Assembly: GCA_964057225.1 (NCBI GenBank)
Contig: OZ059898.1
Span: 806,001 to 870,000, forward strand
Direction: 5' to 3'
Length of the DNA: 64,000 nt
From: Auanema rhodensis
Taxonomy: Eukaryota > Animalia > Nematoda
In this document: positions 1 to 64,000 of the stretch, in pieces
How the letters are laid out: each line of letters opens with the position of its first letter
Position numbering within the stretch: the stretch's first letter is position 1
Notes under the pieces: generated by a model
Database searches by the model: none
Seen by the model: the letters and a program-made list of their open reading frames with translations, nothing else
Told to the model about the DNA's origin: nothing
Translations under genes and position numbers: made by a program

Positions 1-3000
1 TTGAAATTTTTCGAAAAAATTTTTGTCAAAATGTTTTTGGAAGCAATGTTGAGTGTACATGGAAACTCAACATACACTAATGCATCATTTTTCAAACGAT
101 CATAACTAATTTTTGTATTAAGCGTTTCTCAATGTAGTATAGTGCATTCGATGCGGATTTTTAAGCTGCGTCGATCTGTGTTATCAGATTTGCGCTAGCT
201 TAAAAATGCACCGAGATATCAACTGATATAAGTTCACACTTATATCCTCGATTTTCACCCTGAAGAATTAATTTTTTTGTTGAATAACATTGTCCATCGT
301 CTTTGCCTTGAAAAAAGGAATCTAAAAACATGTACTTTTTGCTAAATTATTTTGAAATTTTCCGAAAAAATTTTTGTCAAAATGTTTTTGGAAGCAATGT
401 TGAGTGTACATGGAAACTCAACATACACTAATGCATCATTTTTCAAACGATCATAACTAATTTTTGTATTAAGCGTTTCTCAATGTCGTATAGTGCATTC
501 GATGCGGATTTTTAAGCTGCGTCGATCTGTGTTATCAGATTTGCGCTAGCTTAAAAATGCACCGAGATATCAACTGATATAAGTTCACACTTATATCCTC
601 GATTTTCACCCTGAAGAATTAATTTTTTCGTTGAATAACATTGTCCATCGTCTTTGCCTTGAAAAAAGGAATCTAAAAACATGTACTTTTTGCTAAATTA
701 TTCTGAAATTTTCCGAAAAAATTTTTGTCAAAATGTTTTTGGAAGCAATGTTGAGTGTACATAGAAACTCAACATACACTAATGCATCATTTTTCAAACG
801 ATCATAACTAATTTTTGTATTAAGCGATTCTCAATGTAGTATAGTGCATTCGATGCGGATTTTTGAGCTGCGTCGTTCTGTGTTATCAGATTTGCGCTAG
901 CTTAAAAATGCACCGAGATATCAACTGATATAAGTTCACACTTATATCCTCGATTTTCACCCTGAAGAATTAATTTTTTCGTTGAATAACATTGTCCATC
1001 GTCTTTGCCTTGAAAAATGGAATCTACAAACATCTACTTTTTGCTAAATTATTTCGAAATTTTTCGAAAAAATTTTTGTCAAAATGTTTTTGGAAGCAAT
1101 GTTGAGTGTACATGGAAACTCAACATACACTAATGCATCATTTTTCAAACGATCATAACTAATTTTTGTATTAAGCGTTTCTCAATGTAGTATAGTGCAT
1201 TCGATGCGGATTTTTAAGCTGCGTCGATCTGTGTTATCAGATTTGCGCTAGCTTAAAAATGCACCGAGATATCAACTGATATAAGTTCACACTTATATCC
1301 TCGATTTTCACCCTGAAGAATTAATTTTTTTGTTGAATAACATTGTCCATCGTCTTTGCCTTGAAAAAAGGAATCTAAAAACATGTACTTTTTGCTAAAT
1401 TATTTTGAAATTTTCCGAAAAAATTTTTGTCAAAATGTTTTTGGAAGCAATGTTGAGTGTACATAGAAACTCAACATACACTAATGCATCATTTTTCAAA
1501 CGATCATAACTAATTTTTGTATTAAGCGTTTCTCAATGTAGTATAGTGCATTCGATGCGGATTTTTAAGCTGTGTCGATCTGTGTTATCAGATTTGCGCT
1601 AGCTTAAAAATGCACCGAGATATCAACTGATATAAGTTCACACTTATATCCTCGATTTTCACCCTGAAGAATTAATTTTTTCGTTGAATAACATTGTCCA
1701 TCGTCTTTGCCTTGAAAAAAGGAATCTAAAAACATCTACTTTTTGCTAAATTATTTTGAAATTTTTCGAAAAAATTTTTGTCAAAATGTTTTTGGAAGCA
1801 ATGTTGAGTGTACATGGAAACTCAACATACACTAATGCATCATTTTTCAAACGATCATAACTAATTTTTGTATTAAGCGTTTCTCAATGTAGTATAGTGC
1901 ATTCGATTCGGATTTTTAAGCTGCGTCGATCTGTGTTATCAGATTTGCGCTAGCTTAAAAATGCACCGAGATATCAACTGATATAAGTTCACACTTATAT
2001 CCTCGATTTTCACCCTGAAGAATTAATTTTTTTGTTGAATAACATTGTCCATCGTCTTTGCCTTGAAAAAAGGAATCTAAAAACATGTACTTTTTGCTAA
2101 ATTATTCTGAAATTTTCCGAAAAAATTTTTGTCAAAATGTTTTTGGAAGCAATGTTGAGTGTACATAGAAACTCAACATACACTAATGCATCATTTTTCA
2201 AACGATCATAACTAATTTTTGTATTAAGCGATTCTCAATGTAGTATAGTGCATTCGATGCGGATTTTTGAGCTGCGTCGTTCTGTGTTATCAGATTTGCG
2301 CTAGCTTAAAAATGCACCGAGATATCAACTGATATAAGTTCACACTTATATCCTCGATTTTCACCCTGAAGAATTAATTTTTTCGTTGAATAACATTGTC
2401 CATCGTCTTTGCCTTGAAAAATGGAATCTAAAAACATCTACTTTTTGCTAAATTATTTCGAAATTTTTCGAAAAAATTTTTGTCAAAATGTTTTTGGAAG
2501 CAATGTTGAGTGTACATGGAAACTCAACATACACTAATGCATCATTTTTCAAACGATCATAACTAATTTTTGTATTAAGCGTTTCTCAATGTAGTATAGT
2601 GCATTCGATGCGGATTTTTAAGCTGCGTCGATCTGTGTTATCAGATTTGCGCTAGCTTAAAAATGCACCGAGATATCAACTGATATAAGTTCACACTTAT
2701 ATCCTCGATTTTCACCCTGAAGAATTAATTTTTTTGTTGAATAACATTGTCCATCGTCTTTGCCTTGAAAAAAGGAATCTAAAAACATGTACTTTTTGCT
2801 AAATTATTTTGAAATTTTCCGAAAAAATTTTTGTCAAAATGTTTTTGGAAGCAATGTTGAGTGTAGATAGAAACTCAACATACACTAATGCATCATTTTT
2901 CAAACGAATATAACTAATTTTTGTATTAAGCGTTTCTCAATGTCGTATAGTGCATTCGATGCGGATTTTTAAGCTGCGTCGATCTGTGTTATCAGATTTG

Positions 3001-6000
3001 CGCTAGCTTAAAAATGCACCGAGATATCAACTGATATAAGTTCACACTTATATCCTCGATTTTCACCCTGAAGAATTAATTTTTTTGTTGAATAACATTG
3101 TCCATCGTCTTTGCCTTTAAAAAAGGAATCTAAAAACATCTACTTTTTGCTAAATTATCTTGAAATTTTTCGAAAAAATTTTTGTCAAAATGTTTTTGGA
3201 AGCAATGTTGAGTGTACATAGAAACTCAACATACACTAATGCATCATTTTTCAAACGATCATAACTAATTTTTGTATTAAGCGTTTCTCAATGTAGTATA
3301 GTGCATTCGATGCGGATTTTTAAGCTGTGTCGATCTGTGTTATCAGATTTGCGCTAGCTTAAAAATGCACCGAGATATCAACTGATATAAGTTCACACTT
3401 ATATCCTCGATTTTCACCCTGAAGAATTAATTTTTTCGTTGAATAACATTGTCCATCGTCTTTGCCTTGAAAAAAGGAATCTTAAAACATCTACTTTTTG
3501 CTAAATTATCTTGAAATTTTTCGAAAAAATTTTTGTCAAAATGTTTTTGGAAGCAATGTTGAGTGTACATGGAAACTCAACATACACTAATGCATCATTT
3601 TTCAAACGATCATAACTAATTTTTGTATTAAGCGTTTCTCAATGTCGTATAGTGCATTCGATGCGGATTTTTAAGCTGCGTCGATCTGTGTTATCAGATT
3701 TGCGCTAGCTTAAAAATGCACCGAGATATCAACTGATATAAGTTCACACTTATATCCTCGATTTTCACCCTGAAGAATTAATTTTTTTGTTGAATAACAT
3801 TGTCCATCGTCTTTGCCTTGAAAAAAGGAATCTAAAAACATCTACTTTTTGCTAAATTATTTTGAAATTTTTCGAAAAAATTTTTGTCAAAATGTTTTTG
3901 GAAGCAATGTTGAGTGTACATGGAAACTCAACATACACTAATGCATCATTTTTCAAACGATCATAACTAATTTTTGTATTAAGCGTTTCTCAATGTAGTA
4001 TAGTGCATTCGATGCGGATTTTTAAGCTGCGTCGATCTGTGTTATCAGATTTGCGCTAGCTTAAAAATGCACCGAGATATCAACTGATATAAGTTCACAC
4101 TTATATCCTCGATTTTCACCCTGAAGAATTAATTTTTTCGTTGAATAACATTGTCCATCGTCTTTGCCTTGAAAAATGGAATCTAAAAACATCTACTTTT
4201 TGCTAAATTATTTCGAAATTTTTCGAAAAAATTTTTGTCAAAATGTTTTTGGAAGCAATGTTGAGTGTACATGGAAACTCAACATACACTAATGCATCAT
4301 TTTTCAAACGATCATAACTAATTTTTGTATTAAGCGTTTCTCAATGTAGTATAGTGCATTCGATGCGGATTTTTAAGCTGCGTCGATCTGTGTTATCAGA
4401 TTTGCGCTAGCTTAAAAATGCACCGAGATATCAACTGATATAAGTTCACACTTATATCCTCGATTTTCACCCTGAAGAATTAATTTTTTTGTTGAATAAC
4501 ATTGTCCATCGTCTTTGCCTTTAAAAAAGGAATCTAAAAACATCTACTTTTTGCTAAATTATCTTGAAATTTTTCGAAAAAATTTTTGTCAAAATGTTTT
4601 TGGAAGCAATGTTGAGTGTACATAGAAACTCAACATACACTAATGCATCATTTTTCAAACGATCATAACTAATTTTTGTATTAAGCGTTTCTCAATGTAG
4701 TATAGTGCATTCGATGCGGATTTTTAAGCTGTGTCGATCTGTGTTATCAGATTTGCGCTAGCTTAAAAATGCACCGAGATATCAACTGATATAAGTTCAC
4801 ACTTATATCCTCGATTTTCACCCTGAAGAATTAATTTTTTCGTTGAATAACATTGTCCATCGTCTTTGCCTTGAAAAAAGGAATCTAAAAACATCTACTT
4901 TTTGCTAAATTATCTTGAAATTTTTCGAAAAAATTTTTGTCAAAATGTTTTTGGAAGCAATGTTGAGTGTACATGGAAACTCAACATACACTAATGCATC
5001 ATTTTTCAAACGATCATAACTAATTTTTGTATTAAGCGTTTCTCAATGTCGTATAGTGCATTCGATGCGGATTTTTAAGCTGCGTCGATCTGTGTTATCA
5101 GATTTGCGCTAGCTTAAAAATGCACCGAGATATCAACTGATATAAGTTCACACTTATATCCTCGATTTTCACCCTGAAGAATTAATTTTTTTGTTGAATA
5201 ACATTGTCCATCGTCTTTGCCTTGAAAAAAGGAATCTAAAAACATCTACTTTTTGCTAAATTATTTTGAAATTTTTCGAAAAAATTTTTGTCAAAATGTT
5301 TTTGGAAGCAATGTTGAGTGTACATGGAAACTCAACATACACTAATGCATCATTTTTCAAACGATCATAACTAATTTTTGTATTAAGCGTTTCTCAATGT
5401 AGTATAGTGCATTCGATGCGGATTTTTAAGCTGCGTCGATCTGTGTTATCAGATTTGCGCTAGCTTAAAAATGCACCGAGATATCAACTGATATAAGTTC
5501 ACACTTATATCCTCGATTTTCACCCTGAAGAATTAATTTTTTTGTTGAATAACATTGTCCATCGTCTTTGCCTTGAAAAAAGGAATCTAAAAACATGTAC
5601 TTTTTGCTAAATTATTTTGAAATTTTCCGAAAAAATTTTTGTCAAAATGTTTTTGGAAGCAATGTTGAGTGTACATAGAAACTCAACATACACTAATGCA
5701 TCATTTTTCAAACGATCATAACTAATTTTTGTATTAAGCGTTTCTCAATGTCGTATAGTGCATTCGATGCGGATTTTTAAGCTATCCTCGATTTTCACCC
5801 TGAAGAATTAATTTTTTCGTTGAATAACATTGTCCATCGTCTTTGCCTTGAAAAAAGGAATCTAAAAACATCTACTTTTTGCCAAATTATTTTGAAATTT
5901 TTCGAAAAAATTTTTGTCAAAATGTTTTTGGAAGCAATGTTGAGTGTACATGGAAACTCAACATACACTAATGCATCATTTTTCAAACGATCATAACTAA

Positions 6001-9000
6001 TTTTTGTATTAAGCGTTTCTCAATGTCGTATAGTGCATTCGATGCGGATTTTTAAGCTGCGTCGATCTGTGTTATCAGATTTGCGCTAGCTTAAAAATGC
6101 ACCGAGATATCAACTGATATAAGTTCACACTTATATCCTCGATTTTCACCCTGAAGAATTAATTTTTTTGTTTAATAACATTGTCCATCGTCTTTGCCTT
6201 GAAAAAAGGAATCTAAAAACATGTACTTTTTGCTAAATTATTTTGAAATTTTCCGAAAAAATTTTTGTCAAAATGTTTTTGGAAGCAATGTTGAGTGTAC
6301 ATAGAAACTCAACATACACTAATGCATCATTTTTCAAACGATCATAACTAATTTTTGTATTAAGCGTTTCTCAATGTCGTATAGTGCATTCGATGCGGAT
6401 TTTTAAGCTATCCTCGATTTTCACCCTGAAGAATTAATTTTTTCGTTGAATAACATTGTCCATCGTCTTTGCCTTGAAAAAAGGAATCTAAAAACATCTA
6501 CTTTTTGCCAAATTATTTTGAAATTTTTCGAAAAAATTTTTGTCAAAATGTTTTTGGAAGCAATGTTGAGTGTACATGGAAACTCAACATACACTAATGC
6601 ATCATTTTTCAAACGATCATAACTAATTTTTGTATTAAGCGTTTCTCAATGTCGTATAGTGCATTCGATGCGGATTTTTAAGCTGCGTCGATCTGTGTTA
6701 TCAGATTTGCGCTAGCTTAAAAATGCACCGAGATATCAACTGATATAAGTTCACACTTATATCCTCGATTTTCACCCTGAAGAATTAATTTTTTCGTTGA
6801 ATAACATTGTCCATCGTCTTTGCCTTGAAAAAAGGAATCTAAAAACATCTACTTTTTGCTAAATTATTTTGAAATTTTTCGAAAAAATTTTTGTCAAAAT
6901 GTTTTTGGAAGCAATGTTGAGTGTACATGGAAACTCAACATACACTAATGCATCATTTTTCAAACGATCATAACTAATTTTTGTATTAAGCGTTTCTCAA
7001 TGTAGTATAGTGCATTCGATGCGGATTTTTAAGCTGCGTCGATCTGTGTTATCAGATTTGCGCTAGCTTAAAAATGCACCGAGATATCAACTGATATAAG
7101 TTCACACTTATATCCTCGATTTTCACCCTGAAGAATTAATTTTTTTGTTGAATAACATTGTCCATCGTCTTTGCCTTGAAAAAAGGAATCTAAAAACATG
7201 TACTTTTTGCTAAATTATTTTGAAATTTTCCGAAAAAATTTTTGTCAAAATGTTTTTGGAAGCAATGTTGAGTGTACATAGAAACTCAACATACACTAAT
7301 GCATCATTTTTCAAACGATCATAACTAATTTTTGTATTAAGCGTTTCTCAATGTCGTATAGTGCATTCGATGCGGATTTTTAAGCTATCCTCGATTTTCA
7401 CCCTGAAGAATTAATTTTTTCGTTGAATAACATTGTCCATCGTCTTTGCCTTGAAAAAAGGAATCTAAAAACATCTACTTTTTGCCAAATTATTTTGAAA
7501 TTTTTCGAAAAAATTTTTGTCAAAATGTTTTTGGAAGCAATGTTGAGTGTACATGGAAACTCAACATACACTAATGCATCATTTTTCAAACGATCATAAC
7601 TAATTTTTGTATTAAGCGTTTCTCAATGTAGTATAGTGCATTCGATGCGGATTTTTAAGCTGCGTCGATCTGTGTTATCAGATTTGCGCTAGCTTAAAAA
7701 TGCACCGAGATATCAACTGATATAAGTTCACACTTATATCCTCGATTTTCACCCTGAAGAATTAATTTTTTTGTTGAATAACATTGTCCATCGTCTTTGC
7801 CTTGAAAAAAGGAATCTAAAAACATGTACTTTTTGCTAAATTATTTTGAAATTTTCCGAAAAAATTTTTGTCAAAATGTTTTTGGAAGCAATGTTGAGTG
7901 TAGATAGAAACTCAACATACACTAATGCATCATTTTTCAAACGAATATAACTAATTTTTGTATTAAGCGTTTCTCAATGTCGTATAGTGCATTCGATGCG
8001 GATTTTTAAGCTGCGTCGATCTGTGTTATCAGATTTGCGCTAGCTTAAAAATGCACCGAGATATCAACTGATATAAGTTCACACTTATATCCTCGATTTT
8101 CACCCTGAAGAATTAATTTTTTTGTTGAATAACATTGTCCATCGTCTTTGCCTTAAAAAAAGGAATCTAAAAACATGTACTTTTTGCTAAATTATTTTGA
8201 AATTTTCCGAAAAAATTTTTGTCAAAATGTTTTTGGAAGCAATGTTGAGTGTACATAGAAACTCAACATACACTAATGCATCATTTTTCAAACGATCATA
8301 ACTAATTTTTGTATTAAGCGTTTCTCAATGTCGTATAGTGCATTCGATGCGGATTTTTAAGCTATCCTCGATTTTCACCCTGAAGAATTAATTTTTTCGT
8401 TGAATAACATTGTCCATCGTCTTTGCCTTGAAAAAAGGAATCTAAAAACATCTACTTTTTGCCAAATTATTTTGAAATTTTTCGAAAAAATTTTTGTCAA
8501 AATGTTTTTGGAAGCAATGTTGAGTGTACATGGAAACTCAACATACACTAATGCATCATTTTTCAAACGATCATAACTAATTTTTGTATTAAGCGTTTCT
8601 CAATGTAGTATAGTGCATTCGATGCGGATTTTTAAGCTGCGTCGATCTGTGTTATCAGATTTGCGCTAGCTTAAAAATGCACCGAGATATCAACTGATAT
8701 AAGTTCACACTTATATCCTCGATTTTCACCCTGAAGAATTAATTTTTTTGTTGAATAACATTGTCCATCGTCTTTGCCTTGAAAAAAGGAATCTAAAAAC
8801 ATGTACTTTTTGCTAAATTATTTTGAAATTTTCCGAAAAAATTTTTGTCAAAATGTTTTTGGAAGCAATGTTGAGTGTAGATAGAAACTCAACATACACT
8901 AATGCATCATTTTTCAAACGAATATAACTAATTTTTGTATTAAGCGTTTCTCAATGTCGTATAGTGCATTCGATGCGGATTTTTAAGCTGCGTCGATCTG

Positions 9001-9754
9001 TGTTATCAGATTTGCGCTAGCTTAAAAATGCACCGAGATATCAACTGATATAAGTTCACACTTATATCCTCGATTTTCACCCTGAAGAATTAATTTTTTT
9101 GTTGAATAACATTGTCCATCGTCTTTGCCTTTAAAAAAGGAATCTAAAAACATCTACTTTTTGCTAAATTATCTTGAAATTTTTCGAAAAAATTTTTGTC
9201 AAAATGTTTTTGGAAGCAATGTTGAGTGTACATAGAAACTCAACATACACTAATGCATCATTTTTCAAACGATCATAACTAATTTTTGTATTAAGCGTTT
9301 CTCAATGTAGTATAGTGCATTCGATGCGGATTTTTAAGCTGTGTCGATCTGTGTTATCAGATTTGCGCTAGCTTAAAAATGCACCGAGATATCAACTGAT
9401 ATAAGTTCACACTTATATCCTCGATTTTCACCCTGAAGAATTAATTTTTTCGTTGAATAACATTGTCCATTGTCTTTGCCTTGAAAAAAGGAATCTAAAA
9501 ACATCTACTTTTTGCTAAATTATCTTGAAATTTTTCGAAAAAATTTTTGTCAAAATGTTTTTGGAAGCAATGTTGAGTGTACATGGAAACTCAACATACA
9601 CTAATGCATCATTTTTCAAACGATCATAACTAATTTTTGTATTAAGCGTTTCTCAATGTCGTATAGTGCATTCGATGCGGATTTTTAAGCTGCGTCGATC
9701 TGTGTTATCAGATTTGCGCTAGCTTAAAAATGCACCGAGATATCAACTGATATA
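1..9754. repeat. 351-bp satellite array, block 1 (about 28.7 monomers, four of them 275-bp deletion variants)
   Basis: Head-to-tail repetition with period 351 (ttgaaatttt at 1, 352, ...). Deletion junction aagct|atcctcg at 5783, 6409, 7386 and 8363. Confidence 0.99.
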
Positions 9755-10106
9755 TGTTAAGAAATGAGAATATTGTTAAATATATTGATTATAGAATATT
9801 ATGAATGATATTTATAACAACAAAATATCATTGAAAATAACATTTAGAAACGATTGGATTCAATTACGATGAAAGAAAAAGAAGATAAAATTGGTCTTCA
9901 AAAGAATGCTCCCTTGACAATGAAACTACCGTAATCATCTTTTGCAACCAAATTCATAATTTTGGCCTAAAAATTGTATTGTTGTTTTTTTGAAATAAAT
10001 TAAAGGCAGTTTGGGATTCTGTTTTCATTTTTTGTTTGATTATTTCTATTTTTTTTTATAATAAATCGTTTGCTTATTTGATCTTTTTGTTTCCTCTAAT
10101 ATAACT
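9755..10106 (+). repeat. Gypsy copy 1, 5' LTR (TGTTAAG...ATAACT)
   Basis: Direct repeat of 17069-17420, followed immediately by the PBS. Confidence 0.97.
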
Positions 10107-10121
10107 TGGGGGCCGAACTGG
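10107..10121 (+). promoter_or_regulatory. Primer-binding site, tRNA-Pro type (TGGGGGCCGAACTGG)
   Basis: Starts with TGG directly after the LTR and is complementary to ...GTTCGGCCC-CCA, the 3' end of nematode-type tRNA-Pro as I recall it. Confidence 0.8.
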
Positions 10122-10612
10122 TTGTTCAGTTTTTTTTTCGTATTAGTCTGGGTTAAGCGAATAGCTTATACAACCCTTAATCGAATAGATTCTGGTGGTT
10201 TAGTCACTGCTACCCAAATCGGGTTCTGTTTATAGTTTGCCAATTTTATTTAGTCTAACTAAATAAGAAAGGAAAATTATAGATTGTTATTGGTTTCAAT
10301 AGCTCATCAAAGTTTTGTACTGTGGTTACGCATTGTATCCGAGTATATTTACGAGTTATTGGAATTGATAAGATCTGGTGCTAGTGTTTAGGTAGAAAAA
10401 ATTTTTCGGAATTTTCTACCAGAGACATCTCATCATTGTAAACAGAACTTGAGTAGTAGTAAGATTACTGAACACAGATCTATTAGATTGATACAATTTG
10501 CTTATCAGATTGTTCTGATTATTAATTCTAAATACTAGAATTTGATCATAAAATTCCTGCATTAGCAAAATTATTTTGTTTGTAGAGATTCGTATAGCAG
10601 TGCCTATTCGAG

Positions 10613-13600
10613 ATGTCGATTGAGAACGAAACGTTTGAAACAGAACAACTCTGTGAAATGGATTTCGAAAATGTGTTTTCTGAGGTAATCCTTAATTCAT
10701 TAGTGAATCAAACATTTAAGGCTTTGGAGCCTTATAATGAAATGATATATAAAGAGTTCCTTGAAAAAATCAGAAACGCTACTGAAAAAAAAAGAACTGA
10801 ACAAAGAATACTAAAAACCCGCAATTTAGTGAAAAGTAACCTAAAAAGCGAGATTAGAAAAGGAAAAACTTGGGAATTTGTTTATTCAATGCTATTAGTG
10901 ATGAACAACGAAGGTCTGAAAAAACCTTCAGATCTTAGTGATGTTTTAAAGATCAGTAAGAAACGAGCGGAAATAATTAAAGACATAACAGATAATTTCC
11001 AACTCAATGAGAATAATATAGTGCAAGAGTTACTTGTTATTCATGAAACTGTGAAAACTTTATGTGATACTTTTGATTGTAATCTAAAAGAATTGCAACA
11101 GAGAATAAGTAACAGTTGGCAATTTCAGAAATCAAGCTTGAATCAAGAAGATACTGAAACAGCCATGGCAGAAATGATTTTGGATGAGCGAACTAGAGGT
11201 AATTCTGTTGAGAGTGCTGAACTCAAAACAAAAATTAAGGAGCGAACAGTGAGAACACACTCCAAGGAAATAGTGGAAATGGAACCAAATCAACAGGACC
11301 AACACTATCCATACAACTTCAGGGGTACGTCACCTTTACATTATGCTGGATTAAATGCGCAAAACGACGCGTTGTTAGAGATGATAAGAGCACAAATGTT
11401 ACCTGATGTTCCTTATTTTTCTAACGACTCGTTGGAAAAATGGAATCAGTTCATTGAAAGTTTCAATCTCAAGTATCCAAAAGGTACTCTGACGGCCAGT
11501 AGTCGGAAGATGCTGTTCGTTGATAAGCTAAAAGGAGAAGCACGAGACAGATACGACGAACTGCCAGAAACAATTAGAGAGAGTTCGTTAGAAGTTATCA
11601 TCGAAGAACTTCATAAACAGAGAGTGTGTGTTAAACGAACGAGCAGATTAGATGCTATTTCTTCGCTCAAAACTTTACAGTACAATAGTAACAAAACACT
11701 GATTGTTTTCTGTAAAAAACTGGAAGAGACCTCAAGAAAAGCGTACCCAGAATTTCCTACAAGGAAATTATCGTTTTTAAGAGCCCAGATGCTCTATGAA
11801 GCACTCAGAGATTGTTCATGCGCTATTCATCTATTAGAAACCATAGAGAAAAGCGAAGAAGATTTGGTCTATGAAAAAGTTAAAGAGATAGCGTTACGCT
11901 GCGAAAGAAATAAACGTGTTTATGATGAACAGCGAGAGAAAGGGAGAAATTCAAACAGAATTTTACCTAAGCTCAGATATGAAAAAAACCATATCGATAC
12001 GAATAATTATTACACAAATGATCGGAATAGGTACGTGGGCGGAATTAGAGAACCTCCAAGTAGGAGAGAAATAATTTGCTACATATGTAACAAAAAAGGC
12101 CATTCAGCAGCACAATGCTTTGAGAGGAAGAAACCTTCCAACAACTATCCTAAACGAATAGAGAATGTTGAAAAGCATAATGAGCCCGGAATGAGAAATC
12201 AAGCAGAAGTTTGGAATAAAACTATTCAAACATGCAATTCCATAACCAATTCAGAGATAATTGGCGAACAAAGTTTATTATCTATGATAATTTGTGAGAA
12301 ATCCAAAAAAAGAGTCCTTATCGATACAGGATCTCAAATATCGGTGATGTCATCACAAGCACTGGTAAATTTGATGAGTGACGGGGTTGATCTGGATCGA
12401 TCGGTTACTCAAATACCGTGGAAAGGTGATAAATATATTGCCAATGCTTCGGGCACAAAAATGAATTTTGTAGGAGCAATAAGTTGCAAAGTTACGTGTT
12501 TAGAAAGCAAGAAAACTAGTAATGTAAGCTTTTTAGTACAAAAAAGTAGAGAAGAATCTATTTTGTTAGGAACAAATGCCTTAGAAAATTTGGGTATAAT
12601 TTTGAAATTTTATACAAAAGAGGCCGTAGCCTTACAGAGAGTTTTTATACCTGCGAATAAAAGTAGAACGCTAAAAATTTCGTGTGATGAACAGAAAGAT
12701 AGTTTACTAGTGTCGCATAGGCATGATGTACTTACGGGAATCTGTAAAGTGGACAACAATAATTCCACTACAGTAATCGTTGCTAACATGACATGCCAGC
12801 CAACCACAATAAAGAAAGGAGAGATTGTCGGTGAATGGGAGTCCGAGAATTGGACTGAAAAGCTGACTGCACTGAATGACGAATTGAAAACCGAATCAAT
12901 TGATGTATTAGAAATGCGTATGTTAGATCAATACGCTAAACCAACAGATCCGGTTGGAAGAGCAGAAAAAGTCATTGCAGTCTTAGAAGAGAAAAGTGGT
13001 GTAACCTTTGATCCAAAGGTCAAAGACCTTTTAGAAAATTATTCAGCGATATTTGCGTTGGTTGATGCTGATCTGCAGCAAACAAATATTGTCACTATGA
13101 ATATTGATACGGGAGATGCGAGTCCTATTCGTCAAAAAGTACGACCAGTGCCGTTTGGTATAAAAAATGAGTTTAGAGGTATTATAAAAGACCTATTACA
13201 AAGAGGGATTATAGAACCTAGCCAAAGCGCATGGGCAAGCCCTGTAGTCTTAGTAGAGAAAAAAGACAAATCCATCAGACTCTGTATAGATTATAGAGAA
13301 CTGAATAAGGTCTTAAAACTAGATGCTTATCCAATACCAACGATAGATATCATTCTTAGATCGATGAACGGGAAGAAAATATTTTCCACATTTGATCTAT
13401 CGTCGGGGTTTTGGCAAATAAAACTTTCCGAAGAAGATAAAGAGAAAACATCTTTCGTGACCAGCGAAGGATCTTTTCAATTTGTAGTATGTCCTTTTGG
13501 CTTAGCAACTAGTCCACCAACATTCCAAAGAATGATGGACAAAGCTCTGGGAGATTTACTCAAAAGCAATGAAGTTTTTGTTTATATAGACGATATAATG

Positions 13601-16600
13601 ATTGCAACAGATACTTTCGAAAGACATTTTGAAGTTATGAAGAAAGTTTTTGAAGCGCTGAAACAAGCAAATTTATCGTTGAAAGCGGTTAAATGTAAAC
13701 TTTTACAAAACGAAGTGGATTATTTGGGCCACAAAGTAAACGGAGAAGGTATTCACGCCGATCCAAATAAAATTGAGGCAATTTTAAAGTATCCCTTACC
13801 AAATACAATTGCTGAACTAAGAACATTCTTGGGAATGGCGTCGTATTACAGAAAATTTGTGCTAAATTTCGCAGCAATTACTAAACCAATGCACGAAATG
13901 ACAAGTGAAAAAAGTAAATGGGAATGGACCCGAGAGAGAAAAGAGGCTTTTGAAATTCTAAAGAAAAAGCTCACTCAAGCTCCTGTACTAATACAGCCTG
14001 ACTGGGAAGGTGCAAATAGCGGTAAAAACCCATATATTATATACACTGATGCGTGTGCATCTGGTGTAGGAGCGGTGTTATGTCAGAAAGCAAAAGATAA
14101 TTTTCTACACCCGATTGCCTTTGTTTCTAAAGGTTTGTCGAAAGCGGAAAAAAATTATCATGTAACAGACTTAGAAGCTCTGGCTATTGTATTTGCGCTA
14201 GAGAAGTTTCAATATTACATTTATAATACTGAAAAAACAGTTGTGAAAACTGATCATCAACCATTGACATGTCTGTTCAAGAAGACAGCAAGTGGGAGAA
14301 TGTTGAGATGGAGCCTCATGGTACAGCGATACAGAATAACTATTGAATATGTCAAAGGAAAAGGAAATGTTATAGCGGACGCATTATCGCGAGGTGTTCC
14401 AGTTCAAGATAATTTTGATCTTGAAAGTGACTCAGATATAAAATATATTTGTTCGTTACAAATGAGAGATAATATAGCTGAATTAATGATGAATGAAAAT
14501 TACAAAAATATTATCAATCTCAGAAGGGATGAAAAACTCACAGAGAGAATTTTTTTGCCAAAACTGGCACATAAACTATTTGTCGGTGATTTTCTAATTG
14601 CAAAAGAAAACTTGTATTATATCAACGAGAAGGGTGAGAAATTATTAGTCATTCCTCCGTCAAAAAGATATGATATATATAAAGAAGCTCATGAAGGATT
14701 ATTTGGAGCTCATTTTGGACCGAAAAAAATTATACGTTCTCTGAAGAGACAATTTTTTTGGGAAGGCTTAGACTCAGATGTGAGAAAATGGCACAGTGAG
14801 TGTAAAAAGTGCTTTTTAGCAAACAATAAAACAAAAAGTAAGCCATTATTACAGCCATATCGAACAGAAAAACCTTATGAGCTAGTTGGAATTGATGTCA
14901 TGGATCTAGGTAGAACCACATCCAACAATCGTTATGTAGTAGCCGTAATAGACCATTTTAGTAAATGGTTAGGTGCATACGCAGTACCAGATAAATCTGC
15001 AGCAACAATAGCTGATATAATAGTTAAAAAATGGATATGTGAAGGCGCCAAATGGCCTAAACAGTTCCTGTCTGATAAAGGAAGCGAATTTGTTAACAAA
15101 ATAGTGGAAGAAATAAAAAAGATAACCAAGATCGAATGGATCACCACCATGGGATATAATCCTAGACAAAACGGTATAACAGAGAGAGTGAATTTAACAA
15201 TTCAAAGAGCTCTGAAAAAGGCAGGAAACAGTCCGTCTGAGTGGGACAAGTTACTTCCGTTTGTAACATATGCGTATAATACAACACCACACGAAGCAAC
15301 TGGTGAATCCCCGTTTTTTATTTTACATGGGTTCGAACCATATTTGGTATCTAATATTGTAGAACCAACTAAACCAAGTTTAGTAGAGTATGAATTAGAT
15401 GAATATAAAGTTGATTTGTTGGAGGGATTTAGACTATCACGAAATATAGCAATAGAACGGAACGATAAAGAGCGTGAAAAATTCAAAATGTATTACGATA
15501 AGAAAAATTGTAAAAACATACAAGAATTCAAAGTAGGAGATAGAGTATATCTGAAAATGATAAACGAAAAAAGTAAACATGTCAATAAAAAATTGATAAA
15601 TGATTTGAAGGGACCATATCGTATAATAGAGTCTTATAAGACGTCGGCATTAATCACCGAAATTTCGGGAAAAGGCGAACCTTTGAAGATACAATACGAT
15701 CTTCTGATAAGAATTCCATCTACGATAGATGATAAACCAGTTGAAACGGTTAGAAGACGCAGAGAAATCATAGTTAAAAGGATACACTACAAAAATATTG
15801 GAGAGGATAGTAGTTATAGTAATAAAATTATTTTTTATAGAAACCTCACGATAAAACCCAAAGATGCTTGTCATCCACTGTATGAATGCGATGGTCTGAT
15901 ACAACTACCGGATGGAAAAAGACAAATATGCTCGTTCAAAACGGTTACTTATGGAGATCTGTTGAACAATAAATGTCCTACACCGTTGAAAGGAATTAGA
16001 GTTAGGAATACCTTCAGGTTAGCTCAATTCCTACAAGTAATGAAGGATCCAAGGATTTGGATCAATGAGAAGTTGGCTCATATAAATCGTATGAACGTCC
16101 ACCCTGATGTTGAGAGTATGGCTGATGCAATAATATTACAAAAACAAAATTGTTTGCACTCTAAGATCAACTTTTCGTTATTTGAGAATTTTCACATCAC
16201 CTGCGAAAACCCAGTGGAATTCAACATGTCAAGCGATGACATTTCTAAAGCGTTTTTGATTGCGTCTGAAAAATTAAATCGTTCTGCAAAACCTTCCGAT
16301 AAAGATCTTTTGTTTGTTCCAAAAAGGATGAATGCGGCAAAAGATTTCAATTTTCCTTTCGGAAATTGTATCACCTATGAAAATTTATCAAATGATGTTA
16401 TTTCAAAATTGTTGACTTATTGTAACGTACGTTATGTACTAATTGTATTACCGCTGATCTCCGAAGAAAACGAAGCAGACAAACTGATTAAACAACTGGG
16501 AAGATTAGGTTGTGCCCTGAATGCACAAATAATATTGATAAGTCCTATTGCAAGATTTGATGACAACACATTCTTTGATAGCATGCGAACATGGCAAAAA

Positions 16601-16942
16601 GTACATGAATGTTTTGCCACAGAATGCACAACACGTAATGATAAGTTATGGATACAATATATAGGCTGTCGAGGTGATGACGTTGCTTTAGTAACGCACT
16701 ATTGGTTTGCTGGTGGGCCACTGCCTTATCAGAAAACATCTGATCGTATTTTGTACGAACATGTTAAGAGTTTTTTAACCATGCTACAGAAAAAACTACT
16801 ATCGTTAGGAGTTTCGTCTATGTTAAATAGAATGGAGAAACGAAAACAAACTCATATAATGAACAAAACCTTTGAAAAGAACACAAACAGAACTCTACAC
16901 AAAACGTTCAAACCATATAGCCAATTCAAAAAACAGTACTGA
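10613..16942 (+). CDS. gag-pol: Gypsy gag-pol polyprotein, 2109 aa
   Basis: CCHC knuckle CYICNKKGHSAAQC (~12078-12119), protease LIDTGS (~12323), RT YIDD (~13583), RNase H YTDAC and TDH, integrase HHCC, GID/SDKG/TER catalytic motifs, GPY at aa 1667. Confidence 0.98.
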   Translation: MSIENETFETEQLCEMDFENVFSEVILNSLVNQTFKALEPYNEMIYKEFLEKIRNATEKKRTEQRILKTRNLVKSNLKSEIRKGKTWEFVYSMLLVMNNEGLKKPSDLSDVLKISKKRAEIIKDITDNFQLNENNIVQELLVIHETVKTLCDTFDCNLKELQQRISNSWQFQKSSLNQEDTETAMAEMILDERTRGNSVESAELKTKIKERTVRTHSKEIVEMEPNQQDQHYPYNFRGTSPLHYAGLNAQNDALLEMIRAQMLPDVPYFSNDSLEKWNQFIESFNLKYPKGTLTASSRKMLFVDKLKGEARDRYDELPETIRESSLEVIIEELHKQRVCVKRTSRLDAISSLKTLQYNSNKTLIVFCKKLEETSRKAYPEFPTRKLSFLRAQMLYEALRDCSCAIHLLETIEKSEEDLVYEKVKEIALRCERNKRVYDEQREKGRNSNRILPKLRYEKNHIDTNNYYTNDRNRYVGGIREPPSRREIICYICNKKGHSAAQCFERKKPSNNYPKRIENVEKHNEPGMRNQAEVWNKTIQTCNSITNSEIIGEQSLLSMIICEKSKKRVLIDTGSQISVMSSQALVNLMSDGVDLDRSVTQIPWKGDKYIANASGTKMNFVGAISCKVTCLESKKTSNVSFLVQKSREESILLGTNALENLGIILKFYTKEAVALQRVFIPANKSRTLKISCDEQKDSLLVSHRHDVLTGICKVDNNNSTTVIVANMTCQPTTIKKGEIVGEWESENWTEKLTALNDELKTESIDVLEMRMLDQYAKPTDPVGRAEKVIAVLEEKSGVTFDPKVKDLLENYSAIFALVDADLQQTNIVTMNIDTGDASPIRQKVRPVPFGIKNEFRGIIKDLLQRGIIEPSQSAWASPVVLVEKKDKSIRLCIDYRELNKVLKLDAYPIPTIDIILRSMNGKKIFSTFDLSSGFWQIKLSEEDKEKTSFVTSEGSFQFVVCPFGLATSPPTFQRMMDKALGDLLKSNEVFVYIDDIMIATDTFERHFEVMKKVFEALKQANLSLKAVKCKLLQNEVDYLGHKVNGEGIHADPNKIEAILKYPLPNTIAELRTFLGMASYYRKFVLNFAAITKPMHEMTSEKSKWEWTRERKEAFEILKKKLTQAPVLIQPDWEGANSGKNPYIIYTDACASGVGAVLCQKAKDNFLHPIAFVSKGLSKAEKNYHVTDLEALAIVFALEKFQYYIYNTEKTVVKTDHQPLTCLFKKTASGRMLRWSLMVQRYRITIEYVKGKGNVIADALSRGVPVQDNFDLESDSDIKYICSLQMRDNIAELMMNENYKNIINLRRDEKLTERIFLPKLAHKLFVGDFLIAKENLYYINEKGEKLLVIPPSKRYDIYKEAHEGLFGAHFGPKKIIRSLKRQFFWEGLDSDVRKWHSECKKCFLANNKTKSKPLLQPYRTEKPYELVGIDVMDLGRTTSNNRYVVAVIDHFSKWLGAYAVPDKSAATIADIIVKKWICEGAKWPKQFLSDKGSEFVNKIVEEIKKITKIEWITTMGYNPRQNGITERVNLTIQRALKKAGNSPSEWDKLLPFVTYAYNTTPHEATGESPFFILHGFEPYLVSNIVEPTKPSLVEYELDEYKVDLLEGFRLSRNIAIERNDKEREKFKMYYDKKNCKNIQEFKVGDRVYLKMINEKSKHVNKKLINDLKGPYRIIESYKTSALITEISGKGEPLKIQYDLLIRIPSTIDDKPVETVRRRREIIVKRIHYKNIGEDSSYSNKIIFYRNLTIKPKDACHPLYECDGLIQLPDGKRQICSFKTVTYGDLLNNKCPTPLKGIRVRNTFRLAQFLQVMKDPRIWINEKLAHINRMNVHPDVESMADAIILQKQNCLHSKINFSLFENFHITCENPVEFNMSSDDISKAFLIASEKLNRSAKPSDKDLLFVPKRMNAAKDFNFPFGNCITYENLSNDVISKLLTYCNVRYVLIVLPLISEENEADKLIKQLGRLGCALNAQIILISPIARFDDNTFFDSMRTWQKVHECFATECTTRNDKLWIQYIGCRGDDVALVTHYWFAGGPLPYQKTSDRILYEHVKSFLTMLQKKLLSLGVSSMLNRMEKRKQTHIMNKTFEKNTNRTLHKTFKPYSQFKKQY

Positions 16943-17056
16943 ATTGTCTTCTTAAGAGAAAAGCGATGTTCTATCATGAGTTATATATATGTGTTTTTTT
17001 GTGTTTTTTATTTTTTTGAATAAATAATTGTTGAACATCTCGGGACGCGAAGTTTC

Positions 17057-17068
17057 GAAGGGAGGGGA
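17057..17068 (+). promoter_or_regulatory. Polypurine tract GAAGGGAGGGGA, copy 1
   Basis: Pure purine run abutting the TG of the 3' LTR. Confidence 0.93.
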
Positions 17069-17420
17069 TGTTAAGAAATGAGAATATTGTTAAATATATT
17101 GATTATAGAATATTATGAATGATATTTATAACAACAAAATATCATTGAAAATAACATTTAGAAACGATTGGATTCAATTACGATGAAAGAAAAAGAAGAT
17201 AAAATTGGTCTTCAAAAGAATGCTCCCTTGACAATGAAACTACCGTAATCATCTTTTGCAACCAAATTCATAATTTTGGCCTAAAAATTGTATTGTTGTT
17301 TTTTTGAAATAAATTAAAGGCAGTTTGGGATTCTGTTTTCATTTTTTGTTTGATTATTTCTATTTTTTTTTATAATAAATCGTTTGCTTATTTGATCTTT
17401 TTGTTTCCTCTAATATAACT
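17069..17420 (+). repeat. Gypsy copy 1, 3' LTR
   Basis: Same length and, by eye, same sequence as the 5' LTR. Confidence 0.97.
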
Positions 17421-20400
17421 TATAAGTTCACACTTATATCCTCGATTTTCACCCTGAAGAATTAATTTTTTCGTTGAATAACATTGTCCATCGTCTTTGC
17501 CTTGAAAAATGGAATCTAAAAACATCTACTTTTTGCTAAATTATTTTGAAATTTTTCGAAAAAATTTTTGTCAAAATGTTTTTGGAAGCAATGTTGAGTG
17601 TACATGGAAACTCAACATACACTAATGCATCATTTTTCAAACGATCATAACTAATTTTTGTATTAAGCGTTTCTCAATGTAGTATAGTGCATTCGATGCG
17701 GATTTTTAAGCTGCGTCGATCTGTGTTATCAGATTTGCGCTAGCTTAAAAATGCACCGAGATATCAACTGATATAAGTTCACACTTATATCCTCGATTTT
17801 CACCCTGAAGAATTAATTTTTTTGTTGAATAACATTGTCCATCGTCTTTGCCTTGAAAAAAGGAATCTAAAAACATGTACTTTTTGCTAAATTATTTTGA
17901 AATTTTCCGAAAAAATTTTTGTCAAAATGTTTTTGGAAGCAATGTTGAGTGTACATAGAAACTCAACATACACTAATGCATCATTTTTCAAACGATCATA
18001 ACTAATTTTTGTATTAAGCGTTTCTCAATGTCGTATAGTGCATTCGATGCGGATTTTTAAGCTATCCTCGATTTTCACCCTGAAGAATTAATTTTTTCGT
18101 TGAATAACATTGTCCATCGTCTTTGCCTTGAAAAAAGGAATCTAAAAACATCTACTTTTTGCTAAATTATTTCGAAATTTTTCGAAAAAATTTTTGTCAA
18201 AATGTTTTTGGAAGCAATGTTGAGTGTACAAGGAAACTCAACATACACTAATGCATCATTTTTCAAACGATCATAACTAATTTTTGTATTAAGCGTTTCT
18301 CAATGTAGTATAGTGCATTCGATGCGGATTTTTAAGCTGCGTCGATCTGTGTTATCAGATTTGCGCTAGCTTAAAAATGCACCGAGATATCAACTGATAT
18401 AAGTTCACACTTATATCCTCGATTTTCACCCTGAAGAATTAATTTTTTCGTTGAATAACATTGTCCATCGTCTTTGCCTTGAAAAAAGGAATCTAAAAAC
18501 ATCTACTTTTTGCCAAATTATTTTGAAATTTTTCGAAAAAATTTTTGTCAAAATGTTTTTGGAAGCAATGTTGAGTGTACATGGAAACTCAACATACACT
18601 AATGCATCATTTTTCAAACGATCATAACTAATTTTTGTATTAAGCGTTTCTCAATGTCGTATAGTGCATTCGATGCGGATTTTTAAGCTGCGTCGATCTG
18701 TGTTATCAGATTTGCGCTAGCTTAAAAATGCACCGAGATATCAACTGATATAAGTTCACACTTATATCCTCGATTTTCACCCTGAAGAATTAATTTTTTC
18801 GTTGAATAACATTGTCCATCGTCTTTGCCTTGAAAAAAGGAATCTAAAAACATCTACTTTTTGCTAAATTATTTTGAAATTTTTCGAAAAAATTTTTGTC
18901 AAAATGTTTTTGGAAGCAATGTTGAGTGTACATGGAAACTCAACATACACTAATGCATCATTTTTCAAACGATCATAACTAATTTTTGTATTAAGCGTTT
19001 CTCAATGTAGTATAGTGCATTCGATTCGGATTTTTAAGCTGCGTCGATCTGTGTTATCAGATTTGCGCTAGCTTAAAAATGCACCGAGATATCAACTGAT
19101 ATAAGTTCACACTTATATCCTCGATTTTCACCCTGAAGAATTAATTTTTTCGTTGAATAACATTGTCCATCGTCTTTGCCTTGAAAAAAGGAATCTAAAA
19201 ACATGTACTTTTTGCTAAATTATTCTGAAATTTTCCGAAAAAATTTTTGTCAAAATGTTTTTGGAAGCAATGTTGAGTGTACATAGAAACTCAACATACA
19301 CTAATGCATCATTTTTCAAACGATCATAACTAATTTTTGTATTAAGCGATTCTCAATGTAGTATAGTGCATTCGATGCGGATTTTTGAGCTGCGTCGTTC
19401 TGTGTTATCAGATTTGCGCTAGCTTAAAAATGCACCGAGATATCAACTGATATAAGTTCACACTTATATCCTCGATTTTCACCCTGAAGAATTAATTTTT
19501 TCGTTGAATAACATTGTCCATCGTCTTTGCCTTGAAAAATGGAATCTAAAAACATCTACTTTTTGCTAAATTATTTCGAAATTTTTCGAAAAAATTTTTG
19601 TCAAAATGTTTTTGGAAGCAATGTTGAGTGTACATGGAAACTCAACATACACTAATGCATCATTTTTCAAACGATCATAACTAATTTTTGTATTAAGCGT
19701 TTCTCAATGTAGTATAGTGCATTCGATGCGGATTTTTAAGCTGCGTCGATCTGTGTTATCAGATTTGCGCTAGCTTAAAAATGCACCGAGATATCAACTG
19801 ATATAAGTTCACACTTATATCCTCGATTTTCACCCTGAAGAATTAATTTTTTTGTTGAATAACATTGTCCATCGTCTTTGCCTTGAAAAAAGGAATCTAA
19901 AAACATGTACTTTTTGCTAAATTATTTTGAAATTTTCCGAAAAAATTTTTGTCAAAATGTTTTTGGAAGCAATGTTGAGTGTAGATAGAAACTCAACATA
20001 CACTAATGCATCATTTTTCAAACGAATATAACTAATTTTTGTATTAAGCGTTTCTCAATGTCGTATAGTGCATTCGATGCGGATTTTTAAGCTGCGTCGA
20101 TCTGTGTTATCAGATTTGCGCTAGCTTAAAAATGCACCGAGATATCAACTGATATAAGTTCACACTTATATCCTCGATTTTCACCCTGAAGAATTAATTT
20201 TTTTGTTGAATAACATTGTCCATCGTCTTTGCCTTTAAAAAAGGAATCTAAAAACATCTACTTTTTGCTAAATTATCTTGAAATTTTTCGAAAAAATTTT
20301 TGTCAAAATGTTTTTGGAAGCAATGTTGAGTGTACATAGAAACTCAACATACACTAATGCATCATTTTTCAAACGATCATAACTAATTTTTGTATTAAGC

Positions 20401-23400
20401 GTTTCTCAATGTAGTATAGTGCATTCGATGCGGATTTTTAAGCTGTGTCGATCTGTGTTATCAGATTTGCGCTAGCTTAAAAATGCACCGAGATATCAAC
20501 TGATATAAGTTCACACTTATATCCTCGATTTTCACCCTGAAGAATTAATTTTTTCGTTGAATAACATTGTCCATCGTCTTTGCCTTGAAAAAAGGAATCT
20601 TAAAACATCTACTTTTTGCTAAATTATCTTGAAATTTTTCGAAAAAATTTTTGTCAAAATGTTTTTGGAAGCAATGTTGAGTGTACATGGAAACTCAACA
20701 TACACTAATGCATCATTTTTCAAACGATCATAACTAATTTTTGTATTAAGCGTTTCTCAATGTCGTATAGTGCATTCGATGCGGATTTTTAAGCTGCGTC
20801 GATCTGTGTTATCAGATTTGCGCTAGCTTAAAAATGCACCGAGATATCAACTGATATAAGTTCACACTTATATCCTCGATTTTCACCCTGAAGAATTAAT
20901 TTTTTTGTTGAATAACATTGTCCATCGTCTTTGCCTTGAAAAAAGGAATCTAAAAACATCTACTTTTTGCTAAATTATTTTGAAATTTTTCGAAAAAATT
21001 TTTGTCAAAATGTTTTTGGAAGCAATGTTGAGTGTACATGGAAACTCAACATACACTAATGCATCATTTTTCAAACGATCATAACTAATTTTTGTATTAA
21101 GCGTTTCTCAATGTAGTATAGTGCATTCGATGCGGATTTTTAAGCTGCGTCGATCTGTGTTATCAGATTTGCGCTAGCTTAAAAATGCACCGAGATATCA
21201 ACTGATATAAGTTCACACTTATATCCTCGATTTTCACCCTGAAGAATTAATTTTTTCGTTGAATAACATTGTCCATCGTCTTTGCCTTGAAAAATGGAAT
21301 CTAAAAACATCTACTTTTTGCTAAATTATCTTGAAATTTTTCGAAAAAATTTTTGTCAAAATGTTTTTGGAAGCAATGTTGAGTGTACATGGAAACTCAA
21401 CATACACTAATGCATCATTTTTCAAACGATCATAACTAATTTTTGTATTAAGCGTTTCTCAATGTCGTATAGTGCATTCGATGCGGATTTTTAAGCTGCG
21501 TCGATCTGTGTTATCAGATTTGCGCTAGCTTAAAAATGCACCGAGATATCAACTGATATAAGTTCACACTTATATCCTCGATTTTCACCCTGAAGAATTA
21601 ATTTTTTTGTTGAATAACATTGTCCATCGTCTTTGCCTTGAAAAAAGGAATCTAAAAACATCTACTTTTTGCTAAATTATTTTGAAATTTTTCGAAAAAA
21701 TTTTTGTCAAAATGTTTTTGGAAGCAATGTTGAGTGTACATGGAAACTCAACATACACTAATGCATCATTTTTCAAACGATCATAACTAATTTTTGTATT
21801 AAGCGTTTCTCAATGTAGTATAGTGCATTCGATGCGGATTTTTAAGCTGCGTCGATCTGTGTTATCAGATTTGCGCTAGCTTAAAAATGCACCGAGATAT
21901 CAACTGATATAAGTTCACACTTATATCCTCGATTTTCACCCTGAAGAATTAATTTTTTCGTTGAATAACATTGTCCATCGTCTTTGCCTTGAAAAATGGA
22001 ATCTAAAAACATCTACTTTTTGCTAAATTATTTCGAAATTTTTCGAAAAAATTTTTGTCAAAATGTTTTTGGAAGCAATGTTGAGTGTACATGGAAACTC
22101 AACATACACTAATGCATCATTTTTCAAACGATCATAACTAATTTTTGTATTAAGCGTTTCTCAATGTAGTATAGTGCATTCGATGCGGATTTTTAAGCTG
22201 CGTCGATCTGTGTTATCAGATTTGCGCTAGCTTAAAAATGCACCGAGATATCAACTGATATAAGTTCACACTTATATCCTCGATTTTCACCCTGAAGAAT
22301 TAATTTTTTTGTTGAATAACATTGTCCATCGTCTTTGCCTTGAAAAAAGGAATCTAAAAACATGTACTTTTTGCTAAATTATTTTGAAATTTTCCGAAAA
22401 AATTTTTGTCAAAATGTTTTTGGAAGCAATGTTGAGTGTAGATAGAAACTCAACATACACTAATGCATCATTTTTCAAACGAATATAACTGATTTTTGTA
22501 TTAAGCGTTTCTCAATGTCGTATAGTGCATTCGATGCGGATTTTTAAGCTGCGTCGATCTGTGTTATCAGATTTGCGCTAGCTTAAAAATGCACCGAGAT
22601 ATCAACTGATATAAGTTCACACTTATATCCTCGATTTTCACCCTGAAGAATTAATTTTTTTGTTGAATAACATTGTCCATCGTCTTTGCCTTTAAAAAAG
22701 GAATCTAAAAACATCTACTTTTTGCTAAATTATCTTGAAATTTTTCGAAAAAATTTTTGTCAAAATGTTTTTGGAAGCAATGTTGAGTGTACATAGAAAC
22801 TCAACATACACTAATGCATCATTTTTCAAACGATCATAACTAATTTTTGTATTAAGCGTTTCTCAATGTAGTATAGTGCATTCGATGCGGATTTTTAAGC
22901 TGTGTCGATCTGTGTTATCAGATTTGCGCTAGCTTAAAAATGCACCGAGATATCAACTGATATAAGTTCACACTTATATCCTCGATTTTCACCCTGAAGA
23001 ATTAATTTTTTCGTTGAATAACATTGTCCATCGTCTTTGCCTTGAAAAAAGGAATCTAAAAACATCTACTTTTTGCTAAATTATCTTGAAATTTTTCGAA
23101 AAAATTTTTGTCAAAATGTTTTTGGAAGCAATGTTGAGTGTACATGGAAACTCAACATACACTAATGCATCATTTTTCAAACGATCATAACTAATTTTTG
23201 TATTAAGCGTTTCTCAATGTCGTATAGTGCATTCGATGCGGATTTTTAAGCTGCGTCGATCTGTGTTATCAGATTTGCGCTAGCTTAAAAATGCACCGAG
23301 ATATCAACTGATATAAGTTCACACTTATATCCTCGATTTTCACCCTGAAGAATTAATTTTTTTGTTGAATAACATTGTCCATCGTCTTTGCCTTGAAAAA

Positions 23401-25696
23401 AGGAATCTAAAAACATCTACTTTTTGCTAAATTATTTTGAAATTTTTCGAAAAAATTTTTGTCAAAATGTTTTTGGAAGCAATGTTGAGTGTACATGGAA
23501 ACTCAACATACACTAATGCATCATTTTTCAAACGATCATAACTAATTTTTGTATTAAGCGTTTCTCAATGTAGTATAGTGCATTCGATGCGGATTTTTAA
23601 GCTGCGTCGATCTGTGTTATCAGATTTGCGCTAGCTTAAAAATGCACCGAGATATCAACTGATATAAGTTCACACTTATATCCTCGATTTTCACCCTGAA
23701 GAATTAATTTTTTTGTTGAATAACATTGTCCATCGTCTTTGCCTTGAAAAAAGGAATCTAAAAACATGTACTTTTTGCTAAATTATTTTGAAATTTTCCG
23801 AAAAAATTTTTGTCAAAATGTTTTTGGAAGCAATGTTGAGTGTAGATAGAAACTCAACATACACTAATGCATCATTTTTCAAACGAATATAACTAATTTT
23901 TGTATTAAGCGTTTCTCAATGTCGTATAGTGCATTCGATGCGGATTTTTAAGCTGCGTCGATCTGTGTTATCAGATTTGCGCTAGCTTAAAAATGCACCG
24001 AGATATCAACTGATATAAGTTCACACTTATATCCTCGATTTTCACCCTGAAGAATTAATTTTTTTGTTGAATAACATTGTCCATCGTCTTTGCCTTAAAA
24101 AAAGGAATCTAAAAACATGTACTTTTTGCTAAATTATTTTGAAATTTTCCGAAAAAATTTTTGTCAAAATGTTTTTGGAAGCAATGTTGAGTGTACATAG
24201 AAACTCAACATACACTAATGCATCATTTTTCAAACGATCATAACTAATTTTTGTATTAAGCGTTTCTCAATGTCGTATAGTGCATTCGATGCGGATTTTT
24301 AAGCTATCCTCGATTTTCACCCTGAAGAATTAATTTTTTCGTTGAATAACATTGTCCATCGTCTTTGCCTTGAAAAAAGGAATCTAAAAACATCTACTTT
24401 TTGCCAAATTATTTTGAAATTTTTCGAAAAAATTTTTGTCAAAATGTTTTTGGAAGCAATGTTGAGTGTACATGGAAACTCAACATACACTAATGCATCA
24501 TTTTTCAAACGATCATAACTAATTTTTGTATTAAGCGTTTCTCAATGTAGTATAGTGCATTCGATGCGGATTTTTAAGCTGCGTCGATCTGTGTTATCAG
24601 ATTTGCGCTAGCTTAAAAATGCACCGAGATATCAACTGATATAAGTTCACACTTATATCCTCGATTTTCACCCTGAAGAATTAATTTTTTTGTTGAATAA
24701 CATTGTCCATCGTCTTTGCCTTGAAAAAAGGAATCTAAAAACATGTACTTTTCGCTAAATTATTTTGAAATTTTCCGAAAAAATTTTTGTCAAAATGTTT
24801 TTGGAAGCAATGTTGAGTGTAGATAGAAACTCAACATACACTAATGCATCATTTTTCAAACGAATATAACTAATTTTTGTATTAAGCGTTTCTCAATGTC
24901 GTATAGTGCATTCGATGCGGATTTTTAAGCTGCGTCGATCTGTGTTATCAGATTTGCGCTAGCTTAAAAATGCACCGAGATATCAACTGATATAAGTTCA
25001 CACTTATATCCTCGATTTTCACCCTGAAGAATTAATTTTTTTGTTGAATAACATTGTCCATCGTCTTTGCCTTTAAAAAAGGAATCTAAAAACATCTACT
25101 TTTTGCTAAATTATCTTGAAATTTTTCGAAAAAATTTTTGTCAAAATGTTTTTGGAAGCAATGTTGAGTGTACATAGAAACTCAACATACACTAATGCAT
25201 CATTTTTCAAACGATCATAACTAATTTTTGTATTAAGCGTTTCTCAATGTAGTATAGTGCATTCGATGCGGATTTTTAAGCTGTGTCGATCTGTGTTATC
25301 AGATTTGCGCTAGCTTAAAAATGCACCGAGATATCAACTGATATAAGTTCACACTTATATCCTCGATTTTCACCCTGAAGAATTAATTTTTTCGTTGAAT
25401 AACATTGTCCATTGTCTTTGCCTTGAAAAAAGGAATCTAAAAACATCTACTTTTTGCTAAATTATCTTGAAATTTTTCGAAAAAATTTTTGTCAAAATGT
25501 TTTTGGAAGCAATGTTGAGTGTACATGGAAACTCAACATACACTAATGCATCATTTTTCAAACGATCATAACTAATTTTTGTATTAAGCGTTTCTCAATG
25601 TCGTATAGTGCATTCGATGCGGATTTTTAAGCTGCGTCGATCTGTGTTATCAGATTTGCGCTAGCTTAAAAATGCACCGAGATATCAACTGATATA
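17421..25696. repeat. 351-bp satellite array, block 2 (24 monomers)
   Basis: 8276 bp = 22x351 + 2x275 + 4-bp TSD. Deletion junctions at 18063 and 24305. Confidence 0.99.
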
Positions 25697-26048
25697 TGTT
25701 AAGAAATGAGAATATTGTTAAATATATTGATTATAGAATATTATGAATGATATTTATAACAACAAAATATCATTGAAAATAACATTTAGAAACGATTGGA
25801 TTCAATTACGATGAAAGAAAAAGAAGATAAAATTGGTCTTCAAAAGAATGCTCCCTTGACAATGAAACTACCGTAATCATCTTTTGCAACCAAATTCATA
25901 ATTTTGGCCTAAAAATTGTATTGTTGTTTTTTTGAAATAAATTAAAGGCAGTTTGGGATTCTGTTTTCATTTTTTGTTTGATTATTTCTATTTTTTTTTA
26001 TAATAAATCGTTTGCTTATTTGATCTTTTTGTTTCCTCTAATATAACT
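25697..26048 (+). repeat. Gypsy copy 2, 5' LTR
   Basis: Direct repeat of 33011-33362. Confidence 0.97.
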
Positions 26049-26063
26049 TGGGGGCCGAACTGG
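26049..26063 (+). promoter_or_regulatory. Primer-binding site, tRNA-Pro type, copy 2
   Basis: TGGGGGCCGAACTGG directly after the LTR. Confidence 0.8.
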
Positions 26064-26554
26064 TTGTTCAGTTTTTTTTTCGTATTAGTCTGGGTTAAGC
26101 GAATAGCTTATACAACCCTTAATCGAATAGATTCTGGTGGTTTAGTCACTGCTACCCAAATCGGGTTCTGTTTATAGTTTGCCAATTTTATTTAGTCTAA
26201 CTAAATAAGAAAGGAAAATTATAGATTGTTATTGGTTTCAATAGCTCATCAAAGTTTTGTACTGTGGTTACGCATTGTATCCGAGTATATTTACGAGTTA
26301 TTGGAATTGATAAGATCTGGTGCTAGTGTTTAGGTAGAAAAAATTTTTCGGAATTTTCTACCAGAGACATCTCATCATTGTAAACAGAACTTGAGTAGTA
26401 GTAAGATTACTGAACACAGATCTATTAGATTGATACAATTTGCTTATCAGATTGTTCTGATTATTAATTCTAAATACTAGAATTTGATCATAAAATTCCT
26501 GCATTAGCAAAATTATTTTGTTTGTAGAGATTCGTATAGCAGTGCCTATTCGAG

Positions 26555-29500
26555 ATGTCGATTGAGAACGAAACGTTTGAAACAGAACAACTCTGTGAAA
26601 TGGATTTCGAAAATGTGTTTTCTGAGGTAATCCTTAATTCATTAGTGAATCAAACATTTAAGGCTTTGGAGCCTTATAATGAAATGATATATAAAGAGTT
26701 CCTTGAAAAAATCAGAAACGCTACTGAAAAAAAAAGAACTGAACAAAGAATACTAAAAACCCGCAATTTAGTGAAAAGTAACCTAAAAAGCGAGATTAGA
26801 AAAGGAAAAACTTGGGAATTTGTTTATTCAATGCTATTAGTGATGAACAACGAAGGTCTGAAAAAACCTTCAGATCTTAGTGATGTTTTAAAGATCAGTA
26901 AGAAACGAGCGGAAATAATTAAAGACATAACAGATAATTTCCAACTCAATGAGAATAATATAGTGCAAGAGTTACTTGTTATTCATGAAACTGTGAAAAC
27001 TTTATGTGATACTTTTGATTGTAATCTAAAAGAATTGCAACAGAGAATAAGTAACAGTTGGCAATTTCAGAAATCAAGCTTGAATCAAGAAGATACTGAA
27101 ACAGCCATGGCAGAAATGATTTTGGATGAGCGAACTAGAGGTAATTCTGTTGAGAGTGCTGAACTCAAAACAAAAATTAAGGAGCGAACAGTGAGAACAC
27201 ACTCCAAGGAAATAGTGGAAATGGAACCAAATCAACAGGACCAACACTATCCATACAACTTCAGGGGTACGTCACCTTTACATTATGCTGGATTAAATGC
27301 GCAAAACGACGCGTTGTTAGAGATGATAAGAGCACAAATGTTACCTGATGTTCCTTATTTTTCTAACGACTCGTTGGAAAAATGGAATCAGTTCATTGAA
27401 AGTTTCAATCTCAAGTATCCAAAAGGTACTCTGACGGCCAGTAGTCGGAAGATGCTGTTCGTTGATAAGCTAAAAGGAGAAGCACGAGACAGATACGACG
27501 AACTGCCAGAAACAATTAGAGAGAGTTCGTTAGAAGTTATCATCGAAGAACTTCATAAACAGAGAGTGTGTGTTAAACGAACGAGCAGATTAGATGCTAT
27601 TTCTTCGCTCAAAACTTTACAGTACAATAGTAACAAAACACTGATTGTTTTCTGTAAAAAACTGGAAGAGACCTCAAGAAAAGCGTACCCAGAATTTCCT
27701 ACAAGGAAATTATCGTTTTTAAGAGCCCAGATGCTCTATGAAGCACTCAGAGATTGTTCATGCGCTATTCATCTATTAGAAACCATAGAGAAAAGCGAAG
27801 AAGATTTGGTCTATGAAAAAGTTAAAGAGATAGCGTTACGCTGCGAAAGAAATAAACGTGTTTATGATGAACAGCGAGAGAAAGGGAGAAATTCAAACAG
27901 AATTTTACCTAAGCTCAGATATGAAAAAAACCATATCGATACGAATAATTATTACACAAATGATCGGAATAGGTACGTGGGCGGAATTAGAGAACCTCCA
28001 AGTAGGAGAGAAATAATTTGCTACATATGTAACAAAAAAGGCCATTCAGCAGCACAATGCTTTGAGAGGAAGAAACCTTCCAACAACTATCCTAAACGAA
28101 TAGAGAATGTTGAAAAGCATAATGAGCCCGGAATGAGAAATCAAGCAGAAGTTTGGAATAAAACTATTCAAACATGCAATTCCATAACCAATTCAGAGAT
28201 AATTGGCGAACAAAGTTTATTATCTATGATAATTTGTGAGAAATCCAAAAAAAGAGTCCTTATCGATACAGGATCTCAAATATCGGTGATGTCATCACAA
28301 GCACTGGTAAATTTGATGAGTGACGGGGTTGATCTGGATCGATCGGTTACTCAAATACCGTGGAAAGGTGATAAATATATTGCCAATGCTTCGGGCACAA
28401 AAATGAATTTTGTAGGAGCAATAAGTTGCAAAGTTACGTGTTTAGAAAGCAAGAAAACTAGTAATGTAAGCTTTTTAGTACAAAAAAGTAGAGAAGAATC
28501 TATTTTGTTAGGAACAAATGCCTTAGAAAATTTGGGTATAATTTTGAAATTTTATACAAAAGAGGCCGTAGCCTTACAGAGAGTTTTTATACCTGCGAAT
28601 AAAAGTAGAACGCTAAAAATTTCGTGTGATGAACAGAAAGATAGTTTACTAGTGTCGCATAGGCATGATGTACTTACGGGAATCTGTAAAGTGGACAACA
28701 ATAATTCCACTACAGTAATCGTTGCTAACATGACATGCCAGCCAACCACAATAAAGAAAGGAGAGATTGTCGGTGAATGGGAGTCCGAGAATTGGACTGA
28801 AAAGCTGACTGCACTGAATGACGAATTGAAAACCGAATCAATTGATGTATTAGAAATGCGTATGTTAGATCAATACGCTAAACCAACAGATCCGGTTGGA
28901 AGAGCAGAAAAAGTCATTGCAGTCTTAGAAGAGAAAAGTGGTGTAACCTTTGATCCAAAGGTCAAAGACCTTTTAGAAAATTATTCAGCGATATTTGCGT
29001 TGGTTGATGCTGATCTGCAGCAAACAAATATTGTCACTATGAATATTGATACGGGAGATGCGAGTCCTATTCGTCAAAAAGTACGACCAGTGCCGTTTGG
29101 TATAAAAAATGAGTTTAGAGGTATTATAAAAGACCTATTACAAAGAGGGATTATAGAACCTAGCCAAAGCGCATGGGCAAGCCCTGTAGTCTTAGTAGAG
29201 AAAAAAGACAAATCCATCAGACTCTGTATAGATTATAGAGAACTGAATAAGGTCTTAAAACTAGATGCTTATCCAATACCAACGATAGATATCATTCTTA
29301 GATCGATGAACGGGAAGAAAATATTTTCCACATTTGATCTATCGTCGGGGTTTTGGCAAATAAAACTTTCCGAAGAAGATAAAGAGAAAACATCTTTCGT
29401 GACCAGCGAAGGATCTTTTCAATTTGTAGTATGTCCTTTTGGCTTAGCAACTAGTCCACCAACATTCCAAAGAATGATGGACAAAGCTCTGGGAGATTTA

Positions 29501-32500
29501 CTCAAAAGCAATGAAGTTTTTGTTTATATAGACGATATAATGATTGCAACAGATACTTTCGAAAGACATTTTGAAGTTATGAAGAAAGTTTTTGAAGCGC
29601 TGAAACAAGCAAATTTATCGTTGAAAGCGGTTAAATGTAAACTTTTACAAAACGAAGTGGATTATTTGGGCCACAAAGTAAACGGAGAAGGTATTCACGC
29701 CGATCCAAATAAAATTGAGGCAATTTTAAAGTATCCCTTACCAAATACAATTGCTGAACTAAGAACATTCTTGGGAATGGCGTCGTATTACAGAAAATTT
29801 GTGCTAAATTTCGCAGCAATTACTAAACCAATGCACGAAATGACAAGTGAAAAAAGTAAATGGGAATGGACCCGAGAGAGAAAAGAGGCTTTTGAAATTC
29901 TAAAGAAAAAGCTCACTCAAGCTCCTGTACTAATACAGCCTGACTGGGAAGGTGCAAATAGCGGTAAAAACCCATATATTATATACACTGATGCGTGTGC
30001 ATCTGGTGTAGGAGCGGTGTTATGTCAGAAAGCAAAAGATAATTTTCTACACCCGATTGCCTTTGTTTCTAAAGGTTTGTCGAAAGCGGAAAAAAATTAT
30101 CATGTAACAGACTTAGAAGCTCTGGCTATTGTATTTGCGCTAGAGAAGTTTCAATATTACATTTATAATACTGAAAAAACAGTTGTGAAAACTGATCATC
30201 AACCATTGACATGTCTGTTCAAGAAGACAGCAAGTGGGAGAATGTTGAGATGGAGCCTCATGGTACAGCGATACAGAATAACTATTGAATATGTCAAAGG
30301 AAAAGGAAATGTTATAGCGGACGCATTATCGCGAGGTGTTCCAGTTCAAGATAATTTTGATCTTGAAAGTGACTCAGATATAAAATATATTTGTTCGTTA
30401 CAAATGAGAGATAATATAGCTGAATTAATGATGAATGAAAATTACAAAAATATTATCAATCTCAGAAGGGATGAAAAACTCACAGAGAGAATTTTTTTGC
30501 CAAAACTGGCACATAAACTATTTGTCGGTGATTTTCTAATTGCAAAAGAAAACTTGTATTATATCAACGAGAAGGGTGAGAAATTATTAGTCATTCCTCC
30601 GTCAAAAAGATATGATATATATAAAGAAGCTCATGAAGGATTATTTGGAGCTCATTTTGGACCGAAAAAAATTATACGTTCTCTGAAGAGACAATTTTTT
30701 TGGGAAGGCTTAGACTCAGATGTGAGAAAATGGCACAGTGAGTGTAAAAAGTGCTTTTTAGCAAACAATAAAACAAAAAGTAAGCCATTATTACAGCCAT
30801 ATCGAACAGAAAAACCTTATGAGCTAGTTGGAATTGATGTCATGGATCTAGGTAGAACCACATCCAACAATCGTTATGTAGTAGCCGTAATAGACCATTT
30901 TAGTAAATGGTTAGGTGCATACGCAGTACCAGATAAATCTGCAGCAACAATAGCTGATATAATAGTTAAAAAATGGATATGTGAAGGCGCCAAATGGCCT
31001 AAACAGTTCCTGTCTGATAAAGGAAGCGAATTTGTTAACAAAATAGTGGAAGAAATAAAAAAGATAACCAAGATCGAATGGATCACCACCATGGGATATA
31101 ATCCTAGACAAAACGGTATAACAGAGAGAGTGAATTTAACAATTCAAAGAGCTCTGAAAAAGGCAGGAAACAGTCCGTCTGAGTGGGACAAGTTACTTCC
31201 GTTTGTAACATATGCGTATAATACAACACCACACGAAGCAACTGGTGAATCCCCGTTTTTTATTTTACATGGGTTCGAACCATATTTGGTATCTAATATT
31301 GTAGAACCAACTAAACCAAGTTTAGTAGAGTATGAATTAGATGAATATAAAGTTGATTTGTTGGAGGGATTTAGACTATCACGAAATATAGCAATAGAAC
31401 GGAACGATAAAGAGCGTGAAAAATTCAAAATGTATTACGATAAGAAAAATTGTAAAAACATACAAGAATTCAAAGTAGGAGATAGAGTATATCTGAAAAT
31501 GATAAACGAAAAAAGTAAACATGTCAATAAAAAATTGATAAATGATTTGAAGGGACCATATCGTATAATAGAGTCTTATAAGACGTCGGCATTAATCACC
31601 GAAATTTCGGGAAAAGGCGAACCTTTGAAGATACAATACGATCTTCTGATAAGAATTCCATCTACGATAGATGATAAACCAGTTGAAACGGTTAGAAGAC
31701 GCAGAGAAATCATAGTTAAAAGGATACACTACAAAAATATTGGAGAGGATAGTAGTTATAGTAATAAAATTATTTTTTATAGAAACCTCACGATAAAACC
31801 CAAAGATGCTTGTCATCCACTGTATGAATGCGATGGTCTGATACAACTACCGGATGGAAAAAGACAAATATGCTCGTTCAAAACGGTTACTTATGGAGAT
31901 CTGTTGAACAATAAATGTCCTACACCGTTGAAAGGAATTAGAGTTAGGAATACCTTCAGGTTAGCTCAATTCCTACAAGTAATGAAGGATCCAAGGATTT
32001 GGATCAATGAGAAGTTGGCTCATATAAATCGTATGAACGTCCACCCTGATGTTGAGAGTATGGCTGATGCAATAATATTACAAAAACAAAATTGTTTGCA
32101 CTCTAAGATCAACTTTTCGTTATTTGAGAATTTTCACATCACCTGCGAAAACCCAGTGGAATTCAACATGTCAAGCGATGACATTTCTAAAGCGTTTTTG
32201 ATTGCGTCTGAAAAATTAAATCGTTCTGCAAAACCTTCCGATAAAGATCTTTTGTTTGTTCCAAAAAGGATGAATGCGGCAAAAGATTTCAATTTTCCTT
32301 TCGGAAATTGTATCACCTATGAAAATTTATCAAATGATGTTATTTCAAAATTGTTGACTTATTGTAACGTACGTTATGTACTAATTGTATTACCGCTGAT
32401 CTCCGAAGAAAACGAAGCAGACAAACTGATTAAACAACTGGGAAGATTAGGTTGTGCCCTGAATGCACAAATAATATTGATAAGTCCTATTGCAAGATTT

Positions 32501-32884
32501 GATGACAACACATTCTTTGATAGCATGCGAACATGGCAAAAAGTACATGAATGTTTTGCCACAGAATGCACAACACGTAATGATAAGTTATGGATACAAT
32601 ATATAGGCTGTCGAGGTGATGACGTTGCTTTAGTAACGCACTATTGGTTTGCTGGTGGGCCACTGCCTTATCAGAAAACATCTGATCGTATTTTGTACGA
32701 ACATGTTAAGAGTTTTTTAACCATGCTACAGAAAAAACTACTATCGTTAGGAGTTTCGTCTATGTTAAATAGAATGGAGAAACGAAAACAAACTCATATA
32801 ATGAACAAAACCTTTGAAAAGAACACAAACAGAACTCTACACAAAACGTTCAAACCATATAGCCAATTCAAAAAACAGTACTGA
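26555..32884 (+). CDS. gag-pol: Gypsy gag-pol polyprotein, 2109 aa, copy 2
   Basis: Translation matches 10613-16942. Confidence 0.98.
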   Translation: MSIENETFETEQLCEMDFENVFSEVILNSLVNQTFKALEPYNEMIYKEFLEKIRNATEKKRTEQRILKTRNLVKSNLKSEIRKGKTWEFVYSMLLVMNNEGLKKPSDLSDVLKISKKRAEIIKDITDNFQLNENNIVQELLVIHETVKTLCDTFDCNLKELQQRISNSWQFQKSSLNQEDTETAMAEMILDERTRGNSVESAELKTKIKERTVRTHSKEIVEMEPNQQDQHYPYNFRGTSPLHYAGLNAQNDALLEMIRAQMLPDVPYFSNDSLEKWNQFIESFNLKYPKGTLTASSRKMLFVDKLKGEARDRYDELPETIRESSLEVIIEELHKQRVCVKRTSRLDAISSLKTLQYNSNKTLIVFCKKLEETSRKAYPEFPTRKLSFLRAQMLYEALRDCSCAIHLLETIEKSEEDLVYEKVKEIALRCERNKRVYDEQREKGRNSNRILPKLRYEKNHIDTNNYYTNDRNRYVGGIREPPSRREIICYICNKKGHSAAQCFERKKPSNNYPKRIENVEKHNEPGMRNQAEVWNKTIQTCNSITNSEIIGEQSLLSMIICEKSKKRVLIDTGSQISVMSSQALVNLMSDGVDLDRSVTQIPWKGDKYIANASGTKMNFVGAISCKVTCLESKKTSNVSFLVQKSREESILLGTNALENLGIILKFYTKEAVALQRVFIPANKSRTLKISCDEQKDSLLVSHRHDVLTGICKVDNNNSTTVIVANMTCQPTTIKKGEIVGEWESENWTEKLTALNDELKTESIDVLEMRMLDQYAKPTDPVGRAEKVIAVLEEKSGVTFDPKVKDLLENYSAIFALVDADLQQTNIVTMNIDTGDASPIRQKVRPVPFGIKNEFRGIIKDLLQRGIIEPSQSAWASPVVLVEKKDKSIRLCIDYRELNKVLKLDAYPIPTIDIILRSMNGKKIFSTFDLSSGFWQIKLSEEDKEKTSFVTSEGSFQFVVCPFGLATSPPTFQRMMDKALGDLLKSNEVFVYIDDIMIATDTFERHFEVMKKVFEALKQANLSLKAVKCKLLQNEVDYLGHKVNGEGIHADPNKIEAILKYPLPNTIAELRTFLGMASYYRKFVLNFAAITKPMHEMTSEKSKWEWTRERKEAFEILKKKLTQAPVLIQPDWEGANSGKNPYIIYTDACASGVGAVLCQKAKDNFLHPIAFVSKGLSKAEKNYHVTDLEALAIVFALEKFQYYIYNTEKTVVKTDHQPLTCLFKKTASGRMLRWSLMVQRYRITIEYVKGKGNVIADALSRGVPVQDNFDLESDSDIKYICSLQMRDNIAELMMNENYKNIINLRRDEKLTERIFLPKLAHKLFVGDFLIAKENLYYINEKGEKLLVIPPSKRYDIYKEAHEGLFGAHFGPKKIIRSLKRQFFWEGLDSDVRKWHSECKKCFLANNKTKSKPLLQPYRTEKPYELVGIDVMDLGRTTSNNRYVVAVIDHFSKWLGAYAVPDKSAATIADIIVKKWICEGAKWPKQFLSDKGSEFVNKIVEEIKKITKIEWITTMGYNPRQNGITERVNLTIQRALKKAGNSPSEWDKLLPFVTYAYNTTPHEATGESPFFILHGFEPYLVSNIVEPTKPSLVEYELDEYKVDLLEGFRLSRNIAIERNDKEREKFKMYYDKKNCKNIQEFKVGDRVYLKMINEKSKHVNKKLINDLKGPYRIIESYKTSALITEISGKGEPLKIQYDLLIRIPSTIDDKPVETVRRRREIIVKRIHYKNIGEDSSYSNKIIFYRNLTIKPKDACHPLYECDGLIQLPDGKRQICSFKTVTYGDLLNNKCPTPLKGIRVRNTFRLAQFLQVMKDPRIWINEKLAHINRMNVHPDVESMADAIILQKQNCLHSKINFSLFENFHITCENPVEFNMSSDDISKAFLIASEKLNRSAKPSDKDLLFVPKRMNAAKDFNFPFGNCITYENLSNDVISKLLTYCNVRYVLIVLPLISEENEADKLIKQLGRLGCALNAQIILISPIARFDDNTFFDSMRTWQKVHECFATECTTRNDKLWIQYIGCRGDDVALVTHYWFAGGPLPYQKTSDRILYEHVKSFLTMLQKKLLSLGVSSMLNRMEKRKQTHIMNKTFEKNTNRTLHKTFKPYSQFKKQY

Positions 32885-32998
32885 ATTGTCTTCTTAAGAG
32901 AAAAGCGATGTTCTATCATGAGTTATATATATGTGTTTTTTTGTGTTTTTTATTTTTTTGAATAAATAATTGTTGAACATCTCGGGACGCGAAGTTTC

Positions 32999-33010
32999 GA
33001 AGGGAGGGGA
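32999..33010 (+). promoter_or_regulatory. Polypurine tract, copy 2
   Basis: GAAGGGAGGGGA before the 3' LTR. Confidence 0.93.
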
Positions 33011-33362
33011 TGTTAAGAAATGAGAATATTGTTAAATATATTGATTATAGAATATTATGAATGATATTTATAACAACAAAATATCATTGAAAATAACATT
33101 TAGAAACGATTGGATTCAATTACGATGAAAGAAAAAGAAGATAAAATTGGTCTTCAAAAGAATGCTCCCTTGACAATGAAACTACCGTAATCATCTTTTG
33201 CAACCAAATTCATAATTTTGGCCTAAAAATTGTATTGTTGTTTTTTTGAAATAAATTAAAGGCAGTTTGGGATTCTGTTTTCATTTTTTGTTTGATTATT
33301 TCTATTTTTTTTTATAATAAATCGTTTGCTTATTTGATCTTTTTGTTTCCTCTAATATAACT
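33011..33362 (+). repeat. Gypsy copy 2, 3' LTR
   Basis: TGTTAAG...ATAACT followed by TATA and satellite. Confidence 0.97.
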
Positions 33363-36300
33363 TATAAGTTCACACTTATATCCTCGATTTTCACCCTGAA
33401 GAATTAATTTTTTCGTTGAATAACATTGTCCATCGTCTTTGCCTTGAAAAATGGAATCTAAAAACATCTACTTTTTGCTAAATTATTTTGAAATTTTTCG
33501 AAAAAATTTTTGTCAAAATGTTTTTGGAAGCAATGTTGAGTGTACATGGAAACTCAACATACACTAATGCATCATTTTTCAAACGATCATAACTAATTTT
33601 TGTATTAAGCGTTTCTCAATGTAGTATAGTGCATTCGATGCGGATTTTTAAGCTGCGTCGATCTGTGTTATCAGATTTGCGCTAGCTTAAAAATGCACCG
33701 AGATATCAACTGATATAAGTTCACACTTATATCCTCGATTTTCACCCTGAAGAATTAATTTTTTTGTTGAATAACATTGTCCATCGTCTTTGCCTTGAAA
33801 AAAGGAATCTAAAAACATGTACTTTTTGCTAAATTATTTTGAAATTTTCCGAAAAAATTTTTGTCAAAATGTTTTTGGAAGCAATGTTGAGTGTACATAG
33901 AAACTCAACATACACTAATGCATCATTTTTCAAACGATCATAACTAATTTTTGTATTAAGCGTTTCTCAATGTCGTATAGTGCATTCGATGCGGATTTTT
34001 AAGCTATCCTCGATTTTCACCCTGAAGAATTAATTTTTTCGTTGAATAACATTGTCCATCGTCTTTGCCTTGAAAAAAGGAATCTAAAAACATCTACTTT
34101 TTGCTAAATTATTTCGAAATTTTTCGAAAAAATTTTTGTCAAAATGTTTTTGGAAGCAATGTTGAGTGTACAAGGAAACTCAACATACACTAATGCATCA
34201 TTTTTCAAACGATCATAACTAATTTTTGTATTAAGCGTTTCTCAATGTAGTATAGTGCATTCGATGCGGATTTTTAAGCTGCGTCGATCTGTGTTATCAG
34301 ATTTGCGCTAGCTTAAAAATGCACCGAGATATCAACTGATATAAGTTCACACTTATATCCTCGATTTTCACCCTGAAGAATTAATTTTTTTGTTGAATAA
34401 CATTGTCCATCGTCTTTGCCTTGAAAAAAGGAATCTAAAAACATGTACTTTTTGCTAAATTATTTTGAAATTTTCCGAAAAAATTTTTGTCAAAATGTTT
34501 TTGGAAGCAATGTTGAGTGTACATAGAAACTCAACATACACTAATGCATCATTTTTCAAACGATCATAACTAATTTTTGTATTAAGCGTTTCTCAATGTC
34601 GTATAGTGCATTCGATGCGGATTTTTAAGCTATCCTCGATTTTCACCCTGAAGAATTAATTTTTTCGTTGAATAACATTGTCCATCGTCTTTGCCTTGAA
34701 AAAAGGAATCTAAAAACATCTACTTTTTGCTAAATTATTTCGAAATTTTTCGAAAAAATTTTTGTCAAAATGTTTTTGGAAGCAATGTTGAGTGTACAAG
34801 GAAACTCAACATACACTAATGCATCATTTTTCAAACGATCATAACTAATTTTTGTATTAAGCGTTTCTCAATGTAGTATAGTGCATTCGATGCGGATTTT
34901 TAAGCTGCGTCGATCTGTGTTATCAGATTTGCGCTAGCTTAAAAATGCACCGAGATATCAACTGATATAAGTTCACACTTATATCCTCGATTTTCACCCT
35001 GAAGAATTAATTTTTTCGTTGAATAACATTGTCCATCGTCTTTGCCTTGAAAAAAGGAATCTAAAAACATCTACTTTTTGCCAAATTATTTTGAAATTTT
35101 TCGAAAAAATTTTTGTCAAAATGTTTTTGGAAGCAATGTTGAGTGTACATGGAAACTCAACATACACTAATGCATCATTTTTCAAACGATCATAACTAAT
35201 TTTTGTATTAAGCGTTTCTCAATGTAGTATAGTGCATTCGATGCGGATTTTTAAGCTGCGTCGATCTGTGTTATCAGATTTGCGCTAACTTAAAAATGCA
35301 CCGAGATATCAACTGATATAAGTTCACACATATATCCTCGATTTTCACCCTGAAGAATTAATTTTTTCGTTGAATAACATTGTCCATCGTCTTTGCCTTG
35401 AAAAAAGGAATCTAAAAACATCTACTTTTTGCTAAATTATTTTGAAATTTTTCGAAAAAATTTTTGTCAAAATGTTTTTGGAAGCAATGTTGAGTGTACA
35501 TGGAAACTCAACATACACTAATGCATCATTTTTCAAACGATCATAACTAATTTTTGTATTAAGCGTTTCTCAATGTAGTATAGTGCATTCGATGCGGATT
35601 TTTAAGCTGCGTCGATCTGTGTTATCAGATTTGCGCTAGCTTAAAAATGCACCGAGATATCAACTGATATAAGTTCACACTTATATCCTCGATTTTCACC
35701 CTGAAGAATTAATTTTTTCGTTGAATAACATTGTCCATCGTCTTTGCCTTGAAAAAAGGAATCTAAAAACATCTACTTTTTGCTAAATTATTTTGAAATT
35801 TTTCGAAAAAATTTTTGTCAAAATGTTTTTGGAAGCAATGTTGAGTGTACATGGAAACTCAACATACACTAATGCATCATTTTTCAAACGATCATAACTA
35901 ATTTTTGTATTAAGCGTTTCTCAATGTCGTATAGTGCATTCGATGCGGATTTTTAAGCTATCCTCGATTTTCACCCTGAAGAATTAATTTTTTCGTTGAA
36001 TAACATTGTCCATCGTCTTTGCCTTGAAAAAAGGAATCTAAAAACATCTACTTTTTGCTAAATTATTTCGAAATTTTTCGAAAAAATTTTTGTCAAAATG
36101 TTTTTGGAAGCAATGTTGAGTGTACATAGAAACTCAACATACACTAATGCATCATTTTTCAAACGATCATAACTAATTTTTGTATTAAGCGCTTCTCAAT
36201 GTCGTATAGTGCATTCGATGCGGATTTTTAAGCTATCCTCGATTTTCACCCTGAAGAATTAATTTTTTCGTTGAATAACATTGTCCATCGTCTTTGCCTT

Positions 36301-39300
36301 GAAAAAAGGAATCTAAAAACATCTACTTTTTGCTAAATTATTTCGAAATTTTTCGAAAAAATTTTTGTCAAAATGTTTTTGGAAGCAATGTTGAGTGTAC
36401 AAGGAAACTCAACATACACTAATGCATCATTTTTCAAACGATCATAACTAATTTTTGTATTAAGCGTTTCTCAATGTAGTATAGTGCATTCGATGCGGAT
36501 TTTTAAGCTGCGTCGATCTGTGTTATCAGATTTGCGCTAGCTTAAAAATGCACCGAGATATCAACTGATATAAGTTCACACTTATATCCTCGATTTTCAC
36601 CCTGAAGAATTAATTTTTTCGTTGAATAACATTGTCCATCGTCTTTGCCTTGAAAAAAGGAATCTAAAAACATCTACTTTTTGCCAAATTATTTTGAAAT
36701 TTTTCGAAAAAATTTTTGTCAAAATGTTTTTGGAAGCAATGTTGAGTGTACATGGAAACTCAACATACACTAATGCATCATTTTTCAAACGATCATAACT
36801 AATTTTTGTATTAAGCGTTTCTCAATGTAGTATAGTGCATTCGATGCGGATTTTTAAGCTGCGTCGATCTGTGTTATCAGATTTGCGCTAGCTTAAAAAT
36901 GCACCGAGATATCAACTGATATAAGTTCACACATATATCCTCGATTTTCACCCTGAAGAATTAATTTTTTCGTTGAATAACATTGTCCATCGTCTTTGCC
37001 TTGAAAAAAGGAATCTAAAAACATCTACTTTTTGCTAAATTATTTTGAAATTTTTCGAAAAAATTTTTGTCAAAATGTTTTTGGAAGCAATGTTGAGTGT
37101 ACATGGAAACTCAACATACACTAATGCATCATTTTTCAAACGATCATAACTAATTTTTGTATTAAGCGTTTCTCAATGTAGTATAGTGCATTCGATGCGG
37201 ATTTTTAAGCTGCGTCGATCTGTGTTATCAGATTTGCGCTAGCTTAAAAATGCACCGAGATATCAACTGATATAAGTTCACACTTATATCCTCGATTTTC
37301 ACCCTGAAGAATTAATTTTTTCGTTGAATAACATTGTCCATCGTCTTTGCCTTGAAAAAAGGAATCTAAAAACATCTACTTTTTGCTAAATTATTTTGAA
37401 ATTTTTCGAAAAAATTTTTGTCAAAATGTTTTTGGAAGCAATGTTGAGTGTACATGGAAACTCAACATACACTAATGCATCATTTTTCAAACGATCATAA
37501 CTAATTTTTGTATTAAGCGTTTCTCAATGTAGTATAGTGCATTCGATGCGGATTTTTAAGCTGCGTCGATCTGTGTTATCAGATTTGCGCTAGCTTAAAA
37601 ATGCACCGAGATATCAACTGATATAAGTTCACACTTATATCCTCGATTTTCACCCTGAAGAATTAATTTTTTCGTTGAATAACATTGTCCATCGTCTTTG
37701 CCTTGAAAAAAGGAATCTAAAAACATCTACTTTTCGCCAAATTATTTTGAAATTTTTCGAAAAAATTTTTGTCAAAATGTTTTTGGAAGCAATGTTGAGT
37801 GTACATGGAAACTCAACATACACTAATGCATCATTTTTCAAACGATCATAACTAATTTTTGTATTAAGCGTTTCTCAATGTAGTATAGTGCATTCGATGC
37901 GGATTTTTAAGCTGCGTCGATCTGTGTTATCAGATTTGCGCTAGCTTAAAAATGCACCGAGATATCAACTGATATAAGTTCACACATATATCCTCGATTT
38001 TCACCCTGAAGAATTAATTTTTTCGTTGAATAACATTGTCCATCGTCTTTGCCTTGAAAAAAGGAATCTAAAAACATCTACTTTTTGCTAAATTATTTTG
38101 AAATGTTTCGAAAAAATTTTTGTCAAAATGTTTTTGGAAGCAATGTTGAGTGTACATGGAAACTCAACATACACTAATGCATCATTTTTCAAACGATCAT
38201 AACTAATTTTTGTATTAAGCGTTTCTCAATGTAGTATAGTGCATTCGATGCGGATTTTTAAGCTGCGTCGATCTGTGTTATCAGATTTGCGCTAGCTTAA
38301 AAATGCACCGAGATATCAACTGATATAAGTTCACACATATATCCTCGATTTTCACCCTGAAGAATTAATTTTTTCGTTGAATAACATTGTCCATCGTCTT
38401 TGCCTTGAAAAAAGGAATCTAAAAACATCTACTTTTTGCTAAATTATTTTGAAATTTTTCGAAAAAATTTTTGTCAAAATGTTTTTGGAAGCAATGTTGA
38501 GTGTACATGGAAACTCAACATACACTAATGCATCATTTTTCAAACGATCATAACTAATTTTTGTATTAAGCGTTTCTCAATGTAGTATAGTGCATTCGAT
38601 GCGGATTTTTAAGCTGCGTCGATCTGTGTTATCAGATTTGCGCTAGCTTAAAAATGCACCGAGATATCAACTGATATAAGTTCACACTTATATCCTCGAT
38701 TTTCACCCTGAAGAATTAATTTTTTCGTTGAATAACATTGTCCATCGTCTTTGCCTTGAAAAAAGGAATCTAAAAACTTCTACTTTTCGCCAAATTATTT
38801 TGAAATTTTTCGAAAAAATTTTTGTCAAAATGTTTTTGGAAGCAATGTTGAGTGTACATGGAAACTCAACATACACTAATGCATCATTTTTCAAACGATC
38901 ATAACTAATTTTTGTATTAAGCGTTTCTCAATGTAGTATAGTGCATTCGATGCGGATTTTTAAGCTGCGTCGATCTGTGTTATCAGATTTGCGCTAGCTT
39001 AAAAATGCACCGAGATATCAACTGATATAAGTTCACACATATATCCTCGATTTTCACCCTGAAGAATTAATTTTTTCGTTGAATAACATTGTCCATCGTC
39101 TTTGCCTTGAAAAAAGGAATCTAAAAACATCTACTTTTTGCTAAATTATTTTGAAATGTTTCGAAAAAATTTTTGTCAAAATGTTTTTGGAAGCAATGTT
39201 GAGTGTACATGGAAACTCAACATACACTAATGCATCATTTTTCAAACGATCATAACTAATTTTTGTATTAAGCGTTTCTCAATGTAGTATAGTGCATTCG

Positions 39301-42300
39301 ATGCGGATTTTTAAGCTGCGTCGATCTGTGTTATCAGATTTGCGCTAGCTTAAAAATGCACCGAGATATCAACTGATATAAGTTCACACTTATATCCTCG
39401 ATTTTCACCCTGAAGAATTAATTTTTTCGTTGAATAACATTGTCCATCGTCTTTGCCTTGAAAAAAGGAATCTAAAAACATCTACTTTTCGCCAAATTAT
39501 TTTGAAATATTTCGAAAAAATTTTTGTCAAAATGTTTTTGGAAGCAATGTTGAGTGTACATGGAAACTCAACATACACTAATGCATCATTTTTCAAACGA
39601 TCATAACTAATTTTTGTATTAAGCGTTTCTCAATGTAGTATAGTGCATTCGATGCGGATTTTTAAGCTGCGTCGATCTGTGTTATCAGATTTGCGCTAGC
39701 TTAAAAATGCACCGAGATATCAACTGATATAAGTTCACACTTATATCCTCGATTTTCACCCTGAAGAATTAATTTTTTCGTTGAATAACATTGTCCATCG
39801 TCTTTGCCTTGAAAAAAGGAATCTAAAAACATCTTCTTTTTGCTAAATTATTTTGAAATTTTTCGAAAAAATTTTTGTCAAAATGTTCTTGGAAGCAATG
39901 TTGAGTGTACATGGAAACTCAACATACACTAATGCATCATTTTTCAAACGATCATAACTAATTTTTGTATTAAGCGTTTCTCAATGTAGTATAGTGCATT
40001 CGATGCGGATTTTTAAGCTGCGTCGATCTGTGTTATCAGATTTGCGCTAGCTTAAAAATGCACCGAGATATCAACTGATATAAGTTCACACTTATATCCT
40101 CGATTTTCACCCTGAAGAATTAATTTTTTCGTTGAATAACATTGTCCATCGTCTTTGCCTTGAAAAAAGGAATCTAAAAACATCTACTTTTCGCCAAATT
40201 ATTTCGAAATATTTCGAAAAAATTTTTGTCAAAATGTTTTTGGAAGCAATGTTGAGTGTACATGGAAACTCAACATACACTAATGCATCATTTTTCAAAC
40301 GATCATAACTAATTTTTGTATTAAGCGTTTCTCAATGTAGTATAGTGCATTCGATGCGGATTTTTAAGCTGCGTCGATCTGTGTTATCAGATTTGCGCTA
40401 GCTTAAAAATGCACCGAGATATCAACTGATATAAGTTCACACTTATATCCTCGATTTTCACCCTGAAGAATTAATTTTTTCGTTGAATAACATTGTCCAT
40501 CGTCTTTGCCTTGAGAAAAGGAATCTAAAAACATCTACTTTTTGCTAAATTATTTTGAAATTTTTCGAAAAAATTTTTGTCAAAATGTTTTTGGAAGCAA
40601 TGTTGAGTGTACATGAAAACTCAACATACACTAATGCATCATTTTTCAAACGATCATAACTAATTTTTGTATTAAGCGTTTCTCAATGTAGTATAGTGCA
40701 TTCGATGCGGATTTTTAAGCTGCGTCGATCTGTGTTATCAGATTTGCGCTAGCTTAAAAATGCACCGAGATATCAACTGATATAAGTTCACACTTATATC
40801 CTCGATTTTCACCCTGAAGAATTAATTTTTTCGTTGAATAACATATCCATCGTCTTTGCCTTGAAAAAAGGAATCTAAAAACATCTACTTTTCGCCAAAT
40901 TATTTTGAAATTTTTCGAAAAAATTTTTGTCAAAATGTTTTTGGAAGCAATGTTGAGTGTACATGGAAACTCAACATACACTAATGCATCATTTTTCAAA
41001 CGATCATAACTAATTTTTGTATTAAGCGTTTCTCAATGTAGTATAGTGCATTCGATGCGGATTTTTAAGCTGCGTCGATCTGTGTTATCAGATTTGCGCT
41101 AGCTTAAAAATGCACCGAGATATCAACTGATATAAGTTCACACTTATATCCTCGATTTTCACCCTGAAGAATTAATTTTTTCGTTGAATAACATTGTCCA
41201 TCGTCTTTGCCTTGAAAAAAGGAATCTAAAAACATCTACTTTTTGCTAAATTATTTTGAAATTTTTCGAAAAAATTTTTGTCAAAATGTTTTTGGAAGCA
41301 ATGTTGAGTGTACATGGAAACTCAACATACACTAATGCATCATTTTTCAAACGATCATAACTAATTTTTGTACTAAGCGTTTCTCAATGTAGTATAGTGC
41401 ATTCGATGCGGATTTTTAAGCTGCGTCGATCTGTGTTATCAGATTTGCGCTAGCTTAAAAATGCACCGAGATATCAACTGATATAAGTTCACACTTATAT
41501 CCTCGATTTTCACCCTGAAGAATTAATTTTTTTGTTGAATAACATTGTCCATCGTCTTTGCCTTTAAAAAAGGAATCTAAAAACATCTACTTTTTGCTAA
41601 ATTATCTTGAAATTTTTCGAAAAAATTTTTGTCAAAATGTTTTTGGAAGCAATGTTGAGTGTACATAGAAACTCAACATACACTAATGCATCATTTTTCA
41701 AACGATCATAACTAATTTTTGTATTAAGCGTTTCTCAATGTAGTATAGTGCATTCGATGCGGATTTTTAAGCTGTGTCGATCTGTGTTATCAGATTTGCG
41801 CTAGCTTAAAAATGCACCGAGATATCAACTGATATAAGTTCACACTTATATCCTCGATTTTCACCCTGAAGAATTAATTTTTTCGTTGAATAACATTGTC
41901 CATCGTCTTTGCCTTGAAAAAAGGAATCTAAAAACATCTACTTTTTGCTAAATTATCTTGAAATTTTTCGAAAAAATTTTTGTCAAAATGTTTTTGGAAG
42001 CAATGTTGAGTGTACATGGAAACTCAACATACACTAATGCATCATTTTTCAAACGATCATAACTAATTTTTGTATTAAGCGTTTCTCAATGTCGTATAGT
42101 GCATTCGATGCGGATTTTTAAGCTGCGTCGATCTGTGTTATCAGATTTGCGCTAGCTTAAAAATGCACCGAGATATCAACTGATATAAGTTCACACTTAT
42201 ATCCTCGATTTTCACCCTGAAGAATTAATTTTTTCGTTGAATAACATTGTCCATCGTCTTTGCCTTGAAAAAAGGAATCTAAAAACATCTACTTTTTGCT

Positions 42301-44125
42301 AAATTATTTCGAAATTTTTCGAAAAAATTTTTGTCAAAATGTTTTTGGAAGCAATGTTGAGTGTACAAGGAAACTCAACATACACTAATGCATCATTTTT
42401 CAAACGATCATAACTAATTTTTGTATTAAGCGTTTCTCAATGTAGTATAGTGCATTCGATGCGGATTTTTAAGCTGCGTCGATCTGTGTTATCAGATTTG
42501 CGCTAGCTTAAAAATGCACCGAGATATCAACTGATATAAGTTCACACTTATATCCTCGATTTTCACCCTGAAGAATTAATTTTTTCGTTGAATAACATTG
42601 TCCATCGTCTTTGCCTTGAAAAAAGGAATCTAAAAACATCTACTTTTTGCCAAATTATTTTGAAATTTTTCGAAAAAATTTTTGTCAAAATGTTTTTGGA
42701 AGCAATGTTGAGTGTACATGGAAACTCAACATACACTAATGCATCATTTTTCAAACGATCATAACTAATTTTTGTATTAAGCGTTTCTCAATGTAGTATA
42801 GTGCATTCGATGCGGATTTTTAAGCTGCGTCGATCTGTGTTATCAGATTTGCGCTAGCTTAAAAATGCACCGAGATATCAACTGATATAAGTTCACACTT
42901 ATATCCTCGATTTTCACCCTGAAGAATTAATTTTTTCGTTGAATTACATTGTCCATCGTCTTTGCCTTGAAAAAAGGAATCTAAAAACATCTACTTTTTG
43001 CTAAATTATTTTGAAATTTTTCGAAAAAATTTTTGTCAAAATGTTTTTGGAAGCAATGTTGAGTGTACATGGAAACTCAACATACACTAATGCATCATTT
43101 TTCAAACGATCATAACTAATTTTTGTATTAAGCGTTTCTCAATGTAGTATAGTGCATTCGATGCGGATTTTTAAGCTGCGTCGATCTGTGTTATCAGATT
43201 TGCGCTAGCTTAAAAATGCACCGAGATATCAACTGATATAAGTTCACACTTATATCCTCGATTTTCACCCTGAAGAATTAATTTTTTCGTTGAATAACAT
43301 TGTCCATCGTCTTTGCCTTGAAAAAAGAAATCTAAAAACATCTACTTTTCGCCAAATTATTTTGAAATATTTCGAAAAAATTTTTGTCAAAATGTTTTTG
43401 GAAGCAATGTTGAGTGTACATGGAAACTCAACATACACTAATGCATCATTTTTCAAACGATCATAACTAATTTTTGTATTAAGCGTTTCTCAATGTAGTA
43501 TAGTGCATTCGATGCGGATTTTTAAGCTGCGTCGATCTGTGTTATCAGATTTGCGCTAGCTCAAAAATGCACCGAGATATCAACTGATATAAGTTCACAC
43601 TTATATCCTCGATTTTCACCCTGAAGAATTAATTTTTTCGTTGAATAACATTGTCCATCGTCTTTGCCTTGAAAAAAGGAATCTAAAAACATCTTCTTTT
43701 TGCTAAATTATTTTGAAATTTTTCGAAAAAATTTTTGTCAAAATGTTCTTGGAAGCAATGTTGAGTGTACATGGAAACTCAACATACACTAATGCATCAT
43801 TTTTCAAACGATCATAACTAATTTTTGTATTAAGCGTTTCTCAATGTAGTATAGTGCATTCGATGCGGATTTTTAAGCTGCGTCGATCTGTGTTATCAGA
43901 TTTGCGCTAGCTTAAAAATGCACCGAGATATCAACTGATATAAGTTCACACTTATATCCTCGATTTTCACCCTGAAGAATTAATTTTTTCGTTGAATAAC
44001 ATTGTCCATCGTCTTTGCCTTGAAAAAAGGAATCTAAAAACATCTACTTTTCGCCAAATTATTTCGAAATATTTCGAAAAAATTTTTGTCAAAATGTTTT
44101 TGGAAGCAATGTTGAGTGTACATGG
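33363..44125. repeat. 351-bp satellite array, block 3 (about 31.5 monomers, four 275-bp variants)
   Basis: Same monomer. Deletion junctions at 34005, 34631, 35959 and 36234. Confidence 0.99.
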
Positions 44126-44443
44126 TATCTCGAAATTAAAACGAAATATAATGAAAATGATTTATTTATAAGAAATATTTTATGAATCACGATATATATT
44201 ATTAAATATGCGACTACGCGCTATGAGCCAACTATGTGAACTGAAAGATAACTTTATAGTCCTCGTTACGTCAATTTCACGCGCTTATGACGTGACGCGT
44301 ATACAACCGGTTTTCTCAAACCAAATGAGAATAAATGATTAATGAATAATTTCTTTTCAGGATGATTTTAATATTTAATGAATTCTCACTTTTTTAATAG
44401 TTTCTCCGTTACTTTCATTAAATTTCGTATAATATACGAAACA
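44126..44443 (-). repeat. BEL 3' LTR (TGTTTCG...CGAGATA on the - strand)
   Basis: Direct repeat of 51505-51822. Confidence 0.97.
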
Positions 44444-44510
44444 TTCCAGCCCGAATCGGGTTTTTTAATATGTTTCACGAAAGAATTCATTTTATTTCAT
44501 TTAAAAATGT

Positions 44511-44963
44511 TTATTTTCGTTTGGTACATGGGCAGATAATAAAATTATACTGCTTCAAATTACAAAATTTACAAATTTTTGCTTTTGTGCAATCTCCTTT
44601 ATGTCTGTTAAGACAGAGTAAGCATAACTTCATAGAGACTGCTTTGGTAAACTTAGAAAGTTTAGATGGATGTTGGGAACATTTTTCGGTGTTGTGTTCT
44701 TTTTTACAGAGTTTGCAGTATGACTTCGGTTTATATGTTATAGTTGATGTACCATCTTTCTTTTCTGGTTGTTTACTACTTATCTCTCGTTTTTCAGAGT
44801 AAATATCATTCAATTTCTTCAGTGCTTCACACATAGTAACCACGTGTTTCTCCAGAAAGGATATTCTTTCTATGAGATTGTCGGTGGTTGCTTGGTTTTC
44901 TTCAATTCCTTCCTCCAGAAGTAGTTCTTCATAATCATTCATGATTTCGTTCTGTTCCTTCAT
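44511..44963 (-). CDS. BEL accessory ORF3, 150 aa: acidic, probably coiled-coil N-terminus plus triple Cys/His knuckle
   Basis: ATG-started ORF between pol and the 3' LTR with CKLCKKEHNTEKC, CLLCLNRHKGDC and CKFCNLKQYNFIICPC. Confidence 0.8.
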   Translation of the reverse strand: MKEQNEIMNDYEELLLEEGIEENQATTDNLIERISFLEKHVVTMCEALKKLNDIYSEKREISSKQPEKKDGTSTITYKPKSYCKLCKKEHNTEKCSQHPSKLSKFTKAVSMKLCLLCLNRHKGDCTKAKICKFCNLKQYNFIICPCTKRK

Positions 44964-44993
44964 GAGAAATGAATTTTTCTGTTAGATTCTTTT

Positions 44994-45053
44994 CTTTATA
45001 TACTATTTCTGGTTGCGTGACTTTACGTGACGTTCACGTAACGTTATGACGTG
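44994..45053 (-). promoter_or_regulatory. Putative internal promoter for ORF3
   Basis: On the - strand CACGTCATAA..CGTGAA..ACGTAA..TATAAAG, the same motifs in the same order as in the LTR (44252-44294). The TATA box ends 30 nt before the ATG. Confidence 0.6.
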
Positions 45054-45214
45054 TCACGAATCATCCGCCGCAAAAAAAACGACCGATTAACTCTCTTCAC
45101 ATAATTTGAATTACTTTTTATTTAAAATTAATATATATATATATATTTTTTTTTTTTATTCTAGAAACTACACTATGCATGTACAAAATTTAATTTAATT
45201 CAATGTTGTTATAG

Positions 45215-48200
45215 CTAAAAGAACATAGTGTAGTCAATTTTTTCGATATTCCGAAGTCTATTTTTCCATAATTCTGGATTATTCTCTTTTATATTTTTTG
45301 GTTCATTACTTTTTTCATGATTTTGCAATGATTCACTGTTTATTCTATGATTTTCTTCGTTATTTGGTGTATTTTCTGATATTTCCAGAGGGATGAGATG
45401 ATTAATAGATCTGAGAAATCGATTCCCTTCAGAATTTCTAATTTTGACGGTTCTGATCTCTCCATCTTGCGAATATATCAATTCTTCAATAATTGCAAGT
45501 GGCCATTTGTGTCTTTTTACGTTATTTTCAATGCATAAAACAATTTCACCAACTTTGGGATTTGTTTTATTACAGTTTTTGTTGATAGCACTCTTGTTAG
45601 ATAATGCTCTTAGTTCTTCAAGGTAAGTTAAAGACCATTCTCTCCAAAATTCCGAAATAGTTCTATTGCAAATACTCATCCAGTCTTTTATTTCGTTAAT
45701 TTGAGATAAATTTGTTTTCTTTGCATTATCCGAGAATTCGCAAATGAGGTTTTCTGGATGGTAGTACTCTAGACTTTTAGGAGTTATTATTTTGTCAAAA
45801 TCGTCATGTATGTACGATATAGGTCTCGAATTTATTATATTTTCAATTTCTGTTAAAATTGTACTTAATTCATTGAAATAAACTGTTCTTGTTCCAAGTG
45901 TTTTTATTAAGTACTTTTTTGTTACTCCAATCAATCTTTCATAAAATCCTCCTTTCCATGGTGAATAAGGAGTTATTTTTTGCCAGTTTACATGCTTTTT
46001 TTCAATGAAAGTTTCGAGAATTTTATCAGTTTTTATAAACTGACTGCCGTTATCTGATATTATTTTTGTTGGTACTCGTTTTCGAGCAAAAAATTTTCTC
46101 AGATTTAGTGTTAATTCTTTACTGGAGCAATCATTGGCTAAATCCAAATATACTGCTCGTGTACACAGGCAAGTAATTAACATAATCCAAACCTTCTTGT
46201 CATAATTACTATTTGTTTTTACTAATAACGGACCGGCGTAATCAATACCTATATTTTCGAAAGGTTTATATATTAGGACTCTTTCTTTTGGTAATTGAGG
46301 ATAATTTGGGTATTTATATGGCCTATTATTTAATTTTTTACATTTTAAACATTTTGAAATTACTGTATTTATGCATGTTTTAAGTTTTATGATGAAAAAT
46401 TCTCTTCTTACTATTGCCATCATGGTTTCTCGCGAACTATGAAGCGATGTCTCATGAATGTAAGTAAGAATGAGTTTAGTGAATGTTTTTTTTCCAAAAA
46501 GAAGAATTGGATACTGTTTGTTACTATTTTCTGAGTTGCCTAATCGGCCTCGCACTCTTAATATTCCAGAATCATCTGTAATTATATCCAATTTCTTGTA
46601 TTTTTCTTTTTTAAGCAAAATGCTGTTTTGGTTTTGATGACATTTTATTAGAAGTTGTTGAATCATTTTGTTTTTTGTCAACGTATCTTTTTCATTAAAA
46701 TTCTCAAGCAGATTTTGACTTGTTTTTCCGATATTTTTCTGCATTTTAGTGATGAAAATTAGAACTTGGCGAATTATGTTAATGAACTTTGAATACGATG
46801 AAAAAGTTTGTGCCAAGAAATCTAAATCTTGATTCTCAGCTGGATTCATTTCAGATTTTAACAACAAAGTCACTATTTTTAGTTGTGGTTCATCACAATA
46901 CTTTTCTATAACTTCTTTCAATGTTTTTATGTGCAAATTTCGTTCTTTTTCTGCTTTATACCATTGAGGACCTTCGATCCATTGCATATATGTTTCATCG
47001 GGTTTTTCTAAACCTCTCGTAGGTAAATCGGCAGGATTAAACTTTGTATTCACATAAAAAAATTCAATTTTTCGGTTTCCTTGTTCAATTTCGGTTATTA
47101 ATTCTGTTATTTTGTTCAATCTGTTCCGTATATATATTTTTTTCGTTGGATTCTTATGTAACCAACATAGAACAACTTGTGAATCAGTGAAAATTTTAAT
47201 ATTTTTGATTTTTACGTTTATTTCTTTGATATTTTCTTTTAACATTTTCATTCCGAAAAGAACAGCAGTTAGTTCTTTCATTGGTATGGTTCCTTCAACC
47301 ATTGTCGATGATTTAGAGCATAAAAAATCTATTTTTTCAATTTTTCCATGAATATTTATACTCATCACATATGCGACGGCCGCTATGACATCTTTAGACG
47401 CGTCAGTGAATAATAAAAATTCATATTTTTGAGATGTATCGCTTGTTTCATCGATAATTGCTCTTTTAATTTCGATTTTTTCGTTTTCGATCTTTTTATA
47501 TAAGGTTTTCCATACTGATTGTTGTTTTTCTGGTATTAGTTCGTCCCATCCTATTTTGGAATCCCAAATTTCTTTCAAAAATAACCTTAGTTTTAATGTT
47601 AGAGGTTGTGTTATACCGAGAGGGTCGAATATTGAGTTTATATAGCTCAAAATTCCTCTTTTGGTGATAGACTTCTCTTCCCATTTGGGTATTTTTATTA
47701 ATAAAACATCTTTTTCACCGTTGTAATGCATTCCTAGTATTTTGAAGCTTGTTTCTTTAATCTGGTCTTTGATTGGGATCATGTCTTTTTGAATTACATC
47801 ATTAGTATAAAATTCTCTAACGTTCATTCCTATTTTTGAAAATAAATTTTTTACTTCCTCATAAAATTTGAAAATTTGATCTTTATTTTCAATTTTCAGC
47901 ATTATGTTGTCCACATAAATGTTTCTTAATATATTTTCTGAGATTTCACTTTTTTCCGTTTTTAAAAAATAAATTATGCTTGCTGCTAATAGGAATGGTG
48001 AACTGTTCACTCCAAAAGGTATTCTTGTAAATCGTAAGTTTAGAATGTTACTTTTCTGCGTTCCTTTGTGAATGTCTTTCACCCATAAAATTCTTGTTAA
48101 ATCTCTATGATTTTCGTCTAATTCTATTTGGTGGAACGCTTTCTCTATGTCCCCTATTAAGAAGTTTCTACTCATTCTGAGTCTTATTAGCATGCCTGCA

Positions 48201-49342
48201 AGACTTGGTATGATGCCTTCACCTTGATACAGTATGTCATTGAGAGATTTTTCATTTTTCTTTTTACTTGATGCATTTAGAACAATTCTGAGCTTTGTAG
48301 TCAGGCTCGACAGTTTTAAAACATAATGATGTGGTATATAATAAGTGAAAAAAGGATGATTTTGCTCTGGAGCAATTTCTAGAATTCCAGTTTTCATTTG
48401 TTCCATCATTGTTTCGTTATATTTCATCAAAATATCGGTTTTATCTTTCATTGTGTTCAGTATGCCATTCAAACATCCGATACTTTTGCCATAATTATCG
48501 TTAATTGATTGAACATCCGGTCTTATTGGAAATTTAACTTTAATTCGATCATTTACATATTGTACATTATCGTAAAAATGTTTCCAAGCCATTTTATCTT
48601 CATATTTACGTATTTCTTCTTTAGTTGCTTTTTTATTATCATCATTTAAACTAATTCCGTTTAAAAAACAGCTTATATCTTCGTTTTGAACGGATTCTTT
48701 TGAATTACTATCATTACAGTCACTTTGAGCAATAATAGGATGTATTATAGTTGGTATTATAATCAAATCATTACGTATATTAATAGATTTGAAAGTTTTT
48801 GGAACAAAATCGAAGAAATTGTCCATTCCTATTAAAATATCTGGTTCTACAAGACCTTTTTCAAATAATAATGTATTACTTTTTAGTTTATATGCTTTGA
48901 TTTCTTTAATATCCTCTTCATTTAATATGGGCATATTAACATATTTTGTAATTTGATCAATACTCATTAGTTTTACTGCTTTTTTGACTTCGGGAATATC
49001 CCACATAACTTCTCTAGATGATATGTTTTTTATATTGTTATTTATGCTTGAAATACTTAAAGATTTTTCGTTTAAAATTTTTAAATTCAACAGTTTCGCT
49101 GTTTTTTCTTTTATAAATGATTGATGAGAGCAAGTATCGAATAATATTACTAGATTTTTATGATAAGTTTTGAAAAATGATATGAAAAATGTGTTATTTC
49201 TATTTTTTTCTGTGTTATTTATATTTTCTGATAAAAGATTAGTTCTTATTATTCCTTTTCTATTACATTTTTCATTATTCGAAAATTTTGCCCTAATGGT
49301 TCTTGATTGCCACCTGTTAGTTGAAGTTTCTGGCCTCTCTCT
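45215..49342 (-). CDS. pol: BEL pol (PR-RT-RH-IN), -1 frame relative to gag
   Basis: The frame is open from 49342, beyond the called TTG start at 49090. The extension holds the protease motif VILFDTCSHQSFI (~49110-49150) and overlaps the end of gag by 94 nt. Confidence 0.92.
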   Translation of the reverse strand, partial: RERPETSTNRWQSRTIRAKFSNNEKCNRKGIIRTNLLSENINNTEKNRNNTFFISFFKTYHKNLVILFDTCSHQSFIKEKTAKLLNLKILNEKSLSISSINNNIKNISSREVMWDIPEVKKAVKLMSIDQITKYVNMPILNEEDIKEIKAYKLKSNTLLFEKGLVEPDILIGMDNFFDFVPKTFKSINIRNDLIIIPTIIHPIIAQSDCNDSNSKESVQNEDISCFLNGISLNDDNKKATKEEIRKYEDKMAWKHFYDNVQYVNDRIKVKFPIRPDVQSINDNYGKSIGCLNGILNTMKDKTDILMKYNETMMEQMKTGILEIAPEQNHPFFTYYIPHHYVLKLSSLTTKLRIVLNASSKKKNEKSLNDILYQGEGIIPSLAGMLIRLRMSRNFLIGDIEKAFHQIELDENHRDLTRILWVKDIHKGTQKSNILNLRFTRIPFGVNSSPFLLAASIIYFLKTEKSEISENILRNIYVDNIMLKIENKDQIFKFYEEVKNLFSKIGMNVREFYTNDVIQKDMIPIKDQIKETSFKILGMHYNGEKDVLLIKIPKWEEKSITKRGILSYINSIFDPLGITQPLTLKLRLFLKEIWDSKIGWDELIPEKQQSVWKTLYKKIENEKIEIKRAIIDETSDTSQKYEFLLFTDASKDVIAAVAYVMSINIHGKIEKIDFLCSKSSTMVEGTIPMKELTAVLFGMKMLKENIKEINVKIKNIKIFTDSQVVLCWLHKNPTKKIYIRNRLNKITELITEIEQGNRKIEFFYVNTKFNPADLPTRGLEKPDETYMQWIEGPQWYKAEKERNLHIKTLKEVIEKYCDEPQLKIVTLLLKSEMNPAENQDLDFLAQTFSSYSKFINIIRQVLIFITKMQKNIGKTSQNLLENFNEKDTLTKNKMIQQLLIKCHQNQNSILLKKEKYKKLDIITDDSGILRVRGRLGNSENSNKQYPILLFGKKTFTKLILTYIHETSLHSSRETMMAIVRREFFIIKLKTCINTVISKCLKCKKLNNRPYKYPNYPQLPKERVLIYKPFENIGIDYAGPLLVKTNSNYDKKVWIMLITCLCTRAVYLDLANDCSSKELTLNLRKFFARKRVPTKIISDNGSQFIKTDKILETFIEKKHVNWQKITPYSPWKGGFYERLIGVTKKYLIKTLGTRTVYFNELSTILTEIENIINSRPISYIHDDFDKIITPKSLEYYHPENLICEFSDNAKKTNLSQINEIKDWMSICNRTISEFWREWSLTYLEELRALSNKSAINKNCNKTNPKVGEIVLCIENNVKRHKWPLAIIEELIYSQDGEIRTVKIRNSEGNRFLRSINHLIPLEISENTPNNEENHRINSESLQNHEKSNEPKNIKENNPELWKNRLRNIEKIDYTMFF

Positions 49343-50457
49343 TCATTAGCATAATATTTTCTTTCATTTTGGTTTGGGGTACCTTCATTAGCATATGCGT
49401 TTCTGTTGTTTTTGAGTGTAGTTTGCTCATTAGCATATTGGTTTTTTATGCAAATGCTTTGATGATGCCGTCCATTGCATATTTCGCATGGTTTTTCTTT
49501 ACATTCGAATGATGAATGTTTTTTGCTAAAACAAATCCAGCATACTTTGTTTTGCATAATAATATTTCGCTTTTCGCTAATTGGTTTCAATTTTCTACAG
49601 TATTTCGTATCATGATTATCCATTCTACAGTATATGCATGTTTTTTCAATTTGTTTTGTAAGGCTATAATTATTTTCGTTCATTCTATTATAATTTTTTA
49701 TTGTTTTCGGATTTCTTTCTTTATTTGAATTTGTTAAAAAATTAATTGTTGATCTATGCTCATATTTTTCACTTTTGCTGTTTTTTGTTGCTGCAATTCC
49801 TGCTTCTATTTTGATTTCTATGCATTTTAGCACGTCTTCTATGTTCATTCTCCTTTTTTCTGTTATTTCTATTTCGGATATTTTTGTGTTGATCTCTATA
49901 TCAAATTTGCTTTTTATTATTTCTATTATTTCATCATTATCAACGTTTTCGTACTCTTCTAATGCTGATATTATTGACTTAATTTTATAAAAATTTTCTC
50001 TTGCATGTATTGGGTTGTTATATGATTTTCTTACGTTACTAAGCTCCATTTTTAAATCTTTTTTAATTTCGTAAGGTCTATCAAACGTATCTTTTAACAA
50101 TTTCAGAGCTTTTGCATAATTGTTCGCCTCTAGGCTGATGTGTTCCAACAGTTGTGATGGGAAGCCGGTAAGTGATGTTTTGAGATAGTATAATTTTTCT
50201 AATTTTGTTATTTTTTTATTATTATGTATGAGCATTTTGAACATGTTGTAAAATTCTTTAAATTTTTTGATTTCTCCATCAAATTTTTGTAATTCCATTT
50301 TTGGTTTGAATCCTTCATTTTTCATGATCTTGTGTTTGTTTTTTCCATAAGATATATTTTCTTCATCTGATTCTGTATTATATTCTTCATTACTTTCGTA
50401 CTTTTCTGTTCTTTTGTGTATTTCACATTTTTTTATGTGTTTTTCCAATTTCTTCAT
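49249..50457 (-). CDS. gag: BEL gag core, 402 aa from the first available ATG
   Basis: Capsid-like region KFDGEIKKFKEFYNMF...EKLYYLKTSL and three knuckles CIYC..H..C, CWIC..H..C, CEIC..HH..C. Confidence 0.92.
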   Translation of the reverse strand: MKKLEKHIKKCEIHKRTEKYESNEEYNTESDEENISYGKNKHKIMKNEGFKPKMELQKFDGEIKKFKEFYNMFKMLIHNNKKITKLEKLYYLKTSLTGFPSQLLEHISLEANNYAKALKLLKDTFDRPYEIKKDLKMELSNVRKSYNNPIHARENFYKIKSIISALEEYENVDNDEIIEIIKSKFDIEINTKISEIEITEKRRMNIEDVLKCIEIKIEAGIAATKNSKSEKYEHRSTINFLTNSNKERNPKTIKNYNRMNENNYSLTKQIEKTCIYCRMDNHDTKYCRKLKPISEKRNIIMQNKVCWICFSKKHSSFECKEKPCEICNGRHHQSICIKNQYANEQTTLKNNRNAYANEGTPNQNERKYYANEERGQKLQLTGGNQEPLGQNFRIMKNVIEKE

Positions 50458-50818
50458 TATATTTCGTTTTTAATTCATTTAAATTGTTTGTCAATTGTTT
50501 TATTTTTGATAGTAAATCGTTTTCTTTATATTGAACTGTTTGTTTTGCTCTTGGGGATATTATTAAATTAGGTGTACCTTTTTTGATTGGGGTTTGGTAC
50601 ACATATTTTGCATGTTTGCTTTTAAATTGGTTAATTTTGAAGTTGGTAGGAGTGAATCTTTGTGATAACTTTTCGTATTCCGATTCTAAATCTTCTTCTG
50701 AAGAAAATTGAGTTTCCTCTTCATTATCTGAGGGTTCCTCTTCGATTTCGATTAAATCTTTTTGATTTATTGCTTCTAGGAAGTCTTTTTCATTTAATTT
50801 GAAATTTCTGATGCATAA
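50423..50818 (-). pseudogene. Probable 5' part of gag, start lost and frameshifted by one base
   Basis: 131 sense codons plus stop (LCIRNFKLNEKDFLEAINQKDLIEIEEEPSDNEEE...). It is one base out of frame with the gag core and is cut at the rearrangement junction 50820/50821. Confidence 0.7.
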
Positions 50819-50820
50819 TT

Positions 50821-50959
50821 AAAAAATTTTCTCAGATTTAGTGTTAATTTATACCATTGAGGACCTTCGATCCATTGCATATATGTTTCATCGGGTTTTT
50901 CTAAACCTCTCGTAGGTAAATCGGCAGGATTAAACTTTGTATTCACATAAAAAAATTCA
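50821..50959 (-). repeat. Same-orientation copies of two internal pol fragments
   Basis: 50821-50849 = 46088-46116 (integrase) and 50848-50959 = 46955-47066 (end of RNase H). Confidence 0.95.
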
Positions 50960-50968
50960 GAATTAACT

Positions 50969-51158
50969 TTGATTACGCCGGTCCGTTATTAGTAAAAACA
51001 AATAGTAATTATGACAAGAAGGTTTGGATTATGTTAATTACTTGCCTGTGTACACGAGCAGTATATTTGGATTTAGCCAATGATTGCTCCAGTAAAGAAT
51101 TAACACTAAATCTGAGAAAATTTTTTGCTCGAAAACGAGTACCAACAAAAATAATATC
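50969..51158 (+). repeat. Inverted 190-bp copy of the integrase core
   Basis: Reverse complement of 46056-46245. It translates on + as DYAGPLLV...RKRVPTKIIS. Confidence 0.96.
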
Positions 51159-51198
51159 CACGCGGGCGACCCGGGTTCGATTCCCGGCCGATGCACCA
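51158..51198 (+). tRNA. 3' half of tRNA-Gly(GCC) including CCA (fragment, extended PBS, inner copy)
   Basis: CCACGCGGGCGACCCGGGTTCGATTCCCGGCCGATGCACCA: partial anticodon loop, T arm with GGTTCGATTCC, acceptor strand and CCA. The 5' half is absent. Confidence 0.9.
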
Positions 51199-51205
51199 CT
51201 TTTTA

Positions 51206-51401
51206 TATCTCGAAATTAAAACGAAATATAATGAAAATGATTTATTTATAAGAAATATTTTATGAATCACGATATATATTATTAAATATGCGACTACGCG
51301 CTATGAGCCAACTATGTGAACTGAAAGATAACTTTATAGTCCTCGTTACGTCAATTTCACGCGCTTATGACGTGACGCGTATACAACCGGTTTTCTCAAA
51401 C
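51206..51401 (-). repeat. Partial internal BEL LTR (3' 196 bp)
   Basis: Matches 44126-44321. Confidence 0.95.
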
Positions 51402-51456
51402 ACACTAAATCTGAGAAAATTTTTTGCTCGAAAACGAGTACCAACAAAAATAATAT

Positions 51457-51497
51457 CCACGCGGGCGACCCGGGTTCGATTCCCGGCCGATGCACCA
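51457..51497 (+). tRNA. 3' half of tRNA-Gly(GCC) including CCA (fragment, extended PBS next to the 5' LTR)
   Basis: Same 41-mer. On the element strand it reads TGGTGCATCGGCCGGGAA..., 7 nt after the LTR end. Confidence 0.9.
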
Positions 51498-51504
51498 CTT
51501 TTTA

Positions 51505-51822
51505 TATCTCGAAATTAAAACGAAATATAATGAAAATGATTTATTTATAAGAAATATTTTATGAATCACGATATATATTATTAAATATGCGACTACGCGC
51601 TATGAGCCAACTATGTGAACTGAAAGATAACTTTATAGTCCTCGTTACGTCAATTTCACGCGCTTATGACGTGACGCGTATACAACCGGTTTTCTCAAAC
51701 CAAATGAGAATAAATGATTAATGAATAATTTCTTTTCAGGATGATTTTAATATTTAATGAATTCTCACTTTTTTAATAGTTTCTCCGTTACTTTCATTAA
51801 ATTTCGTATAATATACGAAACA
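51505..51822 (-). repeat. BEL 5' LTR
   Basis: 318 bp, identical by eye to 44126-44443. Confidence 0.97.
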
Positions 51823-54800
51823 CATGGAAACTCAACATACACTAATGCATCATTTTTCAAACGATCATAACTAATTTTTGTATTAAGCGTTTCTCAATGT
51901 AGTATAGTGCATTCGATGCGGATTTTTAAGCTGCTTCGATCTGTGTTATCAGATTTGCGCTAGCTTAAAAATGCACCGAGATATCAACTGATATAAGTTC
52001 ACACTTATATCCTCGATTTTCACCCTGAAGAATTAATTTTTTCGTTGAATAACATTGTCCATCGTCTTTGCCTTGAAAAAAGGAATCTAAAAACATCTAC
52101 TTTTCGCCAAATTATTTTGAAATTTTTCGAAAAAATTTTTGTCAAAATGTTTTTGGAAGCAATGTTGAGTGTACATGGAAACTCAACATACACTAATGCA
52201 TCATTTTTCAAACGATCATAACTAATTTTTGTATTAAGCGTTTCTCAATGTAGTATAGTGCATTCGATGCGGATTTTTAAGCTGCTTCGATCTGTGTTAT
52301 CAGATTTGCGCTAGCTTAAAAATGCACCGAGATATCAACTGATATAAGTTCACACTTATATCCTCGATTTTCACCCTGAAGAATTAATTTTTTCGTTGAA
52401 TAACATTGTCCATCGTCTTTGCCTTGAAAAAAGGAATCTAAAAACATCTACTTTTCGCCAAATTATTTTGAAATTTTTCGAAAAAATTTTTGTCAAAATG
52501 TTTTTGGAAGCAATGTTGAGTGTACATGGAAACTCAACATACACTAATGCATCATTTTTCAAACGATCATAACTAATTTTTGTATTAAGCGTTTCTCAAT
52601 GTAGTATAGTGCATTCGATGCGGATTTTTAAGCTGCGTCGATCTGTGTTATCAGATTTGCGCTAGCTTAAAAATGCACCGAGATATCAACTGATATAAGT
52701 TCACACATATATCCTCGATTTTCACCCTGAAGAATTAATTTTTTCGTTGAATAACATTGTCCATCGTCTTTGCCTTGAAAAAAGGAATCTAAAAACATCT
52801 ACTTTTTGCTAAATTATTTTGAAATTTTTCGAAAAAATTTTTGTCAAAATGTTTTTGGAAGCAATGTTGAGTGTACATGGAAACTCAACATACACTAATG
52901 CATCATTTTTCAAACGATCATAACTAATTTTTGTATTAAGCGTTTCTCAATGTAGTATAGTGCATTCGATGCGGATTTTTAAGCTGCGTCGATCTGTGTT
53001 ATCAGATTTGCGCTAGCTTAAAAATGCACCGAGATATCAACTGATATAAGTTCACACTTATATCCTCGATTTTCACCCTGAAGAATTAATTTTTTCGTTG
53101 AATAACATTGTCCATCGTCTTTGCCTTGAAAAAAGGAATCTAAAAACATCTACTTTTCGCCAAATTATTTTGAAATTTTTCGAAAAAATTTTTGTCAAAA
53201 TGTTTTTGGAAGCAATGTTGAGTGTACATGGAAACTCAACATACACTAATGCATCATTTTTCAAACGATCATAACTAATTTTTGTATTAAGCGTTTCTCA
53301 ATGTAGTATAGTGCATTCGATGCGGATTTTTAAGCTGCGTCGATCTGTGTTATCAGATTTGCGCTAGCTTAAAAATGCACCGAGATATCAACTGATATAA
53401 GTTCACACATATATCCTCGATTTTCACCCTGAAGAATTAATTTTTTCGTTGAATAACATTGTCCATCGTCTTTGCCTTGAAAAAAGGAATCTAAAAACAT
53501 CTACTTTTTGCTAAATTATTTTGAAATTTTTCGAAAAAATTTTTGTCAAAATGTTTTTGGAAGCAATGTTGAGTGTACATGGAAACTCAACATACACTAA
53601 TGCATCATTTTTCAAACGATCATAACTAATTTTTGTATTAAGCGTTTCTCAATGTAGTATAGTGCATTCGATGCGGATTTTTAAGCTGCGTCGATCTGTG
53701 TTATCAGATTTGCGCTAGCTTAAAAATGCACCGAGATATCAACTGATATAAGTTCACACTTATATCCTCGATTTTCACCCAGAAGAATTAATTTTTTCGT
53801 TGAATAACATTGTCCATCGTCTTTGCCTTGAAAAAAGGAATCTAAAAACATCTACTTTTTGCTAAATTATTTTGAAATTTTTCGAAAAAATTTTTGTCAA
53901 AATGTTTTTGGAAGCAATGTTGAGTGTACATGGAAACTCAACATACACTAATGCATCATTTTTCAAACGATCATAACTAATTTTTGTATTAAGCGTTTCT
54001 CAATGTAGTATAGTGCATTCGATGCGGATTTTTAAGCTGCGTCGATCTGTGTTATCAGATTTGCGCTAGCTTAAAAATGCACCGAGATATCAACTGATAT
54101 AAGTTCACACTTATATCCTCGATTTTCACCCTGAAGAATTAATTTTTTCGTTGAATAACATTGTCCATCGTCTTTGCCTTGAAAAATAGAATCTAAAAAC
54201 ATCTACTTTTTGCTAAATTATTTTGAAATTTTTCGAAAAAATTTTTGTCAAAATGTTTTTGGAAGCAATGTTGAGTGTACATGGAAACTCAACATACACT
54301 AATGCATCATTTTTCAAACGATCATAACTAATTTTTGTATTAAGCGTTTCTCAATGTAGTATAGTGCATTCGATGCGGATTTTTAAGCTGCGTCGATCTG
54401 TGTTATCAGATTTGCGCTAGCTTAAAAATGCACCGAGATATCAACTGATATAAGTTCACACTTATATCCTCGATTTTCACCCTGAAGAATTAATTTTTTC
54501 GTTGAATAACATTGTCCATCGTCTTTGCCTTGAAAAAAGGAATCTAAAAACATCTACTTTTCGCCAAATTATTTTGAAATTTTTCGAAAAAATTTTTGTC
54601 AAAATGTTTTTGGAAGCAATGTTGAGTGTACATGGAAACTCAACATACACTAATGCATCATTTTTCAAACGATCATAACTAATTTTTGTATTAAGCGTTT
54701 CTCAATGTAGTATAGTGCATTCGATGCGGATTTTTAAGCTGCGTCGATCTGTGTTATCAGATTTGCGCTAGCTTAAAAATGCACCGAGATATCAACTGAT

Positions 54801-57800
54801 ATAAGTTCACACATATATCCTCGATTTTCACCCTGAAGAATTAATTTTTTCGTTGAATAACATTGTCCATCGTCTTTGCCTTGAAAAAAGGAATCTAAAA
54901 ACATCTACTTTTTGCTAAATTATTTTGAAATTTTTCGAAAAAATTTTTGTCAAAATGTTTTTGGAAGCAATGTTGAGTGTACATGGAAACTCAACATACA
55001 CTAATGCATCATTTTTCAAACGATCATAACTAATTTTTGTATTAAGCGTTTCTCAATGTAGTATAGTGCATTCGATGCGGATTTTTAAGCTGCGTCGATC
55101 TGTGTTATCAGATTTGCGCTAGCTTAAAAATGCACCGAGATATCAACTGATATAAGTTCACACTTATATCCTCGATTTTCACCCAGAAGAATTAATTTTT
55201 TCGTTGAATAACATTGTCCATCGTCTTTGCCTTGAAAAAAGGAATCTAAAAACATCTACTTTTTGCTAAATTATTTTGAAATTTTTCGAAAAAATTTTTG
55301 TCAAAATGTTTTTGGAAGCAATGTTGAGTGTACATGGAAACTCAACATACACTAATGCATCATTTTTCAAACGATCATAACTAATTTTTGTATTAAGCGT
55401 TTCTCAATGTAGTATAGTGCATTCGATGCGGATTTTTAAGCTGCGTCGATCTGTGTTATCAGATTTGCGCTAGCTTAAAAATGCACCGAGATATCAACTG
55501 ATATAAGTTCACACTTATATCCTCGATTTTCACCCTGAAGAATTAATTTTTTCGTTGAATAACATTGTCCATCGTCTTTGCCTTGAAAAATAGAATCTAA
55601 AAACATCTACTTTTTGCTAAATTATTTTGAAATTTTTCGAAAAAATTTTTGTCAAAATGTTTTTGGAAGCAATGTTGAGTGTACATGGAAACTCAACATA
55701 CACTAATGCATCATTTTTCAAACGATCATAACTAATTTTTGTATTAAGCGTTTCTCAATGTAGTATAGTGCATTCGATGCGGATTTTTAAGCTGCGTCGA
55801 TCTGTGTTATCAGATTTGCGCTAGCTTAAAAATGCACCGAGATATCAACTGATATAAGTTCACACTTATATCCTCGATTTTCACCCTGAAGAATTAATTT
55901 TTTCGTTGAATAACATTGTCCATCGTCTTTGCCTTGAAAAAAGGAATCTAAAAACATCTACTTTTCGCCAAATTATTTTGAAATTTTTCGAAAAAATTTT
56001 TGTCAAAATGTTTTTGGAAGCAATGTTGAGTGTACATGGAAACTCAACATACACTAATGCATCATTTTTCAAACGATCATAACTAATTTTTGTATTAAGC
56101 GTTTCTCAATGTAGTATAGTGCATTCGATGCGGATTTTTAAGCTGCGTCGATCTGTGTTATCAGATTTGCGCTAGCTTAAAAATGCACCGAGATATCAAC
56201 TGATATAAGTTCACACATATATCCTCGATTTTCACCCTGAAGAATTAATTTTTTCGTTGAATAACATTGTCCATCGTCTTTGCCTTGAAAAAAGGAATCT
56301 AAAAACATCTACTTTTTGCTAAATTATTTTGAAATTTTTCGAAAAAATTTTTGTCAAAATGTTTTTGGAAGCAATGTTGAGTGTACATGGAAACTCAACA
56401 TACACTAATGCATCATTTTTCAAACGATCATAACTAATTTTTGTATTAAGCGTTTCTCAATGTAGTATAGTGCATTCGATGCGGATTTTTAAGCTGCGTC
56501 GATCTGTGTTATCAGATTTGCGCTAGCTTAAAAATGCACCGAGATATCAACTGATATAAGTTCACACTTATATCCTCGATTTTCACCCTGAAGAATTAAT
56601 TTTTTCGTTGAATAACATTGTCCATCGTCTTTGCCTTGAAAAAAGGAATCTAAAAACATCTACTTTTTGCTAAATTATTTTGAAATTTTTCGAAAAAATT
56701 TTTGTCAAAATGTTTTTGGAAGCAATGTTGAGTGTACATGGAAACTCAACATACACTAATGCATCATTTTTCAAACGATCATAACTAATTTTTGTATTAA
56801 GCGTTTCTCAATGTAGTATAGTGCATTCGATGCGGATTTTTAAGCTGCGTCGATCTGTGTTATCAGATTTGCGCTAGCTTAAAAATGCACCGAGATATCA
56901 ACTGATATAAGTTCACACTTATATCCTCGATTTTCACCCTGAAGAATTAATTTTTTCGTTGAATAACATTGTCCATCGTCTTTGCCTTGAAAAAAGGAAT
57001 CTAAAAACATCTACTTTTCGCCAAATTATTTTGAAATTTTTCGAAAAAATTTTTGTCAAAATGTTTTTGGAAGCAATGTTGAGTGTACATGGAAACTCAA
57101 CATACACTAATGCATCATTTTTCAAACGATCATAACTAATTTTTGTATTAAGCGTTTCTCAATGTAGTATAGTGCATTCGATGCGGATTTTTAAGCTGCG
57201 TCGATCTGTGTTATCAGATTTGCGCTAGCTTAAAAATGCACCGAGATATCAACTGATATAAGTTCACACATATATCCTCGATTTTCACCCTGAAGAATTA
57301 ACTTTTTCGTTGAATAACATTGTCCATCGTCTTTGCCTTGAAAAAAGGAATCTAAAAACATCTACTTTTTGCTAAATTATTTTGAAATTTTTCGAAAAAA
57401 TTTTTGTCAAAATGTTTTTGGAAGCAATGTTGAGTGTACATGGAAACTCAACATACACTAATGCATCATTTTTCAAACGATCATAACTAATTTTTGTATT
57501 AAGCGTTTCTCAATGTAGTATAGTGCATTCGATGCGGATTTTTAAGCTGCGTCGATCTGTGTTATCAGATTTGCGCTAGCTTAAAAATGCACCGAGATAT
57601 CAACTGATATAAGTTCACACTTATATCCTCGATTTTCACCCTGAAGAATTAATTTTTTCGTTGAATAACATTGTCCATCGTCTTTGCCTTGAAAAAAGGA
57701 ATCTAAAAACATCTACTTTTTGCTAAATTATTTTGAAATTTTTCGAAAAAATTTTTGTCAAAATGTTTTTGGAAGCAATGTTGAGTGTACATGGAAACTC

Positions 57801-60800
57801 AACATACACTAATGCATCATTTTTCAAACGATCATAACTAATTTTTGTATTAAGCGTTTCTCAATGTAGTATAGTGCATTCGATGCGGATTTTTAAGCTG
57901 CGTCGATCTGTGTTATCAGATTTGCGCTAGCTTAAAAATGCACCGAGATATCAACTGATATAAGTTCACACTTATATCCTCGATTTTCACCCTGAAGAAT
58001 TAATTTTTTCGTTGAATAACATTGTCCATCGTCTTTGCCTTGAAAAAAGGAATCTAAAAACATCTACTTTTTGCTAAATTATTTTGAAATTTTTCGAAAA
58101 AATTTTTGTCAAAATGTTTTTGGAAGCAATGTTGAGTGTACATGGAAACTCAACATACACTAATGCATCATTTTTCAAACGATCATAACTAATTTTTGTA
58201 TTAAGCGTTTCTCAATGTAGTATAGTGCATTCGATGCGGATTTTTAAGCTGCGTCGATCTGTGTTATCAGATTTGCGCTAGCTTAAAAATGCACCGAGAT
58301 ATCAACTGATATAAGTTCACACTTATATCCTCGATTTTCACCCTGAAGAATTAATTTTTTCGTTGAATAACATTGTCCATCGTCTTTGCCTTGAAAAAAG
58401 GAATCTAAAAACATCTACTTTTTGCTAAATTATTTTGAAATTTTTCGAAAAAATTTTTGTCAAAATGTTTTTGGAAGCAATGTTGAGTGTACATGGAAAC
58501 TCAACATACACTAATGCATCATTTTTCAAACGATCATAACTAATTTTTGTATTAAGCGTTTCTCAATGTAGTATAGTGCATTCGATGCGGATTTTTAAGC
58601 TGCGTCGATCTGTGTTATCAGATTTGCGCTAGCTTAAAAATGCACCGAGATATCAACTGATATAAGTTCACACTTATATCCTCGATTTTCACCCTGAAGA
58701 ATTAATTTTTTCGTTGAATAACATTGTCCATCGTCTTTGCCTTGAAAAAAGGAATCTAAAAACATCTACTTTTTGCTAAATTATCTTGAAATTTTTCGAA
58801 AAAATTTTTGTCAAAATGTTTTTGGAAGCAATGTTGAGTGTACATGGAAACTCAACATACACTAATGCATCATTTTTCAAACGATCATAACTAATTTTTG
58901 TATTAAGCGTTTCTCAATGTAGTATAGTGCATTCGATGCGGATTTTTAAGCTGCGTCGATCTGTGTTATCAGATTTGCGCTAGCTTAAAAATGCACCGAG
59001 ATATCAACTGATATAAGTTCACACATATATCCTCGATTTTCACCCTGAAGAATTAATTTTTTCGTTGAATAACATTGTCCATCGTCTTTGCCTTGAAAAA
59101 AGGAATCTAAAAACATCTACTTTTTGCTAAATTATTTTGAAATTTTTCGAAAAAATTTTTGTCAAAATGTTTTTGGAAGCAATGTTGAGTGTACATGGAA
59201 ACTCAACATACACTAATGCATCATTTTTCAAACGATCATAACTAATTTTTGTATTAAGCGTTTCTCAATGTAGTATAGTGCATTCGATGCGGATTTTTAA
59301 GCTGCGTCGATCTGTGTTATCAGATTTGCGCTAGCTTAAAAATGCACCGAGATATCAACTGATATAAGTTCACACTTATATCCTCGATTTTCACCCTGAA
59401 GAATTAATTTTTTCGTTGAATAACATTGTCCATCGTCTTTGCCTTGAAAAAAGGAATCTAAAAACGTCTACTTTTTGCTAAATTATTTTGAAATTTTTCG
59501 AAAAAATTTTTGTCAAAATGTTTTTGGAAGCAATGTTGAGTGTACATGGAAACTCAACATACACTAATGCATCATTTTTCAAACGATCATAACTAATTTT
59601 TGTATTAAGCGTTTCTCAATGTAGTATAGTGCATTCGATGCGGATTTTTAAGCTGCGTCGATCTGTGTTATCAGATTTGCGCTAGCTTAAAAATGCACCG
59701 AGATATCAACTGATATAAGTTCACACTTATATCCTCGATTTTCACCCTGAAGAATTAATTTTTTCGTTGAATAACATTGTCCATCGTCTTTGCCTTGAAA
59801 AAAGGAATCTAAAAACATCTACTTTTTGCTAAATTATTTTGAAATTTTTCGAAAAAATTTTTGTCAAAATGTTTTTGGAAGCAATGTTGAGTGTACATGG
59901 AAACTCAACATACACTAATGCATCATTTTTCAAACGATCATAACTAATTTTTGTATTAAGCGTTTCTCAATGTAGTATAGTGCATTCGATGCGAATTTTT
60001 AAGCTGCGTCGATCTGTGTTATCAGATTTGCGCTAGCTTAAAAATGCACCGAGATATCAACTGATATAAGTTCACACTTATATCCTCGATTTTCACCCTG
60101 AAGAATTAATTTTTTCGTTGAATAACATTGTCCATCGTCTTTGCCTTGAAAAAAGGAATCTAAAAACATCTACTTTTCGCCAAATTATTTTGAAATTTTT
60201 CGAAAAAATTTTTGTCAAAATGTTTTTGGAAGCAATGTTGAGTGTACATGGAAACTCAACATACACTAATGCATCATTTTTCAAACGATCATAACTAATT
60301 TTTGTATTAAGCGTTTCTCAATGTAGTATAGTGCATTCGATGCGGATTTTTAAGCTGCGTCGATCTGTGTTATCAGATTTGCGCTAGCTTAAAAATGCAC
60401 CGAGATATCAACTGATATAAGTTCACACATATATCCTCGATTTTCACCCTGAAGAATTAATTTTTTCGTTGAATAACATTGTCCATCGTCTTTGCCTTGA
60501 AAAAAGGAATCTAAAGACATCTACTTTTTGCTAAATTATTTTGAAATTTTTCGAAAAAATTTTTGTCAAAATGTTTTTGGAAGCAATGTTGAGTGTACAT
60601 GGAAACTCAACATACACTAATGCATCATTTTTCAAACGATCATAACTAATTTTTGTATTAAGCGTTTCTCAATGTAGTATAGTGCATTCGATGCGGATTT
60701 TTAAGCTGCGTCGATCTGTGTTATCAGATTTGCGCTAGCTTAAAAATGCACCGAGATATCAACTGATATAAGTTCACACTTATATCCTCGATTTTCACCC

Positions 60801-63800
60801 TGAAGAATTAATTTTTTCGTTGAATAACATTGTCCATCGTCTTTGCCTTGGAAAAAGGAATCTAAAAACATCTACTTTTCGCCAAATTATTTTGAAATTT
60901 TTCGAAAAAATTTTTGTCAAAATGTTTTTGGAAGCAATGTTGAGTGTACATGGAAACTCAACATACACTAATGCATCATTTTTCAAACGATCATAACTAA
61001 TTTTTGTATTAAGCGTTTCTCAATGTAGTATAGTGCATTCGATGCGGATTTTTAAGCTGCGTCGATCTGTGTTATCAGATTTGCGCTAGCTTAAAAATGC
61101 ACCGAGATATCAACTGATATAAGTTCACACTTATATCCTCGATTTTCACCCTGAAGAATTAATTTTTTCGTTGAATAACATTGTCCATCGTCTTTGCTTT
61201 GAAAAAAGAAATCTGAAAACATCTACTTTTTGCTAAATTATTTTGAAATTTTTCGAAAAAATTTTTGTCAAAATGTTTTTGGAAGCAATGTTGAGTGTAC
61301 ATGGAAACTCAACATACACTAATGCATCATTTTTCAAACGATCATAACTAATTTTTGTATTAAGCGTTTCTCAATGTAGTATAGTGCATTCGATGCGGAT
61401 TTTTAAGCTGCGTCGATCTGTGTTATCAGATTTGCGCTAGCTTAAAAATGCACCGAGATATCAACTGATATAAGTTCACACTTATATCCTCGATTTTCAC
61501 CCTGAAGAATTAATTTTTTCGTTGAATAACATTGTCCATCGTCTTTGCCTTGAAAAAAGGAATCTAAAAACATCTACTTTTCGCCAAATTATTTTGAAAT
61601 TTTTCGAAAAAATTTTTGTCAAAATGTTTTTGGAAGCAATGTTGAGTGTACATGGAAACTCAACATACACTAATGCATCATTTTTCAAACGATCATAACT
61701 AATTTTTGTATTAAGCGTTTCTCAATGTAGTATAGTGCATTCGATGCGGATTTTTAAGCTGCGTCGATCTGTGTTATCAGATTCGCGCTAGCTTAAAAAT
61801 GCACCGAGATATCAACTGATATAAGTTCACACATATATCCTCGATTTTCACCCTGAAGAATTAATTTTTTCGTTGAATAACATTGTCCATCGTCTTTGCC
61901 TTGAAAAAAGAAATCTAAAAACATCTACTTTTTGCTAAATTATTTTGAAATTTTTCGAAAAAATTTTTGTCAAAATGTTTTTGGAAGCAATGTTGAGTGT
62001 ACATGGAAACTCAACATACACTAATGCATCATTTTTCAAACGATCATAACTAATTTTTGTATTAAGCGTTTCTCAATGTAGTATAGTGCATTCGATGCGG
62101 ATTTTTAAGCTGCGTCGATCTGTGTTATCAGATTTGCGCTAGCTTAAAAATGCACCGAGATATCAACTGATATAAGTTCACACTTATATCCTCGATTTTC
62201 ACCCTGAAGAATTAATTTTTTCGTTGAATAACATTGTCCATCGTCTTTGCCTTGAAAAAAGGAATTTAAAAACATCTACTTTTTGCTAAATTATTTTGAA
62301 ATTTTTCGAAAAAATTTTTGTCAAAATGTTTTTGGAAGCAATGTTGAGTGTACATGGAAACTCAACATACACTAATGCATCATTTTTCAAACGATCATAA
62401 CTAATTTTTGTATTAAGCGTTTCTCAATGTAGTATAGTGCATTCGATGCGGATTTTTAAGCTGCGTCGATCTGTGTTATCAGATTTGCGCTAGCTTAAAA
62501 ATGCACCGAGATATCAACTGATATAAGTTCACACTTATATCCTCGATTTTCACCCTGAAGAATTAATTTTTTCGTTGAATAACATTGTCCATCGTCTTTG
62601 CCTTGAAAAAAGGAATCTAAAAACATCTACTTTTTGCTAAATTATTTCGAAATTTTTCGAAAAAATTTTTGTCAAAATGTTTTTGGAAGCAATGTTGAGT
62701 GTACATGGAAACTCAACATACACTAATGCATCATTTTTCAAACGATCATAACTAATTTTTGTATTAAGCGTTTCTCAATGTAGTATAGTGCATTCGATGC
62801 GGATTTTTAAGCTGCGTCGATCTGTGTTATCAGATTTGCGCTAGCTTAAAAATGCACCGAGATATCAACTGATATAAGTTCACACTTATATCCTCGATTT
62901 TCACCCTGAAGAATTAATTTTTTCGTTGAATAACATTGTCCATCGTCTTTGCCTTGAAAAAAGGAATCTAAAAACATCTACTTTTCGCCAAATTATTTTG
63001 AAATTTTTCGAAAAAATTTTTGTCAAAATGTTTTTGGAAGCAATGTTGAGTGTACATGGAAACTCAACATACACTAATGCATCATTTTTCAAACGATCAT
63101 AACTAATTTTTGTATTAAGCGTTTCTCAATGTAGTATAGTGCATTCGATGCGGATTTTTAAGCTGCGTCGATCTGTGTTATCAGATTTGCGCTAGCTTAA
63201 AAATGCACCGAGATATCAACTGATATAAGTTCACACATATATCCTCGATTTTCACCCTGAAGAATTAATTTTTTCGTTGAATAACATTGTCCATCGTCTT
63301 TGCCTTGAAAAAAGGAATCTAAAAACATCTACTTTTTGCTAAATTATTTTGAAATTTTTCGAAAAAATTTTTGTCAAAATGTTTTTGGAAGCAATGTTGA
63401 GTGTACATGGAAACTCAACATACACTAATGCATCATTTTTCAAACGATCATAACTAATTTTTGTATTAAGCGTTTCTCAATGTAGTATAGTGCATTCGAT
63501 GCGGATTTTTAAGCTGCGTCGATCTGTGTTATCAGATTTGCGCTAGCTTAAAAATGCACCGAGATATCAACTGATATAAGTTCACACTTATATCCTCGAT
63601 TTTCACCCTGAAGAATTAATTTTTTCGTTGAATAACATTGTCCATCGTCTTTGCCTTGAAAAATAGAATCTAAAAACATCTACTTTTTGCTAAATTATTT
63701 TGAAATTTTTCGAAAAAATTTTTGTCAAAATGTTTTTGGAAGCAATGTTGAGTGTACATGGAAACTCAACATACACTAATGCATCATTTTTCAAACGATC

Positions 63801-64000
63801 ATAACTAATTTTTGTATTAAGCGTTTCTCAATGTAGTATAGTGCATTCGATGCGGATTTTTAAGCTGCGTCGATCTGTGTTATCAGATTTGCGCTAGCTT
63901 AAAAATGCACCGAGATATCAACTGATATAAGTTCACACTTATATCCTCGATTTTCACCCTGAAGAATTAATTTTTTCGTTGAATAACATTGTCCATCGTC
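51823..64000. repeat. 351-bp satellite array, block 4 (about 34.7 monomers, very homogeneous)
   Basis: Period 351 with no deletion variants. Diagnostic SNPs show 702- and 1404-bp periodicity. Confidence 0.99.

Follow-up and report, generated by a model that had tools for sequence, protein, structure and literature searches.

A 41-nt complement of tRNA-Gly(GCC) beside displaced element pieces in a BEL/Pao insertion of the nematode Auanema rhodensis

In copia, the primer of reverse transcription is a 5' fragment of initiator tRNA-Met, and for HTLV-1 a 3' fragment of tRNA-Pro has been proposed in this role. The 3'-tRFs that match primer-binding sites (PBSs) have been reviewed (PMC7472051), and in Ty1 and Ty3 the PBS is reported to be inherited from the RNA on both strands (PMC7472051). 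In retroviruses, a modified base of the primer tRNA, m1A58 (together with m5Um54), serves as the stop for plus-strand strong-stop DNA; failure to stop at m1A58 leaves a 3' end that is unable to pair after transfer, and integration of such a product is not expected (Fukuda et al., NAR 2021, PMC8599865). The closest described aberration comes from HIV-1, where 44 defective proviruses carry, behind the PBS and marking a deletion junction, an insert of 7-54 nt of primer-tRNA sequence; only 5 of the 44 have an altered position 58, this base being mostly copied faithfully, and the aberration has been named deferred second-strand transfer (Hardy et al., Commun Biol 2025, PMC12657518). A different association of tRNA sequence with LTR elements is seen in Helenus/TRIMp3, whose LTRs themselves contain a tRNA-like segment with a presumed role as Pol III promoter (Kojima 2024, PMC10886601).

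The window analysed here is a stretch of 64,000 nt from the Auanema rhodensis assembly (GCA_964057225.1, contig OZ059898.1, positions 806,001 to 870,000 of the forward strand). It has about 31% G+C and holds an array of a 351-bp satellite, interrupted by three large insertions; large perfect duplications (9637 bp) are present in it. The third insertion in the satellite array (44126-51822) is a BEL/Pao LTR retrotransposon that contains the tRNA-derived stretch. Its coding strand is the minus strand, on which all element features given below are annotated. The two LTRs, each 318 nt long and in direct orientation, are 100% identical (3' LTR, 44126-44443, with a sense strand starting TGT; 5' LTR, 51505-51822). 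The element is flanked on both sides by CATGG (unstranded; left copy 44121-44125, right copy 51823-51827), and an intact satellite monomer holds CATGG once at the same place, with 118 matches to the joined flanks, so that insertion of the structure as a whole created a 5-bp target duplication. Together, the identical LTRs and this target duplication show that the entire structure was put in by integrase.

A Pfam scan gave the domain order gag DUF1759, followed in pol by DUF1758, RVT_1, Peptidase_A17 (Pao), an integrase zinc finger, rve and DUF5641, and a PBS complementary to a tRNA 3' end was found just inside the 5' LTR, in keeping with BEL/Pao membership. The pol ORF (45215-49090) is open over 1291 codons from the protease-like DUF1758 to DUF5641, with no stops or frameshifts seen, and a single alignment to the relative P0002 spans 99% of it. 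The small ORF after pol showed no significant similarity to the ORF at the equivalent place in the sequence L002. A candidate polypurine tract region adjoining the 3' LTR (44444-44466) was picked out by eye and contains only a short purine-rich run. RNA folding of the 5' region paired U5 with the start of gag and yielded nothing further of use.

The tRNA-derived 41-mer is present at 51158-51198 and again at 51457-51497; in both places, the plus strand reads in the sense of the tRNA and ends in CCA. Its 26-nt core occurs twice in the window, against zero occurrences expected by chance. Identification of the tRNA relied on a metagenome collection scanned with 38 nt taken from the window (51158-51195, without the CCA). 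Five short contigs contained these 38 nt exactly, each time at the 3' terminus of a 71-nt gene that ARAGORN assigned to tRNA-Gly(GCC); nothing pointed to a human origin of these contigs, which served solely as a source of tRNA genes. In the alignment, identity to these metagenomic reference genes extends from C35, the second base of the anticodon, to the discriminator A73 (38/38). The base before C35 is T in the window versus G34 in the tRNA genes, and upstream of C35 the window sequence is unrelated to them. At the other end, the genes run on with ATT, ATC or ACT and a T-run, where the window has CCA instead. The T loop is unaltered in the copy, and A58 has been copied as A. The two stretches are thus 41-nt complements of tRNA-Gly(GCC) from C35 to A76, an inner copy (51158-51198) and an outer copy (51457-51497). 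Rfam returned only tmRNA-type models, which cover the T arm, the acceptor and the CCA, while the tRNA model was masked by clan competition; as these runs did not identify the tRNA, Rfam was dropped as a means of naming it. A literature search with the last 22 nt of the tRNA copy gave no matches.

The original prediction, made from the letters of the window, had described a 41-nt reverse transcript of the 3' half of tRNA-Gly(GCC) that passed A58, read it as A and ended inside the anticodon. All of this agrees with the alignment, and the match indeed continues over 41 nt, with no sign of the end at about 18 nt that had been named as counting against it. The span 51158-51497 had, however, been taken as one PBS: the 41-mer in it is real, but the interval holds two identical copies, which come from a 299-bp tandem duplication. 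The other alternative named at the outset, a genomic tRNA pseudogene with CCA, finds no support, since ARAGORN calls no tRNA gene anywhere in the window. What would mark a tRNA gene, a tRNA pseudogene or a tRNA-derived SINE, namely an A-box-bearing 5' half together with cloverleaf folding and a terminator for Pol III, is likewise missing. A B box had also been noted beside the LTR, and the sequence GGTTCGATTCC is indeed present twice, antisense to the element; it is accompanied by no A box and no tRNA gene, and there is no evidence from the sequence that it has a function.

The normal length of the PBS was judged from the nearest pol relatives, P0002 (a Logan contig, 52% identical) and P0003 (from Auanema sp. 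JU1783, 57% identical), these two relatives being compared as the sequences L001 and L002. A word search with pol returned nothing closer than these two; many further pol matches come from nematodes, and the best relatives are BEL/Pao pol proteins, mostly nematode ones. For gag, an exact look-up found no record, and the sole match in a word search was a clam protein, 27% identical. These searches thus brought up no copy of the element's own family. Both L001 and L002 have TGGTGCATCGGC, which is complementary to the final 12 nt of tRNA-Gly(GCC), and diverge from the window copy immediately thereafter. L001 also has the identical 7-nt spacer, TAAAAAG, before its PBS, corresponding to the 7 nt that separate the 5' LTR from the outer 41-mer in the window (51498-51504, read from the sequence). 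The PBS of this clade is accordingly put at 12 nt, a length that is inferred from two relatives whose pol identity is only 52-57%. Three BEL/Pao relatives at a greater distance (L008-L010) have no PBS for tRNA-Gly(GCC) and use other primers, and are uninformative on this clade. Since the PBS is 12 nt in both nearest relatives, the first 12 nt of the outer copy would be the PBS proper, and the window copy overruns it by 29 nt. These 29 nt are the informative part of the 41-mer. The CCA had earlier been read as a sign of a mature tRNA, yet every PBS already includes the complement of CCA, and the norm of about 18 nt against which the copy had been measured is a retroviral figure, in contrast to the 12-nt PBS of the two nearest relatives.

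Inward from the 5' LTR, the element is a mosaic. In the sense direction, the 5' LTR is followed by the 7-nt spacer, the outer 41-mer, 56 nt of inverted integrase sequence (51402-51457, an exact repeat of 46056-46111 and the second copy of the tRNA-integrase junction), the last 196 of the 318 nt of an LTR (51206-51401, an exact repeat), a second spacer TAAAAAG (51199-51205, the same as in L001) and the inner 41-mer. Beyond the inner 41-mer lie 190 nt of inverted integrase sequence (50969-51158), a 9-nt filler (50960-50968), 112 nt of pol in direct orientation (50848-50959), a further direct piece of 29 nt (50821-50849) and the gag side of the element, and the sequence past the 29-nt piece is unique within the window and leads into gag. 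The 190-nt piece is the exact reverse complement of 46056-46245, a segment within the rve/integrase part of pol, and shares one nucleotide (51158) with the tRNA copy, so that the switch to antisense integrase and its 1-nt overlap stand as first described. The 112-nt piece exactly repeats 46955-47066, which lies between the RNase H-like part and the integrase, whereas the 29-nt piece is a displaced copy of integrase positions 46088-46116 in the same orientation and shares 2 nt with the 112-nt piece. The filler is of uncertain origin; eight of its nine nucleotides equal 51096-51103 of the inverted copy, which may be chance. These non-homologous junctions and displaced pieces agree with the template switches that had been proposed to follow the tRNA stretch.

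The tandem duplication comprises 2 x 299 bp (51103-51700, with 51103-51401 equal to 51402-51700) and has a 3-nt microhomology, AAC, at its boundary. Because both of its units hold the identical tRNA-integrase junction, the duplication is most simply taken to be later than that junction. All displaced pieces are 100% identical to their sources, as the LTRs are to each other, which indicates that the events are recent and of single origin. Two structural readings of the mosaic were considered and rejected: the 196-nt partial LTR is not an R-U5 segment acquired by a jump to the 3' end of minus-strand strong-stop DNA, as it contains TATAAAG, a promoter sequence, and the end of the 190-nt piece does not mark a central polypurine tract, the sequence upstream of 46245 being not convincingly purine-rich and bearing no resemblance to the 3' tract.

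The mosaic adjoins a damaged gag (DUF1759; 49249-50820), which was delimited from ORFs, Pfam and alignments to relatives. Its conserved part is open over 402 codons and aligns to residues 292-637 of the L002 gag (646 codons) and to the corresponding part of the L001 gag. The preceding part is open over 131 codons in another frame and has no start codon; its similarity to the N-terminal region of gag in the relatives is weak (E 0.17 and 0.015), although the order is correct. Counted together, the damage to gag is a single frame change with, probably, a truncation at the 5' end. The gag genes of the relatives span about 650 codons and start approximately 45-50 nt past the PBS; judged by this and by the weak protein similarity, the present copy appears to lack the leader and the beginning of gag.

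The locus is best accounted for as one BEL/Pao insertion that followed a faulty round of reverse transcription, in which the primer tRNA was over-copied and template switches ensued, and we regard this account as probable. The extra 29 nt continue the PBS in perfect register, indicating that their template was the primer tRNA while it was still joined to the minus strand. In the proposed sequence of events, the element would normally use a PBS of 12 nt, as in the two nearest relatives, and plus-strand strong-stop synthesis would have passed both the PBS and A58, running 29 nt further on the attached tRNA up to C35. The resulting tRNA-derived 3' tail would have been unable to pair with the minus strand at the PBS, so that the second strand transfer failed or was deferred, and the tail would then have been extended by switches at 1-3 nt of homology. 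The first switch would have used a plus-sense template in the integrase region, most simply the second of the packaged RNAs, whole or fragmentary; minus-strand DNA would have served as template later, and the strand would have re-joined inside gag, so that the leader and the beginning of gag were lost. Pairing at the 12-nt PBS could have allowed the minus strand to finish the 5' LTR, giving an integration-competent molecule with an unpaired bubble that replication or repair would have settled in favour of the plus-strand version. The 299-bp duplication would represent one backward slip at a 3-nt homology, either during copying of the plus strand or later in the host. The order and templates of the switches are a reconstruction, and some of the junctions may reflect host repair.

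Resolution of such a bubble agrees with the 50:50 inheritance of tRNA-templated PBS changes in retroviruses (PMC7472051), and the correct reading of A58 fits a primer without m1A58, provided that the host tRNA normally bears this modification. A point against over-copying comes from Ty1 and Ty3, where the primer tRNA is reportedly not the source of the inherited PBS (PMC7472051); unlike in these elements, tRNA-templated DNA extends past the PBS here, and the event was retrovirus-like in this respect.

The structure shares its main features with HIV-1 deferred second-strand transfer as published. Beyond an intact LTR and PBS, the complement of the primer tRNA continues uninterrupted, with an overrun of 29 nt that falls within the range of 7-54 nt; the tRNA insert ends at a nearly homology-free junction (1 nt) to a non-adjacent part of the element; A58 was copied correctly; and the product is integrated and defective. 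A 5' deletion, which marks the HIV-1 cases, would probably be present here as well. The locus is consequently not a new kind of genomic record, as the same aberration is already known under that name (PMC12657518). The differences concern the element, the primer and the course of the switches. This is a BEL/Pao element, its tRNA is Gly(GCC) rather than Lys3, and its PBS is 12 nt rather than 18 nt. Unlike in HIV-1, the first landing was on a plus-sense template, which gave an inverted piece, followed by three displaced or filler pieces and a tandem duplication, and the insertion lies in an assembled, presumably germline, genome. The window copy also corresponds to the outcome predicted for a failed m1A58 stop (PMC8599865), yet it was integrated; with a PBS of 12 nt, the normal stop in this BEL/Pao clade may differ from the m1A58 of retroviruses.

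Resemblances to the other described systems are more partial. With tRNA-fragment priming, the locus has in common a piece of tRNA that ends at a definite point in the anticodon arm or close to it and is tied to the reverse transcription of an LTR element; in copia, however, the use of a fragment is family-wide and the PBS matches an internal part of the tRNA, whereas the relatives of the present element have an ordinary 3'-end PBS. As in Helenus/TRIMp3, a tRNA-derived sequence bearing a B box is linked to an LTR element, but here it lies outside the LTR at the PBS, consists of the 3' half only and is antisense, and the 3' LTR (44126-44443) has no tRNA part.

A first alternative keeps the overrun by the element's own reverse transcriptase and assigns the mosaic and the 299-bp duplication to the time after integration, when host microhomology-mediated template switching would have acted on gapped or flapped DNA. 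Pieces drawn from within about 5 kb in both orientations and joined at homologies of 1-3 nt are the usual signature of replication-based rearrangement, and no feature of the sequence ties the duplication to reverse transcription, the boundary in the LTR lying upstream of TATAAAG and hence not at an R-U5 end. On the other hand, at 112 and 190 nt the pieces exceed the usual length of polymerase-theta-type templated inserts. Reverse transcriptases are moreover known for switches at low homology (PMC12657518), and the complete LTR ends and clean target duplication imply that an orderly linear DNA was present at integration. We therefore consider a host origin of the mosaic unlikely.

A second alternative, which the original prediction had entertained, is that the primer was a 3' half of tRNA-Gly(GCC) starting at C35, and that the reverse transcriptase, on reaching the 5' end of this half, ran off and made an end-to-end jump. 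The copy does terminate in the anticodon loop, the junction overlap of only 1 nt is what run-off and an end-to-end jump would give, and two fixed physical ends could yield the same tRNA-integrase junction twice. A start at C35 nevertheless requires a cut after G34, and the RNase A-type enzymes from which tRNA halves arise cleave behind pyrimidines, a cut after G not being their usual specificity. The position of the end had been offered as a pointer to a 3' half; whole-tRNA read-through in HIV-1 proviruses ends at many positions, 7-54 nt past the PBS, and C35 is thus not diagnostic (PMC12657518). Nor does the feature recur: the PBS of the relatives is an ordinary one of 12 nt, the window's two copies go back to one duplicated junction, and a single event cannot reveal a preference. 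Priming by a tRNA half is accordingly quite improbable. More improbable still is the version in which a 3'-half primer explains the doubled junction because the reverse transcriptase twice ran off the same end onto the same acceptor end, duplication of the finished strand being a simpler explanation of the repeat.

That the structure is an artefact of assembly, or that a tRNA retro-pseudogene or SINE unrelated to the element came to lie next to the LTR, has very little probability: given the large perfect duplications in the window, a repeat error by the assembler is conceivable for the 299-bp duplication, but inverted copies from 5 kb away with single-base overlaps are atypical of assemblers, the perfect register of the extra 29 nt with the PBS is unexpected for an independent insertion, a 5' half, an A box and a tRNA gene are all missing, and the element has its clean 5-bp target duplication. 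That the 41-nt complement is a normal feature inherited in the family is scarcely credible, as the two nearest relatives stop at 12 nt and the copy runs into an inverted, 100% identical integrase piece, a sequence that could not work as a leader and can only be very recent.

Over-copying of the primer tRNA followed by template switching thus remains the preferred reading, and the locus is a real, single, aberrant product of reverse transcription, more convoluted than the described cases and found in a new group of elements and a new host. Its existence means that an over-copied plus strand can still integrate into a genome, whereas in the HIV-1 work over-copied products were seen as dead ends or were found only as defective proviruses. 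The aberration is thereby extended to the BEL/Pao elements of invertebrates, and the event indicates that a BEL/Pao reverse transcriptase copied its primer tRNA in a retrovirus-like manner, at least in this instance. It is also a datable example, as the LTRs and the displaced pieces are all 100% identical. If, improbably, the primer was a 3' half, the locus would be a genomic trace of such priming in a BEL/Pao element. More broadly, overruns of this kind across genomes could reveal where reverse transcriptases stop on their primer tRNAs in organisms whose tRNA modifications are unmapped.

Three junctions of the mosaic, the set of displaced integrase and pol pieces within the BEL/Pao element, lie no more than a few bases from integrase position 46111-46118. 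They are the boundary of the tandem duplication, the point where the 29-nt integrase-derived piece starts, and the match over 8 nt in the short filler. The stretches concerned are 50960-50968 and 51096-51103 for the filler, and 50821-50849 and 51098-51126 for the 29-nt piece. Such clustering may mark either a hot spot for template switching or a break in a template. As a separate observation, tandem pairs of tRNA-Gly(GCC) genes, with a few hundred bases between the members, occur on two metagenome contigs, at 280-350 and 643-713 of L003 and at 589-659 and 1426-1496 of L006; in the alignment, the L006 copy at 1426-1496 differs at two positions, both in the 5' half.

The surrounding DNA is an AT-rich satellite array with a 351-bp monomer, occupying 1-9758, 17413-25700, 33355-44125 and 51823-64000, and 119 copies were found in the window, mostly 97-100% identical. 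Spacings of 275 bp, shorter than the monomer, return in a regular pattern, and this regular recurrence suggests a higher-order repeat. Embedded in the array are two plus-strand copies of a Ty3/gypsy-type LTR element (9759-17412 and 25701-33354), with LTRs of approximately 354 nt and a single ORF of 2109 codons that contains RVT_1, RNase H and integrase. One copy lies in each of two perfectly identical 9637-bp blocks (8812-18448 and 24754-34390), which represent either a segmental duplication of the satellite array or an assembly duplication.

In the contigs of the two nearest BEL/Pao relatives, the two ends are identical (positions 1-30 and 7311-7340 of L001, and 1-93 and 7054-7146 of L002), and each is probably the assembly of a single element whose two LTRs were collapsed. 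The BEL/Pao pol proteins P0042 and P0048 carry the source label of bacterial metagenome-assembled genomes (Bacteroidota and Ignavibacteria); their most likely origin is animal DNA that was binned among bacterial sequences. The BEL/Pao element in the window also contains, after pol and before the 3' LTR, a minus-strand Cys-rich ORF of 150 codons (44511-44963), for which a Pfam scan returned zero matches above threshold and similarity to the ORF in the equivalent position of L002 was not significant. Furthermore, an exact 18-nt inverted match connects 50453-50470, in the surroundings of the gag ATG, with the U5 end of the LTR at 44138-44155, 51218-51235 and 51517-51534; by a rough estimate, 18 nt exceeds the length expected by chance. 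RNA folding of the 5' region likewise pairs the U5 end with the gag-ATG stretch, and the inverted match may reflect base pairing of U5 with the start codon within the RNA leader of the BEL/Pao element.
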